This document shows, piece by piece, positions 1 to 64,000 of a stretch of DNA of 64,000 nt. Each line of letters begins with the position of its first letter. Positions within the stretch are counted from its first letter, which is position 1. The position numbers were made by a program, and so were the translations under genes. Origin of the DNA: Pyrinomonadaceae bacterium (lineage in GTDB: Bacteria; Acidobacteriota; Blastocatellia; Pyrinomonadales; Pyrinomonadaceae); contig DASWRI010000044.1 of the NCBI GenBank assembly GCA_036403235.1, positions 6,193-70,192 of the forward strand, read 5' to 3'. The notes below the pieces were generated by a model that worked only from the letters and a program-made list of their open reading frames with translations, did no database searches and was not told the origin of the DNA.

Positions 1-104
1 ACGAAAAGTTTCAGGCAATCGCCGAAGAAGTGAAAAAGGGCTGCCCGGTCAGCAAAGCGCTGGCGGCGACGCCAATCAATTTGACGGCAAATTTGGTAAA
101 ATAG
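1..104 (+). CDS. OsmC/Ohr-family peroxiredoxin, C-terminal fragment (start lies upstream of window)
   Basis: Frame 3 reads EKFQAIAEEVKKGCPVSKALAATPINLTANLVK, then TAG at 102-104. GCPVSKAL resembles the second-Cys region of OsmC-like proteins. Confidence 0.6.
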   Translation, partial: EKFQAIAEEVKKGCPVSKALAATPINLTANLVK

Positions 105-168
105 AGTTAAAGGGAAAAGGCAATCGATTTGCCGAAAAGCAATAATTAAATTATTAAGGAGAAAAACA

Positions 169-498
169 ATGGGAAATTTTACAAAAGCAGTTACGGACAC
201 AAATTTTGAATCGGACGTTTTAAGCTCGGACAAACCGACTCTGGTCGATTTCTGGGCAGAATGGTGCGGGCCTTGCCGCGCGATTGCGCCGACGGTCGAA
301 GCGGTCGCCGAGGAATTTGACGGCAAGGCAAACGTCGTCAAGATGAACGTTGACGAAAATATGAACGTCCCGCAGCGCTATGGCATTCGCGGCATTCCGA
401 CTCTGATTTTATTCAAAAACGGTCAGGAACAGGAACGCTACGTCGGCGGCAATATCAGCCGCGAAAAACTGGCCGAATTGATTAATCAATACGTTTAA
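169..498 (+). CDS. trxA: thioredoxin
   Basis: 109 aa with WCGPC active site. AAGGAG RBS lies just upstream of the ATG. Confidence 0.95.
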   Translation: MGNFTKAVTDTNFESDVLSSDKPTLVDFWAEWCGPCRAIAPTVEAVAEEFDGKANVVKMNVDENMNVPQRYGIRGIPTLILFKNGQEQERYVGGNISREKLAELINQYV

Positions 499-583
499 TA
501 GAGGGGCGAGAGACGAGGGACAAGTGACTGGCGAAAGGAATAAAGATTCTTACACTCGTCACTTGTCCCTCGTCTCTAAATTT

Positions 584-1552
584 ATGAAAGCAATCGTTGT
601 CAGAGAATTCGGCGCGCCGGAAGTGATGAAGCTTGAAGAAGTCAAAACTCCCGAAGTCGGCGCTGCGCAAATTTTGGTGCGCGTCAAGGCGGCCGGGATA
701 AATCCGGTCGATACGTATATTCGCGGCGGAAACTATGCGCAAAGACCGCCTCTGCCATACACGCCGGGAAAAGATGCGGCGGGCGTTGTCGAAGCCGTCG
801 GCGCGGGCGTCGAAAACATAAAGGTCGGCGATAGAATTTACACCGCCGATTCAGTGACCGGAACTTACGCCGAATTCGCGCTCTGCGAAGCGAATCAGGT
901 TCACAAGCTGCCCGAAAACGTTTCGTTCGAGCAGGGCGCGGGCGTTTTCGTGCCTTACGCGACGAGCTTTCGCGCTTTGTTTCAAAAGGCGAAAGGAAAA
1001 TCGGGCGAAACAATTCTCGTTCACGGCGCGTCGGGCGGAGTCGGCATCGCTTCGGTTCAATGGGCGAAAAACGCCGGTCTGAAAGTTATCGGGACGGCCG
1101 GCTCGGAAGACGGAAAACAACTCGCTAAAGAGCAGGGCGCGGACTACGTTCTCGACCATTCGGACGAAAATTATCTCGCCGAAATCAAAGAAATCACGGG
1201 CGGAAAAGGCGTCGATATAATTTTGGAAATGCTCGCGAACGTAAATTTGCAAAAGGATTTCGAAATTCTGGCGATGTTCGGGCGCGTGACAATCATCGGC
1301 AATCGCGGAAGTCTCGAATTCAACCCGCGCGCCGTGATGGGCAGAGACGCCGTCGTTTACGGCATGGCGCTGTTTAACGCGCCGGAAGCGGAAATGCGCG
1401 AAATTCAAAACGCGATTTACGAAGGTTTGAGCAAAGGCTTTTTAAATCCGGTCGTCGGCAAAACCTTCCCGCTCAGAGAGGCCGCGGCCGCGCATCACGC
1501 CGTCATCGAAGAAAAAGCGTTCGGCAAAACCATTTTAGTAAGTGATAAGTGA
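584..1552 (+). CDS. NADPH:quinone oxidoreductase / zeta-crystallin-type medium-chain dehydrogenase
   Basis: MKAIVVREFG N-terminus and GASGGVGIASVQ nucleotide-binding motif. Start moved from 524 to in-frame ATG 584, the usual N-terminus for this family. Confidence 0.85.
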   Translation: MKAIVVREFGAPEVMKLEEVKTPEVGAAQILVRVKAAGINPVDTYIRGGNYAQRPPLPYTPGKDAAGVVEAVGAGVENIKVGDRIYTADSVTGTYAEFALCEANQVHKLPENVSFEQGAGVFVPYATSFRALFQKAKGKSGETILVHGASGGVGIASVQWAKNAGLKVIGTAGSEDGKQLAKEQGADYVLDHSDENYLAEIKEITGGKGVDIILEMLANVNLQKDFEILAMFGRVTIIGNRGSLEFNPRAVMGRDAVVYGMALFNAPEAEMREIQNAIYEGLSKGFLNPVVGKTFPLREAAAAHHAVIEEKAFGKTILVSDK

Positions 1553-1585
1553 AAAGTGATAAGTTTCCGATTTATCACTTACCAC
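1538..1585. repeat. heptamer-word inverted repeat, GTGAAAA/GTGATAA family
   Basis: gtaagtg ataagtg aaaagtg ataagt ... ttatcacttaccac. Stem aagtgataa (1554-1562) pairs with ttatcactt (1572-1580). It overlaps the qor stop codon. Confidence 0.8.
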
Positions 1586-1714
1586 TGATTTTGTTTCAAA
1601 ACCAAACACTTTCCCGCTTAACTTGAGATGGCACAGTGATTGCGGTTTATAAAATCCAAACGTGAGAATGTATCAAATACATTCTATCTAAAATAATAAA
1701 AACGAGGAGAAATT

Positions 1715-2170
1715 ATGAACGCAATCGAACTTTTAAAGGCAGACCACGATAAAGTAGACCATCTTTTCGGCAAGGTAAAGGCGACCGAAGAAGGCGAGCA
1801 CAAAGAGCTTTTCGAGCAGATAAAACAGGAGCTCGAAGTTCACACGCACATCGAAGAAACGATTTTTTATCCGAAATTAAAAGAAGAAAAAGAACTCGAA
1901 GACATCACGCTTGAAGGTATCGAAGAACATCATCAGGCCAAAATCTTTCTCCGCGAATTGTCGAATTTGACCGAGGACAGCGAAAAATTCGAGCCGAAAT
2001 TAAAAGTTCTGATGGAAGACATCACGCATCATGTTCAGGAAGAAGAAGGCAAAATGTTTCCGAAAGTCGAGGAAATCTTCGACGCGGCGACCTTAGAAGA
2101 CCTCGGCGCGCAGATGGAAGCCGAAAAGAAAAATTTCCAGAAATCAAACAAAGCGGGCGCGGGCAAATAA
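1715..2170 (+). CDS. hemerythrin-like (HHE cation-binding) domain protein
   Basis: 151 aa with His/Glu/Asp ligand pattern (ADHDKVDHLF, HTHIEE, EEHH, HHVQEEE). GGAG RBS upstream. Confidence 0.75.
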   Translation: MNAIELLKADHDKVDHLFGKVKATEEGEHKELFEQIKQELEVHTHIEETIFYPKLKEEKELEDITLEGIEEHHQAKIFLRELSNLTEDSEKFEPKLKVLMEDITHHVQEEEGKMFPKVEEIFDAATLEDLGAQMEAEKKNFQKSNKAGAGK

Positions 2171-2203
2171 GCCTCTCCGCGAGAATTTAATTTTAAGAAA
2201 AAG

Positions 2204-2231
2204 CCCGGCTCAAAAGAGTCGGGTTTTTTTA
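2204..2231 (+). terminator. rho-independent terminator after hemerythrin gene
   Basis: cccggctc-aaaa-gagtcggg stem (one G-U pair) followed by a T7 tract. Confidence 0.7.
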
Positions 2232-2334
2232 TTTGCCGGAGAGTCCGAAAACCGAATAGCTCACGCTGTTTTTATTGTAAATAGAGCGCCCGCCGGGCAG
2301 TAGCCACCCGATTTTCCGGTGATGATTTCTTAAC

Positions 2335-2410
2335 CGGTGGAAAGTGAAAAGTGGTAAGCGAAAAGTTAAAAATAAATATCCGCTTACCACTTACCGTTTA
2401 CCACTTACCG
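2335..2410. repeat. heptamer-word inverted repeat, GTGAAAA/GGTAAGT family
   Basis: cggtggaaagtgaaaagtggtaagcg, then a 20-nt AT loop, then cgcttaccacttaccgtttaccacttaccg. Confidence 0.8.
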
Positions 2411-2422
2411 TTTAAAAAACTG

Positions 2423-2451
2423 TTGACAACATACGGCGACAGGCGTAATGT
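2423..2451 (+). promoter_or_regulatory. sigma70-like promoter candidate for the CHRD gene
   Basis: TTGACA (2423-2428), 17-bp spacer, TAATGT (2446-2451), about 100 bp upstream of ATG 2555. Confidence 0.4.
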
Positions 2452-2554
2452 CTAAAGTATTGTCATTCTAAAATTTTCCGGTGTCGGTTTGGTAGATTCT
2501 TCAATTCGGTCTTTGAATCGTCAACGGGTATTTCTAAAATCAAGAGGAGAGGAA

Positions 2555-3961
2555 ATGAATAAAAGATTTAGCAGTTTAATTATTGTTGCGGTCTTCGTGT
2601 TTTTGTTTTCGGCGATGGCTAACGCCGAAACGTTTACCGCATATCTCGAAGGCCGGCAGGAAGTTCCGCCGACCGGCTCGACGGCAACCGGCTACGCGCG
2701 CGTTTTTGTCAACGAATCGACGATGCAGATTACATACAGGGTTGTTTTCAACAATCTTTCGAGCGCCCAAAACGCTTCGCACATTCACGCCCCGGCGGCT
2801 ATCGGCGCAACGGCTGCCGTCGCAATTAACTTCGGCACCGTCGGCGGCACGTCCGGCGTGATTACCGGCACGGCCTCGATTACGGCGACGCAGCTCGCGC
2901 AGCTTCGCGCTCATCAGGGCTATGTCAACGTTCACTCGGTAAATTTCCCGAACGGCGAAATTCGCGGCCAGCTCGGCCCGCGACGCCCGGTCGATTTTGA
3001 CGGCGACGGCAAAACGGATTTCAGCATTCTGAAATTCCCGAGCGTTGCGCCTCCGGGAGTTGCACAGATTAATTTCTGGAACAAAAACAGCACGAGCGGA
3101 ACCGTAATTTCGCCGCAATGGGGCGACGCTAACCGCGATTTCCCGTGCCCGGGCGATTATGACGGCGACGGTCAGGACGATTATGCGCTTTATCGCGACG
3201 GCGCGACGCAGGGCGCTCAGTCCGAATTCTGGGTGCTGACCAGCTCGGACAGCACAGTTTTGTATTACGCATGGGGACTCGGCGGCTCGACGACGGGCGC
3301 TAATCCGAGCGACACGCCGCTCTGCCGCGACTACGACGGCGACGGTAAAACGGACGTGGCCGTTGCCCGCCGCGGCTCGACGACCGGCGACCCGCTGACG
3401 TGGTACATTCGCCAAAGCTCAAACAATACGGCGCGCGTCGTTAATTGGGGCGTTACCGGAGCCGACGCCAACTCGTTCTACGATGCGCCGATTCCGGGCG
3501 ACTATGACGGCGACGGCAAATTCGACTTGGCGGTCTTCCGCTTCGGCACGCCGCCCGATAATAACTTTATCGTTTTGAAGAGCTCGGACGGCGGCTCCAT
3601 CTATCAGTTGTGGGGCAACTTTACGACCGACTACATCCTGCCGGGCGACTACGACGGCGACGGTAAATGGGACTTTGCCGTAGCGCGCACGGGCGCCGCG
3701 GCTACTTCGCCGATGGTCTGGTATGTTCTGTATGCCACCGGCGCGCAGAGACCGCAGCAGACGTTCGGTATCAGCTCCGATTTGCCGACGCAGGCCGATT
3801 ATGACGGAGACGGCAGAACGGATTTGTCCGTCTATCGTCAGGGCGCAACGACCGGCGCGGCAAGTAACTTCTGGGTGTATAACAGCTTTGACAATACATC
3901 GCAGGTTACTCAATGGGGTGTCAGACCTGATTTCCCGGTCGCAACCTTTGACGCACGATAA
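2555..3961 (+). CDS. secreted CHRD-domain protein with six C-terminal FG-GAP/VCBS-like repeats
   Basis: Signal peptide MNKRFSSLIIVAVFVFLFSAMANA. CHRD-like block (LEGRQEVPP...SHIHAPAA...YVNVHS..GEIRGQL). Six D(Y/F)DGDG(K/R/Q)xD repeats. Start set at ATG 2555 with AGGAGAGG RBS. Confidence 0.75.
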   Translation: MNKRFSSLIIVAVFVFLFSAMANAETFTAYLEGRQEVPPTGSTATGYARVFVNESTMQITYRVVFNNLSSAQNASHIHAPAAIGATAAVAINFGTVGGTSGVITGTASITATQLAQLRAHQGYVNVHSVNFPNGEIRGQLGPRRPVDFDGDGKTDFSILKFPSVAPPGVAQINFWNKNSTSGTVISPQWGDANRDFPCPGDYDGDGQDDYALYRDGATQGAQSEFWVLTSSDSTVLYYAWGLGGSTTGANPSDTPLCRDYDGDGKTDVAVARRGSTTGDPLTWYIRQSSNNTARVVNWGVTGADANSFYDAPIPGDYDGDGKFDLAVFRFGTPPDNNFIVLKSSDGGSIYQLWGNFTTDYILPGDYDGDGKWDFAVARTGAAATSPMVWYVLYATGAQRPQQTFGISSDLPTQADYDGDGRTDLSVYRQGATTGAASNFWVYNSFDNTSQVTQWGVRPDFPVATFDAR

Positions 3962-3979
3962 AAAGTGCTGAATTCTAAA

Positions 3980-4038
3980 CGGTAAGTGGTAGGTGGATAA
4001 AGTTTTTTAACTTTCCACTTACCACTTTTCACTTTTCG
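3980..4038. repeat. heptamer-word inverted repeat, GGTAAGT/GTGAAAA family
   Basis: cggtaagtggtaggtggataaag, loop, then ctttccacttaccacttttcacttttcg, directly after the CHRD gene stop. Confidence 0.8.
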
Positions 4039-4052
4039 CTATTCCCTGTAGA

Positions 4053-4928
4053 ATGACATTTATGAAACGACTTTTCATCAGTCTCGTTTTTATTTTTTCG
4101 ATAAGCGTTTTCGCTTTCGCGCAGCAGCGTCCTTTGATTACGGACGACGTCGATACGATTCCCGAAGGCTCGTTTGAGATTGCGGCGGGCGTCGATTTTA
4201 TGCAGAACGAGAAATTTCCGCTTTCGGGCTTAAAAGGCGATTTAACCCGTGTCGGCGACGTGCGCGTGAAGGTCGGTTTTTCATCAAACGTCGAATTTCA
4301 GGTGGAAGGCGTGATTCAGAATTTTCTGGCGATAAATTCGGCGACCACTCCCTCGCCGATTCCTTTGACCATCAACGGAAACTCGACCAACGATGCGGGC
4401 GATTTTACGATTTCCACCAAAATCAAGCTCAGAAACGAAACCGCTTTTTTGCCCGCGCTCGGCTTTAAGGTCGGTTTTCAAATGCCGAACACGAGCGAAG
4501 GACGCGGCATCGGGACAAATCAGATAAACGTTTTCGGCAAAATCCTGGTACAGAAAAGATTCGGCAAAAAGCCCGGAAAAGACGCGCGCGCCAACGTTTT
4601 CGGCAACGTCGGCATCGGCATTATGACCGCTCCGCTCGAACAATTTACGCAAAACGATGTGCTGCTTTACGGTCTGGCGGGAATTTTCCGCGTCAATAAA
4701 CGCATCAATGTCGTCAGCGAGGTCAACGGCCGCGCCAGCACCAGAAACGGCGCCGCGCCGCTCGGCACGGAAAGCATCGGCCAGTTTCGCATCGGAACGC
4801 AGATAAAAGCTTCCGGCCTGCGCTTCGATACGGCCGCCGTCTTCGGTTTAACCCGTTTCAGCCCGCGCTCCGGCATCACCTTCGGCGTAACTTACCAATC
4901 TCCGAATATTTTTACTCCTGCAAGATAA
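4053..4928 (+). CDS. outer-membrane beta-barrel protein (possibly MetA-pathway/transporter-like family)
   Basis: Signal peptide ending FAFAQQ and alternating hydrophobic beta-strand pattern over 291 aa. Alternative start at ATG 4062. Confidence 0.5.
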   Translation: MTFMKRLFISLVFIFSISVFAFAQQRPLITDDVDTIPEGSFEIAAGVDFMQNEKFPLSGLKGDLTRVGDVRVKVGFSSNVEFQVEGVIQNFLAINSATTPSPIPLTINGNSTNDAGDFTISTKIKLRNETAFLPALGFKVGFQMPNTSEGRGIGTNQINVFGKILVQKRFGKKPGKDARANVFGNVGIGIMTAPLEQFTQNDVLLYGLAGIFRVNKRINVVSEVNGRASTRNGAAPLGTESIGQFRIGTQIKASGLRFDTAAVFGLTRFSPRSGITFGVTYQSPNIFTPAR

Positions 4929-4932
4929 TAAT

Positions 4933-5040
4933 AAAAAATAGCCCGCGGACGAACGCCGATTTAGCCGATTTTCGCAGATTTGTTTTAAAGATTATCCTTG
5001 AAAATCCGCCGAATCCGTGTTCATCCGCGGGCTATTTTTT
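4933..5040. terminator. long-stem bidirectional hairpin between convergent genes
   Basis: aaaaaatagcccgcggacgaac (4933-4954) pairs with gttcatccgcgggctatttttt (5019-5040): 22 bp with one mismatch and a 64-nt loop, flanked by A and T tracts. Confidence 0.6.
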
Positions 5041-5844
5041 TCAAAATTTCCTGACGAGATGATTTATCGGCGAATGACCTTTCCCGATATACGGCGCGGT
5101 GCGAATCGCTTCGGTGACGAACTTTTTCGAAATCCCGACGGCCTCAATCAAATTTTTTCCGTTTGCCAGATTCGCCGCAATCGCCGCCGCCAGCGTGCAG
5201 CCCGTCCCGTGCGTCGCCGTCGTTTCGATAAACTCAGCTTCAAAAATCTGCAAATTACTGCCGACAAACAAAAAATCTTTCGCGATACGTTTTTCGCCTT
5301 TCACTTGAAAAAGGTGTCCGCCTTTTATCAAAACATTTTTTGCGCCCGCCTGCTGCATCACCTGCGCGGCTTTTTCGATGTCTTTTTCCGTTTCGATTTT
5401 TATCCGCGCGATTCTTTCGGCTTCGGGAATGTTCGGCGTGACGAGGTCGGAAAGCGGAAAAAGTTTTTCGATGAGCGCGCGCAAAGCTGCGTCGTCAATC
5501 AAATCAAAGCCGGAAGTCGAGCGCACGACCGGGTCGACGACAAAGTTTTTCAAATTATTTTCCTCGACCAGGCGTGCGACTTCTTCGATTATCTCGCGTG
5601 TCGGCAGCATTCCGGTTTTCAGCGCGTCGATTTCAAAATCTTGTAAAATCGGCTCGATTTGCCCGCGAACGATTTCTGCGGTCTGCGCGACTGCGCCGAA
5701 AACTCCGGTCGTGTTTTGAAACGTAATCGAAGTTATCGCGGAAGTCGCAAAACAGCCGAAAACCGAGAAAATTTTGATGTCGGCGATAATTCCCGCGCCG
5801 CCCGAAGGGTCGAGCCCGGCGATTGTCAAAACAACTTTTGTCAT
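5041..5844 (-). CDS. thiD: hydroxymethylpyrimidine/phosphomethylpyrimidine kinase
   Basis: VLTIAGLDPSGGAGIIADIK N-terminus and GTGCTLAAAIAANLA C-terminal motif. 267 aa. Confidence 0.9.
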   Translation of the reverse strand: MTKVVLTIAGLDPSGGAGIIADIKIFSVFGCFATSAITSITFQNTTGVFGAVAQTAEIVRGQIEPILQDFEIDALKTGMLPTREIIEEVARLVEENNLKNFVVDPVVRSTSGFDLIDDAALRALIEKLFPLSDLVTPNIPEAERIARIKIETEKDIEKAAQVMQQAGAKNVLIKGGHLFQVKGEKRIAKDFLFVGSNLQIFEAEFIETTATHGTGCTLAAAIAANLANGKNLIEAVGISKKFVTEAIRTAPYIGKGHSPINHLVRKF

Positions 5845-5853
5845 AAAAACCTT

Positions 5854-6522
5854 CTACCGTTTATTCTTTTCTAATTTTCTCAGATTCTCAGCGTCGTTCA
5901 AAAAACGAATCGCCGCAAAACCGCTTGCGCCGGCTTCCAAAACCGATTTGTAATTTGTTTCATCGATTCCGCCGAGCGCGATGACCGGAAACGGCTTTAA
6001 TTTTTCGCAAACTTCGCGCAAAGCGTTCGTGCCTTGCGGCGCGCCTTTGCCGGGAGTTGAAAAAATCGGGCTGAACGCGGCAAAATCAGCGCCGTTTTTT
6101 TTGGCAAGCTCCGCCCTTTCAAGCGAATGAGTCGAAACGCCGATGATGAAATTTTTAGGGAAATTGCGCCGAATCGTTTCGGCGGAAAGCGAATTTGCAG
6201 AAAGATGGACGCCGCCCGCTTTGGCCGCCAGAGCGATGTCGGCGCGGTCGTTGACGAGAATTTTTGTATTTGAGCGTTTGGCGATTTCGGCGGCTTCCGA
6301 AGCAAGGCGAAAAACGCTTCGCGCCGAAAGATTTTTCTCGCGGATTTGGATTAGAGAGATTTTTGTCGCGACGGCGATTTTGACGAGATTCAGAATTTGC
6401 GCGCGCGCCTGCGTGAAATTTTCCTCGGTTGCATTGCCTTCGGTAATCAGATAAAGCAGCGGCCTGCGCGCGAAAAAAACGTCATTTTTCACTGTCTTTT
6501 TTATCCGGGGCGCTGGCGGCAA
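5854..6522 (-). CDS. thiE: thiamine-phosphate synthase
   Basis: TMP-TENI fold length (222 aa). LIQIREK, VNDRADIALA and ALGGI motifs. Immediately upstream of thiD on the same strand. Confidence 0.85.
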   Translation of the reverse strand: MPPAPRIKKTVKNDVFFARRPLLYLITEGNATEENFTQARAQILNLVKIAVATKISLIQIREKNLSARSVFRLASEAAEIAKRSNTKILVNDRADIALAAKAGGVHLSANSLSAETIRRNFPKNFIIGVSTHSLERAELAKKNGADFAAFSPIFSTPGKGAPQGTNALREVCEKLKPFPVIALGGIDETNYKSVLEAGASGFAAIRFLNDAENLRKLEKNKR

Positions 6523-6793
6523 ACGCCTGCACGTTTTGTTTGAAATGCGCCATCTCCCAAAAAGCCAGAAATAAATTCATAACGCCCAGACCGGTTATCG
6601 CGCCGCGCACCCAGCCGGAAGCGACCGCTTTTTGAATTATCGGCAAGCCGGTTTTTTCGCTGACAAAAGCGAGCAGGTAATTGTCGCCCCAGTCGCCGAA
6701 CGCGCCGATATTAATCCACGGCAGAAGCGTCAGAAGAACTCCGGCCATCAGGAAAAGGGCGATAAATAAAATGACAGTAACTCTCTCGACCAT
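6482..6793 (-). CDS. small membrane protein, unknown function
   Basis: 103 aa with at least two hydrophobic helices. First gene of the thiE-thiD transcription unit. Overlaps the thiE 5-prime end by 41 nt, so the thiE start may be later. Confidence 0.45.
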   Translation of the reverse strand: MVERVTVILFIALFLMAGVLLTLLPWINIGAFGDWGDNYLLAFVSEKTGLPIIQKAVASGWVRGAITGLGVMNLFLAFWEMAHFKQNVQAFAASAPDKKDSEK

Positions 6794-6930
6794 AATTTAG
6801 TGATTTTCCACGTTTTGCCAGGTTCGTTTTACTTTATCTTCCTTAGCAATTTTCATCTCTCAGTTTATAATAAATTCCCCGCGTTTTGCTAATTTTGGCA
6901 TATCAGGCGCGCATTTGGCACACTAATAAT

Positions 6931-7341
6931 ATGATAACCGCAAGCGTTTTAGCTAAAAAAGCCGAAGTACCGATTTATACGGTTCGACATTACACGCGCA
7001 TCGGACTGTTAAAGCCGGCGCGCAATTCGCAAAACGGATATAAAATTTATAATCCGTCCGACGCGATGCGCTTGCGATTTATTTTAGCGGCCAAAGATTT
7101 GGGTTTTACGCTGACGGAAATTAACCAGATTCTTGACGAAGCCGAACACGGAAAATCTCCGTGCCCGATGGTGCGCGATATCGTCACGCATCGGATTGAA
7201 GACAATAAAAAGAAAATAAAAGAATTGCAGCGCCTGCAAAAAAAGATGGAATCGTCCCTCAAAGACTGGGAAAAAATGCACGATTCGATGCCGAACGGCG
7301 ACTCGGTTTGTCATTTAATCGAATCGGTCGCCGAAAACTAA
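6931..7341 (+). CDS. MerR-family metal-responsive transcriptional regulator
   Basis: HTH VPIYTVRHYTRIGLL, a coiled-coil dimerisation helix, and Cys/His candidates (SPCPMV, DSVCHL). Start moved to ATG 6931. Confidence 0.85.
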   Translation: MITASVLAKKAEVPIYTVRHYTRIGLLKPARNSQNGYKIYNPSDAMRLRFILAAKDLGFTLTEINQILDEAEHGKSPCPMVRDIVTHRIEDNKKKIKELQRLQKKMESSLKDWEKMHDSMPNGDSVCHLIESVAEN

Positions 7342-7351
7342 AATTGTCCGC

Positions 7352-7383
7352 TTGACCTGACACCGGCTGATAAGTTGTAAAAT
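7352..7383 (+). promoter_or_regulatory. MerR-type promoter candidate (over-long spacer)
   Basis: TTGACC (7352-7357), 20-bp spacer, TAAAAT (7378-7383), 11 nt after the merR stop and upstream of the His/Cys-rich gene. Confidence 0.45.
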
Positions 7384-7557
7384 GGTTTTGTCGTTAAAAT
7401 TTGATTACGATTTGATTGATATTTTATTCGGGCAGTCGATACAAATAAGTTTTGCATCCAAGATTGGTTACAGGCGGAATTTATTCTAAAATTGATTTTC
7501 GGCTCGGTTCGGAAATCGGTGGAGTTGAAACGACGAATCCAAGCGACGCAGGCTGAT

Positions 7558-7980
7558 ATGAAAAATGTGAGATTAAAACAATTCGGTTTGGCCTTATGCC
7601 TGGCTCTATCGCTTTTAATCTCGCCGGTTTCCGCCTGCGCTTGTTCGCACCATCATCCTGAGAACGCCGAATCGGAAATTTCTTCGCATCATCAACATTC
7701 GGAAGCGGCCGTACATCACCATGATTCCGAAGCCGACAACGCGGCTCAATCCGTAACTTCGCAAGACGAATGCTGCTGTTTGGAAACAGCACCGAAGGTT
7801 TCCGCCAAATCTGAAAACATAAAAATCGAAAAACAAAAGTCGGCGATGCTATCGCTCGCGCCGGTCGAAATAACTTTTGTTTCGCAAACGATTTCGGTCG
7901 AATCCGCATTTACCCGAAAGTTTTATTTAACAGATTCTTTCTACAATCTCACGCCCGGACGCGCTCCGCCCGCGTTATAA
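7558..7980 (+). CDS. secreted His/Cys-rich putative metal-binding protein
   Basis: Signal peptide MKNVRLKQFGLALCLALSLLISPVSA, followed by CACSHHHP, SSHHQH, VHHHD and DECCC clusters. Confidence 0.55.
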   Translation: MKNVRLKQFGLALCLALSLLISPVSACACSHHHPENAESEISSHHQHSEAAVHHHDSEADNAAQSVTSQDECCCLETAPKVSAKSENIKIEKQKSAMLSLAPVEITFVSQTISVESAFTRKFYLTDSFYNLTPGRAPPAL

Positions 7981-8099
7981 AACAGCGAATACAAATCACG
8001 AAAATATAGACAGGTTGTCTTTGACGACTTGAAACGGATTGCCGTCTCGAAAAACGGCAATTGTTGAAATACTGTTTTATAAATCAGGAGATAGAGAAG

Positions 8100-10076
8100 A
8101 TGAAAAAGATATTTTTATTAGCAATTTTCGCGCTCGTTTTCAGCGTGAATGCTTTCGCGCACGAAACTTTCAAGCTCGTCAGCAGCGAAAATAAAACTCT
8201 GAAATTGGAGGATTTGATAAAAATCGAGGCGCAGCGAACGCTCGGCAAAATAGATAAAACAAATCTGACTTTTACGGAAAAAGAAATTCGTCTGGTCGTT
8301 TTGACCGGCCCGGAAGACGATATGCTTTCTTACCGCATTCAGGGCGTCAGAAACCCGAATTTAGTCGTCCCGACGGGCGCAACGCTGAAGATTTTATTCG
8401 TTAATATGGACGAAGACATGCGCCACGATATTCGTTTCGGCCACGTCGAAGGCGATTTTCCGGTCGCGCCGGAAATCAAGGAGACGGCCGGAAGCGAGAG
8501 ATTAACCGCTAAATCCGAAGACGGAGTTTTGCAGGCGGAAGAAATCGTCATTCAGTCAATCGAAGACGGAGCTTATAAATATTTCTGTTCCGTCAGAGGA
8601 CACGCCAAAGGCGGAATGTGGGGAAATATTCTGGTAAACGTCAAACCCGGCGCTGATTTGAAAAAAGCCGAGAAAACCGTTCACGTTCATACCGCAGATG
8701 AAGATATGGATATGAACGAAAAAAAGACGGACGAAAAAAAATCAAACGACAATATGAAGGACATGAAAATGGACGATAAAAAGCCCAGTGATATGTCCGA
8801 CATGAAAATGGATGATAAAAAGTCCGACGATATGCCCGGTATGAATATGTCGAGCAGCAAAATGGTAATGTCCTCGGTTACCGACATCAATTCTCCGATG
8901 ACGCGCGAGAGTTCCGGCACTTCCTGGGTGCCGGACTCGACGCCGATGTATGCGACGACGAAGATGTTCAAAGACGGCGGAATGTTGATGTTTCACGGCA
9001 ATATGTTTCTGCGCTATACAAATGTCGGGTCGAGCCGCGATTTTAGCGTCGGCGGCAGAGGCGATAATGAAAGATTCGACGCGCCGTCGATGTTTATGTT
9101 GATGTATTCAAAGCCTTTAAGCGGGAAATCGCAAATCGGTTTGCGCGCGATGCTGAGTCTCGACCCGATTATCGAGCGCGGCTTCGGTTATCCGCTGCTT
9201 TATCAATCGGGCGAAAGTTTTCGCGGCGAGCCGATTCACGACCGCCAGCACCCGCACGATTTTGTTAGCGAGCTTTCGGCGACATATTCTTATAAAATTA
9301 ACGACAAGCAATCATTTTTCTTTTACGCCGGTTATCCGGGCGAACCCGCGCTCGGCCCGCCGACCTTTATGCACCGGTTTTCGGCCATGAACAACCCGGA
9401 CGCGCCGCTTTCGCATCACTGGCAGGATTCGACGCACATCACTTTCGGCGTTTTGACGGCGGGCTACAATTTCGGAAAATTCAAGCTTGAAGCGAGCGCG
9501 TTCAAAGGCCGCGAGCCGAACGAAAATCGCTGGGATTTCGACGCGCCGAAGCTCGATTCTTTCAGCGGCCGGCTTTCTTTTAATCCGACAAAAGAATGGG
9601 CCTTTCAAATTTCTTACGGTTATCTGAAAAATCCCGAACCGGGCGAGCCGGACTTGAAAATTTTAAGACGCACGACCGCTTCGGCAATTTACAATAAAAA
9701 ATTCAGCGACACAAAAAACTGGGCCAGTAGTTTTGTCTGGGGACAAAATTACGGAAACGGCGAGCGCACCAATGCTTTTCTGTTCGAGTCGGATTTTACA
9801 TTCGATAAAAATTCGATTTTCGGGCGCGTCGAAAGAGTGCAGAAATCCGGTCACGAACTCGTTTTGGACGAAATCGACCACGATAAAATCTTTTGGGTCG
9901 GCGGCTATTCAATCGGTTATCTGCGCGAGCTTTATAAAAACAAAAATTGGAACGTCGGGCTCGGCGCACAGGCTACTCTTTATCAAAATTCAATCGGATT
10001 AGTTTCGTATTACGGCGGCACGAATCATCAGGGCTGGCAGGTATTTCTGCGCATTCACTCTTCGATGATGAATTAA
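8100..10076 (+). CDS. cupredoxin / Met-rich linker / outer-membrane beta-barrel fusion protein
   Basis: Signal peptide. Type-1 copper-like ligand spacing C-x4-H-x4-M in YKYFCSVRGHAKGGMWGNILV. Two 39-bp tandem repeats encode DMKMDDKK(P/S)xDM (8760-8837). C-terminal roughly 390 aa has beta-barrel-like alternation. Confidence 0.7.
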   Translation: MKKIFLLAIFALVFSVNAFAHETFKLVSSENKTLKLEDLIKIEAQRTLGKIDKTNLTFTEKEIRLVVLTGPEDDMLSYRIQGVRNPNLVVPTGATLKILFVNMDEDMRHDIRFGHVEGDFPVAPEIKETAGSERLTAKSEDGVLQAEEIVIQSIEDGAYKYFCSVRGHAKGGMWGNILVNVKPGADLKKAEKTVHVHTADEDMDMNEKKTDEKKSNDNMKDMKMDDKKPSDMSDMKMDDKKSDDMPGMNMSSSKMVMSSVTDINSPMTRESSGTSWVPDSTPMYATTKMFKDGGMLMFHGNMFLRYTNVGSSRDFSVGGRGDNERFDAPSMFMLMYSKPLSGKSQIGLRAMLSLDPIIERGFGYPLLYQSGESFRGEPIHDRQHPHDFVSELSATYSYKINDKQSFFFYAGYPGEPALGPPTFMHRFSAMNNPDAPLSHHWQDSTHITFGVLTAGYNFGKFKLEASAFKGREPNENRWDFDAPKLDSFSGRLSFNPTKEWAFQISYGYLKNPEPGEPDLKILRRTTASAIYNKKFSDTKNWASSFVWGQNYGNGERTNAFLFESDFTFDKNSIFGRVERVQKSGHELVLDEIDHDKIFWVGGYSIGYLRELYKNKNWNVGLGAQATLYQNSIGLVSYYGGTNHQGWQVFLRIHSSMMN

Positions 10077-10121
10077 TATCGGATTAAAAAGCGTTTTCGT
10101 GAGGATGAGCAAACTGCTAAT

Positions 10122-10157
10122 AAAAAAAAGAGCGTCTTGATTGATGCTCTTTTTTTT
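10122..10157. terminator. bidirectional rho-independent terminator
   Basis: A8 tract, stem aagagcgtc/gatgctctt (one G-U pair), 6-nt loop, T8 tract. Lies between convergent genes. Confidence 0.65.
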
Positions 10158-10193
10158 GAACTTAGCTGTGCCGGATTATTGCTTCTGAACAGT

Positions 10194-12464
10194 TTATCTT
10201 AATTTTTCGAGACGGCGGCCGATGTCGCGGTAATCGACGTTTTCGGCGTAGATTTTTTCGAAATATTCGATTGCCTTTTCGTTGTCGCCGCCCGTTTCAT
10301 ACGCGTTGGCGATTTCATAAAAGAGCGCCTGCTTTTCTTCATCGTTCAAATCATTGACTTCGAAAGCGCGCCGATACCACATCAGAGCGAGATTCGGCAT
10401 CGCTTTTTCCATAAAACAATGGCCGAGAAGCGTTGCGCACTGGAAAAAACAGCGCGTTCGGTCGTTTGGCTTGACGAGATTGATGGCGTCCTGAAATTCG
10501 CGAATGGAATCTTCCATCAAGCCCATTTCCTTGTAGGCGATGGCCATGTGGTAATGCGTTTCGTAATCGCCCGTCGCTGCCGGCTCGGTTTCTTCAAAAC
10601 CGAGGTCGGTTTTGAATTCGCTTAGAATGTCGAATCTTTTCGCGTCCGTCACGGCTTGTGTCGTGTCTTCAGCCGTATCTTCAGCCGTATCTTCTATTGC
10701 GGCTTCCGTTGCGTCTTCGGCGACAACTTCTTCGGAAATTTCCGGTCGTTTGGATTTTTTCTTTTTCTTCGGTTTGCTTTTGGCGGCGAGCGTTTGCAGC
10801 GAATCGTCCAGTTGCAGGCGAAGCTCGGCTAATTCGTGCCGGTTTCCGAATTCTTCTTCGAGCGTGTTCAGCGTTTTTTCGGCTAATTCCTTATAGCCCT
10901 GCGCGATGTAAAACTCGACGCTCTCGACTTCCTGCACGAGTCTTACTGCGTCGGCCGGTTTCAGCTCGGCATTTTCAGATTCATCATCGTCGATTTCTTC
11001 GTCGCTGCGTGTTTTTTCGACGGCGCCGTCAACGATATATTCGTCAAAGCCGTCGCCTGCGAACGCAAATCCGTTTTCGCTTTTGTGCGAGCCGTTATGA
11101 TTTGTCTCGACGCCGAAATCCGCGCCGGAAAAATCGAAATCCGTGCTGAATTCGCCAAAGTTTCCATCAAAAGCCTGCCCGTTGCCGTTGGTCTGGTCGT
11201 TTAAATCGAAGCTTTCAAATTTCGGAGCGTCTTCGGTCAAATTCCCGGCGACCAGCACCGGCTCCAAATCAGTTTCCGGCAGACCGTATTCGGCTTTAAT
11301 TTCCTGCAGGCGCTGCGCGTATGCGGTTTCGTGCGGCGCAATCATGACGAGCTGCGAGAGCGCGTATCTTTCGTCGTCGACCGACTCGTTATGACGCGCG
11401 ATTTCGGCCAGCGTTTCCAGCGATTTTCTTAATTCGGACTCGTCCCGATGCCAGCCGTAATAGCGAACCGAAAGCCGCAAAGCATCGAGATGCTCCGGAT
11501 TTCTCGCCAGAATTTCGTTTGTCCAGTGGAGAAATTCCTCGGACTGCCCGCCGACCAGAAGATGCTCGGAAGACATCGAGAGAAGCCTCGACGCCGAATC
11601 CAAATCGTTTTTCTTCAGGTAAACTTCGACGAGTTCTAAAAATTTCGGGTAATTCGAAGGCTCATGCTCGACGAGCTTGATAATCGCGCGCTCGGCCTCC
11701 TGCGGATTGTCGGTTTCGATGTAGCAGTCAATCAATAGAAACAGAACTTCGCGATTATAAGGCTGCTCGACAAGAATATCTTCGAGAATTTTGGCCGCTT
11801 CCTCGGCGTAGTCGAGCTTTATCTGCGCGTTGACGTAGCCTTTCAGCGTCGGCAAATCGTAGCGGTTTACTTCCAAAGCTTTGGAAAAGGCGGTCAAAGC
11901 CGGTTCGTACTGTTTTTGCGCCGAAAGTCTCAGCCCGGCTTCCGAAAAAGCCTTTGCGGCTTCGTCCTTTTGATTTTCCTGCCAGTAAATATCGGCGATT
12001 TTCAGATAGATGCCCGTATCGTGCGAGTCGAGCTCGGCAATCTGTTTCCAAATCGCCAGCGCCTCGATTTTTTGTCCTTTGCGCTGATATTCTTCCGCCA
12101 GAGTCGTGTAGTGCGTGCGCGCTTCGGCAAACGAGCCTTTAGATTTGTATAAATGCGCGAGCTTGGCCGAAACTTCCATCGAATCGGGCTTGAGCCGCGA
12201 AATCTTGTTATAGACGGCAATCGCTTTTTGCGAAAATCCCTGAGTGTTGTAATGCTCGGCGACCTCCGTAAAACAGCTGACGGCTTCCTGCTGCTCGGAA
12301 TTTTTTATATACAAATCGCCGAGAATATTGAGCGTACCAAAATCCTTCGGGTCGTTTTCGACCACACGCTTGTATTCGCTAATCGCCGCCCGAATCTTGC
12401 CTTGTGCAAGAAATCGCTCAGCGTTTCGCATTGCTTTTATTTTATCGAAACTCATTGTGAACAA
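10194..12464 (-). CDS. TPR-repeat protein with acidic low-complexity linker
   Basis: 756 aa. Multiple 34-aa TPR-like helices at both ends. Central Asp/Glu-rich region (EDTAEDTAEDT) and a KKKKKSKR patch. Confidence 0.8.
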   Translation of the reverse strand: MFTMSFDKIKAMRNAERFLAQGKIRAAISEYKRVVENDPKDFGTLNILGDLYIKNSEQQEAVSCFTEVAEHYNTQGFSQKAIAVYNKISRLKPDSMEVSAKLAHLYKSKGSFAEARTHYTTLAEEYQRKGQKIEALAIWKQIAELDSHDTGIYLKIADIYWQENQKDEAAKAFSEAGLRLSAQKQYEPALTAFSKALEVNRYDLPTLKGYVNAQIKLDYAEEAAKILEDILVEQPYNREVLFLLIDCYIETDNPQEAERAIIKLVEHEPSNYPKFLELVEVYLKKNDLDSASRLLSMSSEHLLVGGQSEEFLHWTNEILARNPEHLDALRLSVRYYGWHRDESELRKSLETLAEIARHNESVDDERYALSQLVMIAPHETAYAQRLQEIKAEYGLPETDLEPVLVAGNLTEDAPKFESFDLNDQTNGNGQAFDGNFGEFSTDFDFSGADFGVETNHNGSHKSENGFAFAGDGFDEYIVDGAVEKTRSDEEIDDDESENAELKPADAVRLVQEVESVEFYIAQGYKELAEKTLNTLEEEFGNRHELAELRLQLDDSLQTLAAKSKPKKKKKSKRPEISEEVVAEDATEAAIEDTAEDTAEDTTQAVTDAKRFDILSEFKTDLGFEETEPAATGDYETHYHMAIAYKEMGLMEDSIREFQDAINLVKPNDRTRCFFQCATLLGHCFMEKAMPNLALMWYRRAFEVNDLNDEEKQALFYEIANAYETGGDNEKAIEYFEKIYAENVDYRDIGRRLEKLR

Positions 12465-12675
12465 AATGAAATCAGAATCCGAACGTTTGATAAGAAAAAG
12501 AATATTATCGAAGAGGTGGACGGCAATCTTAGCTAAACTGCCAAATTTAAGCTAACATGTTCCGGTAATTTATGTCAACGTGTTTTAACAATATTTGTTA
12601 TTTTTAACGTAAAATTTTTGTAAATTCTCAACTTTGATTTTTGCAGCGTAATTTTTTAGTCTAATTCTTTGTCAA

Positions 12676-12744
12676 AGTCTGGAGTCTCAAGTCTGAGGTC
12701 TTGAGTCAAAGATTTTCCGACTTGAGACTTCAGACTTGAGACTC
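12676..12744. repeat. heptamer-word inverted repeat, AGTCTNA family
   Basis: agtctggagtctcaagtctgaggtcttgagtc, then an 11-nt loop, then gacttgagacttcagacttgagactc. Ends 10 nt before ATG 12755. Confidence 0.8.
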
Positions 12745-12754
12745 GATTTTATTT

Positions 12755-13798
12755 ATGAAAGCTTTAATTTTAGCCGGAGGAAAAGGCACGCGGCTGCGGC
12801 CTCTGACGGTTTACACGCCGAAACCGGTTGTCCCGTTTTTGAATCAGCCGTTTCTGCTTTACCAGATAAATATTCTGCGTCGCGCGGGGATAAAGGATAT
12901 TACGCTGTCTTTGAGTTATCAGCCCGACAAAATCGAGCAGGTTTTGGGCGACGGTTCTGATTTCGACGTTAATTTGAGCTTTGTCACCGAACCGTCGCCG
13001 ATGGGCACGGGCGGCGCATATAAATACGCGGCGGACGGATTCCGCGAAACGACCGTAGTTTTTAACGGCGATATTTTAACTGACGTCGATATTGCAAAAG
13101 TCATCGAGTTTCACCGCGAAAAAAAAGCGGAAGCGACGATTGTTTTGACGCCGGTCGAAAATCCTTCGGCTTACGGTCTGGTCGAAACCGAGGCCGACGG
13201 ACGCGTTTTGCGTTTTCGCGAAAAACCGAAGCCCGAGGAACTGGACGAACTGACGACGAATAACATCAACGCCGGAATTTACGTTTTGGAGCCGACCGTT
13301 CTCGGCATTATCCCGAAAGGCGAAAACCGTTCGTTTGAATACAACGTCTTTCCGGATTTACTCGAAAAGCAGAAGGCTTTTTACGCCTACGTTTTGCAAA
13401 AAAACTACTGGCGCGACATCGGCACGCCGAAAAGCTACCTGGACGCGCACCAGGATTTTTTCGCCGGAAAAATAAAAAATTTCGAGATTAAAAATAAATC
13501 CGCCGGTGCCGACATTTCGCACAAAGCTTCGGTCGATAAAAACTCGGTCATCGCCGACGAATGCGTCATCAAGCCGGGCGCGCGCATTACAAATTCGGTA
13601 ATCGGCGCGGGCGTCCACATCGAGGAAAAAGCAATCGTCGAAAATTCCGTCATCTGGGCGCACACGCGCATCTCGGCCGCCGCGCACATCACCAACGCAA
13701 TCATCGGCCGGAGCTGCTACATCGGCAAAAACGCGACGGTCGGCGCAGGCGTCGTTCTCGGAGACAAAACTTCTCTGACCGATTACACAAAAGTCTGA
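12755..13798 (+). CDS. sugar-1-phosphate nucleotidyltransferase (mannose-1-P guanylyltransferase-like) with C-terminal left-handed beta-helix
   Basis: MKALILAGGKGTRLRPLT signature. Hexapeptide repeats near the C-terminus. Confidence 0.85.
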   Translation: MKALILAGGKGTRLRPLTVYTPKPVVPFLNQPFLLYQINILRRAGIKDITLSLSYQPDKIEQVLGDGSDFDVNLSFVTEPSPMGTGGAYKYAADGFRETTVVFNGDILTDVDIAKVIEFHREKKAEATIVLTPVENPSAYGLVETEADGRVLRFREKPKPEELDELTTNNINAGIYVLEPTVLGIIPKGENRSFEYNVFPDLLEKQKAFYAYVLQKNYWRDIGTPKSYLDAHQDFFAGKIKNFEIKNKSAGADISHKASVDKNSVIADECVIKPGARITNSVIGAGVHIEEKAIVENSVIWAHTRISAAAHITNAIIGRSCYIGKNATVGAGVVLGDKTSLTDYTKV

Positions 13799-13821
13799 AG
13801 ATTTGGTTTAAGAATCTAAAT

Positions 13822-13861
13822 AAAAAACTCTCCTACTTATTAAAAGGGAAGGGAGTTTTTT
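13822..13861 (+). terminator. rho-independent terminator candidate
   Basis: A-tract, aactctc ... gggagtt stem (one G-U pair), T6 tract. Confidence 0.45.
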
Positions 13862-14028
13862 GAGTTATGACGTCCGGCGCTTCTGTTTGATTTAGATACA
13901 GTCGCTTGTATCGATACAAAGCGACCGCTCCGACTTTTTTCTTTTATTTCCTTATATTTCCGTAGTTTCAGGCGAGGCACGAATTTTGCAAAAATACGAG
14001 TAAAATTTTGCAGTAAAGGTGCGACTAT

Positions 14029-15174
14029 ATGAAATCAAACAACACAGTAGAAAAACTTTTGAGCTTTGAGCCGGCCGGCTTTCCGTTCATTTCGCTTTAT
14101 TTGAATACCGAGCCGAATGAAAACGGGCAATTTAATTTTAATGTTTTCGCCAGAAAACAGTTGAGCGAATACGCTGATAATTTCGAGGCCGAATCGAGCG
14201 AGCGCGAAAGTTTTGACCGCGACGCCGAGCGCATTCTCGAATATCTCGGAAATATAAAGCCGACGACCAAGGGCGCGGCGATTTTTGCCTGCGCGGGCGC
14301 GGGCGATTTTTTTCTGACGCGCGAATTTAACGTGCCTTTTGAGGAAGACTACTTTTTCGTTTTCGACAAGCCGTATATTTTCCCGCTGACGCGCCTGCTT
14401 GAGCAAAACCCGATGTTTGCGGTAGTTTTGGCGGACACGAATGCGGCCAATATCTACACGTTCAAGCGCGGGCACGTTATCGACCAGGAAGAAATTCAAA
14501 ACGAAAAAACAAAGCGCGTTGCCGCCGGCGGCTGGTCGCAGCAGCGTTACCAGCGCAGCGTCGAAAACTTTCACCAGCAGCACGCCAAAGATATTGTCGA
14601 AGAGCTCGAAAAAATCGTGCGCGACGAACATCTCGACCAAATCGTTCTCTCCGGCGACGAGGCCGTCATCATTCCGCTTCTGCGCGCCGAGATGTCGAAA
14701 GAACTCGACGAAAAAGTAGTCGAAGTCTTGAGTCTCAACATAAATACGCCCGAGCACGAATTGATGGAAGCCGCCGAGCAGGCGATTTTCCAGAATCAAA
14801 CGCTAATCGATAAGGAAAAAGTCGACAATCTTTTCGAGCAGAATTACGACGACGGATTCGGCGTCACGGGCGTCGAAAAAACACTCGCGGCGCTCGCTAA
14901 CGGGCAGGTGCAGGAGCTTTATATCAGCGCCGATTTCGACAAAATCGAATACGACGCGAAACAGGTTTACAAAATTTTGAGCGCCTACGCGCCCGGCGAA
15001 GACGGCGAAGTTCCCGACATCCGCCGGCAGGGAAAGGTCGTCGACGAGCTGCTTCGCCGCGCCATCGAATCGGCCGACAGCATCAGATTTATCAAGGACG
15101 AAAATCTTCTGAGCGAAGTCGGCGGCGTCGGCGCGCTTTTAAGATACAAAATTGCCAAAGGACAAAACGTATGA
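14029..15174 (+). CDS. Vms1/ANKZF1-like (VLRF1 / bacterial eRF1-like) family protein
   Basis: 381 aa. The loop AAGGWSQQRYQR resembles the GG-x-SQ-x-R-x-x-R catalytic-Gln loop of the Vms1/eRF1-like fold. C-terminal region is eRF1 domain-3-like. Confidence 0.55.
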   Translation: MKSNNTVEKLLSFEPAGFPFISLYLNTEPNENGQFNFNVFARKQLSEYADNFEAESSERESFDRDAERILEYLGNIKPTTKGAAIFACAGAGDFFLTREFNVPFEEDYFFVFDKPYIFPLTRLLEQNPMFAVVLADTNAANIYTFKRGHVIDQEEIQNEKTKRVAAGGWSQQRYQRSVENFHQQHAKDIVEELEKIVRDEHLDQIVLSGDEAVIIPLLRAEMSKELDEKVVEVLSLNINTPEHELMEAAEQAIFQNQTLIDKEKVDNLFEQNYDDGFGVTGVEKTLAALANGQVQELYISADFDKIEYDAKQVYKILSAYAPGEDGEVPDIRRQGKVVDELLRRAIESADSIRFIKDENLLSEVGGVGALLRYKIAKGQNV

Positions 15175-15320
15175 GCGAAAAGAAAAGACAGAAAAAAGAC
15201 GGCGAGGGCAAAAACAAGAATAATCAGCGAATGCGCGCCGCCAATGATAAAGACACGGGCGCGAAAAACGGCATCGATACCCGCGAGGACGATAAATCGG
15301 CGGGAAAATCGAAAAATTAG
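15171..15320 (+). CDS. 49-aa highly charged microprotein candidate, translationally coupled
   Basis: ATG 15171 overlaps the upstream TGA (ATGA). Translation MSEKKRQKKDGEGKNKNNQRMRAANDKDTGAKNGIDTREDDKSAGKSKN. Below the ORF-track cutoff. A hairpin follows immediately. Confidence 0.3.
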   Translation: MSEKKRQKKDGEGKNKNNQRMRAANDKDTGAKNGIDTREDDKSAGKSKN

Positions 15321-15380
15321 CTGAAAAGTAAAAAATGAAAACTGAAAGGTGAAAACAACTTTCAGTTTTCATTTTTCAGC
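15320..15380. repeat. heptamer-word inverted repeat, TGAAAAN family
   Basis: gctgaaaa gtaaaaa atgaaaactgaaag, loop, then ctttcagttttcatttttcagc. The 5-prime arm carries exactly one extra heptamer relative to the 3-prime arm. Confidence 0.85.
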
Positions 15381-15417
15381 TCTCACTTCCTTCCGGTTTC
15401 GGTGATAAAATATTTCT

Positions 15418-16248
15418 ATGCCCGAATTGCCGGAAGTCGAACTCGTCGCACAATCGCTCAATAAACTCGTCTCAAGCCGAAAAATAATCGCCGCCGAACT
15501 TATCAGGGAACGGCTTGCACCGGAAAATTCGCCGTTGGATTTTGCCGGAAAATTAAAAGATTCGACGATAAATTTTGTTCACCGGCGCGGAAAGCACGTT
15601 TTATTTGATTTGAATAACGCGCGTACTTTAATCACGCATCTGCGAATGAGCGGGCGGTTTATGCTTTTGCCAATCGAGCGCGATTTGCCGAAGTTTGCGC
15701 ACGCGATTTTTTATCTCGAAGACGAGACCAGACTCGTTTTTCAAGACCAGAGACATTTCGGCTTGATGAAAATCGTCGAAACGGCGCGGCTTGCCGAAGC
15801 AAAAGAAATAAAAAAGCTTGCGCCCGAGCCTTTTTCCGAAGAATTCGATTTAAAATATTTTCGCGCCGTTTTAAAAACGTCGAAGCGCAGCTTGAAGGAA
15901 TTTCTGCTCGACCAGACAAAAGTTCTCGGTCTCGGCAACATATACGCGTCCGAAGCCTTGTTTCTCGCCCGCATCAATCCGCAAATTCCGGCCGATAAAG
16001 TTCCGGCGCGCAAGGCCTCGATTTTATTTGAAAAAATCCGCGAAATTCTCGCCGAATCAATCGCGCACGGCTCGACCTTAAACGTCAATCCGGAAAACAT
16101 CGACGGTAGCTATTATGGCGGCGGTTTCGAAAGTCGCTGGCGCGTTTACGACCGCGAAAAGGAAAACTGCGTCGCCTGCGCCACGCCGATTGCGCGCCTC
16201 AAACAAGGCGGGCGCTCAAGTTATTTCTGCCCGAAATGCCAGAAATGA
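15418..16248 (+). CDS. mutM: formamidopyrimidine-DNA glycosylase
   Basis: MPELPEVE N-terminus, H2TH region, and C-terminal zinc finger CVACATP...YFCPKC. Confidence 0.92.
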   Translation: MPELPEVELVAQSLNKLVSSRKIIAAELIRERLAPENSPLDFAGKLKDSTINFVHRRGKHVLFDLNNARTLITHLRMSGRFMLLPIERDLPKFAHAIFYLEDETRLVFQDQRHFGLMKIVETARLAEAKEIKKLAPEPFSEEFDLKYFRAVLKTSKRSLKEFLLDQTKVLGLGNIYASEALFLARINPQIPADKVPARKASILFEKIREILAESIAHGSTLNVNPENIDGSYYGGGFESRWRVYDREKENCVACATPIARLKQGGRSSYFCPKCQK

Positions 16249-16304
16249 GTCTAAAGTCGCAAGTCTAAGGTCGGAAAACAATTTTGACTTTGGACTTGCG
16301 ACTC
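16247..16304. repeat. heptamer-word inverted repeat, AGTCNNA family
   Basis: gagtctaaagtcgcaagtctaaggtc, loop, then gactttggacttgcgactc. Overlaps the mutM stop codon. Confidence 0.75.
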
Positions 16305-16455
16305 TTTTGAAAAGCGGTAACAAATGCGACGCCGCGAATTTTACGCACCGGCATCTGGAAATAAACGGCAAAAAAGCGGAGTATGAATTTTCGGCAAATT
16401 AAGCTCAGGCTATACGGAAAAACCGCGACGAAAACTAATTTCAAAGCGCTTTAAC

Positions 16456-16599
16456 TTGACAGTTTCAGGCGGAAACCGCATTATAAAATTTACTTTTCGT
16501 GGTGAGTTATAGCGACTTGCGACCACGTAAAATAAACTGCTAAACAGCGAACCGAAGAAAGTTTTAAAGAGTCTCGCTGTTTTGGCGAGATTTTTTTTT
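16456..16599 (+). promoter_or_regulatory. promoter plus leader with terminator/antiterminator alternative (unclassified riboswitch or attenuator candidate)
   Basis: TTGACA 16456-16461 with CATTAT/TATAAA downstream. Hairpin cgtggt...accacg. Terminator tctcgc (16572-16577) / gcgaga (16585-16590) plus T9. Competing 9-bp pairing aaacagcga (16542-16550) with tcgctgttt (16574-16582). Confidence 0.4.
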
Positions 16600-16600
16600 A

Positions 16601-16651
16601 GCCGTCAGCCGTCAGCGTTCAACTATCAATTTAAAACTGACTACTGACCAC
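16601..16651. repeat. heptamer-word inverted repeat, GCCGTCA/CTGACNA family (imperfect)
   Basis: gccgtca gccgtca gcg, an AT loop, then aactgactactgaccac, directly before ATG 16658. Confidence 0.55.
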
Positions 16652-16657
16652 AGATTT

Positions 16658-18550
16658 ATGAAAAACTTCCGAGAAATATTAGACTCCGACGGTATTTTTG
16701 TTTTTGACGGCGCGGTCGGGACGCGTTTTTACGACAAGGGAATTTATATCAATCGCTCCTACGACGAGCTGAACCTGACCGCGCCCGACTTGGTGCGCGA
16801 AGTTCACGCCGAATATGTCAAAGCGGGCGCGGACATCATCGAAACCAATACTTTCGGCGCGACGCGTCACAAATTGCAGCAATACAGTCTCGAAAACAAA
16901 TTAAAGGAAATCAACATCGCGGGCGTGCGCATCGCGCGCGAAGCGGCTGGCGAAGACGTTTTTGTCGCCGGCGCGATTGGGCCGCTCGAACTCAGAATCG
17001 AGCCTTACGGCCCGACCTCGTTTGAAGAAGCGAAAGAGATGTTCAAGGAACAGGCCGCGGCGCTGCTCGAAGGCGAAATCGATTTGTTTGTGCTGGAAAC
17101 GTTTTCTGATTTGTCGGAAATCGAGCAGGCGATAAAAGCCGTCCGCGAATTGTCGGATTTGCCGATTTTCGCGCAGATGACGATTACGACCGAAGGCAAG
17201 ACGGTTTTCGGCGTGACGCCCGAAACTTTTACCAAAAAGCTCGATGAGCTCGGCGTCGATGTCATCGGCCTGAACTGCGGCGTCGGGCCGACGCATATTT
17301 TGACGACGCTCGAAAAAATGCGCGGCGCGACTACCAAATCGCTTTCCGCGCAGCCGAACGCCGGACTCCCGCGCGATGTGCAGGGACGGCAGTTTTATAT
17401 GTCTTCGCCCGAATACATGTCGAAATTTGCCAAGCGTTTTATCAAGGCGGGCGCAAAATTCGTCGGCGGCTGCTGCGGCACGACGCCGAAGCACACGAAA
17501 TTGATGGCCGACGCGGTTCGCGCCATTTCTCCGCGCGCGGCGAAGGCAACGGCAAAGCCCGTCATTTCGGCCAAAGTCAATGATTTAACTCCGGCCGACG
17601 TTCAGGTCGTTTCGCCCGAAGAGCGCTCGAAATGGTCACGGAAAATCGCGCGCGGCGAGTTTGTCACATCGGTCGAAGTTCTGCCGCCGAAAGGCTGCGA
17701 CGCGGCGAAAACTCTGGATTCAATCAAGCTTCTGGTCAATGCCGGGGTCGATGCGGTAAATATTCCCGACGGGCCGCGCGCGCAGACCAGAATGAGCGCG
17801 CAGGCGACCGCCGTCCTCGTCGAACAGCGGGTCGGCATCGAAGCCGTTCTGCATTACTGCTGCCGCGATAGAAATCTTCTGGGAATGATGTCCGACCTGC
17901 TCGGCGCGGCGGCGCTCGGGCTTCACAATCTTTTAATTATCACCGGCGACCCGCCGAAAATGGGGCCGTTTCCCGACGCGACCGCCGTTTTCGACATCGA
18001 TTCCATCGGCTTGACGAATATGGTCAACAAGTTAAATCACGGGCTCGATTTGGGGAACAATCCGATTGGCTGCCCGACCGCGTTTTCCATCGGCGTCGGC
18101 GTCAATCCGGGCGCGATAAATCTCGATGAGGAAATCCGCCGTTTTGAATGGAAAGTCGAAGCGGGCGCGGAATACGCCATCACGCAGCCGGTTTACGATA
18201 CCGAGCAATTAAGGAGCTTTTTGAAAAAAATCGAGCACGTACGCATCCCGATTGTCGCCGGAATTTTCCCGCTTGTTTCGATTCGCAACGCCGAATTTAT
18301 GCACAACGAAGTTCCGGGCGTCGTCATTACGCCGGAAATTCTGGACAGGATGAGAAAAGCGTCGGACGTTTCAAAAGAAGCTGCGCGCGAGGAAGGCATA
18401 AAAATCGCCCGCGAATCGCTGGTCGAGGTACGCGATTTGATTCAGGGCGTGCAGGTTTCCGCGCCGTTCGGCAACGTCAAATACGCGCTTCAGGTTTTTG
18501 ACGTGCTCGAAGAATTTAAGACGAGAAAAGAAGCGGCGGTCATTTCATAA
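16658..18550 (+). CDS. bifunctional homocysteine S-methyltransferase / 5,10-methylenetetrahydrofolate reductase
   Basis: N-terminal Hcy-binding domain with GGCCGTTP zinc motif. C-terminal MetF-like TIM barrel. 630 aa. Confidence 0.88.
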   Translation: MKNFREILDSDGIFVFDGAVGTRFYDKGIYINRSYDELNLTAPDLVREVHAEYVKAGADIIETNTFGATRHKLQQYSLENKLKEINIAGVRIAREAAGEDVFVAGAIGPLELRIEPYGPTSFEEAKEMFKEQAAALLEGEIDLFVLETFSDLSEIEQAIKAVRELSDLPIFAQMTITTEGKTVFGVTPETFTKKLDELGVDVIGLNCGVGPTHILTTLEKMRGATTKSLSAQPNAGLPRDVQGRQFYMSSPEYMSKFAKRFIKAGAKFVGGCCGTTPKHTKLMADAVRAISPRAAKATAKPVISAKVNDLTPADVQVVSPEERSKWSRKIARGEFVTSVEVLPPKGCDAAKTLDSIKLLVNAGVDAVNIPDGPRAQTRMSAQATAVLVEQRVGIEAVLHYCCRDRNLLGMMSDLLGAAALGLHNLLIITGDPPKMGPFPDATAVFDIDSIGLTNMVNKLNHGLDLGNNPIGCPTAFSIGVGVNPGAINLDEEIRRFEWKVEAGAEYAITQPVYDTEQLRSFLKKIEHVRIPIVAGIFPLVSIRNAEFMHNEVPGVVITPEILDRMRKASDVSKEAAREEGIKIARESLVEVRDLIQGVQVSAPFGNVKYALQVFDVLEEFKTRKEAAVIS

Positions 18551-18570
18551 AAGTTTCAGATAAGAAAAGT

Positions 18571-18641
18571 AGCCGCGAATTACACAAATTACGCAAATAA
18601 AAAATCAATTTCTATTTGCGTAATTTGTGTAATTCGCGGCT
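18571..18641. terminator. perfect 29-bp-stem hairpin between convergent genes
   Basis: agccgcgaattacacaaattacgcaaata (18571-18599) is the exact reverse complement of 18613-18641. The loop is 13 nt. Confidence 0.75.
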
Positions 18642-18700
18642 GATTTCTTTTTAGCCCGGCCGGATTATGGGCAAGTCATCGCTTTTACATCGTGTTTTCA

Positions 18701-19090
18701 TTATTCGCTTATTCCCCAGCGGCGCGTGATTTCGTCGAGCCAGCGCTCGGCGGCGGCTACGTTCGGAAAAACCTGCATCGGGCGAATCTGCTCGGTGAGT
18801 ATATCGTAAATTTGCAGCATCTCGTATAAATTTTCGTTGTCGGCGATGATGGCGACGGGCGCTGCTTCGCGTCGTCCGGCGACCTGCGCGCGCTCGGCGG
18901 CGAGCGCGCGGATTTGCTCGCGCGTTAAATCGGTCACCGCGCCCGAGCAGTCAAAAATCTCGCCGTAGCTGGCGGCGGGCGAGCCTTCTTCGGCGTTCAT
19001 GTGAGCGCGAAAATCCTCGTAATTTACGACGCCTTCGCAGCACGAATAAACTCTGCGGCGTTCATAGTCAATCTGGTAATAAATCGGCAT
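18701..19090 (-). CDS. hypothetical protein
   Basis: 129 aa from ATG 19090 (MPIYYQIDYERRR...). The longer ORF-track version runs into AT-rich intergenic sequence. Confidence 0.5.
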   Translation of the reverse strand: MPIYYQIDYERRRVYSCCEGVVNYEDFRAHMNAEEGSPAASYGEIFDCSGAVTDLTREQIRALAAERAQVAGRREAAPVAIIADNENLYEMLQIYDILTEQIRPMQVFPNVAAAERWLDEITRRWGISE

Positions 19091-19324
19091 AGAAATAAAA
19101 TTGTTTGGCGGGTTGAGCGTCAAAACGCCCAATGGTGCATTAAGCGCAATTATTATTTTTATGATACGACTTTGCCGCCGTGATTTGAAGCGCGCGTAAA
19201 AGAAACTTTTGCGCTGGCGCGCTAAACGCATTTCTGCGTGCAATGTAAGCTTTCGGACAAAATACGAAAGCTCGATGTGTTACAAATTTCAAATCCGATA
19301 TTGTTTGAAAAAGGGGTTGAATTT

Positions 19325-19930
19325 ATGAAAGGATTTTTGAATTTCGGCGGATTTGCATTTTTAGCTTTTATGGCTTTAACGGCGGCGTCGACGGTTTTTG
19401 CGCAGAACGCAAAGGAAACATACACGGGAACGGTTTTAAGTTACGGCACGGGCTTAAATACGAGAAGCACGACGCGCACTTTTACGCTCAACATCACCGG
19501 AACGACCTCCGACACCGAGGCGAAAGGTTTTCTCGCTACTTTGCGCGATAAAGGTCAGAGCACTCTGCTCGATGAAATCAACGACGAAAAACTCGGAAAT
19601 TTTTCGGTCGGCGGTCGTATCGGGCCGACGATAAACGTCGTGCGCGAAAGCGATGTTGACGGGCAGAGAAGAATTTTTGTCGTCTTTGAGCGCTGGATGC
19701 AGTTTGCCGAGCTGCGCGGCGGTTATCGCTCGACCGACTACCCGTTCGGAGTTATCGAGCTGTTTATGGACGAGCGCACCGGAAAGGGAACCGGAACTTA
19801 TATCGAAGCCGCCAAAATCCGCTGGAATTACGACGATAAAAGCAAGCAATATCAGGTGGAAATCGAAAACTTCGCGACGTTTCCGGCAAAGCTTCTCGGC
19901 GTCACGCAAAGCGGCGGAAGAGGCAGATAG
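19325..19930 (+). CDS. secreted hypothetical protein
   Basis: Signal peptide MKGFLNFGGFAFLAFMALTAASTVFAQ. 201 aa. No motif recognised. Confidence 0.55.
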   Translation: MKGFLNFGGFAFLAFMALTAASTVFAQNAKETYTGTVLSYGTGLNTRSTTRTFTLNITGTTSDTEAKGFLATLRDKGQSTLLDEINDEKLGNFSVGGRIGPTINVVRESDVDGQRRIFVVFERWMQFAELRGGYRSTDYPFGVIELFMDERTGKGTGTYIEAAKIRWNYDDKSKQYQVEIENFATFPAKLLGVTQSGGRGR

Positions 19931-19985
19931 GGAAGTGAAAAGTGAAAAGTTTAAGAATCTTTTCTAAACTTTTCACTTTTCACTC
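19931..19985. repeat. heptamer-word inverted repeat, GTGAAAA family
   Basis: gaagtgaaaagtgaaaagttt, loop aagaatcttttct, then aaacttttcacttttcactc. The loop is nearly identical to the copy at 48846-48886. Confidence 0.85.
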
Positions 19986-20247
19986 AGTAATTTATTACTT
20001 TAACGACGCCGGTCTTGAATTTCTCCGGGTTCGGCGAGGGCGTTTTGGTCAACGTGAATTTGTGATTATAGCGGTCGGCCGCCTCTGCCGCCGGTATGCT
20101 CTGCCATTCGTATTTGATGACGGCGCCGTCGCCGAATTCGTAGATTCTTTCGATTTTATCGGCGGTGTAAACGGTCGGCGTCTCCTTCGCGATTTTGTCG
20201 CGCTCGTCGTAAATAATAATGTTTGCGTATTCTTCGGCGTTTTTCAT
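19984..20247 (-). CDS. hypothetical small protein
   Basis: 87 aa, MKNAEEYANIIIYDERDK... Flanked on both sides by GTGAAAA-word repeats. Confidence 0.45.
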   Translation of the reverse strand: MKNAEEYANIIIYDERDKIAKETPTVYTADKIERIYEFGDGAVIKYEWQSIPAAEAADRYNHKFTLTKTPSPNPEKFKTGVVKVINY

Positions 20248-20315
20248 AAATTTATTCTGCTTTCAATTATTCTCAGACTGACGGTTCATTTTATCAAATG
20301 TTTCTCGTTTTTTAT

Positions 20316-20357
20316 CTCTTTCACTTTCCACTTTTCACTTTTCGCTTTTCACTTGAG
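20316..20357. repeat. solo arm of CACTTTT heptamer words
   Basis: ctctttcactttccacttttcacttttcgcttttcacttgag. No adjacent complementary arm. Confidence 0.7.
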
Positions 20358-20449
20358 TTGCTTTGGACATTGCGCGGAAAAGTTGGCACAATAGGCAAGT
20401 AAATTTTACGTTCCCGAAAGAAAATTCAAATCAAAACGGAGAAAAAGGT

Positions 20450-20974
20450 ATGAGCTTAGGTCAGAAAGAACAAAGTATGAGTCTCGGGCAGATTATCGCC
20501 GCCGAGCTCAAGCAGGAAGCCATTTCGACGCGCAAAATGCTGGAACGGATTCCCGCCGACAAACTCGCGTGGAAGCCGCACGAAAAGTCGATGACAATTG
20601 AGCAGCTCGCCGGTCATATCGTCAATATGGTTAGCTGGACGAGCGTCACTCTAAAACAGGACGAGCTTGATTTTGCAAAGATGGACTACAAGCCGCGCGC
20701 CTATACGGACGCTTCGCAATTGACCGAAGATTTTGACAAAAATCTGGCCGAATCCCTCGAAACTCTCGCCGGTACTTCGGACGAAACGATGGCGACAAGC
20801 TGGACTATGCGAAACGGCGAGCAGATATTTTTCACGATGCCGAAAGCCGTCACGATGCGAACTTTCGTGATGAATCACGTCATTCATCATCGCGGCCAGC
20901 TTTCGGTTTATCTGAGACTTCTCGACATTCCGCTTCCGTCCATCTACGGGCCGTCGGCGGACGAGGGAATGTAA
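20450..20974 (+). CDS. DinB-superfamily (DinB_2-like) metal-dependent protein
   Basis: HIVNMVSW and MNHVIHHRGQLSVYLR His motifs. Start at ATG 20450 with GGAGAAAAAGG RBS. A second in-frame MSLGQ lies 9 codons later. Confidence 0.8.
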   Translation: MSLGQKEQSMSLGQIIAAELKQEAISTRKMLERIPADKLAWKPHEKSMTIEQLAGHIVNMVSWTSVTLKQDELDFAKMDYKPRAYTDASQLTEDFDKNLAESLETLAGTSDETMATSWTMRNGEQIFFTMPKAVTMRTFVMNHVIHHRGQLSVYLRLLDIPLPSIYGPSADEGM

Positions 20975-20976
20975 AT

Positions 20977-21063
20977 TGGTCAGTCGCCAGTCGTCTGTTG
21001 TAAGTTGAGATTTATTTACGTTTTCGATTAAAACTCAATCAGCAACGGACGACTGGCAAACCA
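20977..21063. repeat. long imperfect inverted repeat (GTCAGTC/GCCAGTC words)
   Basis: ttggtcagtcgccagtcgtctgttgtaagttgag, loop, then ctcaatcagcaacggacgactggcaaacca. Fills the whole dinB-to-next-gene spacer. Confidence 0.75.
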
Positions 21064-21064
21064 T

Positions 21065-21835
21065 ATGGAATTATTAAACTTCGACAAAGAATCCACCGAA
21101 GGCGGAAACTTAAGGCTTATTTCCGAAAGGCGCGAGCCGCAGCCGTTTCCCCAAATCGAAAAACAGTTCGTCAACTTCATCTTTTTTCGCGTCAATCCCG
21201 AATGGCGAAAATTGAACGCCGAAACAAAACGCATCTTTAAATCCGAGTTTCAGAGCGTTTTTAATAAGTTCAGCGAAAATCTTCTGCTTTTTTCCTATTC
21301 GCTCGTCGGCTTTGACTCAAAGGCCGATTTGATGTTCTGGCGCATCGGCGACTCGCTCGATTCGATTCAGGACATGACGGCGACGCTGTATCGCACAAAT
21401 CTGGGAAGCTTTCTCGAAACCGCCGACAACTACCTGGCGATTACGAAAAAAATGATGTTCGTCGCACCCGACGAGCACGAATCGATTGAAGACCGCTTTC
21501 ACGTCAAAGCGGGCGCGAAAAAATATCATTTCGTATACCCGTGCGCCAAACATCGCGATTGGTATGAAAAAACGGGCGAAGAGCGCAAAGAGCTGATTGA
21601 AGAAAATTTTATGGTCGGGAAAAAGTTCGACAACATAAAAATTCACCTGACGCACGCGTTCGGCTTCAGTGAGCAGGAATTTATCGTCAGCTTTGAAACC
21701 GACGAGCCGAAAGATTTTCTCGCGCTCGCCGAAGAGCTGCGCCAGACGACGGCGAGCAAATTCACTTTGCGCGGAATGCCGATTTACACGTGCCGCCAGC
21801 GCAGTTTGATGGAATGTCTCGATGCGATAGGATAA
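21065..21835 (+). CDS. chlorite dismutase-family protein (HemQ/coproheme decarboxylase-like)
   Basis: 256 aa. FVNFIFFRVNPEWRKL and YHFVYPCAKHRDWY blocks are typical of the Cld/HemQ fold. Confidence 0.7.
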   Translation: MELLNFDKESTEGGNLRLISERREPQPFPQIEKQFVNFIFFRVNPEWRKLNAETKRIFKSEFQSVFNKFSENLLLFSYSLVGFDSKADLMFWRIGDSLDSIQDMTATLYRTNLGSFLETADNYLAITKKMMFVAPDEHESIEDRFHVKAGAKKYHFVYPCAKHRDWYEKTGEERKELIEENFMVGKKFDNIKIHLTHAFGFSEQEFIVSFETDEPKDFLALAEELRQTTASKFTLRGMPIYTCRQRSLMECLDAIG

Positions 21836-21916
21836 GAATTACGAATTTCAAATTACGAATTACGAATCCAGAACTTATTTCTTTAATTCATAATTCGTAA
21901 TTTAAAATTCGTAATT
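21836..21916. repeat. heptamer-word inverted repeat, GAATTAC family
   Basis: gaattacgaatttcaaattacgaattacgaat, loop, then aattcataattcgtaatttaaaattcgtaatt. Fills the spacer up to ATG 21922. Confidence 0.85.
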
Positions 21917-21921
21917 AAATT

Positions 21922-22197
21922 ATGAAGATTGCTCGAAAATTCATCATCAGCGGAACGGTACAGGGCGTCGGGTTTCGCTTTTTCGCGCAGCGCTCGGCGG
22001 CGCGGCATCAGGTGCGCGGTTACGTGCGAAATCTCGAAGACGGGCGCGTCGAAGCACTGGCCGAAGGCGAGCCGAAAGCGGTTCAATCGTTTCTCGAAGA
22101 TTTGACGACCGGCCCGATTTACGCAAACGTCGCCGACGTCGAAGAAACGGTTTTAGAGCCGAACGGATTGTATTCAGCATTTTTAATTGAAAAATAA
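21922..22197 (+). CDS. acyP: acylphosphatase
   Basis: 91 aa with GTVQGVGFR signature and GYVRNLEDGRVE. Confidence 0.9.
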   Translation: MKIARKFIISGTVQGVGFRFFAQRSAARHQVRGYVRNLEDGRVEALAEGEPKAVQSFLEDLTTGPIYANVADVEETVLEPNGLYSAFLIEK

Positions 22198-22205
22198 ATG
22201 AGTTT

Positions 22206-22313
22206 GTCATTCGTCATTTGTCCGTGGTCAGTTGCTGGTTGAATTTAATTCGAGAGCGTAATTAAAGCTCAAGCCCGCAACTGACCACTGACCACTGACC
22301 ACTGACCACTGAC
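22206..22313. repeat. heptamer-word inverted repeat, CTGACCA family
   Basis: 5-prime arm GTCATTC GTCATTT GTCCGTG GTCAGTT GC. 3-prime arm GCAA (CTGACCA)x4 CTGAC. Ends 4 nt before ATG 22318. Confidence 0.9.
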
Positions 22314-22317
22314 AAAA

Positions 22318-22839
22318 ATGGAACACTTAAAAAAACTTATACGCGAAGTGCCTGATTTTCCGAAAGAAGGCATCAATTTTTACGATATTACGACGCTTTT
22401 GAAAGACGCCGAAGGACTCCGGCAGACGATTGACGCGCTGGCCGCGAATTACAAAGGCGAGCAGATTGACACGGTAATCGGCGTCGAATCGCGCGGTTTT
22501 ATTTTCGCCGCGCCGCTTGCGTATCACTTAAACGCCGGGTTCGTGCCCGTCCGCAAGCCGAAAAAGCTTCCGGCCGAAAAAATTTCCGTCTCGTATGATT
22601 TGGAATACGGTCAGGACACGCTCGAAGTCCACAAGGACGCCATCGGCGAAGGTCATCGCGTCTTGATTGTCGATGATTTGCTCGCGACCGGCGGAACGGC
22701 GCGCGCGACGGTCGATTTGGTCGAAAGTCTGGGCGGAAAAATCGTCGGTCTGATGTTTCTCGTCGAGCTGAATTTCTTAAACGGACGCCGAAAATTCGAC
22801 GGCTACGACGTCCGCTCGTTATTAAATTACGATTCTTAA
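22318..22839 (+). CDS. apt: adenine phosphoribosyltransferase
   Basis: 173 aa with PRPP motif [13 protein letters not shown]. Confidence 0.93.
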
Positions 22840-22884
22840 ACTAGACAATCCAAAATCCAAAACCTACAATCTAAACTCGTTTAC

Positions 22885-22958
22885 GCTCCCGTAGCTCAGC
22901 TGGATAGAGCGTTCGCCTCCTAAGTGAAAGGCCGCAGATTCGAATTCTGCCGGGAGCA
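22885..22958 (+). tRNA. tRNA-Arg (anticodon CCU)
   Basis: Acceptor gctcccg/cgggagc. D arm gctc-agctggata-gagc. Anticodon stem ttcgc/gtgaa with loop CUCCUAA. T arm gcaga-ttcgaat-tctgc. 74 nt with no encoded CCA. Confidence 0.9.
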
Positions 22959-22967
22959 AATCATATA

Positions 22968-23001
22968 AAAGCGGTGCAGAAATTTATCTACACCGCTTTG
23001 T
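22968..23001. terminator. hairpin terminator between tRNA and convergent giant gene
   Basis: aaagcggtg(c)aga, then aattta, then tctacaccgcttt. Confidence 0.6.
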
Positions 23002-23022
23002 CTTTTCTAAATTCGAAACAAT

Positions 23023-26000
23023 CTACGGAACAAAAGCATTTTCAGTCGGAACGTCGGTCGAAACGCCGAACTGGAAAGCCGTCACGCCGGCGCTCGACCT
23101 CATCAGATACCAGACGCCGGTCGATGGCCTGAAGACCGCGATATCGGCGCGCCCGTCGCCGTCGTAATCGGCCGGAACGGGTTTGTCTTCGGCTATTCCG
23201 AAAGCGTTTATCGTAAACGAGCCGTTCGAGCTGTTGATGATATACCAGACACCGTTTGACGGTCGATAAACGGCGATGTCGGTTTTTCCGTCGCCGTCGA
23301 AATCGGCCGGTGCGGGAACATCGGTCGATATTCCCCAGCGCGTCGCCCGCTGCGCATTATCGATGCTGCTCTGATACCACCAATCGCCGGTCGAGGGCCG
23401 AAAGATGGCCGGGTCGACTTTGCCGTCGCCGTCGAAATCACCGCGAACGGGTTTGTCGCCCGCCAGACCGAACGGGATAATCGAAACCGCTCCGGTCGTG
23501 CCGAGTCGATACCACGTGTTGTTCGACGGGCGGAAAACGATGAAATCGGCTTTTCCGTCCGAATCAAAATCGCCCGGACGCGGCACGTCGCCGCTCGCGC
23601 CCCAGTGAACAAAATTCTGCGTGTTGTTGATGCTCGACAAAAACCACCAATCGCCCGAAGCCGGACGGAAAATGCCGATGTCGGTTTTGCCGTCGCCGTC
23701 GTAATCAGCGGGCGCGGGCACGTCGCCGGCGAGACCGAACGTCTGCTCGGCAACGGTTGCGTTGCTCAATAATTCATACCAGCGATTGGTCGAAGGCCGG
23801 AAAGCCGAAACGTCGGCGCGGCCATCGCCGTCGTAATCGAATAACGTCAAAAGCGGCGCGGAGGCATTTAAAAGACGCTTGACTCTGACTCCGGAAACGC
23901 CGTTGACCTTTGTAAACTCGCCGCCGATAAGAATTTTTCCGTCGGTTTGCAGATTTATATCCCAGACCGATGTATTGGTCTCGCCGCCAAAACTCAAATC
24001 GAACGAGCCGTTTGCGTTAAGACGGGCGATTCCGATTCGATATTGATTGCCGACTGTGCTCATCGCGCCGCCGATAAGAATTTTGCCGTCCGGCTGAATC
24101 TTGACGGCTAAAATCGTCGCGTTGGCCGTCTGGACGAACGACGTATCAAGCGTGCCGTCGGCATTGAGACGCCCGACTTTCTGCATATTGCTGTTTCCGT
24201 TTAAGGCCGTAAACTGACCGACTAAAACGACCTTGCCGTCCGTCTGCAAATCGATGTCATAGACGACGTCGTTGGCGCCGCCGGGCGGATTAAACGTATT
24301 GTCGAGCGTGCCGTCGGCGTTCAGGCGCGCGATTCTGCCCCGAATGTTTGACGCGATAGTCGAAAAAGTGCCGCCGATTAAAAATTTCCCGTCCGGCTGA
24401 ACAAGAACTTTGTTAACCAGTCCGGGCGCCTGAACGCCGATAAAAGTGTTGTCGAGCGAGCCGTTGGAATTTAATCTTTCGATAATTTTGCTGTTCGAGC
24501 CGCCGACCGTAATAATCTTTCCGTCGGGCAATACGGCAATATCGTTGATTCCGATTGTTCCGCCCCAGGTAAAGCCGGTATCGCGCGAGCCGTCAGGATT
24601 GAGTCTGACGAAATTGACGGCGGTTCCGATAATTAAAATTTTACCGTCCGGCTGCAGAGCAATCGACCGGATGGTAGGATTGCTCGTCGTAAAAGTCCCG
24701 TTGTAATAAGGCACAAAAGATGTGTCGAGACTTCCGTCGGCGTTCAGACGAGCGAGCGATTGACGGACAACGCCGTTGACCGACGGAAATTCGCCGGCAA
24801 TCAGGATTTTTCCGTCCGGCTGCTGCAAAATCCGCGTAACGATTCCCAGTCGTCTGACTTTGACATCAAAAGCGCTATCGGTTGTGCCGCCCGCATTCAA
24901 GCGAAGAATCGGATTTGCGCCGCCGACTAAAGGGTAGATTTGACCGCCGATAAGAATTTTCCCGTCCGATTGCAGCTCGATATCGAAAATTGGTATTAGC
25001 GCGGCGGCCTGCGCGTTGTTTGAAAACGAATTATCGAGCGTGCCGTCGCTGCTGAGCAGCGCGAGATTTCTGATATTTACCGCGTTATAAGAAGGAAAAT
25101 CGCCGGCGATGAAAATTTTTCCGTCGGGGCGAATGATTATATCGTTTATACCGTAGGAGGAGCTGCCCGCGCCAAAATTATTGAGGTTAAAATTCAAATC
25201 CAAACTTCCGTCCGAGTTTATGCGCGAAATCCTTCCTTGCTGAAATCCGTTGACGAAGGTAAAGCTGCCGCCGATGATGAGCTTTCCGTCGGCCTGTATT
25301 TTAACGACTTCAATCGTCTGATTGACCGTCACCAGAGAAAAGCCGGAATCGACTGAACCGTCGGCGTTGAGCCTTCTCACGTAGTTCTGCGGGCCGGACA
25401 TCCCGGTGATGAACACAACTTTTCCGTCCGGCTGCACTTCGATGTCTTTGATGAGCCCGATGCCGGTCGCCGAAAACGAATTGTCGGGCGTGCCGTCGGC
25501 GTTAAATTTAGCGATGTTCCGGCCGAATTCGCCGCCGATAAAAAATTTATCGTTCGGCAGCACTTCGATGGTGTAAATGTTGCTGTCCTGCGGCACGGGC
25601 AAATTAAAAGAAGAATCAATCGTCCCGTTCGGATTAAGACGCATGACGGCGGGCGCAAAAACTCCGTTGATGCCGTATAAACTGCCGGCGACGATAATTT
25701 TCCCGTCCGATTGGAGGCCGAGCGCGAGAACTCTCGCCCCGAGCGAGCTGCCGTTAAAAAAAACCGGCGGATTAAACGACGTATCGACGCTGCCGTCCGC
25801 GTTAAGCCGTCCGACTCCGTTCGCCGCCTGTCCCTGCACGTCTGTAAAAATGCCGCCGATGAGAATTTTGCCGTCCGGCTGCGTTTTAACAACATAGACA
25901 AGCCCGTTGGTCGTGCCGCTAACCGCAGCGTTAAAGCTCGCATCGACTTCGCCCGCCGCCTTTGCCGCCGAAACAAAGATTGCGCTCAACAGAACGCAGA

Positions 26001-26046
26001 ATGCCGGAATTAAAAATGCGCGCAGAAGCTTTTGATATTGATTCAT
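23023..26046 (-). CDS. secreted giant repeat protein: delta-60-type beta-propeller repeats plus six C-terminal FG-GAP/VCBS-like repeats
   Basis: Signal peptide from ATG 26046 (MNQYQKLLRAFLIPAFCVLLSAIFVSAAKA). About 13 repeats of the LNADGSLDTSF...QPDGKILIGG type. C-terminal six D(Y/F)D(G/S)DG(K/R)xD repeats. Confidence 0.8.
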   Translation of the reverse strand: MNQYQKLLRAFLIPAFCVLLSAIFVSAAKAAGEVDASFNAAVSGTTNGLVYVVKTQPDGKILIGGIFTDVQGQAANGVGRLNADGSVDTSFNPPVFFNGSSLGARVLALGLQSDGKIIVAGSLYGINGVFAPAVMRLNPNGTIDSSFNLPVPQDSNIYTIEVLPNDKFFIGGEFGRNIAKFNADGTPDNSFSATGIGLIKDIEVQPDGKVVFITGMSGPQNYVRRLNADGSVDSGFSLVTVNQTIEVVKIQADGKLIIGGSFTFVNGFQQGRISRINSDGSLDLNFNLNNFGAGSSSYGINDIIIRPDGKIFIAGDFPSYNAVNIRNLALLSSDGTLDNSFSNNAQAAALIPIFDIELQSDGKILIGGQIYPLVGGANPILRLNAGGTTDSAFDVKVRRLGIVTRILQQPDGKILIAGEFPSVNGVVRQSLARLNADGSLDTSFVPYYNGTFTTSNPTIRSIALQPDGKILIIGTAVNFVRLNPDGSRDTGFTWGGTIGINDIAVLPDGKIITVGGSNSKIIERLNSNGSLDNTFIGVQAPGLVNKVLVQPDGKFLIGGTFSTIASNIRGRIARLNADGTLDNTFNPPGGANDVVYDIDLQTDGKVVLVGQFTALNGNSNMQKVGRLNADGTLDTSFVQTANATILAVKIQPDGKILIGGAMSTVGNQYRIGIARLNANGSFDLSFGGETNTSVWDINLQTDGKILIGGEFTKVNGVSGVRVKRLLNASAPLLTLFDYDGDGRADVSAFRPSTNRWYELLSNATVAEQTFGLAGDVPAPADYDGDGKTDIGIFRPASGDWWFLSSINNTQNFVHWGASGDVPRPGDFDSDGKADFIVFRPSNNTWYRLGTTGAVSIIPFGLAGDKPVRGDFDGDGKVDPAIFRPSTGDWWYQSSIDNAQRATRWGISTDVPAPADFDGDGKTDIAVYRPSNGVWYIINSSNGSFTINAFGIAEDKPVPADYDGDGRADIAVFRPSTGVWYLMRSSAGVTAFQFGVSTDVPTENAFVP

Positions 26047-26327
26047 TTCTTTATAAAATACGCGATTTATATTGAAATATCCACAAATTTTTTTTGGCCG
26101 GCCGGATTGCTTTTTATTTATTTGAAAATATTTTTCGAAATTTTTGGAAAGCAAAAGCGAATAAAACTTTCTAATAAGTAACGGAAGATAACGGTGGTCA
26201 AGCGCAATGGCAAGCAATTTGGCTTAACTTGGGGATTCCGTGTTCTGTTCACAATCTTCGTATAAAATGTCTTGAGCCGTATTTGACCGAATGCGGCTTT
26301 TTTCTTTTTAAAATTTCCAAAATTCGT

Positions 26328-26537
26328 TCGTGCAAATTGTTAAGGCGCTCGTGCAAAAGAATAAATCACGTCTGCAAAACGATAAACCGTCCGTGCAAAC
26401 GAATAACTCGCTCGTGCAAACGAATAAACCGTTCGTGCAAAAGAATAAATGCTTCGTGCAAAACTGTAAACGGCTCGTGCAAAACTGTAACTCGCTGGTG
26501 CAAAGAAATCTTTCGTTCGTGCAAAAATTTGTACGGG
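26328..26537 (+). repeat. array of 10 direct repeats with exact 21-bp period (core TCGTGCAAA)
   Basis: Core starts at 26328, 26349, 26370, 26391, 26412, 26433, 26454, 26475, 26496 and 26517. Consensus TCGTGCAAAnGAATAAAnCGn. Confidence 0.92.
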
Positions 26538-26640
26538 CGCGGACAAGCCGCCGCCGATACATTTTTCTCGCGCTTTTTGTTTCAATTTCACGAATTTCTT
26601 CTTTGCGTCTTTCGCTTCATTTGTGGCAACTTAAAGGTGT

Positions 26641-28278
26641 ATGCAAAAAGTCCTTTCAGCCGCCGAGATGCGCGAAGTCGACCGCTTGACGATTGAAAAA
26701 TACGGCATCCCGTCGATTCTTTTGATGGAAAACGCCGCTCACGCCGCGGCGCGCGCGATTGCCGAAAAGCTCGGCGGAACGGTCGAGGGAAAGACGTTTT
26801 TAATTTTATGCGGCAAGGGCAACAACGGCGGCGACGGTGCGGCGCTGGCACGCGTTTTATGGACGCAGGGCGCACTAATTTCCTGCGCGCATTTATTTGG
26901 AAAAGTTGAAAAAGCAAAAGGCGATGCTTACGTCAATTTTAATATATTGAAAAAATTTGATAAGCAAAATACTTTAAAGACAAATTGGGTTTTTGTAGAA
27001 GAATTTGAAGAAAAGCCGGAGGATTTGAAAAAATGGCAAAGGCAGACTCATTTCGAATCTTACGACGTGATTATAGATGCGCTCTTCGGGACGGGTTTGT
27101 CCCGGCCGGTTGAGGAAGAATTAAAAAGCATTGTAATTAAAAGATTAATCTCCTTAAAACAAAGAGATTGGAACGAGTCGCTTATTATTTCTCTCGATTT
27201 GCCGTCAGGATTAAACGCTGATTTAGCCGCGCCGATTGGCGAAAATGTAAAGGCAGATTTAACTGTCACTTTCACCGCGCCGAAGCCCGCGAATGTGCTT
27301 GCGCCCGCGTCGAATTTTGGCGGCGAGCTGGTCGTCGCAAATATCGGTTCGCCGCAGGAATTAATCGACAATTCGCCTTCGCAGTTGTTTTTAGCCGAAA
27401 AAGAAGACGTAAAAATCTGGCTCGAAAAAACGAAATTTACGAGCGATTCGCACAAAACGACGCGCGGGCGGGCGATTTTTGTGGCGGGTTCGAGAAATAT
27501 GGCGGGCGCGGCCGTTCTGGCGGCAAACGCGGCGATGCGCAGCGGCGTCGGTCTGATTCGCGTCGCGACGGCCGAATCGGCGCAAAACGCGGTTTCTTCG
27601 CACGCTTACCCGGAAGTGATGGTCGCCGGGCTTCCCGAAACCGAAGACGGCGCAATTTCCGCGGAAGCGTTTGAAAAAGTCGGGAAGCTTTCCGAGAAAA
27701 TGCACGTTTTATCAATCGGGAGCGGTTTGTCTTCGAATGAAGAAACGACCAGGAATTTTGTGCGAAAAACGGTCGAAAACCGAAAAACTCCCGTCGTCAT
27801 CGACGCCGACGGTCTGAACGCGCTCGCGCCGTTTGATTTGGAGGGAAGCAACAAATACCCTCTGATTCTGACGCCGCACGTCGGCGAGATGCGAAAGCTT
27901 CTCGGAAATGAAAAGGAAGATTTCAAAGACCGAGTGAAAATCGTCAGGGATTTTGCCGCCAAACATCGCGTCATTTTAGTTTTAAAAGGCGAGCGCAGCT
28001 TAATCGCCGCGCCTGATGGCCGCGTCGTCATCAATCCGACCGGAAATTCCGGGCTCGGCCGCGCCGGAAACGGTGACACGCTCGCCGGAATCGTCACCGG
28101 ATTTGTCGCGCAGGCCGTCGCCATGAAGCTCGATATTTTCGATTCGGTCGTCGCCGCGCTTTATGTGGCGGGCCTTGCGGGCGACATCGCCGAGCGAAAA
28201 TTCGGCAAACGCGTCATGACCGCTTCCGACGTGCGCGACTGCCTTTCGAGCGCATTTCGAGAAATTGAGGAAAATTAA
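26641..28278 (+). CDS. nnr: bifunctional NAD(P)H-hydrate epimerase / ADP-dependent dehydratase
   Basis: N-terminal YjeF_N block (CGKGNNGGDG) and C-terminal kinase-like block (GNSGLGRAGNGDTLAG). 545 aa. Confidence 0.9.
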   Translation: MQKVLSAAEMREVDRLTIEKYGIPSILLMENAAHAAARAIAEKLGGTVEGKTFLILCGKGNNGGDGAALARVLWTQGALISCAHLFGKVEKAKGDAYVNFNILKKFDKQNTLKTNWVFVEEFEEKPEDLKKWQRQTHFESYDVIIDALFGTGLSRPVEEELKSIVIKRLISLKQRDWNESLIISLDLPSGLNADLAAPIGENVKADLTVTFTAPKPANVLAPASNFGGELVVANIGSPQELIDNSPSQLFLAEKEDVKIWLEKTKFTSDSHKTTRGRAIFVAGSRNMAGAAVLAANAAMRSGVGLIRVATAESAQNAVSSHAYPEVMVAGLPETEDGAISAEAFEKVGKLSEKMHVLSIGSGLSSNEETTRNFVRKTVENRKTPVVIDADGLNALAPFDLEGSNKYPLILTPHVGEMRKLLGNEKEDFKDRVKIVRDFAAKHRVILVLKGERSLIAAPDGRVVINPTGNSGLGRAGNGDTLAGIVTGFVAQAVAMKLDIFDSVVAALYVAGLAGDIAERKFGKRVMTASDVRDCLSSAFREIEEN

Positions 28279-28383
28279 AACAGGTTGGACGGGATAGGCA
28301 GAATGGTAATTTTATTTATTCGAAAGTTTGAAATAAAATTCGAATCTTGAATTTAACAAACAATTATCCTGTCCATCCTGTTT
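28278..28383. repeat. imperfect inverted repeat with 60-nt AT-rich loop
   Basis: aaacaggttggacgggatagg ... ttatcctgtccatcctgttt. The loop contains the palindrome aaattcgaat. Confidence 0.6.
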
Positions 28384-28392
28384 GAATTTTTT

Positions 28393-28833
28393 ATGAAAAT
28401 CGAGGAGTTTATTTCAAAATCGCCCGAAGAAACTTTTGAGCTGGGCGAAAAGCTCGGCGAATCCTTAAAGGGCGGCGAGGCGATTTTGCTTTCGGGCGGG
28501 CTCGGCGCGGGGAAAACGCTTTTTACAAAAGGCGTTTTAAACGCGCTCGGTTTTGATGTCGACGAAGTGACGAGTCCTTCGTTTACGCTCGTCAATCTTT
28601 ACAAAACCGAAAAATTCGACGTTTATCACATCGATTTCTGGCGCCTCGACGAGAACTCCGACGTCGCCTTTGCCGTCGGTTTGAGCGAAATCGTCGAAGA
28701 CGAAACGGCAATCCTGATAATCGAGTGGGCGGAACGATTAAAAGATTTTTCGTTTCCGGCTGACGTTTTAGACGTGAAAATCGACGGCGACGGCGACGAG
28801 CCGCGCGAAATACAAATTTCCCGGAAAGAATAA
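28393..28833 (+). CDS. tsaE: tRNA t6A37 biosynthesis ATPase TsaE
   Basis: 146 aa. Walker A GGLGAGKT, then SPSFTLVN, YHIDFWRL. Confidence 0.88.
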   Translation: MKIEEFISKSPEETFELGEKLGESLKGGEAILLSGGLGAGKTLFTKGVLNALGFDVDEVTSPSFTLVNLYKTEKFDVYHIDFWRLDENSDVAFAVGLSEIVEDETAILIIEWAERLKDFSFPADVLDVKIDGDGDEPREIQISRKE

Positions 28834-28870
28834 AATTCGCTCGGCTGTATTTATGGATTGATTTTATAGT

Positions 28871-29365
28871 ATGACATTGGAAAATTCCGTTTTGCCGAAG
28901 CTCGAAAACCCGCGTCTCGTCGTAAAAAAACGAGAGCGTCTTTTGCAGATTTTTGACGGCGGGAAATTAATAAAAACTTATACAATCATGCTCGGATTCG
29001 CGCCCGAAGGCGATAAGGAAATCAGGGGCGACGGCAAAACGCCCGAAGGCGAATTTTACGTTTTCGTCAAAAACGATAAAAGCAAATTTTATCGCTCGCT
29101 CGGCGTGAGTTACCCATCGGCGGAAGATGCGCGGCGCGGGTTGTCGGAAAATCTCGTATCCGAAGCCGAGCACGACGCGATTCTCGAAGCCGCCCGGGAA
29201 AAACGGATGCCTCCGCAAGACACGCGGCTCGGCGGCGAAATCTACATTCACGGCGGCGGAATTCTGACCGATTGGACGCAAGGCTGCATCGCGCTGCTTG
29301 ACGCGGAAATGAAAGAAATTTTCGACGCCATTTCGCCCGGCGCGCCGATTTTTATCGAGCCTTAA
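28871..29365 (+). CDS. L,D-transpeptidase (YkuD) domain protein
   Basis: Catalytic block YIHGGG...GCIALL. Confidence 0.8.
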   Translation: MTLENSVLPKLENPRLVVKKRERLLQIFDGGKLIKTYTIMLGFAPEGDKEIRGDGKTPEGEFYVFVKNDKSKFYRSLGVSYPSAEDARRGLSENLVSEAEHDAILEAAREKRMPPQDTRLGGEIYIHGGGILTDWTQGCIALLDAEMKEIFDAISPGAPIFIEP

Positions 29366-29471
29366 GCCGCCCATAAAAAATCTTTTCAAATAAAAAAAAT
29401 CGTGTTAAGTTTATTGGGCGCAGCCCCCGCGCCCGATTTATTTTCACCGAATAACTCAAGGAATTTAAAAA

Positions 29472-32400
29472 ATGCTTATCCCCGAAAAAGATTTTGAAAA
29501 AATTCGCGAGCTTCACGAACGAAGTCTTCACCTGCAGGCTTTTCAAACGGCGCAGTCGGTTTGCCCGCTTCCGAACTGGGAAGGGACGAAAGCCGTTTTG
29601 CTGGCGGCAAATCTGGCGTATAATCTCGGCGCTCTCGAAACGAGCTGGAAATGGACGAAAAAAGCATGGCGCAAAGACAAAAAGCATCCGCGCGCGATGT
29701 TTTATTACGGCAACGAGCTTTTTCATCGAAAAGGCGCGCTGCCCGCGCTTATTTTTTTGAGAAAATACAAAAATGATTTCGCGGCCGAAGGAAAACTGCT
29801 CGGCTGGTGGAATTCGCTCTACGCCGAGATTTTCTCGCAGCTTCGCGATTTCAGAACGTCTGACGCGTGGCATCAGAAAGCGATTCAGGCCGCGCCGGAA
29901 GACGTCTGGGTTTGGGTTTCACAGGCGCACACTCTCGAGCTCCAAGACCGCTACGAGGAAGCGCTGGAGATAAGCCGGATTGCCTTTGATTTGCAGCCGT
30001 GGCAGCGAAGCTCGGTTTTTGCGCTGGCGCACAATTTATCGCTTCTCGAGCGTTACGACGAAGCGCTCGAAATATTGACCGAAGCGGCATCGCGGCTCGA
30101 AAACGCGTGGGTCGTCAAACAGCTCGCCGATTTGCAGACCGAGCTCGGAATGCACAAAGAAGCCTACGCCTCGCTCGAACGGCTGCTCGAGCTGACGCCG
30201 ATGCGCGAAGACAGTCTGGAACAATGGCTTTACGGAAATCTCTCGGACGCGGCCTATCTCGGCGATATCAAACAGGCGATTCGGTTCGCCGATATTTCTT
30301 CGAGCCCGTTTCACCTGAAAATCAAGGAACGTCTCGAAAACTTACGCGGAACGGAAAAACGCGTTCGTCTTAAACTGGGATTTGTCCGCCAGCATCATAT
30401 GACGTGCGCGCCGGCGACGGTTTCAAATATCAGTCGTTTCTGGCAAAAAAGCGCGCCGCATCTGGAGATTGCCGAAGAAATCTGCTACGACGGCACGCCC
30501 GCTTACAAAGAGCGCGGCTGGGCCAACGAAAACGGCTGGGAAACGCGCGAGTTTACCGTCAACTGGCAGGACACAATCGAGCTTATCAATCGCGGCGTGC
30601 CGTTCACGCTGGCGACGGTTCAGCCGGGCAGCGGACATCTTCAGGCGATTATCGGCTACGACGAAAGCCGCCGGACGTTTCTCGTCCGCGACCCGTATTT
30701 TCAGCGTCTCGACGAATTTGCGGCCGAAGAATTGCTCGAAGAACAAAAATCCAGCGGGCCGCGCGGAATGGCTCTGGTTCCAAAGGAAAAATCGCATCTG
30801 CTTCAGGATTTAGAGCTTAAAGACGCGCGCGAATACGATTTTCATTTTGCCGTCGACAGCAATCTGGAAAAACACAATCGCGCGCGGGCGAACGAGATTT
30901 TAAGCGAAATGGGCGAGGCTTTTCCCGACCATCGCCTGACGTGGTCGGCGCGCTGGTCGCTGGCGCATTACGACGCCAATCATCCGCGAATGATGGAAGC
31001 GGTCGAAAATCTGCAAAAACAATTTCCCGAAGACATCAATTTGAAATTGAGTTTTTTGAGTCTTTCGGGCAATCAGACGACGCGCGACGAACGGCTTGCC
31101 ACGCTCGAATCGTTTTGCCGCGCCGAAAAGACCGACCCGCTTTTGTGGCAGATGTTCGGCTACGAATTAGGGCGCGACGCGCGCAGTCACGGCCGCGCTC
31201 TGAGCTGGCTTTACAAATCTTTGCGCAGGCTTCCGGTCAGCGGAACTTATCGCGCGATTGCCGATATTTTATGGTCAAAAAGGCGTTTTGAAGAAGCGAC
31301 CGAGCTTTATCGCTACGCCGCCTGCCTGAGCGATAAGGACGAGCAGAATGCTTACTCGTATTTTCTGGCGGCGCGTCATCTCAAGCAAACCGAAAAGGCG
31401 CTGCGATTTCTGCAAGACCGCTTCGACCGTTTCGGTCATCAATCGCGGCTTCCGGTGCAGAGTTTATTCCACGCCCTGCGCGAGCTCGGGCGAACGGTCG
31501 AAGCGTTTGAAGCCCTGGAAAAAGCGCTCGAAAAACGTCCCGCCGACGGCGAATTAAAACTTTTTGCGGCCGAGGCAAAGGCGCGTTTCGGCCGGCAGGA
31601 CGAAGCCGAGGAATTGCTCGGCCAAGCCGAAAATCAATCGCCGCGCAACGTCTGGCTGAGATACGCGGCGATGATTGCCGAGCTGCGCGGAAATCTCAAA
31701 CAATCGCTCGCAAACTGGCGCGAAATCGTCGAGCTCGAGCCGCTCGCCTACGACGCGCACGAAAGCATCTCATTTCTGCTGGCGGCGACCGAAGGGAAAA
31801 AAGCCGGACAGGATTATCTGCGCGAGGCGACCAATCATTTTCCGTTTAATCGCGATTTGCACAAACTTCGCCTCAGCCTTTTGCGAGAGGAAAGCGACGA
31901 GGCCGTCGAAATTCTCAAGCATCTTCTCAAAATCAATCCGCAGGACGCGTGGGGCGAGCGAGAGATGGCGCGCTGGCTCTGTTTTGAAAGAAAATATGCG
32001 GAAGCACTGGACGCCGCCGAGAGGGCAATCGCGCTTGAGCCGAACGAGCCTTACGCGCAGTGGGTTCGCGGCACGGCTCTATCGGAACTCGGAAAATACG
32101 AGGAAGCCGCGCGCGCCTTTGAAAAAGCGATAACGCTTTCGGTCGATGCCGATTATGCGCTGAGCAGCCGGATAAAAATCTGCCGTACAAAAGAAGAAAA
32201 GCTCGCGGCTCTCAGGTTTATGCGCCGCGAGCTGGAAACTCAGGTCAGTTTCGGAAGCGGCGTTTTCGCCTATCGCGACCAGGCGAAACGAATCTTAGAG
32301 CCGGAAGAATTGCTCGCGGAATTAAAGAAAATTTATTCCAACAACGAGGATTACTGGTTCGCGCTTTCCGCTCTCGTGCAGCAGTTGATTGATATGCACC

Positions 32401-34463
32401 GTTTGGACGAAGCGCTCGAACTGGCCGAAAAAGCGACCGAAAAATTTCCCCTGATTCAGCAAATCTGGCACGACCTTTCGGTTATTTACAAAATCAGGGG
32501 CGAATACGAGCAGGAAATAAAATTTCTGCAGCAGGCGCTCAAGATAAACGGAAACTGGAGCTTCGGAATTCAGCAGCTGGTCGAGGCTTTCGAGCGCGCC
32601 GGACGATTTGCGGAAGCAAAGGAAGCGCTCGAAGATGCGCTCCGGCGTTTGCCGCTCGACCATTTTTTATACGGTTATCTGGCCGAAGTCTGCTGGAAGC
32701 TCGATGAAAGGGAAGAAGCAATCGACGCGGCGCGCAAAGCCATCGCGCTCGAACCCGAATACGAATGGGCGTGGCAGGCGATAAAATTGTGGGCGGATAA
32801 ATTAAAACAACCGACGCTCGCCGCCGATTTGGCGCGCGAAGTGACCGTCAAAAAACCGAAAGACATCGGCGCGTGGCTGACTTACGCACAGATTCTCGAC
32901 ACCGGACGTTTTTCGCAGGAACAGCTCGACGCCGCCGAACGCGCGCTCGAGCTCGAACCGAAAAACGTGCTGGCTCTGGCGATAAAAGCCAATGCGCTTG
33001 CCGACGCACGCCGTTTTGACGAAGCCATCGAAATTTGCCAGACAAAATTTGCCGACGGCTATCAGCACGAGCGTCTGCGATACGTGCAGGCCGGAATCGA
33101 ATCCATGCGCGGCAATTTCGAAGAAGCGGTTCGACAGCTAAACAGTCTGACCGCTTCCGTTCCCGATTATTATCCGGCGTGGGAGCGTCTGGCCGATATT
33201 TATCGCAGCTGGGAAGAACGACGCGCCGATTACCTGCGCGTGACGCGCGAGCTGACGAGACTTGCGCCGCAGGACGCGAGCGCGTTCGGTTTTCTCGGCG
33301 AAGCGTATCTGTTCAACAATAAACGCGACGATGCGAAAAAAGCGTTTGAGCAGTCGATAAAGCTCGCTCCCGAATATCCATTTGCCGGCTGCTCTCTGTT
33401 TGATTTGTATTTCGAAGAAAAAGATACGGAAAACAGCCGCCGGATTTTGCAGATTTTAAGCGAATTTGTCAAAAACGAAAGCTCACTCGTCCGGGAAATC
33501 GCGTTTTACGCCAAATCGGGCGATTTGGAAAAAAGCCGCGCGCTCTGGGAAAAACTGTGTCTTTCGGAAAACGCGGTGGAGAGGCATTTTCAATACGTTC
33601 TCGAAAAATTTCAGGAATTCAAGCTTGGCGACGCCAATTTTATTTTGGAAACTCTCCGGCGGACGAGCCTCGAAAAGCGGGCAAACGCGCTTGTCGGCTC
33701 TTTTTTAATTCAAATCGCATGGGGCAAAGAAGGCGAAAAATCGTGCCGCCGCGAACTCGAAAAATTGCTCGGAAACGAAAAAGTCTGGTCTGAAGCGGTC
33801 GTCAAATTTATGGAGCTGATGCTCGCCGGAAAACGTTATTCAAAGCTGCGCGCGTTTATCGAGGAAAATTACACGGAACTCGGCCGATACGACGAAGTCT
33901 GGGGCTCGACCGGCTACGTTCTGCACACCGTAAATGATTTCAAACAATCGCAGAAATGGTTTTCCGGCTGGGAAAAACGCGAGCGGGTTTTGCCGTGGGC
34001 GCTCTGGAATTATTCGCTGGCGCTGAGAAATAACGGGCATGCTCGGGAAGCGGCCGAAATCAATCGCGCGGCTTTGAATCTGGAAAGAGACAATACGATA
34101 AATCAGCATTTGATGATGCTCGGGCTCGAAGAAATCTACGCCGAGAATTATCAAAAAGCGGAAAGTATTTTCGGCGAGATTGACGCGCGGACGTTCAACA
34201 AGTGGGACGGCTATTTTTACTTTTTGCTAGATGTCGGATTGGAAATTTACCGGCACGCGGCGAACAATCAACCAAAGGAGGCCTCAGATTCCATCAGGGA
34301 ACTGGTTAATTTAAGTCTTTCGCAGACCGCGCTGCGAACGGACAAAATTATGCGCGAAAGTTTTAAGCGAAGCGTCGCGGCGGCATTTATGTTAAGTCAA
34401 AACACATGGCTTAAAATCTGGCTGCGAATCAAGATTTTTTACGCCGGGCTCGGTTTTCGATAA
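29472..34463 (+). CDS. 1663-aa TPR-repeat protein with embedded papain/C39-like cysteine peptidase-like domain
   Basis: TPR-like helices throughout. Candidate catalytic residues Q-x4-C in RQHHMTC (Cys codon 30405-30407), His in SGHLQAIIGYD (30636-30638), Asp in VRDPY (30690-30692). Confidence 0.75.
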   Translation: MLIPEKDFEKIRELHERSLHLQAFQTAQSVCPLPNWEGTKAVLLAANLAYNLGALETSWKWTKKAWRKDKKHPRAMFYYGNELFHRKGALPALIFLRKYKNDFAAEGKLLGWWNSLYAEIFSQLRDFRTSDAWHQKAIQAAPEDVWVWVSQAHTLELQDRYEEALEISRIAFDLQPWQRSSVFALAHNLSLLERYDEALEILTEAASRLENAWVVKQLADLQTELGMHKEAYASLERLLELTPMREDSLEQWLYGNLSDAAYLGDIKQAIRFADISSSPFHLKIKERLENLRGTEKRVRLKLGFVRQHHMTCAPATVSNISRFWQKSAPHLEIAEEICYDGTPAYKERGWANENGWETREFTVNWQDTIELINRGVPFTLATVQPGSGHLQAIIGYDESRRTFLVRDPYFQRLDEFAAEELLEEQKSSGPRGMALVPKEKSHLLQDLELKDAREYDFHFAVDSNLEKHNRARANEILSEMGEAFPDHRLTWSARWSLAHYDANHPRMMEAVENLQKQFPEDINLKLSFLSLSGNQTTRDERLATLESFCRAEKTDPLLWQMFGYELGRDARSHGRALSWLYKSLRRLPVSGTYRAIADILWSKRRFEEATELYRYAACLSDKDEQNAYSYFLAARHLKQTEKALRFLQDRFDRFGHQSRLPVQSLFHALRELGRTVEAFEALEKALEKRPADGELKLFAAEAKARFGRQDEAEELLGQAENQSPRNVWLRYAAMIAELRGNLKQSLANWREIVELEPLAYDAHESISFLLAATEGKKAGQDYLREATNHFPFNRDLHKLRLSLLREESDEAVEILKHLLKINPQDAWGEREMARWLCFERKYAEALDAAERAIALEPNEPYAQWVRGTALSELGKYEEAARAFEKAITLSVDADYALSSRIKICRTKEEKLAALRFMRRELETQVSFGSGVFAYRDQAKRILEPEELLAELKKIYSNNEDYWFALSALVQQLIDMHRLDEALELAEKATEKFPLIQQIWHDLSVIYKIRGEYEQEIKFLQQALKINGNWSFGIQQLVEAFERAGRFAEAKEALEDALRRLPLDHFLYGYLAEVCWKLDEREEAIDAARKAIALEPEYEWAWQAIKLWADKLKQPTLAADLAREVTVKKPKDIGAWLTYAQILDTGRFSQEQLDAAERALELEPKNVLALAIKANALADARRFDEAIEICQTKFADGYQHERLRYVQAGIESMRGNFEEAVRQLNSLTASVPDYYPAWERLADIYRSWEERRADYLRVTRELTRLAPQDASAFGFLGEAYLFNNKRDDAKKAFEQSIKLAPEYPFAGCSLFDLYFEEKDTENSRRILQILSEFVKNESSLVREIAFYAKSGDLEKSRALWEKLCLSENAVERHFQYVLEKFQEFKLGDANFILETLRRTSLEKRANALVGSFLIQIAWGKEGEKSCRRELEKLLGNEKVWSEAVVKFMELMLAGKRYSKLRAFIEENYTELGRYDEVWGSTGYVLHTVNDFKQSQKWFSGWEKRERVLPWALWNYSLALRNNGHAREAAEINRAALNLERDNTINQHLMMLGLEEIYAENYQKAESIFGEIDARTFNKWDGYFYFLLDVGLEIYRHAANNQPKEASDSIRELVNLSLSQTALRTDKIMRESFKRSVAAAFMLSQNTWLKIWLRIKIFYAGLGFR

Positions 34464-34543
34464 GCCGCGGCCCGGCTTGACGAATCAAGTTTAATACTGG
34501 AAAATAAAGTAAAGATTGAAATTATTATAAAAGGAAATAAATT

Positions 34544-34987
34544 ATGCCATATCCCGAAATTATGATTCACGGCATGCGACAGGAACTGGCGCAGCTCGGA
34601 ATCGAAGAAACAAAAACGCCCGAACAGGTAAAAGATGCGGTTGAAAACACGGAAGGAACTGTGATGGTCATTGTCAATTCGGTCTGCGGATGCGCGGCGG
34701 GCGGCGTTCGTCCCGGAATTGCGATGGCTCTGCAGAATTCGGAAGCGAAACCCGATAAATCAATCACGGTTTTTGCGGGCGCCGACATCGACGCGACCGA
34801 CGAGGCGCGCGATTATTTTACGGGTTACCAGCCTTCGTCGCCGGCCATCGGAATTTTGAAGGACGGAAAGCTCCTACAGATGTTCGAGCGCAGGGATTTG
34901 GAAGGTCGTCACCCGATGACGATTGCACAGACGTTGATTGACGCTTTCAACGAACACTGCGCCAAAACCGAAGCCGCGAGCAGTTAA
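34544..34987 (+). CDS. bacilliredoxin (YphP/YqiW, DUF1094) family protein
   Basis: 147 aa. The CGC redox motif sits in VNSVCGCAAG at the position typical of BrxA/B. Confidence 0.7.
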   Translation: MPYPEIMIHGMRQELAQLGIEETKTPEQVKDAVENTEGTVMVIVNSVCGCAAGGVRPGIAMALQNSEAKPDKSITVFAGADIDATDEARDYFTGYQPSSPAIGILKDGKLLQMFERRDLEGRHPMTIAQTLIDAFNEHCAKTEAASS

Positions 34988-34999
34988 AATTATTATTAA

Positions 35000-35110
35000 C
35001 CACAGAGGCACAGAGATTTTTTAGCCACGAATTACACGAATTACACAGATAAAAGAAATAATAATTCGTGTTATTTGTGGCTAACTTCTTTTCTGTGCTT
35101 CTTGTGCCTC
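35000..35110. repeat. nested inverted repeats (outer CACAGAG words, inner GAATTACAC words)
   Basis: Outer ccacagaggcacagag / ctgtgcttcttgtgcctc. Inner agccacgaattacacgaattacaca (35023-35047) / aattcgtgttatttgtggct (35063-35082). Confidence 0.8.
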
Positions 35111-35226
35111 GGCGGTAAAAATCCCTTCAAAAAATTCTATTGCTTTTAGCGCACGAAAATCTGTAAAATAGATATAGGTTTCGCTGCAAACCTGTAATCA
35201 AAAATCCTTCCGACAAGGTTTCTCCA

Positions 35227-35670
35227 ATGTCAATAGAAAAAAGACGCTACATCAGATTCAGCTTAGATATTCCGGCAATTCGCTATAACAAATACGGTGA
35301 AACGGTCGAAACGCTGCTTCATCAAATCAGCATCGGCGGCTGTCTGGCCGAATGGGACGAAAACGTTCTGGTCGGCGAGGAATTTCGCCTTTTGATACAG
35401 CTTCCGAACGGAAACTGGCTGCCGTTCACCTGTCGGGCTCTCTATCGATTTACCGACAACGGCATCGGCGTCAAATTTCTCGATATAACGCAGTTTGAGC
35501 AGGAGCTCATCAGCCAGATAATTTCCGAAAACCTCGAAACACAGGGGTTGCCCATGCAGGTTGACCCGTTCGGACTGCCGCGCACATTTGTCCAGCAGAA
35601 ACCGCGAATAACCGATACGCGTCTGGAAAGGGACGAAATTTTAGAAGATATTTTATCGTTTGAAAATTGA
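35227..35670 (+). CDS. PilZ-domain protein
   Basis: RRYIRF near the N-terminus and QISIGGC match the RxxxR / (D/N)xSxxG c-di-GMP motifs. Confidence 0.7.
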   Translation: MSIEKRRYIRFSLDIPAIRYNKYGETVETLLHQISIGGCLAEWDENVLVGEEFRLLIQLPNGNWLPFTCRALYRFTDNGIGVKFLDITQFEQELISQIISENLETQGLPMQVDPFGLPRTFVQQKPRITDTRLERDEILEDILSFEN

Positions 35671-35672
35671 TT

Positions 35673-37115
35673 TCAGACAAGTTTTGCGCCCGCCGCGCGC
35701 CGGTTTTCCATAATTTGTTGAAACGAAGCCGAAGCGATTTCGGCGGCGCTCAAAGTGGTCGCGTCCAAAATTTCATTTTCCGTCAAAGCGCCGCAGTTCA
35801 GCGCGCGAACAAAAAAATTCAAAAGCCCTTGCGCCGAAGCCGCATCGTCGAAGACGTTTCCGGTCGTCGCCGCCCGTGTCGCTTTTTCGATAAAGTTTTT
35901 TAAGCGCGCCGCCTGGCCCTCCTTTGCTTCGAGAAAAAAAGCGTAAACGGCCGCGTAACGCGCCGCTAATTGCGCCGGGTGCAAATCCCAGCTCTGATAA
36001 AAACCATTGATGAGCGAATGCGTGACGTTGTTAAAATGCGCGCGCCATGCGCGATGAATGACGTATTTATTTTCCTTCGACTCGTTTTCGGATAAATTTT
36101 CGCCTTTGTGAATCGGAATCGGCATTTCGGTCGTGACCGAATCGGAAAGTCTTATGCGGAGCGGCGAGAGCGAAATCAGCATCATCTGACGCGCAAAATT
36201 GCACGCTTCGTGCCGCAGATGCTGGTGCGCGCCGGAAATGCCCAGGCTCGCCGTGTAATCGAAAGCGCCGAAATGCGCCGCGACGACGCGTCCTTTTCCA
36301 GCTTCGACCAAATTTCCGAGCGCGATTTTCCCCTTTTGGCTGACAATCGACTGCGGCGTTTCAATCATTATCTCGATTTTGACTGCGCCTTCCGCCAGAT
36401 TATTTTCCGCTTCAAACCTTTCGAGACGTTTTCGCAGCTCCTTTACTTCGTCCTTGCGCGTAATTTTCGGCAGCGTGACGACAAAATTTTCGGGAAGGCG
36501 GCCGCCGGTTTTTTCGATAAAATTTGTCAAAAATAAATCGAGCGTGCGCGTCGCCCTCTCGAAAGTTTCGGGCGCGAAGGATTTTATTCTGAAACCGCAA
36601 AACGCGGTAATCGTGTTTTCGAGAAACGATTTGGCTAATTCACTTGAAGCGGAAACGGCGTCCGCGTCTTCATCTTCGTCTGTGCGAAATCCGTAGCCGT
36701 CTTCGAAATCGATGCGAAAATCTTCGATTGGCTCACGGCTCAGTTTTTCAATCGTGCGCTCGTAAATCGTCCACGCCAGCCACGCGTTTTCATTTTCCAG
36801 CTTTATTTTTTCGGGATTATCGGCGATTTGAAATTCCAGATTTCGAATGACGTCGGCGTAGCGCGGCAGCGTGTCAGCGCCTTTGAGCCACATCGCATCG
36901 GCGAACTCGACAAAATTCGGCGCGTAAGTTTCGATGGATTTTAGGGCAATCCGCCCGAGCTTTCGCGGCGTATCGGCTTTAAAAAGATGCGCGCCGCCGT
37001 AAACCGTATGTATCGGCGAGCGCGCTTCGTGCGTTGAAATTTTCGTTTTCGAGTCTTTGACGAGTCCTTCGTCAAGCTCGTTTAAGATTATTCTGTCCAT
37101 TTCCCGTAAATCCAT
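35673..37115 (-). CDS. HpcH/HpaI aldolase / citrate-lyase-beta / malate-synthase-like TIM-barrel family protein
   Basis: 480 aa. IEIMIETPQ and AAHFGAFDYTASLGI blocks resemble this superfamily. Specific function unknown. Confidence 0.45.
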   Translation of the reverse strand: MDLREMDRIILNELDEGLVKDSKTKISTHEARSPIHTVYGGAHLFKADTPRKLGRIALKSIETYAPNFVEFADAMWLKGADTLPRYADVIRNLEFQIADNPEKIKLENENAWLAWTIYERTIEKLSREPIEDFRIDFEDGYGFRTDEDEDADAVSASSELAKSFLENTITAFCGFRIKSFAPETFERATRTLDLFLTNFIEKTGGRLPENFVVTLPKITRKDEVKELRKRLERFEAENNLAEGAVKIEIMIETPQSIVSQKGKIALGNLVEAGKGRVVAAHFGAFDYTASLGISGAHQHLRHEACNFARQMMLISLSPLRIRLSDSVTTEMPIPIHKGENLSENESKENKYVIHRAWRAHFNNVTHSLINGFYQSWDLHPAQLAARYAAVYAFFLEAKEGQAARLKNFIEKATRAATTGNVFDDAASAQGLLNFFVRALNCGALTENEILDATTLSAAEIASASFQQIMENRRAAGAKLV

Positions 37116-37145
37116 TTTGTATAAATTACGGAAAATTACAACTCT

Positions 37146-37631
37146 TTACTGCGTTTTTGTCGTCGTCGTTGGCGGCGGGCGAATTCCGGTGTATTGCGCG
37201 GAAGCAATTTTCCAAGCGCCTTTTTCCTTTCGGCAGACCATCGTCGCCCGTATGCTGCGCGCCGGCAGCGTTTTTCCATCGCTCGTAATCGTGTAATTGA
37301 AACGGGCGATGACGACGGCGAATTTATCGTAGCTGCGAATCGAGAACTCGGTCGCATCGGTCGTCGCGCTCATTTTATCGGCGGGCGGTTTTAATTCGGG
37401 CTTGTAAAACCCGAGAACTTTGTCGCGCGCATCAAATTCGCCGAGCGGCGAGATTTCGATGTAGTCCGACGTGTAAATTTTATCGAGCGTCGCCGCATCG
37501 TAGGCGGTCTGCGCGCCGGTCATCTGGTTGACCAGAGATTTCAGCGCTTCGTCGTCCTTGCCGCTCTGCGCGAAAGTCAAACTGCTCGCCAAAAATAAAA
37601 CAAAAGCAAAAATAAGAATTCTGAATTTCAT
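37146..37631 (-). CDS. secreted SnoaL/NTF2-like (DUF4440-like) protein
   Basis: Signal peptide MKFRILIFAFVLFLASSLTFAQS. About 140-aa mature domain ending in a WKIASAQYT-type strand. Confidence 0.55.
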   Translation of the reverse strand: MKFRILIFAFVLFLASSLTFAQSGKDDEALKSLVNQMTGAQTAYDAATLDKIYTSDYIEISPLGEFDARDKVLGFYKPELKPPADKMSATTDATEFSIRSYDKFAVVIARFNYTITSDGKTLPARSIRATMVCRKEKGAWKIASAQYTGIRPPPTTTTKTQ

Positions 37632-37708
37632 ATATAGCTCCGCCGGTTTTTTTATTTGAAAAATCAAAAGTTTTTACGTTCGTTCAGATACTTTGTTTCA
37701 TTCGCCCT

Positions 37709-39100
37709 TTAAAACAATTCGTCCATCGCTTCATCGAGATTTCTGACGCCGACGACGCGGATTCCGAGAAGTTTTCCAAGTCCGGTTTTATTTGTCGCGG
37801 GCAGAATCAATTTCTTAAAACCGAGCGTCTGCGCTTCTCTCGCTCTGGATTGCGCCTGAAGGACGCCGCGAACTTCGCCGGTCAAGCCGATTTCGCCAAA
37901 AACGGCCGTGTCGGGCGGAATCTGCAAATTACGATAGCTCGAAGCAATCGCCGCAATCACGCCCAAATCCGCCGCCGGTTCGTCGATTTCCAAACCGCCT
38001 GCGACATTGACGAAAACATCGTCGCCGCCGAGCTGGAAACCTAATTTTTTCTCCAAAACGGCGATTAAAAGCGATGTCCGGTTGTAGTCGAAGCCCTGCG
38101 CCATACGCCTGCCCGAGCCAAATTTCGTGCCCGAAACGAGCGCCTGAATTTCGACCAGAAGCGGGCGCGTGCCCTCCATGCAAACGGTCACGACCGAACC
38201 GGACGCGCCTTCGGGACGCTCCTGCAAAAAAACTTCCGAAGGATTTCCGACCGGATGCAAACCCTCGTTGGTCATCTCGAAAATGCCGATTTCGTTGGCC
38301 GCGCCAAATCGATTTTTGGTCGCGCGGATAATCCGGTGATTATGATGGCGGTCACCTTCGAAATACAAAACCGTATCGACGATGTGCTCGAGCGCTTTCG
38401 GCCCGGCAATCGAGCCCTCTTTGGTGACGTGACCGATAAGAAAAACGGGCGTTCCGGTCTGCTTGGCAAACATCATAAATTCTCCGGCGACGGCGCGCAC
38501 CTGCGAGACGCTTCCGGGCGCGGATTCGATTTTTGCGCTGAAAACCGTCTGAATCGAATCGACGATGACGAAATCCGGCTTCAGACGCTCGGTTTCCGAC
38601 AAGATGTTTTCGAGATTCGTTTCGGGCAGAAGAAAAAGATTTTCGGCATTTAGGCCGAGCCGCTCGCCGCGCATTTTTATCTGGCGTTCCGATTCTTCGC
38701 CCGAAACGTAGAGGACTTTGCCGCCCGAAGCACTTAATTTATCAGCCATTTGAATGACGATGGTCGATTTCCCGATGCCGGGCGAGCCGCCGATTAAAAC
38801 GAGCGAACCGGCGACGATTCCGCCGCCTAAAACTCTATCGAATTCCTCGATTCCGCTCGTCGCGCGCGCGTCGTCCTGCGATTCGATTTCGGCGTAGGAG
38901 ACGGGCTTAACTTCGCGAAAGGCGTTTTCGCCGAAGCGTACTCCCGCCGAAGAAGCTTTGCCGACCGCCTGCACCGTCGGGCGAAATTTTTCCTCGACGG
39001 CAGTATTCCATTCGCCGCAGTCGGAACACTGCCCAAACCATTTTCGCTCCTGTCGGCCGCAGTTCTGGCAGACGTAAATCGTTGAAGGTGTTTTTGCCAT
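37709..39100 (-). CDS. radA: DNA repair protein RadA/Sms
   Basis: N-terminal zinc finger CQNCG...CSDCGEW, Walker A GGSPGIGKST, KNRFG motif, Lon-like C-terminal domain. Confidence 0.93.
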   Translation of the reverse strand: MAKTPSTIYVCQNCGRQERKWFGQCSDCGEWNTAVEEKFRPTVQAVGKASSAGVRFGENAFREVKPVSYAEIESQDDARATSGIEEFDRVLGGGIVAGSLVLIGGSPGIGKSTIVIQMADKLSASGGKVLYVSGEESERQIKMRGERLGLNAENLFLLPETNLENILSETERLKPDFVIVDSIQTVFSAKIESAPGSVSQVRAVAGEFMMFAKQTGTPVFLIGHVTKEGSIAGPKALEHIVDTVLYFEGDRHHNHRIIRATKNRFGAANEIGIFEMTNEGLHPVGNPSEVFLQERPEGASGSVVTVCMEGTRPLLVEIQALVSGTKFGSGRRMAQGFDYNRTSLLIAVLEKKLGFQLGGDDVFVNVAGGLEIDEPAADLGVIAAIASSYRNLQIPPDTAVFGEIGLTGEVRGVLQAQSRAREAQTLGFKKLILPATNKTGLGKLLGIRVVGVRNLDEAMDELF

Positions 39101-39263
39101 AAATTTATGTAGGAAAACGAGTCAAAATTCGTATTTTTCCGAGACGCTTTCTATTTTACCAGACATTGAAACATGCATAAAATCGGCATCGGCACGGAAA
39201 TTGTCTATAAATTTTACAACTCGCCCGAACGGGTCGAGAATTTTGATTTCAAGGGGTAAAAAT

Positions 39264-39512
39264 ATGGCGAACGACAACCAGAACAACGATTTTCAACCGA
39301 ACGAAGAACAAAACGAGCAAAGCGGAAGCGAGGGTTTTAAGGTGAGCAACCAGGGACAGGGCATCGGCGGCGGAAAGGGGCGTGAAGGCGGTCAGAAGGC
39401 CGGCCAATTTGCCGATGAAGATGATTTCGAAATGCAGACCGACCAGTCAATCGCGCAGGCCGCGCCCGGACAAACCGCGACGGCGACCAATCAGGGAAGC
39501 AGCAACGCATAA
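39264..39512 (+). CDS. small Gly/Gln/Asn-rich hydrophilic protein (stress-protein-like)
   Basis: 82 aa from ATG 39264, GQGIGGGKGREGGQKAGQF. Followed by a strong terminator. Confidence 0.4.
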   Translation: MANDNQNNDFQPNEEQNEQSGSEGFKVSNQGQGIGGGKGREGGQKAGQFADEDDFEMQTDQSIAQAAPGQTATATNQGSSNA

Positions 39513-39530
39513 TCTTTTGTTAATTTAGCA

Positions 39531-39570
39531 AAAATCGCGGGAAAACTGCTCACTTTTCCCGCGATTTTTT
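39531..39570 (+). terminator. rho-independent terminator
   Basis: aaaatcgcgggaaaa / ttttcccgcgatttt stem plus T tract. Confidence 0.7.
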
Positions 39571-39655
39571 ATTTGACCGAAAATTAAAATTGTTCATCCC
39601 GGTGCTTGATTTTCATTATCGGTAAAACTAAATTCGTGATAAAATTCTTTCCGTA

Positions 39656-40804
39656 ATGAAACTTGACGTTCTCATAATCAGAATCGGATTCGTCGCATTG
39701 CTGATGGTGCTCGGCTTTATCCTCAATCCGTTTGAAAAAACGGCTCGGCTCGGTTTTGACTCAATCGGTAACGATATTCGACCGTTTTTGTCGGCCTTGT
39801 TCGGCGGCATTATCGCGCTTTTTATTATCGCCTTTGAAATGCGTGTGCGGCGCGTTTCGCTGAAAACTCTTATCGGCGCGGCCATCGGCTCGATTTTGGG
39901 AATTTTGGGCGCGTTTTTAATCGGCGTTCTGATTTCGATTCAAAAAGAAGCGGCGGTTTCAGCCGAAATGCAGACGTTCTTGACGATTTCACTGGCGTTT
40001 TTTATGGGCTACATCGGTCTCATGGTCGGCGCGGCGAAAGGCGAATATCTTGATTTATCGGTTCTGGGCGGGATTTTTTCCGACAAAAACGTCAAGCGCG
40101 ACTGCAAAGTCCTCGACACGTCCGTCATCATCGACGGGCGCATCGCTGACGTTGCCGAAACCGGATTTTTGGGCGGAACTTTGATAATTCCGCAGTTTAT
40201 TTTGACCGAGCTGCAGCAGGTCGCCGATTCGCCCGACTCGTCAAAACGCCAGCGCGGGCGACGCGGGCTCGACATGCTCCAGCGCCTGCGCAACAATTCG
40301 AAAATCGACATCCAGATTATCGAAACCGATTTTCCGCAGGTGCGCGAAGTCGATTTGAAACTAATCGAGCTCGGCAAACAGCTCGACGCCGTTATCGTCA
40401 CCAACGATTTTAATTTGAACAAAGTTTCGCAGCTTCGCGGCGTGCAGGTTTTGAATATCAACGAGCTCGCCAACGCGCTCAAACCGGTCGTTCTGCCGGG
40501 CGAAGCGATGCGCGTTTTTGTCTTGAAAGAAGGCAAGGAATACAATCAGGGCGTCGCATATCTGGACGACGGAACAATGGTCGTCATCGACAACGCGCGG
40601 CGGCTTATCGGCAAAACCGCCGACGTCGCGGTGACGAGCGTGTTGCAGACGACCGCCGGAAAAATGATTTTCGGGCGTCTTTGGGAAGAAAAAGACGAAA
40701 ATTACGAAAACTCGCCGAACATTCACGATTCGCGTGCGACCGGTTTCAGAAAAACCGCGCGCGATATGCAGAGCGTCAGTTTTATTCCGAATAACGAAGA
40801 ATAA
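39656..40804 (+). CDS. membrane-anchored PIN/TRAM-domain protein (YacL-like)
   Basis: Four N-terminal TM helices, a PIN block VLDTSVIIDGRI...TNDFNL, and a C-terminal TRAM-like beta domain. Confidence 0.8.
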   Translation: MKLDVLIIRIGFVALLMVLGFILNPFEKTARLGFDSIGNDIRPFLSALFGGIIALFIIAFEMRVRRVSLKTLIGAAIGSILGILGAFLIGVLISIQKEAAVSAEMQTFLTISLAFFMGYIGLMVGAAKGEYLDLSVLGGIFSDKNVKRDCKVLDTSVIIDGRIADVAETGFLGGTLIIPQFILTELQQVADSPDSSKRQRGRRGLDMLQRLRNNSKIDIQIIETDFPQVREVDLKLIELGKQLDAVIVTNDFNLNKVSQLRGVQVLNINELANALKPVVLPGEAMRVFVLKEGKEYNQGVAYLDDGTMVVIDNARRLIGKTADVAVTSVLQTTAGKMIFGRLWEEKDENYENSPNIHDSRATGFRKTARDMQSVSFIPNNEE

Positions 40805-40878
40805 GTGAAAAGTGAAAAGTGACAGGTGATAGGTTTTGTTTTCACTTATCACTTTTTAATTATCACTTATCACTTTTT
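40803..40878. repeat. heptamer-word inverted repeat, GTGAAAA/GTGATAA family
   Basis: aagtgaaaagtgaaaagtgacaggtgatagg, loop, then ttcacttatcactttttaattatcacttatcacttttt. Occupies the entire yacL-ispD spacer. Confidence 0.9.
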
Positions 40879-41592
40879 ATGAACGTTGCGATTATAGTTG
40901 CCGGCGGAAGCGGAACCAGATTCGGCGGCGAAATCCCGAAGCAGTTTGTCGAAATTTGCGGAAAGCCGCTCGTCGCGCACACGCTCGATGCGTTCGAAAA
41001 TTGTTCTTCGATTGACGAAATCGTCCTCGTTTTGCCCGCCGTTGAGCTCGAAAATTTCAGAAAAAAAAATAACTCGATTAAATTAAAAACGATTGTCGCG
41101 GGCGGAAAAACCCGCGCCGAATCGGTTTTTAACGGTCTGCAGGCTGTCTCCGGCAAAGCGGAAATCGTCGCCGTTCACGACGGCGCGCGCCCTCTGGTTT
41201 CCGCCGAAGAAATTTCCCGTACAATCGAAATGGCGAAAGAGACGGGCGCGGCGTGCCTGGTCGCGCCCGTCAGCGATACGATAAAAAAAGTTTCCGGCGG
41301 AAAAATAATCGAAACCGTCGACCGCGAAAACTTACGCCGTGCTCTGACGCCGCAGGCATTTCGGCTGGAGATTCTGCAAAAAGCGTTCGATGCGGCCGAT
41401 TTGAGCGAAGCGGCGACCGACGAATGTTTTCTGGTGGAAAAAGCGGGCTTTGAAATCGCGACGGTCGAAGGCAGCGCGAAAAACATCAAGATTACGACCC
41501 GCGAAGATTTGATTTGGGCAGAAGTTTTTTTAAGAGAGAAGTCGGATAATGGATGCCAGATGTTAGAATCCGGCTTCTTTTCTAAAATCTGA
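40879..41592 (+). CDS. ispD: 2-C-methyl-D-erythritol 4-phosphate cytidylyltransferase
   Basis: MNVAIIVAGGSGTRFG N-terminus. Start moved to ATG 40879. The ORF-track extension only translates the repeat (FHLSLFNYHLSLF). Confidence 0.9.
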   Translation: MNVAIIVAGGSGTRFGGEIPKQFVEICGKPLVAHTLDAFENCSSIDEIVLVLPAVELENFRKKNNSIKLKTIVAGGKTRAESVFNGLQAVSGKAEIVAVHDGARPLVSAEEISRTIEMAKETGAACLVAPVSDTIKKVSGGKIIETVDRENLRRALTPQAFRLEILQKAFDAADLSEAATDECFLVEKAGFEIATVEGSAKNIKITTREDLIWAEVFLREKSDNGCQMLESGFFSKI

Positions 41593-41604
41593 AATCTAAT
41601 ATTT

Positions 41605-42087
41605 ATGTATCGAATCGGTTTCGGCAGCGACGTTCATCGTCTGGTTGAAGGCAAAAAATTAATTCTCGGCGGCGTCGAGATTGAATCTGATAAAGGCGCG
41701 GAAGGACACTCGGACGCCGACGCGCTCTCACACGCCGTCACCGACGCGATTTTCGGCGCGCTCGCGCTCGGCGACATCGGCTCGCATTTTTCCGACGCGG
41801 AAGAACGCTGGCGCAACGCCGAAAGCTTTATTTTTCTGCGCTACGCGGTCGGTTTGATGAAAGAGAAAAATTTCAGAATCGGCAATGTCGATGCGGTCAT
41901 TCATCTGGAAAAACCGAAGCTGCGCCCGTTTATCGACGATATGCGCGAAAATCTGGCGAAAGTTTTGGAGATTGAAACTAATTGTATTAGTATAAAAGCC
42001 AAAACAGGCGAAAGCCTTGACGCCGTCGGCGAACGGCGCGCCATCAAAGCCGAAGCGGTTGTTTTACTTGAAAAGGAAAACGTTTAA
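41605..42087 (+). CDS. ispF: 2-C-methyl-D-erythritol 2,4-cyclodiphosphate synthase
   Basis: 160 aa. GFGSDVHRL and GHSDADALSHA zinc-ligand motifs. Confidence 0.93.
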   Translation: MYRIGFGSDVHRLVEGKKLILGGVEIESDKGAEGHSDADALSHAVTDAIFGALALGDIGSHFSDAEERWRNAESFIFLRYAVGLMKEKNFRIGNVDAVIHLEKPKLRPFIDDMRENLAKVLEIETNCISIKAKTGESLDAVGERRAIKAEAVVLLEKENV

Positions 42088-42176
42088 TCGAGCGAGAAAA
42101 TTTTTTCGATGTTTTATTTTTCAAGCCAAAACGCTCCCGAAAGACGAATTTATTAACCGCAACAAGGAGAAAAATA

Positions 42177-42905
42177 ATGAAGCGTTACATTTTTACGGCA
42201 ATCGTGTTTTCCCTGATGTTTGTTTTCGGCCAGTCGATTACGGCGCAGACAAAAACGGTCGATAAAACCAAAAAATCGCTGAAAACATTGAAAAATTCGC
42301 TCACCAAAAATAGCCGTTACGGCGATGAAATCATTTACTGGTTTAATCCGCTGAATTTCAAAAATTGTGAAGTCAGCTACCGTTTTGCGCGTTTGAATGA
42401 AAATGCTTCTGACCGTTTTGCCGCCGTCGCGGTTGACCGCACTTCGCCGCTTGCGAGGACGAATACGGTCAGAAACAGCGAGCTGCCGATTGCCCAAACG
42501 ACGAGCGTTTCGCAGCAAAACGGCAGAACGACAACCGCGCCGCAGGTGACCGCTAACGCAAACTTGAGCCAGCTAAATGCGCGCGCAAAAGTGTTTTATA
42601 ACAATAGTTTTCCGTATTATTACTACGGCATCGACCGCCGGACTTTTTATATGGAACAGGTCGTGACGATTGTCGATTTGTCGGAAATCGACCCGAATTC
42701 GATAAAGCTCCGGACGAGCCCGTTCGGACAGGAATATGTCTTTTTTAATTCGTTCAAAGACAAATCGGGAATTGGAAAGCAAATGTTCGGCAATAAAAAC
42801 GACATGATTGAAGTCGAATCGGATTTCGTTCCGGTTTCGGACAAGAAAAGCGCGCAGAAAATCAGCAGCGCGCTGGTCGAAGCCGTCAACGCCTGTCGCG
42901 AATAA
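42177..42905 (+). CDS. secreted hypothetical protein
   Basis: Signal peptide MKRYIFTAIVFSLMFVFGQSITAQ. 242 aa. Confidence 0.55.
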   Translation: MKRYIFTAIVFSLMFVFGQSITAQTKTVDKTKKSLKTLKNSLTKNSRYGDEIIYWFNPLNFKNCEVSYRFARLNENASDRFAAVAVDRTSPLARTNTVRNSELPIAQTTSVSQQNGRTTTAPQVTANANLSQLNARAKVFYNNSFPYYYYGIDRRTFYMEQVVTIVDLSEIDPNSIKLRTSPFGQEYVFFNSFKDKSGIGKQMFGNKNDMIEVESDFVPVSDKKSAQKISSALVEAVNACRE

Positions 42906-42972
42906 TTCGAGAATTACAAATAAAAAAGACCGCCGATTGTCACCGGCGGTCTTTTTTTATTTGTAATTCGAA
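42906..42972. terminator. extended bidirectional terminator hairpin
   Basis: ttcgagaattacaaataaaaaagaccgccg, loop attgtcac, then cggcggtctttttttatttgtaattcgaa. GC core stem with A/T tracts and outer AATTACAAAT arms. Confidence 0.8.
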
Positions 42973-42978
42973 ACTGAT

Positions 42979-43497
42979 TTAGAAATTGTTCGGAAAATCC
43001 GCGCCATACTCTCTGCCGACGCGGAGAACTTCGTACCACGTCGTGCTTATATCCGAGACAAGCTCGTATTCATTCTGTCTGAAGTTGTCGGAAGTTTCCT
43101 CTCTAGCGGCTTCCTGTTCCATAAAATCGCCGTAATTTCTCCACGCGTTCATGTGCTCAGACCAGGCGGCCTGAAAATCTCTCGGGAAGTCGGAAACATT
43201 CATCGAGCTTGATTCAAAGTAGTATTGATTAATCAATTCGGCGCGTTTTGAGAAATCCGAGCTGTCAACCGACTCTGATTTTTCACGCGAAATACCGTTT
43301 CGTTTATCCTGTTCGAGAAACGTCTTGATTTTATAGCCCGTGTCTTTTCGACAACGATTGTTGGAGCTTCTGAATTCGTAGTTTTTTACCGGCGGGACTT
43401 GATAAATCAGCGCCGGCGAAAAAAGCAGGGCGATAAAGGCCGAAAAAGCGAATGTTGCGAAAAATGTTATTAGTGCTGCAATGTGTTTACTTCTCAT
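42979..43497 (-). CDS. membrane-anchored hypothetical protein
   Basis: 172 aa from ATG 43497 (MRSKHIAALITFFATFAFSAFIALLF...). The longer ORF-track form overlaps deoA antisense. Confidence 0.5.
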   Translation of the reverse strand: MRSKHIAALITFFATFAFSAFIALLFSPALIYQVPPVKNYEFRSSNNRCRKDTGYKIKTFLEQDKRNGISREKSESVDSSDFSKRAELINQYYFESSSMNVSDFPRDFQAAWSEHMNAWRNYGDFMEQEAAREETSDNFRQNEYELVSDISTTWYEVLRVGREYGADFPNNF

Positions 43498-43626
43498 GGC
43501 AAGTTCTATTATTGCGCAAATTCTAAAAAAAGAAAATATTTTTCGGGAGAAAAACCGCTTTTCGTCTAAATTTTCAAAAATGGACATTTGGGCGAGCGTT
43601 GTGCGAAACTTGGACAAACTTTTTCT

Positions 43627-44943
43627 ATGAAACCACAGGAAATCATATCCAAAAAAAGAGACGGCTTTAAGCTCGAGCGCGAAGAAATACAAGAATTTAT
43701 CGACGGCGTAACCGATAAATCGTGGGCGGATTATCAAATTTCGGCGCTCCTGATGGCGATGTTTACGCGCGGTCTGGATTTGGACGAGCAAAACGCTTTG
43801 ACAAACGCGATGCTTCATTCGGGCGAGATTCTCGATTTTTCCGACATCACACAGCCGAAAGCCGACAAACATTCGACCGGCGGCGTCGGCGACAAAACTT
43901 CTTTGATAATCGCGCCCGTCGTCGCCGCGTGCGGCGTCGCCGTCCCGATGATTTCCGGTCGCGGCCTCGGTCACACCGGCGGAACGCTCGACAAGCTCGA
44001 ATCGATTAAAGGCTACAACGTCAGGCTTTCGACCGACGAATTTCGTCAGATTATCAAAACGTGCAATTTTGCGATGGCCGGCCAAACAGCCGAAATCGCG
44101 CCCGCCGATAAAAAATTGTATGCGCTGCGCGACGCTACGGCGACCGTTCCCTTTATTCCTCTGATTGTCGCTTCGATTATGTCAAAAAAACTGGCGGAAG
44201 GTCTCGACGCGCTCGTTTTGGACGTGAAAACCGGAAGCGGCGCGTTTATCCAGGAATTTGCCGAGTCAAAACGGCTCGCCGAAGCGCTCGTTAAGACGGG
44301 AAACGCTTTCGGCGTGCGGACGCAGGCGGTGATTTCGGATATGAGCGAGCCGCTCGGAAAATACGTCGGAAACGCGCTCGAAGTTTACGAATGTCTCAAG
44401 ATTTTGCGCGGCGAGGCGGAAATTGAAATGCGGCCGACGCTTGAGCTTTCAATCGAGCTCGCGGCGGGAATGTTGATTTTGGGCGGCGCGGCCGAGACGA
44501 TTGAAAATGCCAAATCAAAAATTAAAAATGTGATTGATTCGGGCGCAGCGCTCGAAAGATTTCGCCTCAACATCGAATGTCAGGGCGGCGACTTGAAAGT
44601 TTGCGACGCGCCCGAAACTTTGTTTGAAAATGATTTAATCGAATTTGCGATAAAAGCGAAAAAATCGGGTTTTGTCGCGGAAATCGACACATTTGCGCTC
44701 GGCGAAGCCATCGGCGCAATCGGCGGCGGCAGAATAAAAGCCGAAGACGGAATCGACCACGCCGTCGGTTACGCCTGCCGCGCAAAAATAGGCGACGAAA
44801 TTAAAGAAAACGAAACAATCGGCGTTTTATTCTGCCGCAATCAAAATCAAGCCGTCTCGATAAACGAAAAACTGCAAAGTGCTTACCACACGAGCGAAGA
44901 AAAACCGGAAGCTTTGAAATTAATAAAAACAATCGTCAGCTGA
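43627..44943 (+). CDS. deoA: thymidine / pyrimidine-nucleoside phosphorylase
   Basis: MKPQEIISKKRDG start, DKHSTGGVGDK phosphate loop, SGRGLGHTGGTLDKLE. Confidence 0.9.
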   Translation: MKPQEIISKKRDGFKLEREEIQEFIDGVTDKSWADYQISALLMAMFTRGLDLDEQNALTNAMLHSGEILDFSDITQPKADKHSTGGVGDKTSLIIAPVVAACGVAVPMISGRGLGHTGGTLDKLESIKGYNVRLSTDEFRQIIKTCNFAMAGQTAEIAPADKKLYALRDATATVPFIPLIVASIMSKKLAEGLDALVLDVKTGSGAFIQEFAESKRLAEALVKTGNAFGVRTQAVISDMSEPLGKYVGNALEVYECLKILRGEAEIEMRPTLELSIELAAGMLILGGAAETIENAKSKIKNVIDSGAALERFRLNIECQGGDLKVCDAPETLFENDLIEFAIKAKKSGFVAEIDTFALGEAIGAIGGGRIKAEDGIDHAVGYACRAKIGDEIKENETIGVLFCRNQNQAVSINEKLQSAYHTSEEKPEALKLIKTIVS

Positions 44944-45032
44944 GAAAGTTTTTCTGCAAGCCGCGTAAATTTTGTTCGTTCTTTTTTCAGATGTAAAAAA
45001 CATCGGGAATCAGAAAAACAGGAGCGAATAAA

Positions 45033-46211
45033 ATGGAAAAGTTTTCTTATAAATTTGCCGCGTTGCTGCTGGCTTTTAGCGTCGGAGTCGCTATCGCCGG
45101 CATTTTTTATTTTCGGGCGAAAACCGAGCCCGCCGAGCAGCCGGAAATCATCGTCAGGGAAAATACAAAGCAAAATTTTAACAGCGCCGAAACGCTGGAA
45201 ATGATGTTTGTACTCGACACGACCGGCTCGATGGGCGGTTTGCTCGACGGCGCAAAACAGCGAATCTGGGGGATTATCAATGAAGTGATGCAGAAAAAAT
45301 CGCACCCGCAGGTCAGGGTCGGCCTTGTCGCCTATCGCGATAAAACCGATGAATATGTGACGAAAGTTACGCCTCTGACCGAAGATTTGGACAAAGTTTA
45401 CTCGACCTTGATGGATTACGAAGCGGCCGGCGGCGGCGACACGCCCGAAGATGTGCGAAGCGCGCTGGCCGAAGCCGTCAAAAACGGCGGCTGGTCGCAG
45501 TCGAAACAGGGCGTCGCGCAGATTATTTTTTTAGTCGGCGACGCGCCGCCGCAGAATTATGAAAACGTGCCGGACGTTTTGGCGACAACTTCGAAAGCCG
45601 TCAGGCAAAATATGATTGTCAACACGATTCAATGCGGCGATGCCATCGATACGAAGGAAATATGGCAGCAAATCGCGCAGTACGGCGAGGGGAAATATTT
45701 TGCCATCGCGCAGGACGGCGGCGTTCAGACAATCGGCTCGCCGTATGATGCGAGGCTGGCCGAGCTCGGCAGCAAAATCGGGCAGACATACGTCGCTTAC
45801 GGCGCAAATTCAAACACGAAAGCGGAAATGCAGGTCGTCACCGAATCGAAAATGGCGAACACGTCGACCAATTCGGCAAGAGCCGACCGCGCTCTGAATA
45901 AAGCGATTAACACCGAAGCTTACTCGGACGATTTACTACAGGACATCGAAAACGGCAGGACAAAACTGGAGAACGTCAAAAACGAAGATTTGCCGGTCGA
46001 TTTGCGAAATATGTCCGAATCCGAGCGCGGCGCGGAAGTCGAAAAACGGCTCGCCGAAAGAAAGAAAATTCGCGAGGAAATTTTGAATTTATCCAAACAG
46101 CGCGACGAATTTATCACGGCCGAACGAAAAAAGTCCGGCAAACAGACCGGCTTTGACGCGGCGGTCGCCGAAGCCCTCAACGAGCAGCTTTCCCGGAGAG
46201 GCATCAAATAA
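45033..46211 (+). CDS. membrane-anchored von Willebrand factor A-domain protein
   Basis: N-terminal TM helix, MIDAS-like LDTTGSMGG, and a C-terminal charged coiled-coil tail. Confidence 0.8.
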   Translation: MEKFSYKFAALLLAFSVGVAIAGIFYFRAKTEPAEQPEIIVRENTKQNFNSAETLEMMFVLDTTGSMGGLLDGAKQRIWGIINEVMQKKSHPQVRVGLVAYRDKTDEYVTKVTPLTEDLDKVYSTLMDYEAAGGGDTPEDVRSALAEAVKNGGWSQSKQGVAQIIFLVGDAPPQNYENVPDVLATTSKAVRQNMIVNTIQCGDAIDTKEIWQQIAQYGEGKYFAIAQDGGVQTIGSPYDARLAELGSKIGQTYVAYGANSNTKAEMQVVTESKMANTSTNSARADRALNKAINTEAYSDDLLQDIENGRTKLENVKNEDLPVDLRNMSESERGAEVEKRLAERKKIREEILNLSKQRDEFITAERKKSGKQTGFDAAVAEALNEQLSRRGIK

Positions 46212-46218
46212 TCAAAAA

Positions 46219-46249
46219 GGGCAAGGTTTTCGCCTTGCCCAAATTTTTA
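46219..46249 (+). terminator. rho-independent terminator
   Basis: gggcaagg-ttttcg-ccttgccc, followed by aaattttt. Confidence 0.6.
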
Positions 46250-46301
46250 AAGAACGGTAATCTTATCCTCAGAAATACATTTCAACTCCCCGGAAAGGCT
46301 T

Positions 46302-47348
46302 ATGAAAAATACATTCTTTTTGCTTGTAATCGCTCTTTTAGCGTTTGGCGCGTCTTCGTGCACGACGCGCACGGAGGCACGGAAGGATTGCCGCATCAAA
46401 GTCGGCATCGTTTTCGACATCGGCGGGAAAAACGACCGCTCGTTTAACGCGGCGGCATGGGAAGGCGTCAAACGCGCCGCCAATGATTTGCCGATTTGCC
46501 TGAACGACGTCGAGCCGGGAAATCCGACTTCGATTGAGCCGGCGATGCGCGCTTTTGCCGAAAAGAATTTCGATTTAATCATCGGCGTCGGTTTTGCGCA
46601 AGGGCCGATTATGGCAAACGTCGCCAAAGATTATCCGAAAATCAAATTTGCCATCGTCGACGGCGTGATTCTTGAAGACGACGGCAAAACGCCGAAATCG
46701 AACGTCGCGTCTTTGGTCTTTCGCGAACACGAAGGTTCGTATCTGGTCGGGATGATAGCCGCCTCTAAATCGAAAACCGGCGTTTTGGGCTTTGTCGGCG
46801 GAATGAACATTCCGCTGATACACAAATTTGAGACCGGCTACGAGGAAGGCGCGCGCGCCGTAAATCCGAATATCCGCGTGATTGACAGCTACGTCGGCGT
46901 CACCGACGGCGCGTGGAACAATCCGGGCAAAGGCAAGGAGCTCGCGCTTTCGCAAATCGAAAAAGGCGCGGACGTGATTTTTACGGCGGCGGGAAATTCC
47001 GGCCTCGGCGCGTTCGACGCGGTCGAGCAATACGGCAAGACAAACGGCGAAGCCAACAAATTCGTCATCGGCGTCGATTCAAATCAAAACGCCGTCAAAC
47101 CCGGTTTCGTTTTGACTTCGATGGTCAAACGCGTCGATAACGCGGTTTACGACGTCGTCAAGGAAGTTCTCGGCGGCGATTTCAAAGGCGGCTTTCACGC
47201 ATTCGGACTTGAAAAGGACGGCGTCGCCTACGCGATGGACGACAACAATAAAGCCCTTATTCCGCCGGACGTAATCGCAAAAGTCGAAGAAGCCAAAAAG
47301 AAAATCGTCGCGGGTGAAATCAAAGTTACCGACGCGATGGCAAAATAA
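46302..47348 (+). CDS. BMP-family (PnrA/Med-like) ABC substrate-binding lipoprotein
   Basis: Lipobox [20 protein letters not shown] and GFVGGM motifs. Confidence 0.88.
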
Positions 47349-47349
47349 A

Positions 47350-48845
<1,496 letters not shown>

Positions 48846-48855
<10 letters not shown>

Positions 48856-48886
48856 AAAGTTTAAGAATTTTCTTTCACTTTTCACT
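48846..48886. repeat. heptamer-word inverted repeat, GTGAAAA family
   Basis: cgaaaagtgaaaagtttaagaattttctttcacttttcac. Contains the ABC ATPase stop codon. Confidence 0.85.
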
Positions 48887-48890
48887 AATT

Positions 48891-49334
48891 TTACTCTTCG
48901 TTTGTTAAGAATTGATAAGTTGCCGCGGCGGCGAGACCGCCGGCGAGATACCACGCGACGGTCATTATTTCCGTTTCTCTCGTTCGATTAACCGGCTCAT
49001 CGCCCAGCCCGAGAGGCTCGGTCAGAGCGACCGCTCCGACACCGGCCGCAGCTCCCAGTAATCCGCCGACGGGCAGTGCGTTTGCCGCTCCGCCCAGACC
49101 AACCAGACTAAAATACAGAGAATTTGCCGCCAGGTCGCTGCCGAGCGAATACCAGTAGAGCTCGCTGTTCGGCGGCGGTTCTTTTCCGGCGCGCATCAAA
49201 GGATACGCAAAAGCGCGCTTGCCGACGACGTCGAGCCGCGGCGCATCTTTAATAAATTTCCGCGCCGTTTCGTTTATCAAAGTAACCGTAATCGCACCGA
49301 CCAGGCCGCTGGCGATTGCTTTTAATACTGACAT
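48891..49334 (-). CDS. Gly/Ala-rich membrane protein, unknown function
   Basis: 147 aa with several hydrophobic Gly-rich helices. Confidence 0.5.
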   Translation of the reverse strand: MSVLKAIASGLVGAITVTLINETARKFIKDAPRLDVVGKRAFAYPLMRAGKEPPPNSELYWYSLGSDLAANSLYFSLVGLGGAANALPVGGLLGAAAGVGAVALTEPLGLGDEPVNRTRETEIMTVAWYLAGGLAAAATYQFLTNEE

Positions 49335-49355
49335 AAATTTTACCTTCCCCTTTTC

Positions 49356-49619
49356 TTAATTTTTTTCCTTTTTCCGAAAATAAAACGAGAGCCACAAACC
49401 GATTAAATTGTTGATGGTCAAAATCCCGTTCGTCACCGTAAAAACCCAATTTCCAACCAGATAGCTGTAAACGGTAAATCCGATTGAAGCCGCGAGTTGG
49501 CCGATAAAAAGCCATTTTGAAACGCCTTCGCCGGTGCGCTCTTTCCATTGTTTGTAAACTTGTTTGATGAGTGTAATGAGCAAAATCCCCGAGCTCGCCC
49601 AACCGATTATTTCCGTCAT
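49356..49619 (-). CDS. three-helix small membrane protein (PQ-loop/SemiSWEET-like candidate)
   Basis: 87 aa from ATG 49619 (MTEIIGWASSGILLITLIKQVYKQWKE...). Three predicted TM helices. Confidence 0.35.
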   Translation of the reverse strand: MTEIIGWASSGILLITLIKQVYKQWKERTGEGVSKWLFIGQLAASIGFTVYSYLVGNWVFTVTNGILTINNLIGLWLSFYFRKKEKN

Positions 49620-49713
49620 AAGAATAATTTTAGCGCAAAGAGTGCGGGAAAAGGCAAAAGAAAAAAGGCAAAAGCCGGGAATTACGCTTTTGCCTTTTTT
49701 CTTTTTACTTAAT

Positions 49714-50943
49714 TTATCCGGCAACCGTCTGCGTTTCCGAATTGAACAAATTTTCCATGCGCTTGACCGCCGCTTGCAGATTTTCCAGAGACGTAGCGTA
49801 GGAAAATCGGATAAATCCGTCAGCGCCGAAGCCCGCGCCGTCTGTCACGACGACCTGCGCTTCCGTCAGAAGATATTCGGCGACGGCGGCGGAAGATTCG
49901 AATTTATCTCCGAGCATTCCGCGCACGTCGACAAAAGCGTAAAACGCGCCTTCGGGCATTTCGCATTTGAAACCCTCGATTTTCTGCAAAGCCGGAATCA
50001 GCCAGTCGCGCCGTCGGCGATATTCGGCGAGCATCGAACCGACCGCCGCCATCGATTTTTCGCGCTCCTCGGCGGCGCGCGCGCAGGCGTATTGGACGAA
50101 GCTCGTCGGATGCGAAGCCGAATGACTTTGCAGTTTCGTCATCGCGCGCGTCCATTCCGCGCGCGCAATCGTGTAACCGATGCGCCAGCCGGTCATCGCG
50201 TAGGTTTTCGAAAAACTGCCCGCGACGCAGACGTATTTGCGCAATTCGTCGGGCAGCGCGGCCGACGTGAAAACCTCGCCGGGCGGATAGACGAAAAACA
50301 AATAACATTCGTCGGTCAAAACATAAACGTCGCGCTCGGCACAGACTTCGACGATTTTTCGCATCTCGTCGGCCGGAATGACGCGCCCGGTCGGATTGTT
50401 CGGCGAATTGATGATTAAAAGCTTGGTTTTGTCGGTGATGGCCTCGCAAACCTGTTCGGCCGTCAAAACAAAATCGGTTTCCTCGGTTTCGATAAAACGG
50501 CTGTTCGCGCGGTTGAAATTGACGATTTCGGGAAAAGTCACCCAATATGGCTTCGGAATCAAAACGTCGTCGCCAATGTTTAAAATCGTGCAGGCGGCGT
50601 TGAAAAGCGCCTGTTTTCCGCCGCACGCCGCCGCCACTTCCGACGGCGAAAAGCGCGCGCCGAACTGAGCGGCGTAAAAATGCGCGATGGCCTCGGTAAA
50701 AGACTTGAGGCCGACGGTCGGCGTATATTTTGTCAGGCCTTTTTGCAAACCTTCCCACGCGTATTCCTTGATAAATTCGGGCGTCTGAAAATCCGGCTCG
50801 CCTAAAGTCAAATCAATCACGTCAAAGCCCTGCTCACGCAGCTCGCGCGCGATTTGTCCCGCTTTAAGCGTCGACGACATATGCATCTTGGCGACGTTTT
50901 CGGAAACGGGAAAAATTTGGCTGGCAGCGTCTCTGGTTTTCAT
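49714..50943 (-). CDS. class I/II pyridoxal-phosphate aminotransferase (aspartate aminotransferase-like)
   Basis: LTLGEPDF, INSPNNPTG and GSFSKTYAMTGWRIGY (PLP lysine) motifs. Confidence 0.88.
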   Translation of the reverse strand: MKTRDAASQIFPVSENVAKMHMSSTLKAGQIARELREQGFDVIDLTLGEPDFQTPEFIKEYAWEGLQKGLTKYTPTVGLKSFTEAIAHFYAAQFGARFSPSEVAAACGGKQALFNAACTILNIGDDVLIPKPYWVTFPEIVNFNRANSRFIETEETDFVLTAEQVCEAITDKTKLLIINSPNNPTGRVIPADEMRKIVEVCAERDVYVLTDECYLFFVYPPGEVFTSAALPDELRKYVCVAGSFSKTYAMTGWRIGYTIARAEWTRAMTKLQSHSASHPTSFVQYACARAAEEREKSMAAVGSMLAEYRRRRDWLIPALQKIEGFKCEMPEGAFYAFVDVRGMLGDKFESSAAVAEYLLTEAQVVVTDGAGFGADGFIRFSYATSLENLQAAVKRMENLFNSETQTVAG

Positions 50944-51014
50944 ATTTTTGACTTAAGAAAAATTATCGCCGAATACGAAATTAAATACAAAAAATTATAA
51001 ATGATTGTCTATTT

Positions 51015-51392
51015 TCAAAATGCTTCCAAAAATTCGACGCGGTTACCGAACGGGTCGCGAAACTCGAAGCGATTGTAATCGGGAATCGGCACGCCTTCCA
51101 AAATGCGCACGCCGCGCGCTTCGAGCTTTTCGCGCCAGCCTTCCAGATTTTCCACCTGATAAGCGACGTGCGCTTTTGTTTTCGTTCTATCAAAATTGTC
51201 TTCCGTCCCGATGTGAATCTGAAACGCGCCGACTTCGAGCCAGAATCCGCCGCGTCCTTCTAAAGACTTGGGCTTGGGAATTTCCTTTAATCCTAAAAAA
51301 TCGCAGTAAAATTCACGCGCCGCCGCTTCAGCGCCCGTCGGAATCGTTATTTGCGCGTGCTGAATTTTCAGAATTAAAAGCTTTTTTATCAT
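51015..51392 (-). CDS. VOC-family (glyoxalase/bleomycin-resistance/dioxygenase) protein
   Basis: 125 aa. HAQITIP...H(I)GTED...EFRDPFGNRVEF pattern. Confidence 0.8.
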   Translation of the reverse strand: MIKKLLILKIQHAQITIPTGAEAAAREFYCDFLGLKEIPKPKSLEGRGGFWLEVGAFQIHIGTEDNFDRTKTKAHVAYQVENLEGWREKLEARGVRILEGVPIPDYNRFEFRDPFGNRVEFLEAF

Positions 51393-51413
51393 TTCAACAA
51401 CTCCCGCATTCTT

Positions 51414-51644
51414 TTTTCAGACCTCATCGTAAAGTTTTCAACGGTCAGAAAATCATTTTCAACGTGCAGAAAATACTTTTCGACACTTCAAAAATCATTT
51501 TCAACACTCCGAAAAGTCTTTATGAGACGTCGAAAAATTTATTTGACATACAGAAAACCTTTTGTGACGCTCAGAAAATCTTTTGCAGCACGTCGAAAAT
51601 CTTTTGCGACATACGAAAAACTTTGTGCGAAGCCTCGCAAAATC
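51414..51644 (-). repeat. array of 11 direct repeats with exact 21-bp period (minus-strand unit aGATTTTCnnnnGTnnnnAAA)
   Basis: Plus-strand units start at 51414, 51435, 51456, 51477, 51498, 51519, 51540, 51561, 51582, 51603 and 51624. Lies between the coaD stop and the VOC start. Confidence 0.92.
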
Positions 51645-51692
51645 TAAAAAACAGAATTTCTAAAAAAATTTCGGCTTTGAATTGTTTTTCAT

Positions 51693-52187
51693 TTAAGACG
51701 ATTTCAATTTATCGCGCATTTTTAGCTCGACCGATTCGGGCACGAGACCTTCGACGCGGCCGCCGAGCGTGAAAATTTGTTTCAAAAGATTCGATGAAAC
51801 ATACGAATATTCTTCGGCCGCCATCAGAAAAACCGTCTCGATGCTCGGTTCAAGGCGACGGTTCATCAAAGCCATCCGCAGCTCGTATTCGTAATCGGAA
51901 ACGGCGCGAATGCCGCGCACAATCGCCGTCGCGCCGCGTTTTTTTGCAAAATCGGCGGTCAGACCGGAAAAGCCGTCGACAATCAGACGGCATTCTTGGC
52001 TTTCGATTTGAGGCAGAATTTCTTCAATCATACGGCAGCGTTCTTCAACGGAAAACATCGGATTTTTGTCGGGATTATTTAAAACGGCGATGATGATTTC
52101 GTCAAAAAGCGGCAGGCTTCGCTTGATAATGTCGAGATGACCGTTGGTTAAAGGGTCGAACGAACCGGGAAAAATTGCGCGGCGCAT
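51693..52187 (-). CDS. coaD: phosphopantetheine adenylyltransferase
   Basis: MRRAIFPGSFDPLTNGH from ATG 52187. The ORF-track extension translates the repeat (FTFHFPLFTLHLL). Confidence 0.92.
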   Translation of the reverse strand: MRRAIFPGSFDPLTNGHLDIIKRSLPLFDEIIIAVLNNPDKNPMFSVEERCRMIEEILPQIESQECRLIVDGFSGLTADFAKKRGATAIVRGIRAVSDYEYELRMALMNRRLEPSIETVFLMAAEEYSYVSSNLLKQIFTLGGRVEGLVPESVELKMRDKLKSS

Positions 52188-52193
52188 ATTTAG

Positions 52194-52252
52194 TAAGTGT
52201 AAAGTGAAAAGTGGAAAGTGGAAAGTGAAGAAAAGGTTCTTCAACTTTTCAC
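52194..52252. repeat. heptamer-word repeat, NAAAGTG family (six tandem words, short return arm)
   Basis: GTAAGTG TAAAGTG AAAAGTG GAAAGTG GAAAGTG AAGAAAA ... cttttcac. Fills the spacer between the TPR lipoprotein gene and coaD. Confidence 0.85.
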
Positions 52253-52255
52253 TAA

Positions 52256-53044
52256 TCAGAATCTCGTTTCCAAAAGCTTCTTCGCCTTTTCGACGCATTC
52301 TTTGTGTTCGAACGTATATTCGGGACCGGGCTTCATCTTTAAGATATATTCGAGCTGTTTTTTCGCATCGGCGTCGCGGCCGACCGCCAGATAAGCTTCT
52401 GCCAGATGCAAATAAATATAGGTGTTTTCCTTTTCGATTTCGAGAGCTTTTTCCAGATATTCGACCGCTTTTTCCGGCTTTCCGCCGGCGAGCATTCCGG
52501 CTTTCATCTCGACCTGCGCCAGCGCGTCGTAGGCGCTGGCGGCTTGATAATTAGGCTGGATTTCGATGACTTTGTTCATCTCGGAGCGAATCTCGTCGAT
52601 GGCTTTAATGCCGACCGTGACCGGGCTTCGCCGAGCCTGTTCGCCTAAATTAGCGCCGTACCAGAAGTGTCCGTCGGGTTTCTCGGGCTCCATTTTGGCG
52701 GCGATTTTTCCGGCCTGCACGCCGTCTTCAAAAGCCTTTTCGATTTCCTTTTCGTCCGGGCTATGTTTGCCGAGAAAAAAATTATATTTGGCGAATTTCC
52801 ATTCCGATTCGTAATTTCGAACGTCGGGATTACGCGTTCGGGCAAGTGTCTGAACGGCTTCGCGCAGTTTCGATAAATCGTCGCGCTGCTGGAAAAGCTC
52901 GTCGGCTTTGGCGATGGCGTCGGAGAAAAAAGTCGGTGTTATTTTCTGCTTAAAATCCTCAGTTACGCCTTTTGACGCGCACGCCGAAGCGAAAATCACG
53001 AAACATGCAATTGTAATAAAACGGTAAAATCTTATCCTTTTCAT
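52256..53044 (-). CDS. TPR-repeat lipoprotein
   Basis: Lipobox-like FASACAS after the signal peptide. TPR-like helices (AEAYLAVGRDADAKKQLEYILK). Confidence 0.7.
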   Translation of the reverse strand: MKRIRFYRFITIACFVIFASACASKGVTEDFKQKITPTFFSDAIAKADELFQQRDDLSKLREAVQTLARTRNPDVRNYESEWKFAKYNFFLGKHSPDEKEIEKAFEDGVQAGKIAAKMEPEKPDGHFWYGANLGEQARRSPVTVGIKAIDEIRSEMNKVIEIQPNYQAASAYDALAQVEMKAGMLAGGKPEKAVEYLEKALEIEKENTYIYLHLAEAYLAVGRDADAKKQLEYILKMKPGPEYTFEHKECVEKAKKLLETRF

Positions 53045-53132
53045 ATGGTCGAATTACCCAAAATGTTAAAATTTTGATATTTTAAGACTTTGTAAACAAA
53101 GAAATTCTAATAAAAATATCACAAAAGTCACG

Positions 53133-53807
53133 ATGAAAAAAGACGGGCAAGCGGCGGCATTTTACGATTTAGAAGGAACACTCGTGAGCACGAACCTCGT
53201 GCACACGCTCGGATTTTACGCGCGTCGCCAGCAGGGCTTATTCAAAACCATCAAAAAAAGCGCTTCGACGCTGGCCAAACTGCCGCTTTTCGGCGTCACG
53301 GATTTGTATTCGCGCAATGTTTTTAACGAGCTTTTTTTTCAGAGCTACAAAGGCGAATCGAATGACCGGCTACGCTATTTTTCGGAAGAATTGTTCGAAG
53401 ACGTTCTCAAACCCGCGATTTTCGACGGAACGCCCGAGCTTATCGCGCAGTCGAAAAAAATCGGGCAGCGGCAGGTCGTCATTACCGGCGCACTCGACTT
53501 TACGATTGAGCGCCTGATGGATTATCTCGGCATAGACGATTACGTCGCCAACCGGCTGGAATTCGTCAACGGCTACGCGACCGGCAGAATTTTGCCGCCC
53601 GTGCTGGCGTCGGCGACAAAAGCGAAATGGATACGCGAATACGCCGAGCGCGAAAATATAAATTTATCGGAATCTTACGCTTATTCCGATTCGATTTCCG
53701 ATTTGCCGATGCTCTCGATTGTCGGTCATCCGGTCGCGGTCAATCCGGATTTTCGTCTGAAACAAACTGCTTTGCAGCACGATTGGGCGATTTTGAATTT
53801 GAAGTAA
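53133..53807 (+). CDS. HAD-IB family hydrolase (SerB/phosphatase-like)
   Basis: FYDLEGTL motif I, cap helices, and YSDSISDLPML motif IV. Confidence 0.78.
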   Translation: MKKDGQAAAFYDLEGTLVSTNLVHTLGFYARRQQGLFKTIKKSASTLAKLPLFGVTDLYSRNVFNELFFQSYKGESNDRLRYFSEELFEDVLKPAIFDGTPELIAQSKKIGQRQVVITGALDFTIERLMDYLGIDDYVANRLEFVNGYATGRILPPVLASATKAKWIREYAERENINLSESYAYSDSISDLPMLSIVGHPVAVNPDFRLKQTALQHDWAILNLK

Positions 53808-53811
53808 AAAA

Positions 53812-54288
53812 ATGAATAGAGTTTTTTTCATAAATACTTTTTTAATAATTTGTTTTGGATTGTTAGCTACAAGTTGTTCACAAAATCGTGCTGAATCAAG
53901 CGATAAGTTAGTTGAAAGATTAAATTCGCAAATAAAATTGGGAAATTTCGAGCAGATTTACGTGGAAGCTGGCAGCACGGCAAAAAATCTTACTCTGAAA
54001 GAAGGATTTCTTAAAAAGATGATATCTGCCGTAAATAAGATGAAGGAAGTTGACGAATCCTTGTCTTGGCAAAAGGGGGAAACAGTTGTTTTATCGAATG
54101 CCGACATCGCCGCAGACCTTTATTTGGTTCACAGGAAAATTGAAAGGAACGGAAAGAAACTTGATATTAAGATTACAATTACATTAATCAATCAAGTGCC
54201 TAAATTTTTGGATTTATGCGTTTCGCCTTCTGAATTAACAACGGTTGAATCTGAAACATGCGTTACTAACGCTTCAAAGAAAATATAA
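53812..54288 (+). CDS. hypothetical lipoprotein in a low-GC segment
   Basis: Lipobox LLATSCS. 158 aa. Visibly AT-rich compared with neighbours. Confidence 0.55.
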   Translation: MNRVFFINTFLIICFGLLATSCSQNRAESSDKLVERLNSQIKLGNFEQIYVEAGSTAKNLTLKEGFLKKMISAVNKMKEVDESLSWQKGETVVLSNADIAADLYLVHRKIERNGKKLDIKITITLINQVPKFLDLCVSPSELTTVESETCVTNASKKI

Positions 54289-54304
54289 ACTTTTTATCTA
54301 AATT

Positions 54305-55906
54305 ATGGCTTTGCAATTACGCAGAAAAACACACGAATCAATCATCTATATCGATAAGGACAGCGCGCCGCGCATTATGCCGTTCGGCGAGGATTTTATT
54401 ATCGAAGACATTCCGGTCGGGACGCGCGTCATTTATCCGAATCCGCCGATAAAAGGTTTGCCGAACCGCGAGGCCGCGATTCGATACGCGGTCAATCATC
54501 CGATTGACGCGAAACCGCTTTACGCGCAGCTTGAGCCGGGAATGCGTGTGACGATTGCGATGGACGACATTTCGCTGCCGCTGCCGCCGATGGCTTTGCC
54601 CGATATGCGCCAGACGATGCTCGAAGTCGTTTTGGATATGTGTGCGGCGAACGGCGTCGACGACGTGCATTTGATTGTCGCCAATTCGCTTCACCGCAAA
54701 ATGACGGCCTGGGAAATGGAGCGAATGGTCGGCTCGACGATTTTCAACGAATTTTATCCCGAACGTTTTTACAATCACGACGCCGAGGACGACGAAAATT
54801 TAATCACGCTCGGACACACGCGCCACGACGAGCCGCTGCGCGTCAATCGCCGCGCCATCGAGAGCGATATTTTGATTTACATCAACATCAATCTCGTGCC
54901 GATGGACGGCGGGCACAAATCGGTCGCCGTCGGGCTTTGCGATTACGAATCTCTGCGCGCGCATCACGAGCCGCAGACTATTCTCGACTCGCATTCGTAT
55001 ATGGATCCGCCCGCGTCGGAATTGAATCACAAGGTCATACGGCTCGGAAAACTGGTTGACGAGCACTGCAACGTCTTTCACATCGAAACCGCGCTCAACA
55101 ACAAAATGTTTCCCGAAGGCTACGACATTTTGACGCGCAACGAGGACGAATTTTCGTTCGCCGACCGGATGAAATGGGAAGTTATGAAGCGTACGTTTTC
55201 AAAAATGCCGCGCGCCGCGCGCCGCAAAATGCTTCACGCGATTCCGGCGCAGTATGAATTAATCGCCTGTTACGCGGGCGAAACGGAAAAAGTCCACGAA
55301 AAGATTCTCGAAAAAAATTACCAGCAATACGAAATCCCGGTCAAAGGCCAGTGCGACATAATGATTACGGGCATTCCCGACATCTCGCCGTATAACGTCT
55401 ATTCTGCTTTGAATCCGCTGCTCGTGCAGGTAATGGCGCTCGGCTATCACTTCAATATGTTTCGCAACAAGCCTTTACTTCGGAAAGGCGGCGTGATGAT
55501 TATCACGCACCCGTGTTTTGACGAGTTCGACCATAATTTTCACCCGTCGTATATCGAATTTTTCCATCGTCTTCTGCCCGAATCGCGCGACGCGTTTTAT
55601 CTGCGCGAGAAATACGAGCGCGAGTTTGCGACCAATCCGGCCTACGTCGAGATGTACCGGCGCGGCAACGCCTATCACGGCGCGCACCCGTTTTTTATGT
55701 GGTACTGGGGCGAAAACGGTCGCCAGCACGTCGGCAAAGTCATCGTCGCCGGCGCGGAAAACGCGCACGTTCCCGAAATCTTGGGCTGGGAACGCGCCGA
55801 CAATCTGACCGAAGCTATTGCCATGGCACGCTCGTTTATGGGCAGAAACGCCGAGATTACGATGCTGCACCAGCCGATAATCGGGCTTTGCAATGTGACG
55901 GATTAG
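54305..55906 (+). CDS. LarA-like (DUF2088, nickel-pincer lactate-racemase-related) protein
   Basis: N-terminal block [14 protein letters not shown]...[11 protein letters not shown]...DGGHKSV resembles the LarA N-terminal domain. At 533 aa it is longer than canonical LarA. Confidence 0.6.
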
Positions 55907-55941
55907 TATTATACGTGCTGAATACGTATAATAAATTTTCT

Positions 55942-56172
55942 ATGCAAAAGAAATTAACGATTACGATTGACGAGCGCGTTTACGAAGGTCTGCAAACGGT
56001 TGTCGGGCGCGGGAAAATCAGCCAGTTTATTGAGGTTTTGCTGCGTCCGCACGTTTTGAAACAGGATTTGGACGCAGCTTACAAGGAAATGTCTGAAGAC
56101 GAGGCGCGTGAAACCGAAGCGTTGGAATGGTCGGAAGCGACAATTGGAGACGTAAATAATGAAACGTGGTGA
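55942..56172 (+). CDS. ribbon-helix-helix-type antitoxin candidate
   Basis: 76 aa. KLTITIDERVYEGL beta-strand/helix start and an acidic C-terminal tail. Overlaps the toxin start by 14 nt. Confidence 0.6.
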   Translation: MQKKLTITIDERVYEGLQTVVGRGKISQFIEVLLRPHVLKQDLDAAYKEMSEDEARETEALEWSEATIGDVNNETW

Positions 56173-56479
56173 AGTCTGGTGGGTGAATTTCGAGCCGGCT
56201 ATCGGCGGCGAAATCAAAAAACAGCGTCCCGCCGTTATCCTGAGCAACGACGTTTCCAACAAATATCTCAACCGCGTTCAAGTCGTGCCGCTTTCGAGTC
56301 AAATTGACAAACTTTATCCGAGCGAGGCTTACGTCCAATTCGGCGGAAAACAGGCAAAAGCCTTAGCCGACCAACTGACAACCGTCAGCAAACAGCGTCT
56401 GCTAAATAAAGCCGGACATTTATCAAAAGCAGATGTTGAGCAAGTTGAAAGAGTAGTTAAGATACAGCTTGATTTATAA
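56159..56479 (+). CDS. mazF: MazF/PemK-family type II toxin endoribonuclease
   Basis: MKRGEVWWVNFEPAIGGEIKKQRPAVILSND...VVPLSS. 106 aa. Confidence 0.9.
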   Translation: MKRGEVWWVNFEPAIGGEIKKQRPAVILSNDVSNKYLNRVQVVPLSSQIDKLYPSEAYVQFGGKQAKALADQLTTVSKQRLLNKAGHLSKADVEQVERVVKIQLDL

Positions 56480-56549
56480 AAAGATGACGATACTTTATCT
56501 TACGTTAATTTGACAATAAAAGATTTGCATTGCTAGTGGGGAATTGATT

Positions 56550-57209
56550 ATGGATAGTTCAACAAAAATTATGCGGTTAGAAATAGATGGTCAATGGACT
56601 GCCGACGATATGATAAATTCAATTAAAGCAGTTCAAGATTTGTATAATCTAAGGCTAATTTTGCAATTTGAATATGAAGAATGGTTAGAATGGCGAGAGT
56701 TTTATCATGAATTAAAATTTTTTCCACCTTTTCGTAAAAGAATGCAAGCTAGATTATTTTTTGAAAGAGATAATTTCCCATCTTGTTCAACGATAATCCC
56801 ACTAAACGAAGATGAGCTTAGTCGAATTTCCGAGTTATGTTATCCGAATGAAATTTTAAATGTTCGCCGCATAAAATATGGTTCTAAGGGAATTAAAGAC
56901 TTAGCGGGAATTGGCGAGATAATCGGTCATGTTAAGGATTTCATTCTTGAACTAATCCATATTAGAAAAGACAAAGAAAAACGCAGCCTCGAAAATGAAG
57001 AAAGGAAACTAAAGAATCAACACTTACAACTAGAAAATGCCCAAAAATATGTTGAGTTAGCTAAAAGTATTGGCTTAAAAAAAACTGAAATTAGGCAATT
57101 GGTTAAATTAGCTGATAACAAACAGGAAAAATTAGTTGATTTAATTGATGAAGGGAAAATATACGGAGTTAGATTATTAAATTCTAACGAAGAAAATTTA
57201 GACATATAA
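56550..57209 (+). CDS. hypothetical protein in a low-GC islet (C-terminal coiled coil)
   Basis: 219 aa from ATG 56550. No motif recognised. Strongly AT-rich coding sequence. Confidence 0.55.
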   Translation: MDSSTKIMRLEIDGQWTADDMINSIKAVQDLYNLRLILQFEYEEWLEWREFYHELKFFPPFRKRMQARLFFERDNFPSCSTIIPLNEDELSRISELCYPNEILNVRRIKYGSKGIKDLAGIGEIIGHVKDFILELIHIRKDKEKRSLENEERKLKNQHLQLENAQKYVELAKSIGLKKTEIRQLVKLADNKQEKLVDLIDEGKIYGVRLLNSNEENLDI

Positions 57210-57222
57210 CTTCGTTTGATTT

Positions 57223-60200
57223 ATGAAATTATCACCAACCCAAATTTTTAAAGGTAAAAAGATTTTCTTTATCGGCGGCACGGGCTTTGTCGGTAAGGTT
57301 ACGCTTTCGATGCTGCTCAATAATTTTCCCGACATCGGGCGAGTTTATGCGACCGTCAGAGCGCGAGATGCGAAAGAATCGGAAATTCGTTTTTGGACGA
57401 GCATCGTCACAAGCCCGACGTTTGACCCTTTAAGAGAAAAATACGGCGACAAATTTGAAAATTTTATCCGCGAAAAAGTCGTGCCGGTGAACGGCGACGT
57501 CGGCAACGAATTTCTCGGTTTAGATGAAAAGGAAGCGAAAAAGTTAATGCGCGACTGCGACATTATCATCAACGGCGCGGGCAACGTGACGTTTAATCCG
57601 CCGCTCGAAAGCGCCTTGAGAACAAACGTCGTCGGCTCAAACAATATTTTGAAAATGGCGCGCCTGATGAAGCGCCCCGCGCTCGTGCACGTTTCGACCT
57701 GTTTTGTCGCCGGTAAACGGAGCGGCGCGATTTGGGAAAACGAGCCGGTCGTCGGGTATTTCCCGAGAAAAAACGAGCTCGTCGGCACCACCTTCGACGT
57801 CAACAAGGAAATCGAAGACTGCGCCCGCCTGTCCGAACAGGCGCGTCAGGAAGCCGACGACGCGATGCAGATTGCGAAATTTCGCGAGCAGGCGAGAACG
57901 CGTTTCGAGGAAGAAGGACGCGACCCGGACGACGAGACGGAATTGAAATCGGCGATTTTCCGCGAGCGCAAGATGTGGATTCGTGAGCGGACGACCGAAC
58001 TCGGTGCGGAGCGCGCCGAATATTGGGGCTGGACGAATATCTACACTTATTCGAAATCTCTGGCCGAGCAAATCATCGCGCAGCAGGACGACGTCGTCAA
58101 GATTCTCATCCGGCCGTCGATTGTCGAATCTTCGCAAAGTTACCCGTTTCCGGGCTGGAACGAAGGCTTTACGACGACTGCGCCGTTGATTTTAATCGCG
58201 CTGCGCGGCCAGCCGATTATTCCGGTCAACGAAAAGCTCGTTCTCGACATAATTCCGGTCGATATGGTCTCGGGCGCAATCCTCGGCGCGGCCATGAACG
58301 CGCTCGTCGACGACACTCCGCCGCTCGTTTTTCAGGCCTGCTCGGGCGATTCGAATCCGAACGATATGGAGCGCATCGTCGGTCTCGTCGGTCTTTACAA
58401 ACGCGAGCATTTCAAGGAAAAGGAAACCGGAAATAAATTGGTAAATAACGTCGCCGCGATGATTGAAGCCTCGCCCGTAACGCAGAAAACCTACGAAAGA
58501 GTGTCCGCGCCGATGCTCAACAAACTGGCTAAGCGCGCCAACGTTTTGCTCGATAGGGCCAAGCCGACGTGGGCCGGCGGGCGGCTCTCAAACATCGTTT
58601 CCGATTTGCAGAAATCGGTCGAAAATTTCGAGCGGACGACGCAGGAGACGATGGACGCGTTCTCGATGTTCAAGCCGTTTATGATTGACAACGAATATCT
58701 GTATCGCGCCGACAATCTGCGCGCGCTGATGTCGCTCGTCAAGGAAAAGGAAAAAGATTTGCTGCCGTGGTATCCCGAGCGGCTCGATTGGTACGACTAC
58801 TGGCTCAACGTCCATTTTCCCGGAATGAGAAAATGGGTTTTGCCGCAGCTCGAAGAAGATTTAAAAATTCAGGAGCGCCGCTCTTACACATACAAGGATT
58901 TGCTCGATTTGTTCGACACTTCGGTCAAACGCTTTTCGACGCGCGTCGCGATGCGCATCGAGCGCAACGGGCGCAAAGAGCAGTACACTTTTGAAGACGT
59001 CAGGGAACTGACTTTGCGCGCCGCCGGATTTTTCGCCGCGAGCGGCATCAAGCAGAACGACCGCGTCATTTTGTTTTCAAACAATATGCCCGAATGGGGC
59101 TTGTCGTATTTCGGCATTTTGAAAACCGGCGCGACCGCGATTCCGATTGACCCGGCCAGCTCGATTGACGAAATCATAAATTTTGCGCGCGCGGGCGAGG
59201 CTTCGGCGATTGTTATTTCCACGAAATTAGCCGGCGAAAATCCCGAATTGGCCAAAAAACTGAAGGAAGCAAAACTGAAGTTAAACGTCTGGACGTTTGA
59301 AGAAGTTTTCGAGATGCACCCGGAAATCGAGGAAGCCAAACGCATCGCGCTGCTGCCCGGTAAAATTTTGTCGAATTCGGTCGCGTCCCTGATTTTTACT
59401 TCGGGCACGACCGGAACGCCGAAAGCCGTCATGCTCTCGCACAAAAATTTCGTCAATATGATTTCGATGTTGTCGAGCGTTTTGGAAATGGACATCACCG
59501 ACGGCGTTTTGTCGGTTCTGCCGATGCATCACACGTTTGAGTTCAGCGCCGGATTTTTGACGCCTTTTTCAAACGGGACGCAGATTACGTATCTCGACGA
59601 GCTTTCGGCGGAAGAGCTTTCGCGCTCAATCGAAAACGGCCACGTGACGGGAATGGTCGGCGTTCCGGCGCTCTGGGAAATGCTCCATCGCCGGATAAAG
59701 ACGCGTCTCAGGGAGCGCGGCGACTGGTTTGCCGATTTTGCCGACAGCGTCATCGACTTCAACGCCTGGATACGCGACAACACGCCGTTTAATCTCGGCC
59801 CGATTATCTTTTTCCCGATTCATCAGGGAATGGGCGGGCGGATGCGCTATCTGATTTCGGGCGGCTCGGCTTTGAGCGAAAAAGTCCAGAAAGACTTGCA
59901 CGGATTAGGATTTACCGTTCTTGAAGGTTACGGTTTGACCGAATCTTCGCCCGTCCTGACGGTCGCGCGTCCGGGAAACAAATTGTTAAGGGGAAGCGTC
60001 GGCAAGCCTCTGCCCGGAATCGAGGTAAAAATCGACTCGCCCGATGAAAACGGCGTCGGTGAAGTTCTCGCGCGCGGGCAGAACATAATGCTCGGCTATT
60101 ACAATAACGAGGAAGCGACCGAAGCCGTCCTTCATGACCGCTGGTTGAAAACGGGCGATTTGGGCAAACTCGACGAAGACGGAAATCTATACATCGTCGG

Positions 60201-61641
60201 GCGTTCAAAGGACGTTATTATCGATTCGAACGGCAAAAACATATACCCGGACGAAATCGAGGATTTATACGGAAAGTCCGGTTTTATCAAGGAATTATCA
60301 ATCGTCGGCCTGGCGGACGATGACGGCGGCGAGAAAATCGCGGCGCTCGTCGTGCCCGATTACGAGCACGACATCGCCTTGAGCCGAAGCGATACGAACA
60401 AAAAAGTCGAAGAACATTTCCGCGAGGTTTCCGCCGCGCTGCCGTTTTTCAAACGCGTCAAGGTTTTGCACCTGACGCCGTTTGAGCTGCCGCGGACGGC
60501 GACCAGAAAAGTTAAACGTCCCGAAGTCGTCGAGATGCTTCAATCGCTCGAAGAACGGGCGAAAAAGAAAACAAAGGCGGTCGCCGAATCAAAAGGCGAC
60601 GACAATGTTCTGTGGCTTCGCAAAATCGTCGCGACCGTTTCAAACCGTCCGCTTTCCGACATCGCCGTCGAAGACAAATTAGCCGATTTGGGCTTTGACA
60701 GCTTGATGTTTGTCGAGCTTCAAGCGGCGGTCGAAGACGCCGGCGGGCGCGTCGCGTCGCCCGATACTTTGAACGAAGTGCAGACCGTTCGCGAGCTTTT
60801 AACGGCGGTTCAGCGCGTCGATACGCGCAAGAAAATCGTCGACGAGCCGCGCGCCGAGGAGAAAAAGGAAGAGGAAATTTTTATTCCGTCGATTGTCCGC
60901 AAGCTCGGAAACTCAATCGTCGATTTTGCGCAGGAGACGCTTTACAACTCGGTTTTGAACACATCGATTGAAGGCGAGTCGAACGTTCCGGTTCACGCCA
61001 ATTTTATCGTCGCGTCAAATCACACGTCGCATCTCGATATGGGGTTGGTGAAACGTGCGCTCGGAAAGGACGTCGCCGAGCAGACGGTCGCGGTCGCGGC
61101 GGCCGATTACTGGTTCGACACGAAATACAAGCGCGCGTATATGAACAATTTCACGACGCTGATTCCGATTGAGCGTTCGGGAAGTTTGCGCCAATCTTTG
61201 CGGCACGTCACACAAATTTTGAACGAAGGCTACAACACTTTGATTTTTCCCGAAGGCGGACGCCAGACATCCGGCGAGATTGCCGAATTCAAACCGATTA
61301 TTGGCTATCTCGCATTAAACGAAAAAGTCGGGATTCTGCCGGTTTATCTGTGGGGAACATACGAAGCGTTTCCGAAAGGAATGACGATTCCGCCGCGCTC
61401 GAGCATCGGCGCTAACATCGGCGCGAAAGTCGGAAGATTTTTGGAATACGAACAGCTTCTGGAGATGACCAAAGGCGTGCCGAACACCGAGGCGTATCGC
61501 CTGATTGCCGCGCGCGTCCAGCACGAAATCGAAAATATGCGCGACGGTCGGCGCGACAAATTCGACGTCGCGGCGGTTCGCAAACGTTGGCGCGCCGAAC
61601 GCAGAAAATCGCGCAAGCAGGCGCCTGTAATTGAAGATTAA
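57223..61641 (+). CDS. four-module lipid enzyme: fatty-acyl reductase / acyl-AMP ligase / ACP / 1-acylglycerol-3-phosphate acyltransferase (ElbD-like)
   Basis: GGTGFVGK (57274-57297) and YTYSK. TSGTTGTPK (59398-59424). LGFDSLM with Ser codon at 60700-60702. NHTSHLD (61018-61038). FPEGGR (61246-61263). Confidence 0.85.
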   Translation: MKLSPTQIFKGKKIFFIGGTGFVGKVTLSMLLNNFPDIGRVYATVRARDAKESEIRFWTSIVTSPTFDPLREKYGDKFENFIREKVVPVNGDVGNEFLGLDEKEAKKLMRDCDIIINGAGNVTFNPPLESALRTNVVGSNNILKMARLMKRPALVHVSTCFVAGKRSGAIWENEPVVGYFPRKNELVGTTFDVNKEIEDCARLSEQARQEADDAMQIAKFREQARTRFEEEGRDPDDETELKSAIFRERKMWIRERTTELGAERAEYWGWTNIYTYSKSLAEQIIAQQDDVVKILIRPSIVESSQSYPFPGWNEGFTTTAPLILIALRGQPIIPVNEKLVLDIIPVDMVSGAILGAAMNALVDDTPPLVFQACSGDSNPNDMERIVGLVGLYKREHFKEKETGNKLVNNVAAMIEASPVTQKTYERVSAPMLNKLAKRANVLLDRAKPTWAGGRLSNIVSDLQKSVENFERTTQETMDAFSMFKPFMIDNEYLYRADNLRALMSLVKEKEKDLLPWYPERLDWYDYWLNVHFPGMRKWVLPQLEEDLKIQERRSYTYKDLLDLFDTSVKRFSTRVAMRIERNGRKEQYTFEDVRELTLRAAGFFAASGIKQNDRVILFSNNMPEWGLSYFGILKTGATAIPIDPASSIDEIINFARAGEASAIVISTKLAGENPELAKKLKEAKLKLNVWTFEEVFEMHPEIEEAKRIALLPGKILSNSVASLIFTSGTTGTPKAVMLSHKNFVNMISMLSSVLEMDITDGVLSVLPMHHTFEFSAGFLTPFSNGTQITYLDELSAEELSRSIENGHVTGMVGVPALWEMLHRRIKTRLRERGDWFADFADSVIDFNAWIRDNTPFNLGPIIFFPIHQGMGGRMRYLISGGSALSEKVQKDLHGLGFTVLEGYGLTESSPVLTVARPGNKLLRGSVGKPLPGIEVKIDSPDENGVGEVLARGQNIMLGYYNNEEATEAVLHDRWLKTGDLGKLDEDGNLYIVGRSKDVIIDSNGKNIYPDEIEDLYGKSGFIKELSIVGLADDDGGEKIAALVVPDYEHDIALSRSDTNKKVEEHFREVSAALPFFKRVKVLHLTPFELPRTATRKVKRPEVVEMLQSLEERAKKKTKAVAESKGDDNVLWLRKIVATVSNRPLSDIAVEDKLADLGFDSLMFVELQAAVEDAGGRVASPDTLNEVQTVRELLTAVQRVDTRKKIVDEPRAEEKKEEEIFIPSIVRKLGNSIVDFAQETLYNSVLNTSIEGESNVPVHANFIVASNHTSHLDMGLVKRALGKDVAEQTVAVAAADYWFDTKYKRAYMNNFTTLIPIERSGSLRQSLRHVTQILNEGYNTLIFPEGGRQTSGEIAEFKPIIGYLALNEKVGILPVYLWGTYEAFPKGMTIPPRSSIGANIGAKVGRFLEYEQLLEMTKGVPNTEAYRLIAARVQHEIENMRDGRRDKFDVAAVRKRWRAERRKSRKQAPVIED

Positions 61642-61645
61642 ATTT

Positions 61646-63010
61646 ATGACGAAATCTCTAAAAGTAAATTTTTTGGTGTCCGCATTTTTGATTTTCGCGC
61701 TTGTTTCGTCTTCGTTCGGTCAGGCGAAAGTCGATAAAAAACAAATGACGGCCGAGGTCAAAGCGGAATTTCTGCACGCCTGGAACGGGTACAAAAAATA
61801 CGCGTGGGGACACGACGATTTGAAGCCTTTGAGCAAAACTTACAAGGATTGGTACGGCGAGACGCTCCTGATGACGCCGGTCGACGCGCTCGACTCGCTC
61901 GTTTTGCTCGGCTTCAAAACGGAAGCCGATAAAACACGCAAATACATCACGGACAATCTTTCGTTCGACAAAGACGTTTACGTCCAGAATTTTGAAATCA
62001 CGATTCGTCTGCTCGGCGGTTTGCTCTCAAGCTATCAAATGACGGGCGACAAAAAACTGCTCGCTCTGGCCGAAGATTTGGGCAACCGGCTTTTGCCCGT
62101 TTTCGCGTCGCCGACCGGAATTCCGTATCGCTACGTCAATCTCAAAACCGGAAAAGTAAAAGGCGAAGTGACAAATCCGGCCGAAGCGGGAACATTGCTG
62201 ATTGAATTCGGGACTTTGAGCAAGCTGACGAAAAAGCCTGTATTTTACGATAAAGCGAAACGCGCTCTGGTCGAAACTTACAATCGCCGCTCGCCGCTCG
62301 GCCTGGTCGGAACGCGCATCAACGTCGAGACCGGAAAATGGACGAATACCGACTCGCACGTCAGCGCCGAGATTGATTCGTATTACGAGTATCTTTTGAA
62401 GTGCGCGATTCTTTTCGACGATAAAGACTGTCGCAAAATGTGGGAAGAAGGCATTGCGGCGATAAATAAAAATCTGGCCGACGAAGTGCGCGGCGAGCTT
62501 TGGTACGGCCACGCCGATATGACTTCGGGAAAGCGAACCGCGACCGTGTCCGGCGCGCTCGACGCGTTTTTCCCGGCGATTCTGGCCTTGTCGGGCGATT
62601 TGGCGCGTGCCAAACGCCTCCAGGATTCAAGCTTCAAAATGTGGACGAAGTATGACATCGAGCCCGAAGAATACGATTATCAGAAACAGGAAATCGGCGA
62701 CGCGAGCTATCATCTGCGGCCGGAAATCGTCGAATCGACGTATTATCTTTATCAATACACTTCGGACGAAAAATATCTGCAAATGGGCAAAACTTTTTTC
62801 GACGATTTTGTAAAATACTGTAAGACGGACGACGCATACGCCGTCTTAAAAAGCGTCGTCACCAAAGAAAAAGCGGACACGATGCACAGTTTTCTGTTTG
62901 CGGAAACTTTCAAATATTATTATTTATTATTTGCGCCGCCGCGGGCTTTGGACTTTAAGAAAGTTGTTTTTAATACCGAAGCGCATCCGGTAAAAAAGAC
63001 CTGGAAATAA
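61646..63010 (+). CDS. secreted glycoside hydrolase family 47 (class I alpha-mannosidase) homologue
   Basis: Signal peptide. AWxGYKKYAWGHDDLKP and FEITIRLLGGLLSSY blocks are characteristic of GH47. Starts 4 nt after the upstream stop. Confidence 0.78.
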   Translation: MTKSLKVNFLVSAFLIFALVSSSFGQAKVDKKQMTAEVKAEFLHAWNGYKKYAWGHDDLKPLSKTYKDWYGETLLMTPVDALDSLVLLGFKTEADKTRKYITDNLSFDKDVYVQNFEITIRLLGGLLSSYQMTGDKKLLALAEDLGNRLLPVFASPTGIPYRYVNLKTGKVKGEVTNPAEAGTLLIEFGTLSKLTKKPVFYDKAKRALVETYNRRSPLGLVGTRINVETGKWTNTDSHVSAEIDSYYEYLLKCAILFDDKDCRKMWEEGIAAINKNLADEVRGELWYGHADMTSGKRTATVSGALDAFFPAILALSGDLARAKRLQDSSFKMWTKYDIEPEEYDYQKQEIGDASYHLRPEIVESTYYLYQYTSDEKYLQMGKTFFDDFVKYCKTDDAYAVLKSVVTKEKADTMHSFLFAETFKYYYLLFAPPRALDFKKVVFNTEAHPVKKTWK

Positions 63011-63011
63011 A

Positions 63012-64000
63012 ATGGCAGCTAGAAAAACAAAAGCATTGGCGAAAATTGAAAAGAAAATCCTAATCACCGGCGGGACGGGATTTTTAGGAACGCACATTGT
63101 CCGGCAGTTTCTGGAAAATGGCGAGAAAAATCTGCGCGTGATGGCATCGAGCGTTCCCGTCTGGATGCGAGACGCGGGCGTTGAAGCGGCGGAAGGCTCG
63201 GTGACGAACCGGGAAGACGTGGCCAATGCAGTCAAAAACGCTTCGGCCGTTTATCATCTTGCGGGCCGGGTTTCGCGCGACAACGAAGACGCCGCATTGA
63301 TGAACAAAATTCACGTCGAAGGCACGAGAATTTTATGCGAGGCGGCGAAGGAATCGGGCGTGAAAACGTTTGTTTTAGCTTCGTCGAGCGGCACGATTGC
63401 CGTTTCCGAAAACGAGGACATTCTCGACGAAACTTACCCGACGCCCGTCGAAATCATCTCGCGCTGGGCGTATTACGCTTCGAAATATTATCAGGAAAGA
63501 ACCGCTCTCGAAAATTTCGACGGCAAAGGCTTAAAGCTCGTGATTTTGAATCCGTCGCTGCTTTTGGGAACGGGCGACGAGCGTTTAAGCTCGACCAAAG
63601 TAATTCTGGATTTTCTCGCGCGAAAAATTCCCTACACGCCGTCGGGCGGGCTTTCGTTTGTCGATGCGCGCGACGCGGCGGCTGCTTTTATTAATTCTCT
63701 CGAAAAGGGAAGCCACCGCGAAAAGTACTTACTCGGCGCGGCGAATATGACTTTCGCGCAGTTTTTCGGGCGGCTCGCACGTCTTTCGGGCGTTTCCGCT
63801 CCCGTCTTGCGCGTACCGAAACGGCTGGCGATGGCGGGCGCGAGCTTGATTGATTCGGTCTTTAAGAACTGGAATAAACCGTCGCCGATTCAGCCGAAAG
63901 AAGTCGAGCAGGCCGAATATTTCTGGTATTTCGACTCGGCAAAAGCCGCAGAAGAACTCGATTTTGCGCCGCGCGATGCGCAGGAAACTCTGCAGGACAC
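63012..64000 (+). CDS. NAD-dependent epimerase/dehydratase (extended SDR), 3-prime end outside window
   Basis: ILITGGTGFLGTH Rossmann motif and YYASK (YxxxK). ATG lies 1 nt after the GH47 stop. The frame is open to the window end and is not in the ORF track. Confidence 0.8.
   Translation, partial: MAARKTKALAKIEKKILITGGTGFLGTHIVRQFLENGEKNLRVMASSVPVWMRDAGVEAAEGSVTNREDVANAVKNASAVYHLAGRVSRDNEDAALMNKIHVEGTRILCEAAKESGVKTFVLASSSGTIAVSENEDILDETYPTPVEIISRWAYYASKYYQERTALENFDGKGLKLVILNPSLLLGTGDERLSSTKVILDFLARKIPYTPSGGLSFVDARDAAAAFINSLEKGSHREKYLLGAANMTFAQFFGRLARLSGVSAPVLRVPKRLAMAGASLIDSVFKNWNKPSPIQPKEVEQAEYFWYFDSAKAAEELDFAPRDAQETLQD

Follow-up and report, generated by a model that had tools for sequence, protein, structure and literature searches.

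A phased array of 21-bp repeats upstream of a VOC-family gene in Pyrinomonadaceae: iteron- or operator-like elements, or an intergenic minisatellite

Introduction

As a rule, long intergenic tandem arrays in bacteria are written off as products of slippage or serve solely as typing markers. Among the described systems that come closest to the repeats reported here are the iterons of Rep_3-type theta plasmids, known among others in pPS10, R6K, F and P1 (incA), and the ARG boxes, the operators of ArgR/AhrC, which are 18-bp palindromes placed 3 bp apart (21 bp centre to centre) and which usually occur in twos. The mycobacterial MIRU/VNTR elements have units of 46-101 bp, are dispersed at dozens of loci and often contain small overlapping ORFs. 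The enterobacterial REP/BIME elements are 35-40 bp long, are present in hundreds of copies per genome and follow no strict helical period. Phased binding sites for a regulator are exemplified by BvgA at Pptx, where six weak head-to-head dimers are spaced at 22 bp along a single face of the DNA and the last one abuts the -35 element (PMC7250471).

We analyzed a 64,000-nt stretch of DNA from a Pyrinomonadaceae bacterium (hereafter, the window), which contains two tandem arrays of 21-bp units. The main subject of this report is the array located between coaD and a gene of the VOC/glyoxalase family (array 2); the other, array 1, is used for comparison. A literature search returned nothing on such arrays in Acidobacteria.

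Results

Anatomy of array 2

Periodicity was scanned over the whole 64-kb window as self-identity at shifts of 5-60 bp in windows of 126 bp. Only two regions exceeded the threshold, both with a period of 21 bp: array 2, with a self-identity of 0.67 at the 21-bp shift (segment 51414-51632), and array 1, with 0.75 (segment 26324-26533; Table 1). The maximum among 40 block shuffles was 0.48, and the best other region of the window reached 0.57. Tandem Repeats Finder called period 21 at 51435-51624, and this call and our reading of the sequence together confirm the preliminary description of eleven units in a 21-bp register between coaD and VOC. The units start at 51414, 51435 and onwards to 51624 in strict 21-bp steps when the array is read in the plus-strand register (51414-51644); in the VOC-sense register it spans positions -249 to -19 counted from the ATG, or 51641 to 51411 in the window.

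The window consensus on the plus strand is TTTtCGACACtCcGAAAAtct, and the unit is an imperfect 18-bp palindrome plus 3 bp, as in TTTTCAACGGTCAGAAAATCA and TTTTCAACGTGCAGAAAATAC. Dyad symmetry extends over the whole unit (TTTTC-N8-GAAAA plus 3 bp, p about 0.001), and the junction palindrome GAAAATCATTTTC described earlier at 51448-51460 is correct. Ten units are clear, and the unit at 51414 (TTTTCAGACCTCATCGTAAAG) is weak in the window; across species, this same unit is the best conserved of the array. Within the window, five columns are invariant versus 0.75 expected under random scatter of mismatches (p < 0.0002), a test that is weakened by the non-independence of the units.

Two other origins for the repeats were rejected. 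No 7-bp sub-period links the arrays to the abundant heptamer repeats of this genome, which rules out derivation of either array from those repeats. The units are arranged head to tail without unique spacers and no cas genes were found among the neighbours scanned, thus the array is not a CRISPR.

Table 1. Features of the two array loci (positions in the window).
Feature	Positions	Strand	Remarks
ncRNA-like element with intrinsic terminator at its end (GCCGTATTTGACCGAATGCGGCTTTTTT)	26128-26305	plus	array 1 begins about 20 bp later
Array 1	26324-26533	plus	ten 21-bp direct repeats (tCGcTCGTGCAAAAgaATAAA)
VOC/glyoxalase-family gene, 125 aa	51015-51392	minus	directly downstream of array 2
Promoter-proximal block GAAAACTTTAYGATRAGGTCTGAAAAAAGAATGCGGRAGTT...ATG	51393-51452	minus	kept in all five array-bearing species; contains the last two units
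Shine-Dalgarno-like GGGAG	51401-51405	minus	8 nt before the VOC ATG
-10-like hexamer TACGAT	51426-51431	minus	start of the last unit, 34-39 nt before the ATG
Array 2	51411-51644	minus	eleven head-to-tail 21-bp units; coaD/VOC spacer
Terminator-like hairpin and T-run TGCGAGGCTTCGCA CAAAGTTTTT	51626-51639	minus	within the most distal unit
AT-rich spacer past the coaD stop	51645-51692	minus	weak hairpin, then TGTTTTTT; conserved with L209
coaD (phosphopantetheine adenylyltransferase, 164 aa)	51693-52187	minus	upstream of array 2

Genomic context and flanking elements

The VOC gene is followed by a class I/II aminotransferase gene. Pfam analysis assigned only housekeeping functions to the neighbouring genes and revealed no DNA-binding, regulator, rep or par genes adjoining either array; mobile-element genes are likewise absent from the vicinity of array 2. 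The unit starting at 51414 is separated from the VOC ATG by 21 nt, and in the VOC-sense register the array ends 19 nt from the ATG. The -10-like hexamer has the counterparts TATGAT or TATGTT in relatives, and we regard this conserved TAYGAT as a candidate -10 promoter element. No sigma-70 consensus promoter was called in array 2; the consensus scan passed over TACGAT because its -35 region is poor, and the sigma-70 promoter and terminator scan as a whole gave results no better than those for shuffled sequences. The Shine-Dalgarno region is predicted by RNAalifold to pair with AACUUUAUG in the last unit; since this helix is invariant, covariation cannot test it.

Array 2 in related genomes

The nearest species-representative genomes are Chloracidobacterium-like and Pyrinomonadaceae-like metagenome-assembled genomes with 57-73% identity of the aminotransferase, and contigs of relatives were chosen via VOC homologues 80-85% identical to the window protein. 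Comparison of the coaD-VOC spacer among relatives, which had been proposed in the preliminary description, showed that four further species of Pyrinomonadaceae (L206, L209, L210 and L211) have a 21-bp array directly in front of VOC, so that the earlier contention that array 2 is not one-off slippage holds.

The VOC proteins of the five array-bearing species are only 80-96% identical. All five arrays are anchored at ...CTGAAAAAAG, ending 18-21 nt before the ATG, and are in identical register when counted back from this shared anchor. The proximal three or four units and the 5' leader are orthologous in the five species (about 80-100% conserved). The distal array boundary is common to the window and L209; both array ends are thus orthologous in this pair, which indicates that the array is old. 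In L206, L210 and L211, an extra 125-aa secreted-looking ORF splits coaD from the array, therefore the array travels with VOC and not with coaD.

The interior of the array is subject to turnover. The window has 11 units, and L206, L209, L210 and L211 have 16, 13, 10 and 11 units, respectively. A type-A unit (TTTTCTGCAYGTTGCRTAAAG) was expanded in L206, in L209 and, in diverged form, in the window; in L210 and L211 the expanded unit is of type B (TACGATGMGSTCTGCGTAAAG, or with the ending ...GTACTT). TAAAGTA, a 7-mer at the junctions, is found in both orientations, which alternate in L209-L211.

Other relatives carry few units or none. L208 has only two units; L207 has no array and its coaD and VOC overlap; L005 also has no array and its coaD stop overlaps the VOC start (TAAATG). 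The array is absent from L003, L004 and L006-L012 as well, and in L007 the spacer is occupied instead by a heptamer-repeat hairpin. The coaD-VOC gene order is the same in close relatives with no array or with 0-2 units. Given the 0-2 units in L005, L207 and L208, the array is dispensable, and the overlap of coaD and VOC in array-less relatives makes their co-transcription probably ancestral. In two further assemblies the spacer is 100% identical to that of the window and thus adds nothing on variation.

The copy numbers observed at this locus across species (0, 2, 10, 11, 11, 13 and 16), together with the amplification of different unit types in different lineages, which resembles concerted evolution, are what a tolerated, functionless minisatellite could produce. 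According to this explanation, slippage and unequal recombination resize the 21-bp array, and the period of 21 survives only since whole helical turns spare the phasing of the flanking promoter. However, copy number is bimodal, either 0-2 or 10-16, and the bacterial deletion bias should have erased 230-340 bp of neutral DNA. The conservation pattern described below bears further on this explanation.

Array 1 and its relation to array 2

Array 1 lacks dyad symmetry (p 0.6), in agreement with the earlier observation that its junctions do not form palindromes. Two other species conserve it upstream of the NAD(P)HX repair gene: L212 (on the contig of L210) has 12 units and L213 (on the contig of L206) has 13. 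All 35 units from the three species are in phase and share the core TGCA (T8 in 34/35; G9, C10 and A11 in 35/35), while the GC content of the array is 42% in the window versus 61-63% in the relatives. The ncRNA-like element that precedes array 1 is roughly 165 nt long and about 90% identical in the three species, whereas the neighbouring protein is only 70-76% identical; no credible Rfam match was obtained for the element or the surroundings of array 1 at E <= 1. The L213 locus contains an insertion of roughly 300 bp with terminal inverted repeats, which parts array 1 from the gene.

The two arrays are alike in their period, number of units (10-16), orthologous conservation and possession of a short symmetric invariant core, and both are placed between a terminator-like hairpin and the next gene. 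Their profiles were compared in all 42 combinations of phase and orientation against a column-permutation null. Similarity was at chance in the window (p 0.23) and in 15/15 cross-species pairings (p at least 0.14), while the within-array controls were significant (p <= 0.009). The resemblance of 12 of 21 positions noted in the preliminary description is therefore no better than that of permuted columns, and its proposal of a family of elements stands for architecture and conservation and falls for sequence. Similarly, the shared period is borne out, both arrays being strictly 21 bp, while the same polarity relative to the downstream gene means little because the array 2 unit is dyad-symmetric. 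A 7-mer common to units of L212/L213 and L206, TCTGCAC, was dropped from consideration, as the estimated probability of sharing it by chance is about 0.04 before multiple testing. We conclude that arrays 1 and 2 are kin in architecture, not in sequence or structure.

With both arrays at hand, two explanations based on the repeat length itself can be assessed. As 21 bp equal seven codons, the arrays might encode a small heptad-repeat protein on either strand. Some reading frames do cross the arrays without a stop, and in L212 and L213 ORFs over array 1 were predicted by gene callers; but no frame is open in every species, L213 contains a stop codon in frame, the peptides implied for different species bear no relation to one another (FARTVYS versus RADAAEQ), and the plus-strand ORF over array 2 runs antisense through the entire VOC gene. 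We find a coding function scarcely credible. Intrinsically curved DNA, in which bending of the upstream region by phased A/T tracts would modulate the promoter with no specific protein involved, is very improbable as well. The units of the window do each carry a T-run and an A-run (1.55 runs of at least 4 per unit) every two helical turns, but the two tracts of a unit are 7 and 14 bp apart and thus mutually out of helical phase. Moreover, the density of A/T runs decreases to 0.40-0.45 per unit in L210/L211 and to 0.15-0.17 in array 1 of L212/L213, where the period and the core persist. A-tract curvature was accordingly rejected as a conserved property of the arrays, since A/T-run density is not kept.

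Constraint on phase and position

Using a leave-one-out position weight matrix at offsets from -10 to +10, 60/61 pooled units of array 2 were assigned to offset 0. Some length changes within units cancel out, and the phase is held despite heavy sequence turnover. Arrays 1 and 2 together have 95/96 units in phase, although the short flanks show indels between species. In the 61 pooled units of array 2, four positions are nearly invariant, namely T1 (60/61), A18 (60/61), purine-7 (61/61) and pyrimidine-12 (61/61), and they are placed symmetrically around the centre of the unit; positions 2-6 and 13-17 are free to vary. That the same columns recur in independently remodelled arrays is harder to dismiss than the invariant columns of the window considered by themselves.

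This pattern bears directly on the minisatellite explanation. A single process would cover two unrelated arrays of equal period, and our searches found no trans factor, dispersed copies or link to gene function. Yet such a process does not account for four nearly invariant columns in independently evolving arrays whose neighbouring columns are saturated with change, nor for the tight phase of the units beside flanks that vary in length. We therefore consider a functionless minisatellite unlikely, and array 2 looks like a selected docking array rather than the product of random slippage. Each of the two arrays is conserved among species, locked in phase and constrained at specific positions, which makes them more interesting than a slippage product.

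Symmetry of the unit in DNA and in RNA

In the dyad register of array 2, 65.9% of cells pair, versus 34-53% when the partner is slid (58 distinct units). Covariation beyond column composition is marginal in the same set, as the observed score is reached in 15/500 shuffles. The palindromy of array 2 is thus real and resides in the consensus, not in covariation. The distinction matters for an explanation in which the array acts as a structured leader or intercistronic RNA. The array would be transcribed with VOC, either from coaD or from an upstream promoter, and its series of hairpins would act, as REP/BIME or MIRU elements do, on mRNA stability, read-through or ribosome access.

Several observations are in line with such an RNA. 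The sense strand folds better than dinucleotide shuffles in the five species (z -2.9, -6.9, -3.8, -8.2 and -5.3), the invariant helix predicted by RNAalifold covers the Shine-Dalgarno region, the array approaches the ATG to 19 nt, and the coaD/VOC overlap in array-less relatives makes an operon transcript plausible. On the other hand, the antisense strand folds almost equally well, as expected of any DNA palindrome, and fold strength differs widely among the species (from -0.27 to -0.41 kcal/mol per nt). The covariation term of RNAalifold is only -1.2 kcal/mol; pair 8-11 alone covaries, probably from linkage of the two unit types, and ten units carry A7/C12, an A-C mismatch at the otherwise invariant 7/12 pair. 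A terminator-like hairpin at the distal edge precedes the array, and its last unit contains the conserved -10-like TAYGAT. Rfam profiles matched a single tRNA in the whole window at the gathering score and neither array. Finally, the predicted RNA of array 1 is unstructured, folding worse than shuffles (z +1.2 to +2.4), and a structured RNA therefore cannot explain both arrays. In view of these points we judge the RNA explanation distinctly unlikely.

Searches for further copies and related sequences

The genome-wide family envisaged in the preliminary description gained no new members, as a search of about 286 kb from this clade turned up no other 21-bp array. Position-weight-matrix scanning of the same 286 kb for dispersed units yielded about 11 array 1 units outside the arrays versus 7 expected, which is no excess; for array 2 there were about 20 versus 5 under a mononucleotide shuffle, only a small excess. 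A pattern scan of the window returned nothing outside array 2, even with 2-3 mismatches allowed. In a pattern scan of metagenomes, the matches listed were mostly unrelated AT-rich 21-bp satellites, and the contig of the window was not among them. When matched patterns were run on viral contigs, period 20 gave 57 stretches and 35 long arrays, period 21 gave 90 and 34, and period 22 gave 92 and 17; there is thus no general preference for period 21 in viral contigs, and the metagenome matches reflect the way they were selected. To our knowledge, the motifs of parS, the CodY, ARG and TyrR boxes, NtrC sites, sigma-54 promoters, IHF and Fis do not fit.

A BLAST search of 72,556 plasmids with the spacer as query produced one match, to the 4.2-kb L. 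reuteri plasmid NZ_CP104441.1. This plasmid carries 4.3 perfect 21-bp repeats (ATACTTTTTTGCACGTTGAAA) directly upstream of a Rep_3 initiator gene and preceded by 11-bp repeats, which is a classic iteron origin, and the window unit TTTTCTGCACGTTGAAAATGA is 18/21 identical to its iteron. Taken literally, this match would make array 2 a set of plasmid-type iterons, that is, sites for a Rep_3-like initiator left by an integrated replicon or serving as a copy-control or centromere array. The sole database match having the same period and a similar unit speaks for this idea, but the likeness is confined to one unit and to low-complexity T/A arms and is inflated by both sequences being repeats; we therefore take the plasmid as an architectural precedent and not as a homolog. 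The arrays of the relatives and array 1 gave no iteron matches, and there was no phage match. The surroundings contain no rep, par or mobile-element gene, and array-less relatives have this housekeeping gene order too. Thus, we give hardly any credence to strict plasmid-type iterons at this locus.

Discussion

A proposed model of phased protein-binding sites

In kind, array 2 may be grouped with iteron- or operator-like phased repeats, or with intergenic minisatellites. The repeat structure, phase, symmetry, position-specific conservation and orthology of the array are direct observations; we infer from them protein binding, action on DNA rather than RNA, and VOC as the target. Our tentative preference, held short of conviction, is that array 2 is a row of phased, dyad-symmetric putative protein-binding sites acting on the VOC promoter region.

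As a cis-acting DNA element, the array would comprise about 11 (10-16 in relatives) individually weak dyad-symmetric sites, each putative site being an 18-bp pseudo-palindrome with a 3-bp linker. Since 21 bp correspond to two helical turns, all sites would be exposed on one face of the DNA. The row of putative sites would stretch from the terminator-like hairpin into the core-promoter and ribosome-binding region of VOC, and an oligomerising dimeric protein could coat it cooperatively, the coating setting VOC transcription either as an activator or as a repressor or roadblock. Array 1, under this model, would be built on the same plan, independently of array 2 and with TGCA as its core. The model is patterned on the way in which iteron arrays and BvgA-type arrays of phased dimer sites work, and each of its mechanistic steps beyond the sequence anatomy of the array is an inference.

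The binding-site reading accommodates the orthologous arrays found at one site with a common anchor in five species, the phase that both arrays keep despite sequence turnover, the in-register dyad symmetry of the array 2 units, and the symmetric, position-specific conservation amid varying columns. A7/C12 is symmetric for a protein dimer but a mismatch in RNA, and a two-fold symmetric DNA reader would tolerate TAAAGTA in both orientations. Composition and A-tract content drift while core and period stay, and the geometry has precedents in the L. reuteri plasmid iterons and in BvgA at Pptx. Other observations count against the reading. No DNA-binding gene adjoins either array by Pfam, and the scan for sigma-70 promoters called none of consensus type within array 2. 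Beyond the four positions, the half-site differs between the unit types (TTTTCTGCA... versus TACGATGCG...), and copy number ranges over 10-16 with 0-2 units in the close relatives L005, L207 and L208. As isolated sites are missing elsewhere in the 286 kb, a dedicated binder would have a single locus, and two arrays with different cores would need two binders or one very degenerate binder.

A broader and more doubtful generalization is that Pyrinomonadaceae chromosomes carry hitherto undescribed "chromosomal iterons", i.e. locus-specific arrays of 10-16 sites spaced by two helical turns, with their own short symmetric cores, conserved among species at orthologous intergenic positions. Such arrays might seed a protein filament or coat by which the neighbouring gene would be switched or would be insulated from the terminator upstream of it, with selection acting on phase and a few contact bases while the remainder turns over.

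The exact period of two helical turns and the handful of symmetric bases, both kept across several species while the rest of the arrays changes, are what selection acting on geometry leaves behind. Should a protein coat the arrays, they would represent a natural chromosomal counterpart of plasmid iterons or synthetic operator arrays, and an entry point to gene regulation in Acidobacteria, a dominant soil phylum in which regulation is poorly studied. If the arrays are neutral, they would indicate that helical phase alone can filter the repeat lengths that survive beside promoters.

Comparison with known systems

Array 2 resembles the mycobacterial MIRU/VNTR elements in being an intercistronic tandem repeat within an operon-like cluster, with one orientation to the genes and lineage-variable copy number, but its unit is 21 bp and the two loci are unrelated in sequence. 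With REP/BIME it shares extragenic palindromic units located after a gene end, sometimes in alternating orientation (TAAAGTA in L209-L211); unlike them, it showed no dispersed many-copy family in the 286 kb scanned. The geometry of an 18-bp palindrome plus 3 bp is that of the ARG boxes, whose AT-rich consensus TGAAT-N-ATTCA is, however, absent from array 2.

The likeness to iterons lies in tandem units of 19-22 bp at a spacing of about two helical turns, in a core that is conserved while the remainder varies, and in an array directly upstream of a gene. Correspondingly, both arrays have a period of exactly 21 bp with 60/61 and 35/35 units in phase and the cores T1/R7/Y12/A18 and TGCA. In contrast to plasmid iterons, array 2 is chromosomal, in a conserved housekeeping gene order without an initiator gene or origin features; only housekeeping genes adjoin it, and array-less relatives have the same order. 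It also has 10-16 copies, whereas iterons have 4-9, its units are dyad-symmetric, whereas iterons are purely direct repeats, and the downstream gene encodes a VOC enzyme.

The BvgA arrays of Bordetella (Pptx, Pfha) differ in that the six sites of Pptx are unrecognisable as repeats, while array 2 comprises 10-16 recognisable repeats with turnover of unit types. What they would share with array 2, if its units are binding sites, is a row of weak head-to-head dimer sites that are two helical turns apart on one DNA face and that run to the core promoter; dyad-symmetric units at this spacing are found in array 2, with its period of 21, its unit symmetry (p about 0.001) and its 65.9% pairing versus 34-53% out of register.

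Array 2 locus in related genomes

In one relative (L208), the region before the VOC/glyoxalase gene contains two 21-bp units only, both of which obey the skeleton of four near-invariant, dyad-symmetric positions of the array 2 unit (T1/R7/Y12/A18). This two-unit stretch may be either a seed for array 2 or what remains of it. Three relatives with array 2 (L206, L210 and L211) possess a 125-aa ORF between coaD and the array, characterized by a signal-peptide-like N-terminus and without a match in Pfam; the window and L209, another array-bearing relative, lack this ORF. In the corresponding neighbourhood of L206 and L209, the MazF/PemK toxin gene of the window is replaced by a PIN/PhdYeFM toxin-antitoxin pair.

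Coordinates of repeats, genes and RNA-like elements in the window and in the compared sequences
Feature	Location	Strand	Remarks
125-aa ORF	L206 9236-9613; L210 9380-9757; L211 1-303		
Two 21-bp units	L208 9935-9985		CTTTCCGAAAGTTGGAAAAGC and CTTTCCGAAGACTTGGAGAAG
ncRNA-like element	window 26128-26305	+	
ncRNA-like element	L212 9508-9700; L213 80-272		
DUF5122/FG-GAP beta-propeller gene	window 23023-26217	-	1,000-1,064 aa
Insertion	L213 about 620-905		TGTAGGGGCA...TGCCCCTACA
Heptamer-arm hairpins	window 2335-2411, 12674-12750, 15319-15381, 19934-19984, 21837-21916, 40800-40880		
Heptamer-arm hairpin	L007 9420-9545		
One-sided heptamer run	window 22280-22313		(ACTGACC)5; precedes ATG at 22318
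One-sided heptamer run	window 20319-20354		(TTTCACT)5; precedes start at 20363
One-sided heptamer run	window 4005-4037		
One-sided heptamer run	window 52195-52229	+	(AAGTGRA)5; immediately upstream of coaD
Short tandem repeat	window 8760-8849		period 39, x2.3
Short tandem repeat	window 20440-20492		period 27, x2.0
MazF/PemK toxin gene	window 56159-56479		
Long 21-bp arrays, among the matches listed	L138 1504-1714; L136 142-518; L131 442-595; L178 1-340; L200 21-356; and others		metagenome contigs
Plasmid origin repeats	NZ_CP104441.1 1411-1440; 1487-1577		11-bp x2.7; 21-bp x4.3

A candidate ncRNA next to array 1

Array 1 begins directly 3' of an ncRNA-like element of ~165 nt, the 3' end of which is a strong intrinsic terminator. 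The element has no match in Rfam and is ~90% identical across three species, compared with 70-76% for the adjoining Nnr proteins. It is probably an undescribed ncRNA beside a tRNA gene. The beta-propeller gene is placed between the tRNA (22885-22958) and the element in the window and is missing at the corresponding position of L212 (the array 1 locus on the L210 contig), where the tRNA lies directly 5' of the element. At L213, the array 1 locus on the L206 contig, array 1 is separated from the Nnr gene by a ~300-bp insertion with terminal inverted repeats, which resembles a miniature transposable element.

Heptamer hairpins and other repeats

Long hairpins with both arms made of tandem heptamer runs, e.g. 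(AAGTGAA)n ... (TTCACTT)n, are placed 3' of gene ends in a terminator-like manner. Their predicted energies range from -27 to -46 kcal/mol, and they appear to be a lineage habit, with an example in L007, a relative that has no array. Heptamer runs without an inverted partner are located from a few to ~16 nt 5' of start codons. The one-sided runs may be 5'-leader elements. In some of those in the window no classic Shine-Dalgarno sequence is visible. The two short tandem repeats have periods that are multiples of three, and are probably inside coding sequence.

Comparison with other 21-bp repeats

Among the matches listed, the unrelated metagenome contigs with long 21-bp arrays have a GC content of 0.43-0.55, and their units are likewise pseudo-palindromes consisting of a T-run, a GC-rich centre and an A-run; the frequency of such arrays carries no meaning, because the contigs were chosen by the search pattern itself. 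On the L. reuteri plasmid NZ_CP104441.1, the 11-bp and 21-bp repeats are placed upstream of a Rep_3 gene, which is missing from the PLSDB gene table, and the iteron is identical to one array 2 unit at 18 of 21 positions.

Follow-up and report, generated by a model that had tools for sequence, protein, structure and literature searches.

A multidomain ElbD-type protein and an elb-like gene cluster of probable ether-lipid function in a Pyrinomonadaceae genome

Does an acidobacterium carry the multifunctional protein that myxobacteria need for ether-linked membrane lipids, and what would such a protein do there? The question is raised by a 64,000-nucleotide stretch of an uncultured Pyrinomonadaceae genome (GCA_036403235.1, contig DASWRI010000044.1; hereafter the window), in which one forward-strand ORF (57223..61641, ATG start; mechanical ORF list and translation) encodes a polypeptide of 1472 aa. 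A sequence-only reading had recognised in this single chain a reductase domain, an AMP-ligase domain, a carrier domain and an acyltransferase domain of the PlsC type, and had likened it to ElbD of Myxococcus xanthus (MXAN_1528, UniProt Q1DC43), a product of the elbA-elbE operon (Lorenzen et al. 2014, as cited in PMC9131029).

Domain architecture of the 1472-aa protein

Pfam annotation returned all of the proposed domains in that order, with curated cut-offs passed by every domain except Sterile. The N-terminal fatty acyl reductase Rossmann domain (NAD_binding_4; 57274..58281, aa 18-353, E=1.3e-52) contains GGTGFVGK (57274-57297) and the Y274/K278 pair of YTYSK (58042-58056), and matched the known structure of a fatty acyl-CoA reductase (7eoz, E=1.5e-51), in which YVFTK lines up with YTYSK. 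The C-terminal part of 7eoz aligned with the region of the reductase-associated Sterile domain (PF03015; 58618..58842, aa 466-540, E=3.4e-8), which at 34.0 bits lies under its cut-off of 35.4. It is followed by a predicted adenylate-forming fatty acid ligase (58912..60510), made up of AMP-binding (aa 564-960, E=9e-71) and AMP-binding_C (aa 1011-1096, E=1e-6), with top NCBIfam matches to long-chain fatty acid-CoA ligases, all below equivalog cut-offs. Its motifs include TSGTTGTPK (59398-59424), EGYGLTE, GDLG...GR, PRTATRKVKR and GDLGKLDEDGNLYIVGR (60154-60204). The acyl carrier domain (PP-binding; 60613..60807, aa 1131-1195, E=2e-12) bears LGFDSLM (60688-60708) and the predicted phosphopantetheine attachment site Ser1160 (codon 60700-60702). 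Finally, the PlsC/AGPAT-type acyltransferase domain (60967..61350, aa 1249-1376, E=1.3e-18) contains H1267-x4-D1272 within NHTSHLD (61018-61038) and FPEGGR (residues 1342-1347, 61246-61263); these aligned to NHQSLMD and FPEGTR, respectively, of Thermotoga maritima PlsC (5kym, E=3e-15). Every motif quoted in the sequence-only reading occurs once, exactly where it had been placed.

The catalytic residues (Tyr/Lys of YxxxK, carrier Ser, HX4D and FPEGxR) were invariant or nearly so among 24 diverse homologues: S1160, D1272, E1344 and R1347 showed no substitution, while Y274, K278 and H1267 were at least 90% conserved. Published work describes M. xanthus ElbD as an N-terminal FAR1-like domain followed by ACS, ACP and an AGPAT-like acyltransferase (PMC9131029), which is the same set in the same order as in the window protein. 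Comparison with myxobacterial ElbD homologues gave collinear, end-to-end alignments at 43% identity to proteins of Anaeromyxobacter sp. Fw109-5, a member of the myxobacterial suborder of M. xanthus, and Haliangium ochraceum; both species are cultured, and the likeness to the characterised M. xanthus ElbD is an indirect one. Taken as sequence comparisons, these results support the interpretation of the protein as ElbD.

Genes flanking elbD and their recurrence

The genes around elbD had been thought not to fit an elb cluster, a view that does not hold. Downstream, the SDR of the NAD-dependent epimerase/dehydratase family (63012..64000, + strand, 345 aa) is the ElbE counterpart; its final 16 codons and stop lie outside the window, and the complete gene is found in locus L001 (15790-16827), with Epimerase and 3Beta_HSD Pfam matches. 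Upstream on the same strand lie an ElbB-like HAD-IB family hydrolase (53133..53807, 224 aa; Pfam HAD E=2.2e-30; NCBIfam TIGR01490 HAD-IB, 125 bits, above its cut-off of 98.3) and an ElbC-like protein of the LarA superfamily (54305..55906, 533 aa; Lar_N/DUF2088, E=4.8e-36). By these assignments, the window holds a complete predicted elbB-elbC-elbD-elbE set.

Several further forward-strand genes interrupt this set. Between elbB and elbC, an ORF of 158 aa (53812..54288; 116 aa as called in the ENA record) had no match in Pfam or PADLOC and no counterpart in the other loci. Between elbC and elbD lies a putative antitoxin gene (55942..56172, 76 aa; called in L001 and L002, with a weak VapB_antitox match only), which was not seen at the corresponding junction of the other loci compared. 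It overlaps the start of a MazF/PemK-type toxin gene (56159..56479, 106 aa), annotated as PemK_toxin in the database record and matching NCBIfam MazF below cut-off (E=9.5e-13). Immediately 5' of elbD, a non-conserved ORF of 221 aa (56544..57209) yielded a marginal PADLOC match only, none in Pfam or NCBIfam, and no counterpart in other loci. The gene between elbD and elbE encodes a GH47 alpha-mannosidase-family protein (61646..63010, ATG at 61646 after the elbD stop; Glyco_hydro_47 E=7.6e-120) with a hydrophobic signal-like segment at its N-terminus; a GH47 gene takes the same place in L003 and is absent from L006, L007, L013 and all Myxococcota loci. The GH47 gene, the MazEF-like pair and the two uncharacterised ORFs are lineage-specific inserts; of the named neighbours, all but GH47 and the toxin-antitoxin pair belong to the elb cluster. 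A promoter and terminator scan gave no more sites than in shuffled sequence.

Related loci of Acidobacteriota and Myxococcota, 12 in number and taken from GTDB and metagenome sequences, were compared with the window. In all 12, elbD is immediately preceded by the Lar_N gene; a HAD gene was found in 10 (upstream of Lar_N in most loci) and an SDR gene likewise in 10. These and elbD are the sole gene families common to the loci. The order elbB-elbC-elbD-elbE recurs in both phyla. The Anaeromyxobacter genome (CP000769.1) has its ElbD homologue in the block Epimerase-HAD-Lar_N-ElbD-Epimerase, the elbA-E layout known from M. xanthus. Identities between the window and this block are 52% for HAD, 60% for the Lar_N protein encoded between HAD and ElbD, and 48% for SDR; the ElbE-like SDR is 40% identical to the product of the gene 3' of elbD in H. 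ochraceum. The window shares with the M. xanthus operon the HAD (ElbB), ElbC and NAD-dependent epimerase/dehydratase (ElbE) flanks, but belongs to an acidobacterium rather than a myxobacterium, lacks an elbA-like gene upstream, and is broken up by the inserts described above.

ElbC as a LarA-like protein

ElbC is labelled as being of "unknown function" in a review (PMC9131029). The window protein scored 805 bits (cut-off 740) against NCBIfam NF052592, 'NPN-dependent hydroxyacid isomerase, LarAH14/15/16 family', and its best match among solved structures was the LarA-like NPN enzyme 9q2u (E=1.2e-33). Among 12 orthologues, no substitution occurs at D87/D88, H130, K205 or H220/H221. Sequence and structure matches thus place ElbC in the LarA (nickel-pincer nucleotide) superfamily, with the predicted cofactor-binding residues retained, an assignment that may be novel. 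With groups 14/15/16 of the LarA superfamily and with the single-histidine LarA-like enzymes (PDB 9q2u, 9q3j; PMC12611868) it has in common the Lar_N domain, a size of about 500-530 aa, the conserved Asp, catalytic His, NPN-tethering Lys and the His-His after that Lys, as well as loss of the second catalytic His, which is replaced by Asn in 9q2u and corresponds to Val198 in ElbC. Unlike those enzymes, ElbC is surrounded by lipid genes and not carbohydrate genes.

Its place in the cluster corresponds to that of AGPS in the second ether-lipid operon of M. xanthus, MXAN_1676-1675-1674, which encodes AGPS, a FAR-GNPAT fusion and an NAD epimerase. That operon resembles elb in setting a reductase-acyltransferase fusion beside an NAD-dependent epimerase-family gene, but its fusion is without ligase and carrier domains, and where it has AGPS the elb type has the LarA-like ElbC and a HAD gene.

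Proposed role in ether-lipid synthesis

In M. xanthus, loss of elbD leads to a strong drop in alkyl and vinyl ether lipids; in vitro, only the ACS and ACP activities of ElbD were shown, in that adenylation and carrier loading were demonstrated, while reductase-derived alcohols and acyltransferase activity both went undetected (PMC9131029). By analogy, the ligase domain of the window protein would adenylate a long-chain fatty acid, probably iso-branched, and attach it through a thioester bond to the phosphopantetheine carried by Ser1160. The NAD(P)H-dependent reductase may then convert one carrier-bound acyl group to a fatty aldehyde or alcohol, and the PlsC-type domain may move another to a glycerol-phosphate or DHAP acceptor, so that a single polypeptide would supply both partners of the ether-forming exchange, a task that falls to FAR1 and GNPAT in animals. 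ElbC might carry out the ether-forming step, ElbE a reduction and ElbB a phosphate-ester step. The peroxisomal entry steps in animals employ FAR1, GNPAT, AGPS and alkyl-DHAP reductase; shared with the window are a FAR1-like reductase and a glycerol-phosphate-type acyltransferase, giving an alcohol and acyl-glycerone or glycerol phosphate, together with an SDR partner. In the window, however, reductase and acyltransferase are fused with ligase and carrier, and there is no AGPS homologue in the cluster, its position being held by the LarA-family protein.

Other explanations were weighed against this role. The fatty alcohols or aldehydes made by the enzyme could go into lipids without ether bonds, such as wax esters or other neutral lipids, its acyltransferase domain then serving esterification and not an ether pathway: the reductase is of the male-sterility type that supplies wax-ester alcohols in other organisms, ether formation by ElbD in vitro is so far unreported (PMC9131029), and homologues occur where ether lipids have gone undetected, as in Pontiella species. 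We consider this unlikely, given that the acyltransferase is of the PlsC/AGPAT type with HX4D and not of the wax synthase/DGAT type, that homologues of elbB, elbC and elbE stay linked to the gene, as they are in the myxobacterial locus whose ether-lipid role is validated by genetics, and that alkyl glycerol ethers are abundant in subdivision-4 Acidobacteria. Phospholipid repair, in which a fatty acid loaded onto the protein's own carrier would re-acylate lysophospholipids and the reductase would be accessory or inactive, is suggested by partial similarity to the NCBIfam models of acyl-[ACP]--phospholipid O-acyltransferase (Aas), PRK08633 and PRK06814. These scores fall far below cut-off (212 versus 1221 bits and 154 versus 1349) and come from the ligase part alone. 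In Aas the acyltransferase comes first and there is no carrier domain, an order different from that of ElbD-type proteins, which moreover retain the Rossmann motif and Tyr/Lys pair family-wide; we hold this reading to be very improbable.

Just as little weight falls on the reading of the protein as an NRPS-like carboxylic-acid-reductase module from a cluster for secondary metabolites, even though adenylation, carrier and reductase domains are all present and elb-like loci are picked up by genome-mining tools as biosynthetic gene clusters. A FAR-type reductase (NAD_binding_4 plus Sterile) stands at the N-terminus, where such a module would have a C-terminal thioester reductase behind the carrier; the best matches of the ligase are fatty-acid ligases; and the conserved surroundings include no genes for condensation, ketosynthase or tailoring functions. 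Split reductase and ligase ORFs are known in some Poribacteria and soil Acidobacteria, which could make the long ORF an assembly or frameshift artefact joining separate genes. Yet the 1472-aa protein is on record in identical form from three sources (NCBI, JGI and ENA) and from two contigs with different names, and its architecture is shared by more than 120 homologues that are ≥84% identical to it, so the fusion is no assembly artefact; hundreds of homologues of ~1470 aa with the full domain set, and at least 50 divergent clusters of full-length homologues across phyla, leave this explanation with next to no probability.

The ether-lipid role also agrees with the lineage. The identical protein is assigned by NCBI to a Pyrinomonadaceae bacterium, and elb clusters have been reported from subdivision-4 Acidobacteria (Sinninghe Damsté et al. 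2018, as cited in PMC10087280, PMC11868695 and bioRxiv 10.1101/2022.04.21.487849), bearing out the subdivision-4 connection made in the sequence-only reading. As these citing works present them, the reported clusters share with ours the group, the gene set and a proposed tie to glycerol ethers of iso-C15, iso-C17 and iso-diabolic acid; the window differs in coming from the genome of an uncultured organism. Because such clusters were already reported in subdivision 4, the present one is a sound but expected find. The literature explicitly reports no demonstrated function for any acidobacterial ElbD. In the type species Pyrinomonas methylaliphatogenes, ether and membrane-spanning lipids exceed 40%, and glyceryl ethers of iso-C15, iso-C17 and iso-diabolic acid are among its lipids. 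We conclude that the ORF is probably the Pyrinomonadaceae orthologue of ElbD within a complete elbB-E cluster, and that it most likely serves to make membrane lipids of the 1-O-alkyl glycerol ether type by an aerobic route; as no CarF-type desaturase is encoded within the window, alkyl rather than vinyl ethers would be expected.

Domain architecture and catalytic residues of ElbD

The ORF at 57223–61641 (+) opens with an ATG and encodes 1472 aa, uninterrupted in translation, and the seven motifs quoted from it in the sequence-only reading were all found, once each and at exactly the positions given there. The four modules which that reading had placed on one polypeptide were recovered by Pfam in the order fatty acyl reductase (FAR), AMP ligase, carrier and acyltransferase, as NAD_binding_4 (male-sterility type fatty acyl reductase, aa 18–353, E = 1.3e-52), Sterile, the FAR C-terminal domain (PF03015, aa 466–540, 34.0 bits, cut-off 35.4), AMP-binding (aa 564–960, E = 9e-71), AMP-binding_C (aa 1011–1096), PP-binding (aa 1131–1195, E = 2e-12), and Acyltransferase (aa 1249–1376, E = 1.3e-18). 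E-values as low as these rule out chance for the domain assignments. The fusion itself is genuine and not an assembly artefact, since NCBI, JGI, and ENA all have an identical protein on record, from two contigs that bear different names, and more than 120 homologues, 84–92% identical and of the same length and architecture, were among the matches listed in a protein search, the listed matches all being Pyrinomonadaceae-like.

Comparison with solved structures placed the catalytic residues. The N-terminal domain aligned with the fatty acyl-CoA reductase 7eoz (E = 1.5e-51, YTYSK opposite YVFTK) in three stretches, the C-terminal (Sterile) domain among them, so that both parts of a male-sterility FAR (PF07993 and PF03015) are present: NAD_binding_4 with its Tyr/Lys pair, followed by a Sterile domain 1.4 bits under its cut-off. 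The C-terminal domain aligned with Thermotoga maritima PlsC (5kym, E = 3e-15), with NHTSHLD opposite NHQSLMD and FPEGGR opposite FPEGTR, and carries the HX4D dyad and FPEGxR block of the PlsC/AGPAT family (PF01553). Catalytic residues were intact in all four modules (GxxGxxG and YxxxK; adenylation core; ACP Ser; HX4D and FPEGxR). When 24 full-length homologues, 27–52% identical to the window protein, were aligned, S1160, D1272, E1344, and R1347 were invariant, as were G880, G881, E907, D979, R994, K996, and R1099 of the adenylation core, while Y274, K278, and H1267 were conserved in at least 90%. No module is missing, and none of the residues on whose loss the earlier reading would have been abandoned (HxxxxD, ACP Ser, YxxxK) is lost on alignment. 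The reductase also contains a charged segment of ~75 residues (~aa 175–252, window 57745–57978), which is without counterpart in the plant-type FAR 7eoz and is found in the Haliangium ochraceum and Anaeromyxobacter homologues as well.

Other multidomain enzymes combining some of these activities were considered. An NRPS-like carboxylic acid reductase (CAR, A-T-R) is very unlikely, as the reductase of the window protein is N-terminal and of FAR type and its C-terminal domain is an acyltransferase; CAR structures did match, only weakly (E = 1e-4 to 1e-5). The bifunctional Aas (acyl-ACP synthetase/2-acyl-GPE acyltransferase) is likewise very unlikely, the scores for both NCBIfam equivalogs falling far short of their cut-offs (PRK08633/PRK06814, 212 vs 1221 and 154 vs 1349 bits).

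In Myxococcus xanthus, ElbD (Q1DC43) is described as a FAR1-like N-terminal domain followed by ACS, ACP, and an AGPAT-like acyltransferase (PMC9131029). The sequence-only reading had been uncertain whether the domain order would match; setting our Pfam coordinates against this description, we find the same order in the window protein. M. xanthus ElbD itself was compared by described domain order, and two cultured myxobacterial homologues served as sequence references: H. ochraceum P0123 (43% identity over 1517 aligned positions) and Anaeromyxobacter sp. Fw109-5 P0526 (CP000769.1; 43% over 1473 positions), both alignments spanning all four domains. A genome scan had no Myxococcus among the matches listed; those listed for a profile of Myxococcota homologues were mostly Kofleriaceae, with H. 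ochraceum besides, and a search from a high-GC representative had Anaeromyxobacter and Persicimonas among those listed. Three proteins picked by composition as myxobacterial representatives were discarded, P0314 for lacking the reductase domain and having an unrelated context, and P0126 and P0146 as metagenome/MAG proteins with only elbD and an SDR gene. Domain order, catalytic residues, gene neighbours, and the 43% full-length identity to two myxobacterial homologues together support the identification as ElbD.

The elb cluster and its inserted genes

The view that the neighbouring genes are unlike those of the elb cluster proved wrong. In M. xanthus, the genes on either side of elbD are elbC ("unknown function") and elbE (NAD-dependent epimerase/dehydratase); elbB codes for a HAD-like phosphohydrolase and elbA for a further epimerase/dehydratase (PMC9131029). 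The window holds counterparts of three of these: upstream of elbD lie a HAD-IB hydrolase gene (elbB, 53133–53807; Pfam HAD E = 2.2e-30, TIGR01490 over its cut-off) and a gene for a 533-aa Lar_N protein (elbC, 54305–55906), and downstream an SDR gene (elbE, from 63012), which runs 49 bases past the window end and was read whole (345 aa) on the same contig from ENA and JGI. The ElbD homologue of Anaeromyxobacter sp. Fw109-5 sits in an Epimerase-HAD-Lar_N-ElbD-Epimerase block, the elbA–E layout given for M. xanthus in PMC9131029, and identity between its proteins and those of the window is 52% for HAD, 60% for Lar_N, and 48% for SDR.

Conservation of this arrangement was assessed across 12 related loci: four from Acidobacteriota (L003, L006, L007, L013), seven counted as Myxococcota (L008, L010, L011, L012, L018, L019, L021) from the labels Myxococcales, Bradymonadaceae, Polyangiaceae, Kofleriaceae or Deltaproteobacteria, and one (L009) labelled only Proteobacteria. 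A Lar_N gene immediately preceded elbD in every one of the 12, and HAD and SDR genes were each present in 10. Two loci end within the Lar_N gene or shortly before it, one ends inside elbD, and one lacks an SDR in the 3 kb that follow elbD. The more distant L091 (ElbD 33% identical) likewise has the full HAD-Lar_N-ElbD-SDR block. In an all-against-all ORF comparison, the only families common to the loci were the four elb genes, besides an upstream TPR gene shared by three acidobacterial loci. This TPR/TAtT-like lipoprotein gene (52256–53044, (-)) is divergent and upstream of elbB, its position being kept in the window, L003, and L013 and not in Myxococcota. A fifth conserved partner was dropped, as the 168-aa ORF after the window elbE and a 168-aa ORF beside the SDR gene in locus L004 are not similar. 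H. ochraceum has adjacent elbD and elbE and is without elbB and elbC; such a pair alone has been reported for some myxobacteria (PMC9131029). A promoter/terminator scan gave sites no more numerous than in shuffled sequence.

The elb genes of the window are separated by a 158-aa ORF (53812–54288), a putative antitoxin with a MazF/PemK-type toxin (55942–56479), a 221-aa ORF (56544–57209), and, between elbD and elbE, a GH47 gene (61646–63010), none of which is a conserved cluster member; PADLOC gave no meaningful match to the small ORFs inserted in the window. In the close relative L003 (ElbD 87% identical), the same junctions carry different inserts, namely a DNA methylase with a 335-aa ORF (7974–9999), a MazE/PemK pair (14458–15020), a fatty-acid desaturase, a GH47 gene, and a PIN pair (17792–18348). 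Judging by these two loci, small mobile modules land at the junctions between elb genes. The window GH47 protein (class I alpha-mannosidase type) has an N-terminal hydrophobic segment, and its gene abuts both elbD and elbE; it recurs at the same position in L003 (16404–17756) and is absent from L006, L007, and L013, from more distant Pyrinomonadaceae or other Acidobacteriota. We found no link between the GH47 gene and lipid synthesis. The L003 desaturase (PF00487, 15378–16211), between elbD and GH47, is without counterpart in the window, and implies no vinyl-ether role because it is not of the CarF/TMEM189 type.

A second cluster type accompanies ElbD homologues that are 29–30% identical, in L017 (Acidobacteriota, 7064–14176) and L020 (Phycisphaerae, 7154–15132). 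Here the context is different: the order is a lipid-kinase-like (DAGK_cat/YegS_C) or PlsC gene, ElbD, HAD, and a zinc alcohol dehydrogenase, and neither Lar_N nor SDR is present. The window is of the canonical elbB–E type and not of this one, and its locus is a complete elbB–E cluster with lineage-specific inserts. As a separate observation, all four elb proteins of L008 (5706–13330, a MAG labelled Myxococcales, GC 67%) are 50–67% identical to the acidobacterial ones and nearer to them than those of other Myxococcota loci, a closeness that may stem from horizontal transfer or from wrong labelling of the bin.

ElbC and the LarA superfamily

Within the cluster, ElbC (54305–55906) was the protein with the highest conservation (53–90% identity to the window copy). 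It passes the NCBIfam equivalog NF052592 ("NPN-dependent hydroxyacid isomerase, LarAH14/15/16 family"), scoring 805 bits where the cut-off is 740. Its nearest solved structures, 9q2u (E = 1.2e-33) and 9q3j (E = 2.2e-28), are single-histidine LarA-like nickel-pincer enzymes (PMC12611868). In the alignment with 9q2u, Asp88 corresponds to the ribose-binding Asp73, His130 to the catalytic His115, and Lys205 to Lys195, which tethers the nickel-pincer nucleotide (NPN), whereas Val198 stands where the second catalytic residue would be, the second catalytic His being absent. A His-His pair at 220/221 lies 15–16 residues past Lys205, the spacing of the nickel-binding His of LarA, which would make 220/221 its equivalent in ElbC. 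In PMC12611868 the nickel-coordinating His of the 9q2u protein is numbered His221, which lies outside the residues aligned to ElbC and leaves this one assignment tentative. Across 12 orthologues, which come from two phyla, the mapped residues were invariant. With the curated model passed and the NPN-binding Asp/Lys/His and catalytic His kept, ElbC is, as judged from its sequence, a LarA-superfamily protein.

According to the LarA literature, groups 14 and 15 are without the second histidine, and a group-14 enzyme was inactive on the hydroxy acids tested. In the literature searched, we found no report tying DUF2088/LarA to ether lipids, and a 2026 sponge preprint mentions neither LarA nor a racemase. 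By eye, no obvious larB, larC or larE was seen among window 1–39600 ORFs 220 aa or longer, a weak test because the cofactor genes may lie anywhere in the genome.

Probable role in ether-lipid synthesis and a candidate for the ether-forming step

An M. xanthus elbD mutant has strongly lowered alkyl and vinyl ether lipids and lacks an iso-C15 aldehyde that is present in the wild type; in vitro, ACS and ACP activities of ElbD were confirmed, and neither products of the reductase nor acyltransferase activity could be detected (PMC9131029). By homology, the ligase of the window ElbD would charge Ser1160 with a long-chain fatty acid, the FAR domain would reduce a carrier-bound acyl group to aldehyde or alcohol, and the PlsC-type domain would pass a carrier-bound acyl group to a glycerol phosphate or DHAP acceptor, so that both partners of an ether-forming exchange may be supplied by one protein.

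Pyrinomonas, the type genus of Pyrinomonadaceae, belongs to Acidobacteria subdivision 4, and in Pyrinomonas methylaliphatogenes ether and membrane-spanning lipids make up >40%, including glyceryl ethers of iso-C15, iso-C17, and iso-diabolic acid. The link to subdivision 4 suggested by the sequence-only reading is borne out in papers that credit the finding of the elb operon in subdivision-4 genomes to Sinninghe Damsté et al. 2018 (cited via PMC10087280, PMC11868695, and bioRxiv 10.1101/2022.04.21.487849). The ethers of P. methylaliphatogenes and these operon reports, together with homology, support a putative ether-lipid role for the window ElbD. Ether lipids were not detected in Pontiella, in which ElbD homologues are present. 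As elb clusters have already been reported for subdivision-4 Acidobacteria, the window locus is not a new kind of system; it is a further complete and clean instance, from the group of Acidobacteria in which alkyl ethers are most abundant.

The other ether-lipid operon of M. xanthus (MXAN_1676-1675-1674) has a FAR-acyltransferase fusion and an NAD epimerase beside AGPS (PMC9131029). In the elb operon, it is ElbC that stands beside the corresponding fusion (ElbD) and epimerase (ElbE). ElbC holding the place of AGPS suggests that it may carry out the ether-forming step. That ElbC is the enzyme still missing from the elb pathway of aerobic bacteria, the one that forms the ether bond, is a speculative proposal, which we consider unlikely to be correct. 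Under this proposal, ElbC with its nickel-pincer nucleotide would borrow the C2 hydride of 1-acyl-glycerol-3-phosphate, the product of the ElbD acyltransferase domain; in the transient acyl-DHAP, the acyl group would be swapped for a fatty alcohol from the ElbD reductase domain by AGPS-like chemistry, and the hydride would be given back to yield 1-O-alkyl-glycerol-3-phosphate. Such a function would fit the tight ElbC-ElbD linkage across two phyla, the AGPS-equivalent place in the operon, and the predicted cofactor residues with one catalytic His, the second His of racemisation being absent.

We regard the LarA identity of ElbC as the item most worth attention at this locus, a LarA-type ElbC being a concrete candidate for the missing ether-forming step. 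If the proposal were true, it would provide the first lipid substrate for the orphan LarA groups. How aerobic bacteria make the alkyl ether bond matters in turn for the "lipid divide" that separates bacteria from archaea and for where branched GDGTs, which serve as palaeoclimate proxies, come from.

Follow-up and report, generated by a model that had tools for sequence, protein, structure and literature searches.

Why does a gene for a GH47 alpha-mannosidase homologue sit between two genes of ether-lipid synthesis in Pyrinomonadaceae bacterium (Acidobacteriota subdivision 4), and does its product take part in making the lipid? Here we present an analysis of this locus, contained in a window of 64,000 nucleotides (GenBank assembly GCA_036403235.1, contig DASWRI010000044.1, positions 6,193 to 70,192 of the forward strand), together with a comparison of its genes and gene order with those of related genomes. 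A sequence-only reading of the window had seen in the arrangement a hint of a glycosylated or mannose-decorated lipid or envelope product, or of a non-hydrolytic role for the GH47 fold. At the level of sequence, comparison with relatives gives no sign of a GH47 role in lipid making, and we consider it likely that the gene is a glycan-scavenging passenger, probably co-transcribed, in an elb operon.

Organization of the elb-type locus

The features of the locus are listed in Table 1. The stretch would represent the downstream (3') half of an ether-lipid operon of the elb type, with the putative order HAD (ElbB-like), LarA homologue, ElbD-like, SDR (ElbE-like). The ElbD-like protein combines four domains in one polypeptide, in the order given for ElbD in the accessible part of PMC9131029, with Pfam matches to NAD_binding_4 (E 1.3e-52), AMP-binding (9e-71), PP-binding (2e-12) and Acyltransferase (1.3e-18); a match to the Sterile domain (3.4e-08, 34 bits) falls just below the cut-off of 35.4 bits. 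The domains cover residues 18-353 and 466-540 (reductase), 564-960, 1131-1195 and 1249-1376, and by domain the activities are those of a fatty-acyl reductase, an acyl-AMP ligase, a carrier protein and a PlsC-type acyltransferase. ElbD homologues of Acidobacteriota subdivision 4 are already in print (bioRxiv 10.64898/2026.06.23.733905, in the portion available).

The LarA homologue scored 805 bits against NF052592 (cut-off 740) and was found upstream of the ElbD-like gene in 21 of 29 ElbD loci and 15 of 44 GH47 loci (tblastn, 67-96% identity). The HAD-IB hydrolase matched PF12710 with an E-value of 2.2e-30 and TIGR01490 above its cut-off, and an HAD gene also lies upstream of the LarA homologue in L008, L011, L013 and L025; in M. 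xanthus, elbB encodes an HAD-like phosphohydrolase (accessible part of PMC9131029). As in the M. xanthus elb operon (elbA-elbE), the SDR belongs after ElbD; unlike in M. xanthus, a LarA homologue is in place before elbD, and GH47 separates elbD from the elbE-like gene. The window also has two insertions ahead of elbD, a MazF-type module and an AT-rich ORF, and no elbA-like gene was identified here. The open reading frame orf221 (56544-57209, G+C 31%) was considered as the equivalent of ElbC and rejected, as it belongs to no Pfam or NCBIfam family and tblastn searches of related loci returned no match for it.

Regarding the junctions, the ElbD-like gene ends with TAA (61639-61641) and is followed, after a spacer of 4 bases (ATTT), by the ATG of GH47 at 61646; the stop codon of GH47 (TAA, 63008-63010) lies 1 base ahead of the ATG of the SDR gene at 63012. 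These coordinates bear out the gaps of 4 nt and 1 nt that the sequence-only reading had given. An alternative in-frame start of GH47, TTG at 61631, would overlap the ElbD stop. Reading the contig beyond position 64,000, as had been proposed, completes the SDR gene 49 nt past the window edge; its full length was read in L002 (6205-7242). The three genes are packed in an operon-like manner, and a promoter/terminator scan found no terminator-like hairpin between them. The scan returned 4 promoter-like and 12 terminator-like sites, with higher means for shuffled sequence (5.4 and 17.2), and only the position of its strongest hairpin, 24 nt past the SDR stop, was used, as a hint. The earlier reading had called co-transcription almost certain; the packing on which this rested stands, and transcription as one unit is probable. 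A search of public sequencing runs gave no RNA run containing this DNA; it gave one soil DNA run, possibly the source, and one run with a small share of it.

Table 1. Positions of the features discussed, in window coordinates
Feature	Position	Strand	Evidence
HAD-IB hydrolase, ElbB-like by family and position	53133..53807	+	PF12710, TIGR01490
LarA homologue (NCBIfam LarAH14/15/16 family)	54305..55906	+	NF052592 over cut-off
ElbD-like four-domain putative ether-lipid enzyme, 1472 aa	57223..61641	+	Pfam domains, M. xanthus ElbD domain order
GH47 alpha-1,2-mannosidase homologue, 454 aa	61646..63010	+	PF01532, E 7.3e-120
GH47 signal-peptide-like N-terminus, residues 1-26 (MTKSLK / hydrophobic core / SFG-Q)	61646..61723	+	Sequence, hydropathy
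ElbE-like extended SDR (NAD-dependent epimerase/dehydratase family), 345 aa	63012..64000, then 49 nt outside the window	+	PF01370

Active site and predicted export of the GH47 protein

The GH47 protein, the only one in the source genome, matched PF01532 with 401 bits (cut-off 22.9) in an alignment that spans positions 2-454 of the 455-position profile, and was related to the structures of CkGH47 from Caulobacter sp. K31 (PDB 4ayo, E 2e-75) and of human ER mannosidase I (1fmi and 1x9d, E about 1e-68). It resembles CkGH47 in being a single-domain bacterial GH47 protein of about 450 aa, and has kept the acid/base and Ca-site residues and the equivalent of L310 that are found in CkGH47 and in eukaryotic class I alpha-mannosidases; unlike CkGH47, it sits in a lipid operon and is known from sequence.

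Eleven active-site and Ca-site residues (E117, R121, D244, E248, L305, R358, E360, E363, E420, T444 and E445) were invariant in 58 of 58 GH47 orthologues and unchanged whether or not the orthologue was linked to ElbD. Of these, E117 (in FEITIR), D244 (DSYYEY), R358 and E360 (LRPE) and E420 have identical counterparts in 4ayo and 1fmi; T444, the Ca-site threonine (NTEAHP, near the C-terminus), is likewise conserved in all 58. From the literature on the human enzyme we take E117 to be the catalytic acid, E360 the catalytic base and T444 a Ca ligand. The sequence-only reading had pointed to the block FEITIRLLGGLLSSY, which begins at residue 116, and had left to an alignment with characterised enzymes whether the catalytic acids and the Ca-binding threonine are present: every residue checked against 4ayo and 1fmi is retained, so that a loss of catalytic or Ca-site residues, which would have spoken against that reading, was not found. 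D244 and R358 align with D249 and R363, named active-site residues of CkGH47, which hydrolyses alpha-1,2-mannobiose (PMC10685318).

Judged by eye and with a hydropathy script, the N-terminus, MTKSLKVNFLVSAFLIFALVSSSFGQ, is built like a Sec signal peptide, in agreement with the signal peptide proposed earlier. A hydrophobic N-terminal core, with a highest 12-residue Kyte-Doolittle mean of 2.16 or more, was present in 37 of the 39 orthologues with a placeable start; export was scored here by a crude script and not a dedicated predictor. For the two orthologues without a signal-like core, the script had picked a start far upstream. These features suggest an alpha-1,2-mannosidase that is both intact and exported.

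Distribution of GH47 and its neighbors in related genomes

The sequence-only reading had stated that bacterial members of GH47 are few, a view that is now dated: a sample of 401 genomes from across the phylum includes 36 with a PF01532 match above the cut-off, close homologues were found in Pseudomonadota and Ignavibacteriota MAGs, and CkGH47 has been solved and characterised. Within Pyrinomonadaceae, GH47 is present in 23 of 61 genomes. A full-length ElbD-like protein was found in all 28 family genomes examined (27 of 27, and G000); regarding these 28 genomes, GH47 lies at most 6 kb downstream of ElbD in seven, is on a separate contig in nine, is ambiguous in one and was not found in eleven, all of them positive for ElbD-like. 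GH47 is patchy across the family and ElbD-like is not. Nothing points to a recent horizontal transfer of GH47: its G+C content (0.495-0.512) is close to that of its neighbors, and the sequences of the family cluster together in the GH47 tree.

The order ElbD-like, GH47, SDR, whose conservation the sequence-only reading had wished to see checked and whose absence from every other genome would have told against it, recurs in related genomes. An ElbD-like gene or its remnant lies at most 4 kb upstream in 22 of 44 GH47 loci, which are kin and do not represent 22 independent events. The gene after ElbD in the 28 genomes is the SDR in 14, an M16 peptidase in eight and GH47 in three; neither is present within 1.5 kb in two, and one genome falls outside the count. 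The M16 peptidase precedes GH47 in most loci and follows it in L008, L018 and L090; in L008 and L018 the slot also carries Roco, CBM9/DUF5916 and DDAH-like genes, and in a genome of the same genus (G429) the order is ElbD, M16, a contig break, GH47, SDR. The ElbD/GH47 junction measures 4 nt in the window and in L008 (both of the form TAA-NTTT-ATG) and 15 nt in L010, and is an 8-nt start/stop overlap in L011, L013, L032 and L055, among loci whose GH47 identities span 67-81%; the gap from GH47 to the SDR is -1 to 9 nt in L011, L013, L016, L021, L035 and L055. The placement of GH47 between elbD and elbE is confined to one subclade of the family, within which the embedding is tight and old. Its persistence could reflect selection for co-expression besides inertia, and the occupants of the slot show that genes for hydrolases with predicted export can be accommodated at the elbD-elbE junction. 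Since the branches to the ElbD-linked clades of the GH47 tree are short (0.09 and 0.04), the relocation of GH47 was accompanied by no burst of change.

The SDR matched PF01370 with an E-value of 6.2e-30 and carries both motifs named by the earlier reading, GGTGFLG at residues 20-26 and YxxxK (as YYASK) at residues 154-158. Among solved structures the closest to it is 3wj7 (E 4.7e-35), a putative oxidoreductase. The highest-scoring NCBIfam family was TIGR03466 (HpnA, hopanoid-associated sugar epimerase), an assignment that was rejected because the score of 205.3 bits falls under the cut-off of 367.65; HpnA, the sterol protein SdmB and OleD-type 2-alkyl-3-oxoalkanoate reductase ranked ahead of GalE. 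An SDR homologue (50-79% identity to that of the window) directly follows the ElbD-like gene in 18 loci that lack GH47 (L051, L061, L062, L064-L074, L076-L078 and L091), reaching down to 50% ElbD identity. Because of these loci the SDR is assigned to ElbD, and it is, judged from family and position, an ElbE-type partner that tracks ElbD and not GH47. The likeness to M. xanthus ElbE is one of family (PF01370) and of position directly after ElbD, as elbE follows elbD in M. xanthus (Lorenzen et al. 2014, as summarised in the accessible part of PMC9131029). For GH47, a downstream SDR was found in 27 of 44 loci. There was no downstream SDR match in 12 GH47 loci with at least 2 kb of downstream flank, 11 of which also lack an upstream ElbD (L020 being the exception), and no PF01370 protein among open reading frames of at least 100 aa around 16 GH47 loci from genomes in which GH47 is not linked to ElbD. 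Around 11 loci of distant ElbD-like proteins (about 30% identity, other acidobacterial families), tblastn of the 4-kb flanks with the window-type SDR gave no match, and an HAD gene adjoins the ElbD-like gene in two of them. Most likely the SDR acts in the ElbD pathway as the reductase of a lipid carbonyl, for which a keto group of the alkyl- or acyl-dihydroxyacetone-phosphate type would be the obvious candidate if the eukaryotic route is taken as a model.

Away from ElbD, a GH92 gene lies immediately upstream of GH47 in L034 and L036, a GH47-GH92 fusion is found in L022 (Dokdonella), with genes for an MFS transporter and a GlcNAc-2-epimerase-family protein next to it, and a GH92-GH47 fusion in L045 (Ignavibacteriales), the orthologues in these four loci having 60-80% identity. 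The window resembles bacterial GH92/GH47 alpha-mannoside loci through these orthologues and through two GH92 genes elsewhere in the source genome. It differs from them in that no glycan-binding, transport or other glycosidase gene adjoins GH47: in the window and the next 3.5 kb there is no mannosidase, sugar transporter or binding protein beside it, and the makings of a mannan/N-glycan utilisation locus were seen only in L022, L034, L036 and L045. In the unlinked genera of the family no glycan-utilisation neighbors were found around GH47, and for this reason its likely substrate is deduced from the family and the few GH92-linked loci. These contexts point to mannoside breakdown.

Explanations for the placement of GH47

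The explanation that we favor would have GH47 as a cargo gene that, in one subclade of the family, settled between elbD and elbE. Its product, an intact, Sec-exported, Ca-dependent, inverting exo-alpha-1,2-mannosidase by prediction, would remove terminal alpha-1,2-mannose from high-mannose glycans (fungal or plant glycoproteins, mannan) outside the cytoplasm, presumably with the two GH92 mannosidases encoded elsewhere in the genome and, in relatives, with the putatively exported M16 peptidase from the same slot. It would be transcribed from the operon promoter merely through its location, and the lipid would not be its substrate. Growth on mannose and on proteinaceous substrates is reported for the cultured relative Pyrinomonas (accessible part of PMC4644332). 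As the ElbD enzyme is reported to be soluble and suggested to be cytosolic (part of PMC9131029 available), an exported hydrolase could hardly reach its intermediates. Four observations lead away from the mannose-decorated lipid or non-hydrolytic role suggested earlier: the SDR goes with ElbD where GH47 is lacking (18 loci), GH47 is missing from 11 of the 28 ElbD-bearing family genomes and on a separate contig in nine, its neighbors away from ElbD are GH92 mannosidases or unrelated genes, and the slot also houses the M16 peptidase and other unrelated genes. Among titles and abstract openings no report of GH47 in an elb cluster was found, and the word 'mannosidase' does not occur in the sponge elb preprint (bioRxiv 10.64898/2026.06.23.733905, as available).

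It is also conceivable, if rather unlikely, that GH47 and the M16 peptidase are kept in place by co-regulation without shared chemistry, glycoprotein scavenging being co-expressed with ether-lipid synthesis, e.g., in starvation. Tight or overlapping junctions are maintained across diverged genomes, two different putatively exported hydrolases occupy the slot in either order, and the ElbD-linked rows fill two clades of the GH47 tree (17 and 18 rows); however, elbD and the SDR are uninterrupted in half of the 28 family genomes, GH47 is not found in 11 and unlinked in nine, and in L003-L006 and L034, which nest within a linked clade, it lies outside the slot, having left it again. A direct link, in which an extracytoplasmic GH47 would trim or remodel a mannose-bearing ether lipid or envelope glycoconjugate with a lipid part from ElbD/ElbE, would account for the operon-like packing and the order conserved in the subclade. 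We regard it as improbable, given that most ElbD-bearing genomes have GH47 absent or unlinked, that the other contexts of its orthologues are GH92 mannosidases or unrelated genes, that the active-site residues carry no clade-specific changes, and that no glycosyltransferase or sugar-activating gene was seen in the annotated stretch, which extends from 49.7 kb in the window as far as the end of the contig. The main lipids of Pyrinomonas, moreover, are phosphatidylethanolamine and phosphatidylcholine (accessible part of PMC4644332). A joint role of GH47 and the SDR in sugar handling, the latter as a sugar or sugar-nucleotide epimerase or reductase and with ElbD as a mere neighbor, is very improbable: the membership of the SDR in the NAD-dependent epimerase/dehydratase family, its weak GalE-type matches and the 27 GH47 loci with a downstream SDR are in its favor, but the SDR remains by ElbD in the GH47-less loci, GH47 away from ElbD has no accompanying SDR, the best family matches act on lipids, with GalE behind, and inactivation of elbE in M. 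xanthus lowers ether lipids (PMC9131029, in the part available). Finally, GH47 (with M16 in relatives) and the ether-lipid operon might serve one programme, either by trimming a mannose-bearing ether lipid or envelope glycoconjugate or by uniting envelope remodelling and glycoprotein scavenging in one transcription unit, which we hold to be quite unlikely. Such a programme would be in keeping with the finding that, in several diverged genomes, the GH47 start overlaps the elbD stop by 8 nt.

Ether and membrane-spanning lipids of subdivision-4 Acidobacteria matter for the brGDGT palaeoclimate proxies. Lipid biochemistry gains little from the finding of GH47, with the predicted cargo role that we favor for it, and the locus is a caution that tight operon packing in one bacterial family is a poor guide to function. 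Its use lies in assigning the SDR of subdivision-4 Acidobacteria, from family and position, to ElbD as its ElbE-type partner. The analysis also adds a well-conserved clade of bacterial GH47 proteins, some of them fused to GH92, which are candidate soil mannoprotein-degrading enzymes for assay.

Gene order and operon type

The lipid genes of the window are of a known operon type, elb. In Myxococcus xanthus, elbA-elbE are described as an operon in which elbB encodes a HAD-like phosphohydrolase, elbD a reductase / acyl-CoA-synthetase / ACP / AGPAT protein and elbC a product of 'unknown function', and inactivation of elbE reduced the ether lipids (PMC9131029). ElbD homologues have already been reported from Acidobacteriota subdivision 4 (preprint 10.64898/2026.06.23.733905), a group to which the window belongs by the kinship of the 44 loci of close GH47 relatives (mostly Pyrinomonadaceae and other Acidobacteriota MAGs).

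The large ORF matches the Pfam families NAD_binding_4 and Sterile, AMP-binding, PP-binding and Acyltransferase, the second Glyco_hydro_47 over the whole model (E 7.3e-120) and the third the NAD-dependent epimerase/dehydratase family (E 6.2e-30); every motif named in the sequence-only reading was located in the window proteins. The window (genome G000, contig C44, 6193-70192) is followed by 3.5 kb of contig, in which the SDR gene ends 49 nt past the window. A hairpin with an 11-pair stem, 24 nt past the SDR gene, is the strongest terminator-like site of a scan that gave fewer such sites in total than shuffled sequence. The next ORF yielded no Pfam family at E <= 0.01, and is followed by two convergent genes for an amidase and a TPR membrane protein.

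Features of the window, its contig (L002) and related loci
Feature	Position	Strand	Remark
HAD-IB hydrolase	53133-53807	+	upstream of ElbD-like
LarA homologue	54305-55906	+	over NCBIfam LarAH14/15/16 cut-off
Apparent toxin-antitoxin module	55699-56479		between LarA homologue and elbD
MazF/PemK-type toxin gene	56159-56479		Pfam E 1.2e-27
Low-G+C stretch	56500-57299		31% vs about 50-55% in neighbours
221-aa ORF	56544-57209		TTG start, in low-G+C stretch
ElbD-like ORF, 1472 aa	57223-61641	+	TAA stop at 61639-61641
GH47 ORF, 454 aa	61646-63010	+	ATG 4 bases past ElbD-like stop
SDR ORF, 345 aa	from 63012; L002 6205-7242	+	ATG 1 base past GH47 stop
168-aa ORF	L002 7333-7839	+	beyond window, after hairpin
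Shorter ElbD relative	G000:C36:22670-25252		about 930 aa
M16 peptidases, about 940 aa	L016 7135-9966; L008 11456-14278; L116 1-270		insulinase-type
Decayed locus	L017 3114-7596		GH47 match ends at residue 335
GH47 fragment	G201:C37:59069-59773		residues 225-451
GH47 fragment	G425:C16:158423-158629		residues 385-453
GH47-GH92 fusion	L022 9974-13696		Dokdonella MAG
GH92-GH47 fusion	L045 7652-11293		Ignavibacteriales MAG; reverse domain order

LarAH proteins form a family of hydroxyacid isomerases with a nickel-pincer cofactor. The LarA homologue occupies the elbC position and may be the counterpart of elbC (putative orthology); by tblastn it lies 5' of the ElbD-like gene in 21 of 29 loci, including L076 from a second family (67% identity), and in some loci, L035 among them, only a few bases separate the two. 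If it is that counterpart, a LarA-type enzyme would be tied to bacterial ether-lipid synthesis. Just ahead of the MazF/PemK-type gene is a small ORF that faintly matches VapB-type antitoxins, and the two look like a type II module. The low-G+C stretch directly 5' of the elbD start looks like foreign DNA and may hold the promoter of elbD-GH47-SDR; its ORF was assigned to no family and had no match among the related loci searched.

The SDR and other genes following elbD

The SDR is read as an ElbE-type partner of ElbD, because it tracks ElbD and not GH47 and its best matches are lipid-acting SDRs. A search of 401 genomes of the phylum gave full-length ElbD-like homologues in all 27 other genomes of the family, and likewise in a second family (about 50% identity) and several more (about 31%). 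An SDR homologue directly follows ElbD, without GH47, in 18 fetched loci (L051, L061, L062, L064-L074, L076-L078, L091), some from genomes with an ElbD only 50-62% identical to that of the window; among the GH47 loci examined, no SDR lies alongside where GH47 sits away from ElbD. The best NCBIfam matches, all below cut-off, are HpnA (205 bits, cut-off 367.65), sterol SdmB and OleD-type 2-alkyl-3-oxoalkanoate reductases, lipid-acting models outrank GalE, and the nearest solved structure is 3wj7, an uncharacterised oxidoreductase. The reaction is probably the reduction of a lipid carbonyl. The shorter ElbD relative on another contig (about 32% identity) matches the ligase-to-acyltransferase part only and is present in many genomes of the phylum.

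The gene after elbD in the family tally (28 genomes, G000 included) is an SDR in 14, an M16 peptidase in eight and GH47 in three, with neither within 1.5 kb in two; G354 was left out of this comparison. The insert of roughly 3 kb between ElbD and GH47 is the M16 peptidase, with a signal-like N-terminus, which occupies the elbD-elbE slot of many relatives, 5' or 3' of GH47 (3' in L008, L018 and L090); L008 and L018 additionally hold Roco, CBM9/DUF5916 and DDAH-like genes there. In G429, of the same genus, ElbD is followed by M16 residues 1-97, where the contig stops; another contig picks up at M16 residue 90 and continues with GH47 and SDR. An M16 orthologue was not found in the window's genome (top match 35% identity).

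Placement and history of the GH47 gene

The order ElbD-like / GH47 / SDR recurs in related genomes. Among the 44 GH47 loci, an ElbD-like gene or remnant lies upstream on the same strand in 22 (8 nt to 3.8 kb, tblastn coordinates) and is absent from 13 whose upstream flank is 4 kb or longer, nine flanks being too short to judge; an SDR lies downstream in 27 and is absent from 12 whose downstream flank is 2 kb or longer, five being too short. Across the 28 family genomes, GH47 lies within 6 kb downstream of ElbD in seven (genera g1, g3, g6), on a different contig in nine (g2, g4, g7), in an ambiguous position in one, and was not found over the cut-off in 11. (Note that G049, G152 and G024, flagged as unpublished, are counted in the ElbD and GH47 tallies; no specific claim depends on them.) In a sample of one genome per genus, 23 of 61 family genomes have GH47. 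In G041, from the second family, 294 kb separate GH47 and ElbD.

L017, in which the SDR downstream is intact but only 65 C-terminal residues of ElbD survive, 3.2 kb upstream, is a decayed form of the elbD-GH47-SDR locus. Two family genomes, G201 and G425, have GH47 fragments only, likely pseudogene remnants, which fit a dispensable gene.

A maximum-likelihood tree was built from the 58 sequences by quick search, rooted at the midpoint and with SH-aLRT as its only support values; in it, GH47 sequences of the family cluster together. The unlinked genera form a clade of 10 entries and the ElbD-linked entries two clades (17 and 18) plus L032; unlinked L003-L006 and GH92-linked L034 are nested in one linked clade, and the linked-clade stems are short (0.09 and 0.04). 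This pattern fits an old resident that moved into the slot in one subclade and left again at least once, its relocation occurring without a burst of sequence change. The G+C of GH47 equals that of its neighbours.

GH47 as enzyme and as member of the operon

Eleven residues (E117, R121, D244, E248, L305, R358, E360, E363, E420, T444, E445), the catalytic ones included, are present in the window protein and invariant in 58 of 58 full-length orthologues, regardless of neighbouring genes (partial L015, L017, L039, L041, L042 and L054 left out). By analogy with the human enzyme, E117 and E360 would be the catalytic acid and base and T444 the Ca-binding threonine. By a crude measure, the N-terminus is hydrophobic and signal-like in 37 of 39 orthologues with a placeable start (for the two misses the script chose a start far upstream; seven loci gave no start). 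The best solved relatives are the characterised CkGH47 of Caulobacter K31 (E 2e-75) and class I mannosidases (human, mouse). CkGH47 hydrolyses alpha-1,2-mannobiose, and D249, R363 and L310 are named in its active site (PMC10685318); D244, R358 and L305 of the window protein align with them. The GH47 sequence of the window thus predicts an ordinary, intact, exported mannosidase.

The gaps of 4 and 1 nt on either side of GH47, from which the sequence-only reading had argued for tight coupling, are borne out by the ORF coordinates. The elbD/GH47 junction TAA-NTTT-ATG is common to the window and L008, L010 has 15 nt there, the GH47 start codon overlaps the elbD stop by 8 nt in L011, L013, L032 and L055, and several GH47-SDR gaps are -1 to 9 nt. 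With such packing GH47 is very probably transcribed on the operon's transcript, an arrangement that has lasted through 20-30% protein divergence in the subclade. This persistence could also reflect selection for co-expression with the ether-lipid operon, or even a direct chemical link of GH47 to the lipid product; however, the genomes with this packing are related to one another, and a gene that lacks a promoter of its own stays put through dependence on the operon. On these grounds we regard selected co-expression as unlikely and a direct link as very improbable. We consider it rather likely that GH47 is a glycan-scavenging enzyme lodged as a passenger in the elb operon. Synteny, whose absence from every other genome was to refute the coupling, is retained in relatives, and so are the catalytic residues, whose loss was to count together with separate promoters. 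The suggestion of a mannose-decorated product or a non-hydrolytic fold is not upheld: the SDR pairs with ElbD, and GH47 appears to be an intact scavenging enzyme.

The cultured type genus, Pyrinomonas, is reported to grow with mannose and proteinaceous substrates and to have phosphatidylethanolamine and phosphatidylcholine as main lipids, with ether and membrane-spanning lipid at >40% of lipid (PMC4644332). In unlinked genera of the family the GH47 neighbours are miscellaneous (CAP-domain protein, OsmC, S9 peptidase, cysteinyl-tRNA synthetase, ABC transporters). A GH92 alpha-mannosidase gene lies directly 5' of GH47 in L034 and L036, and the fusions of L022 (one polypeptide, adjoining an MFS transporter and a GlcNAc-2-epimerase-family protein) and L045 are two-headed alpha-mannosidases. 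Two GH92 genes are also encoded on other contigs of the window's genome.
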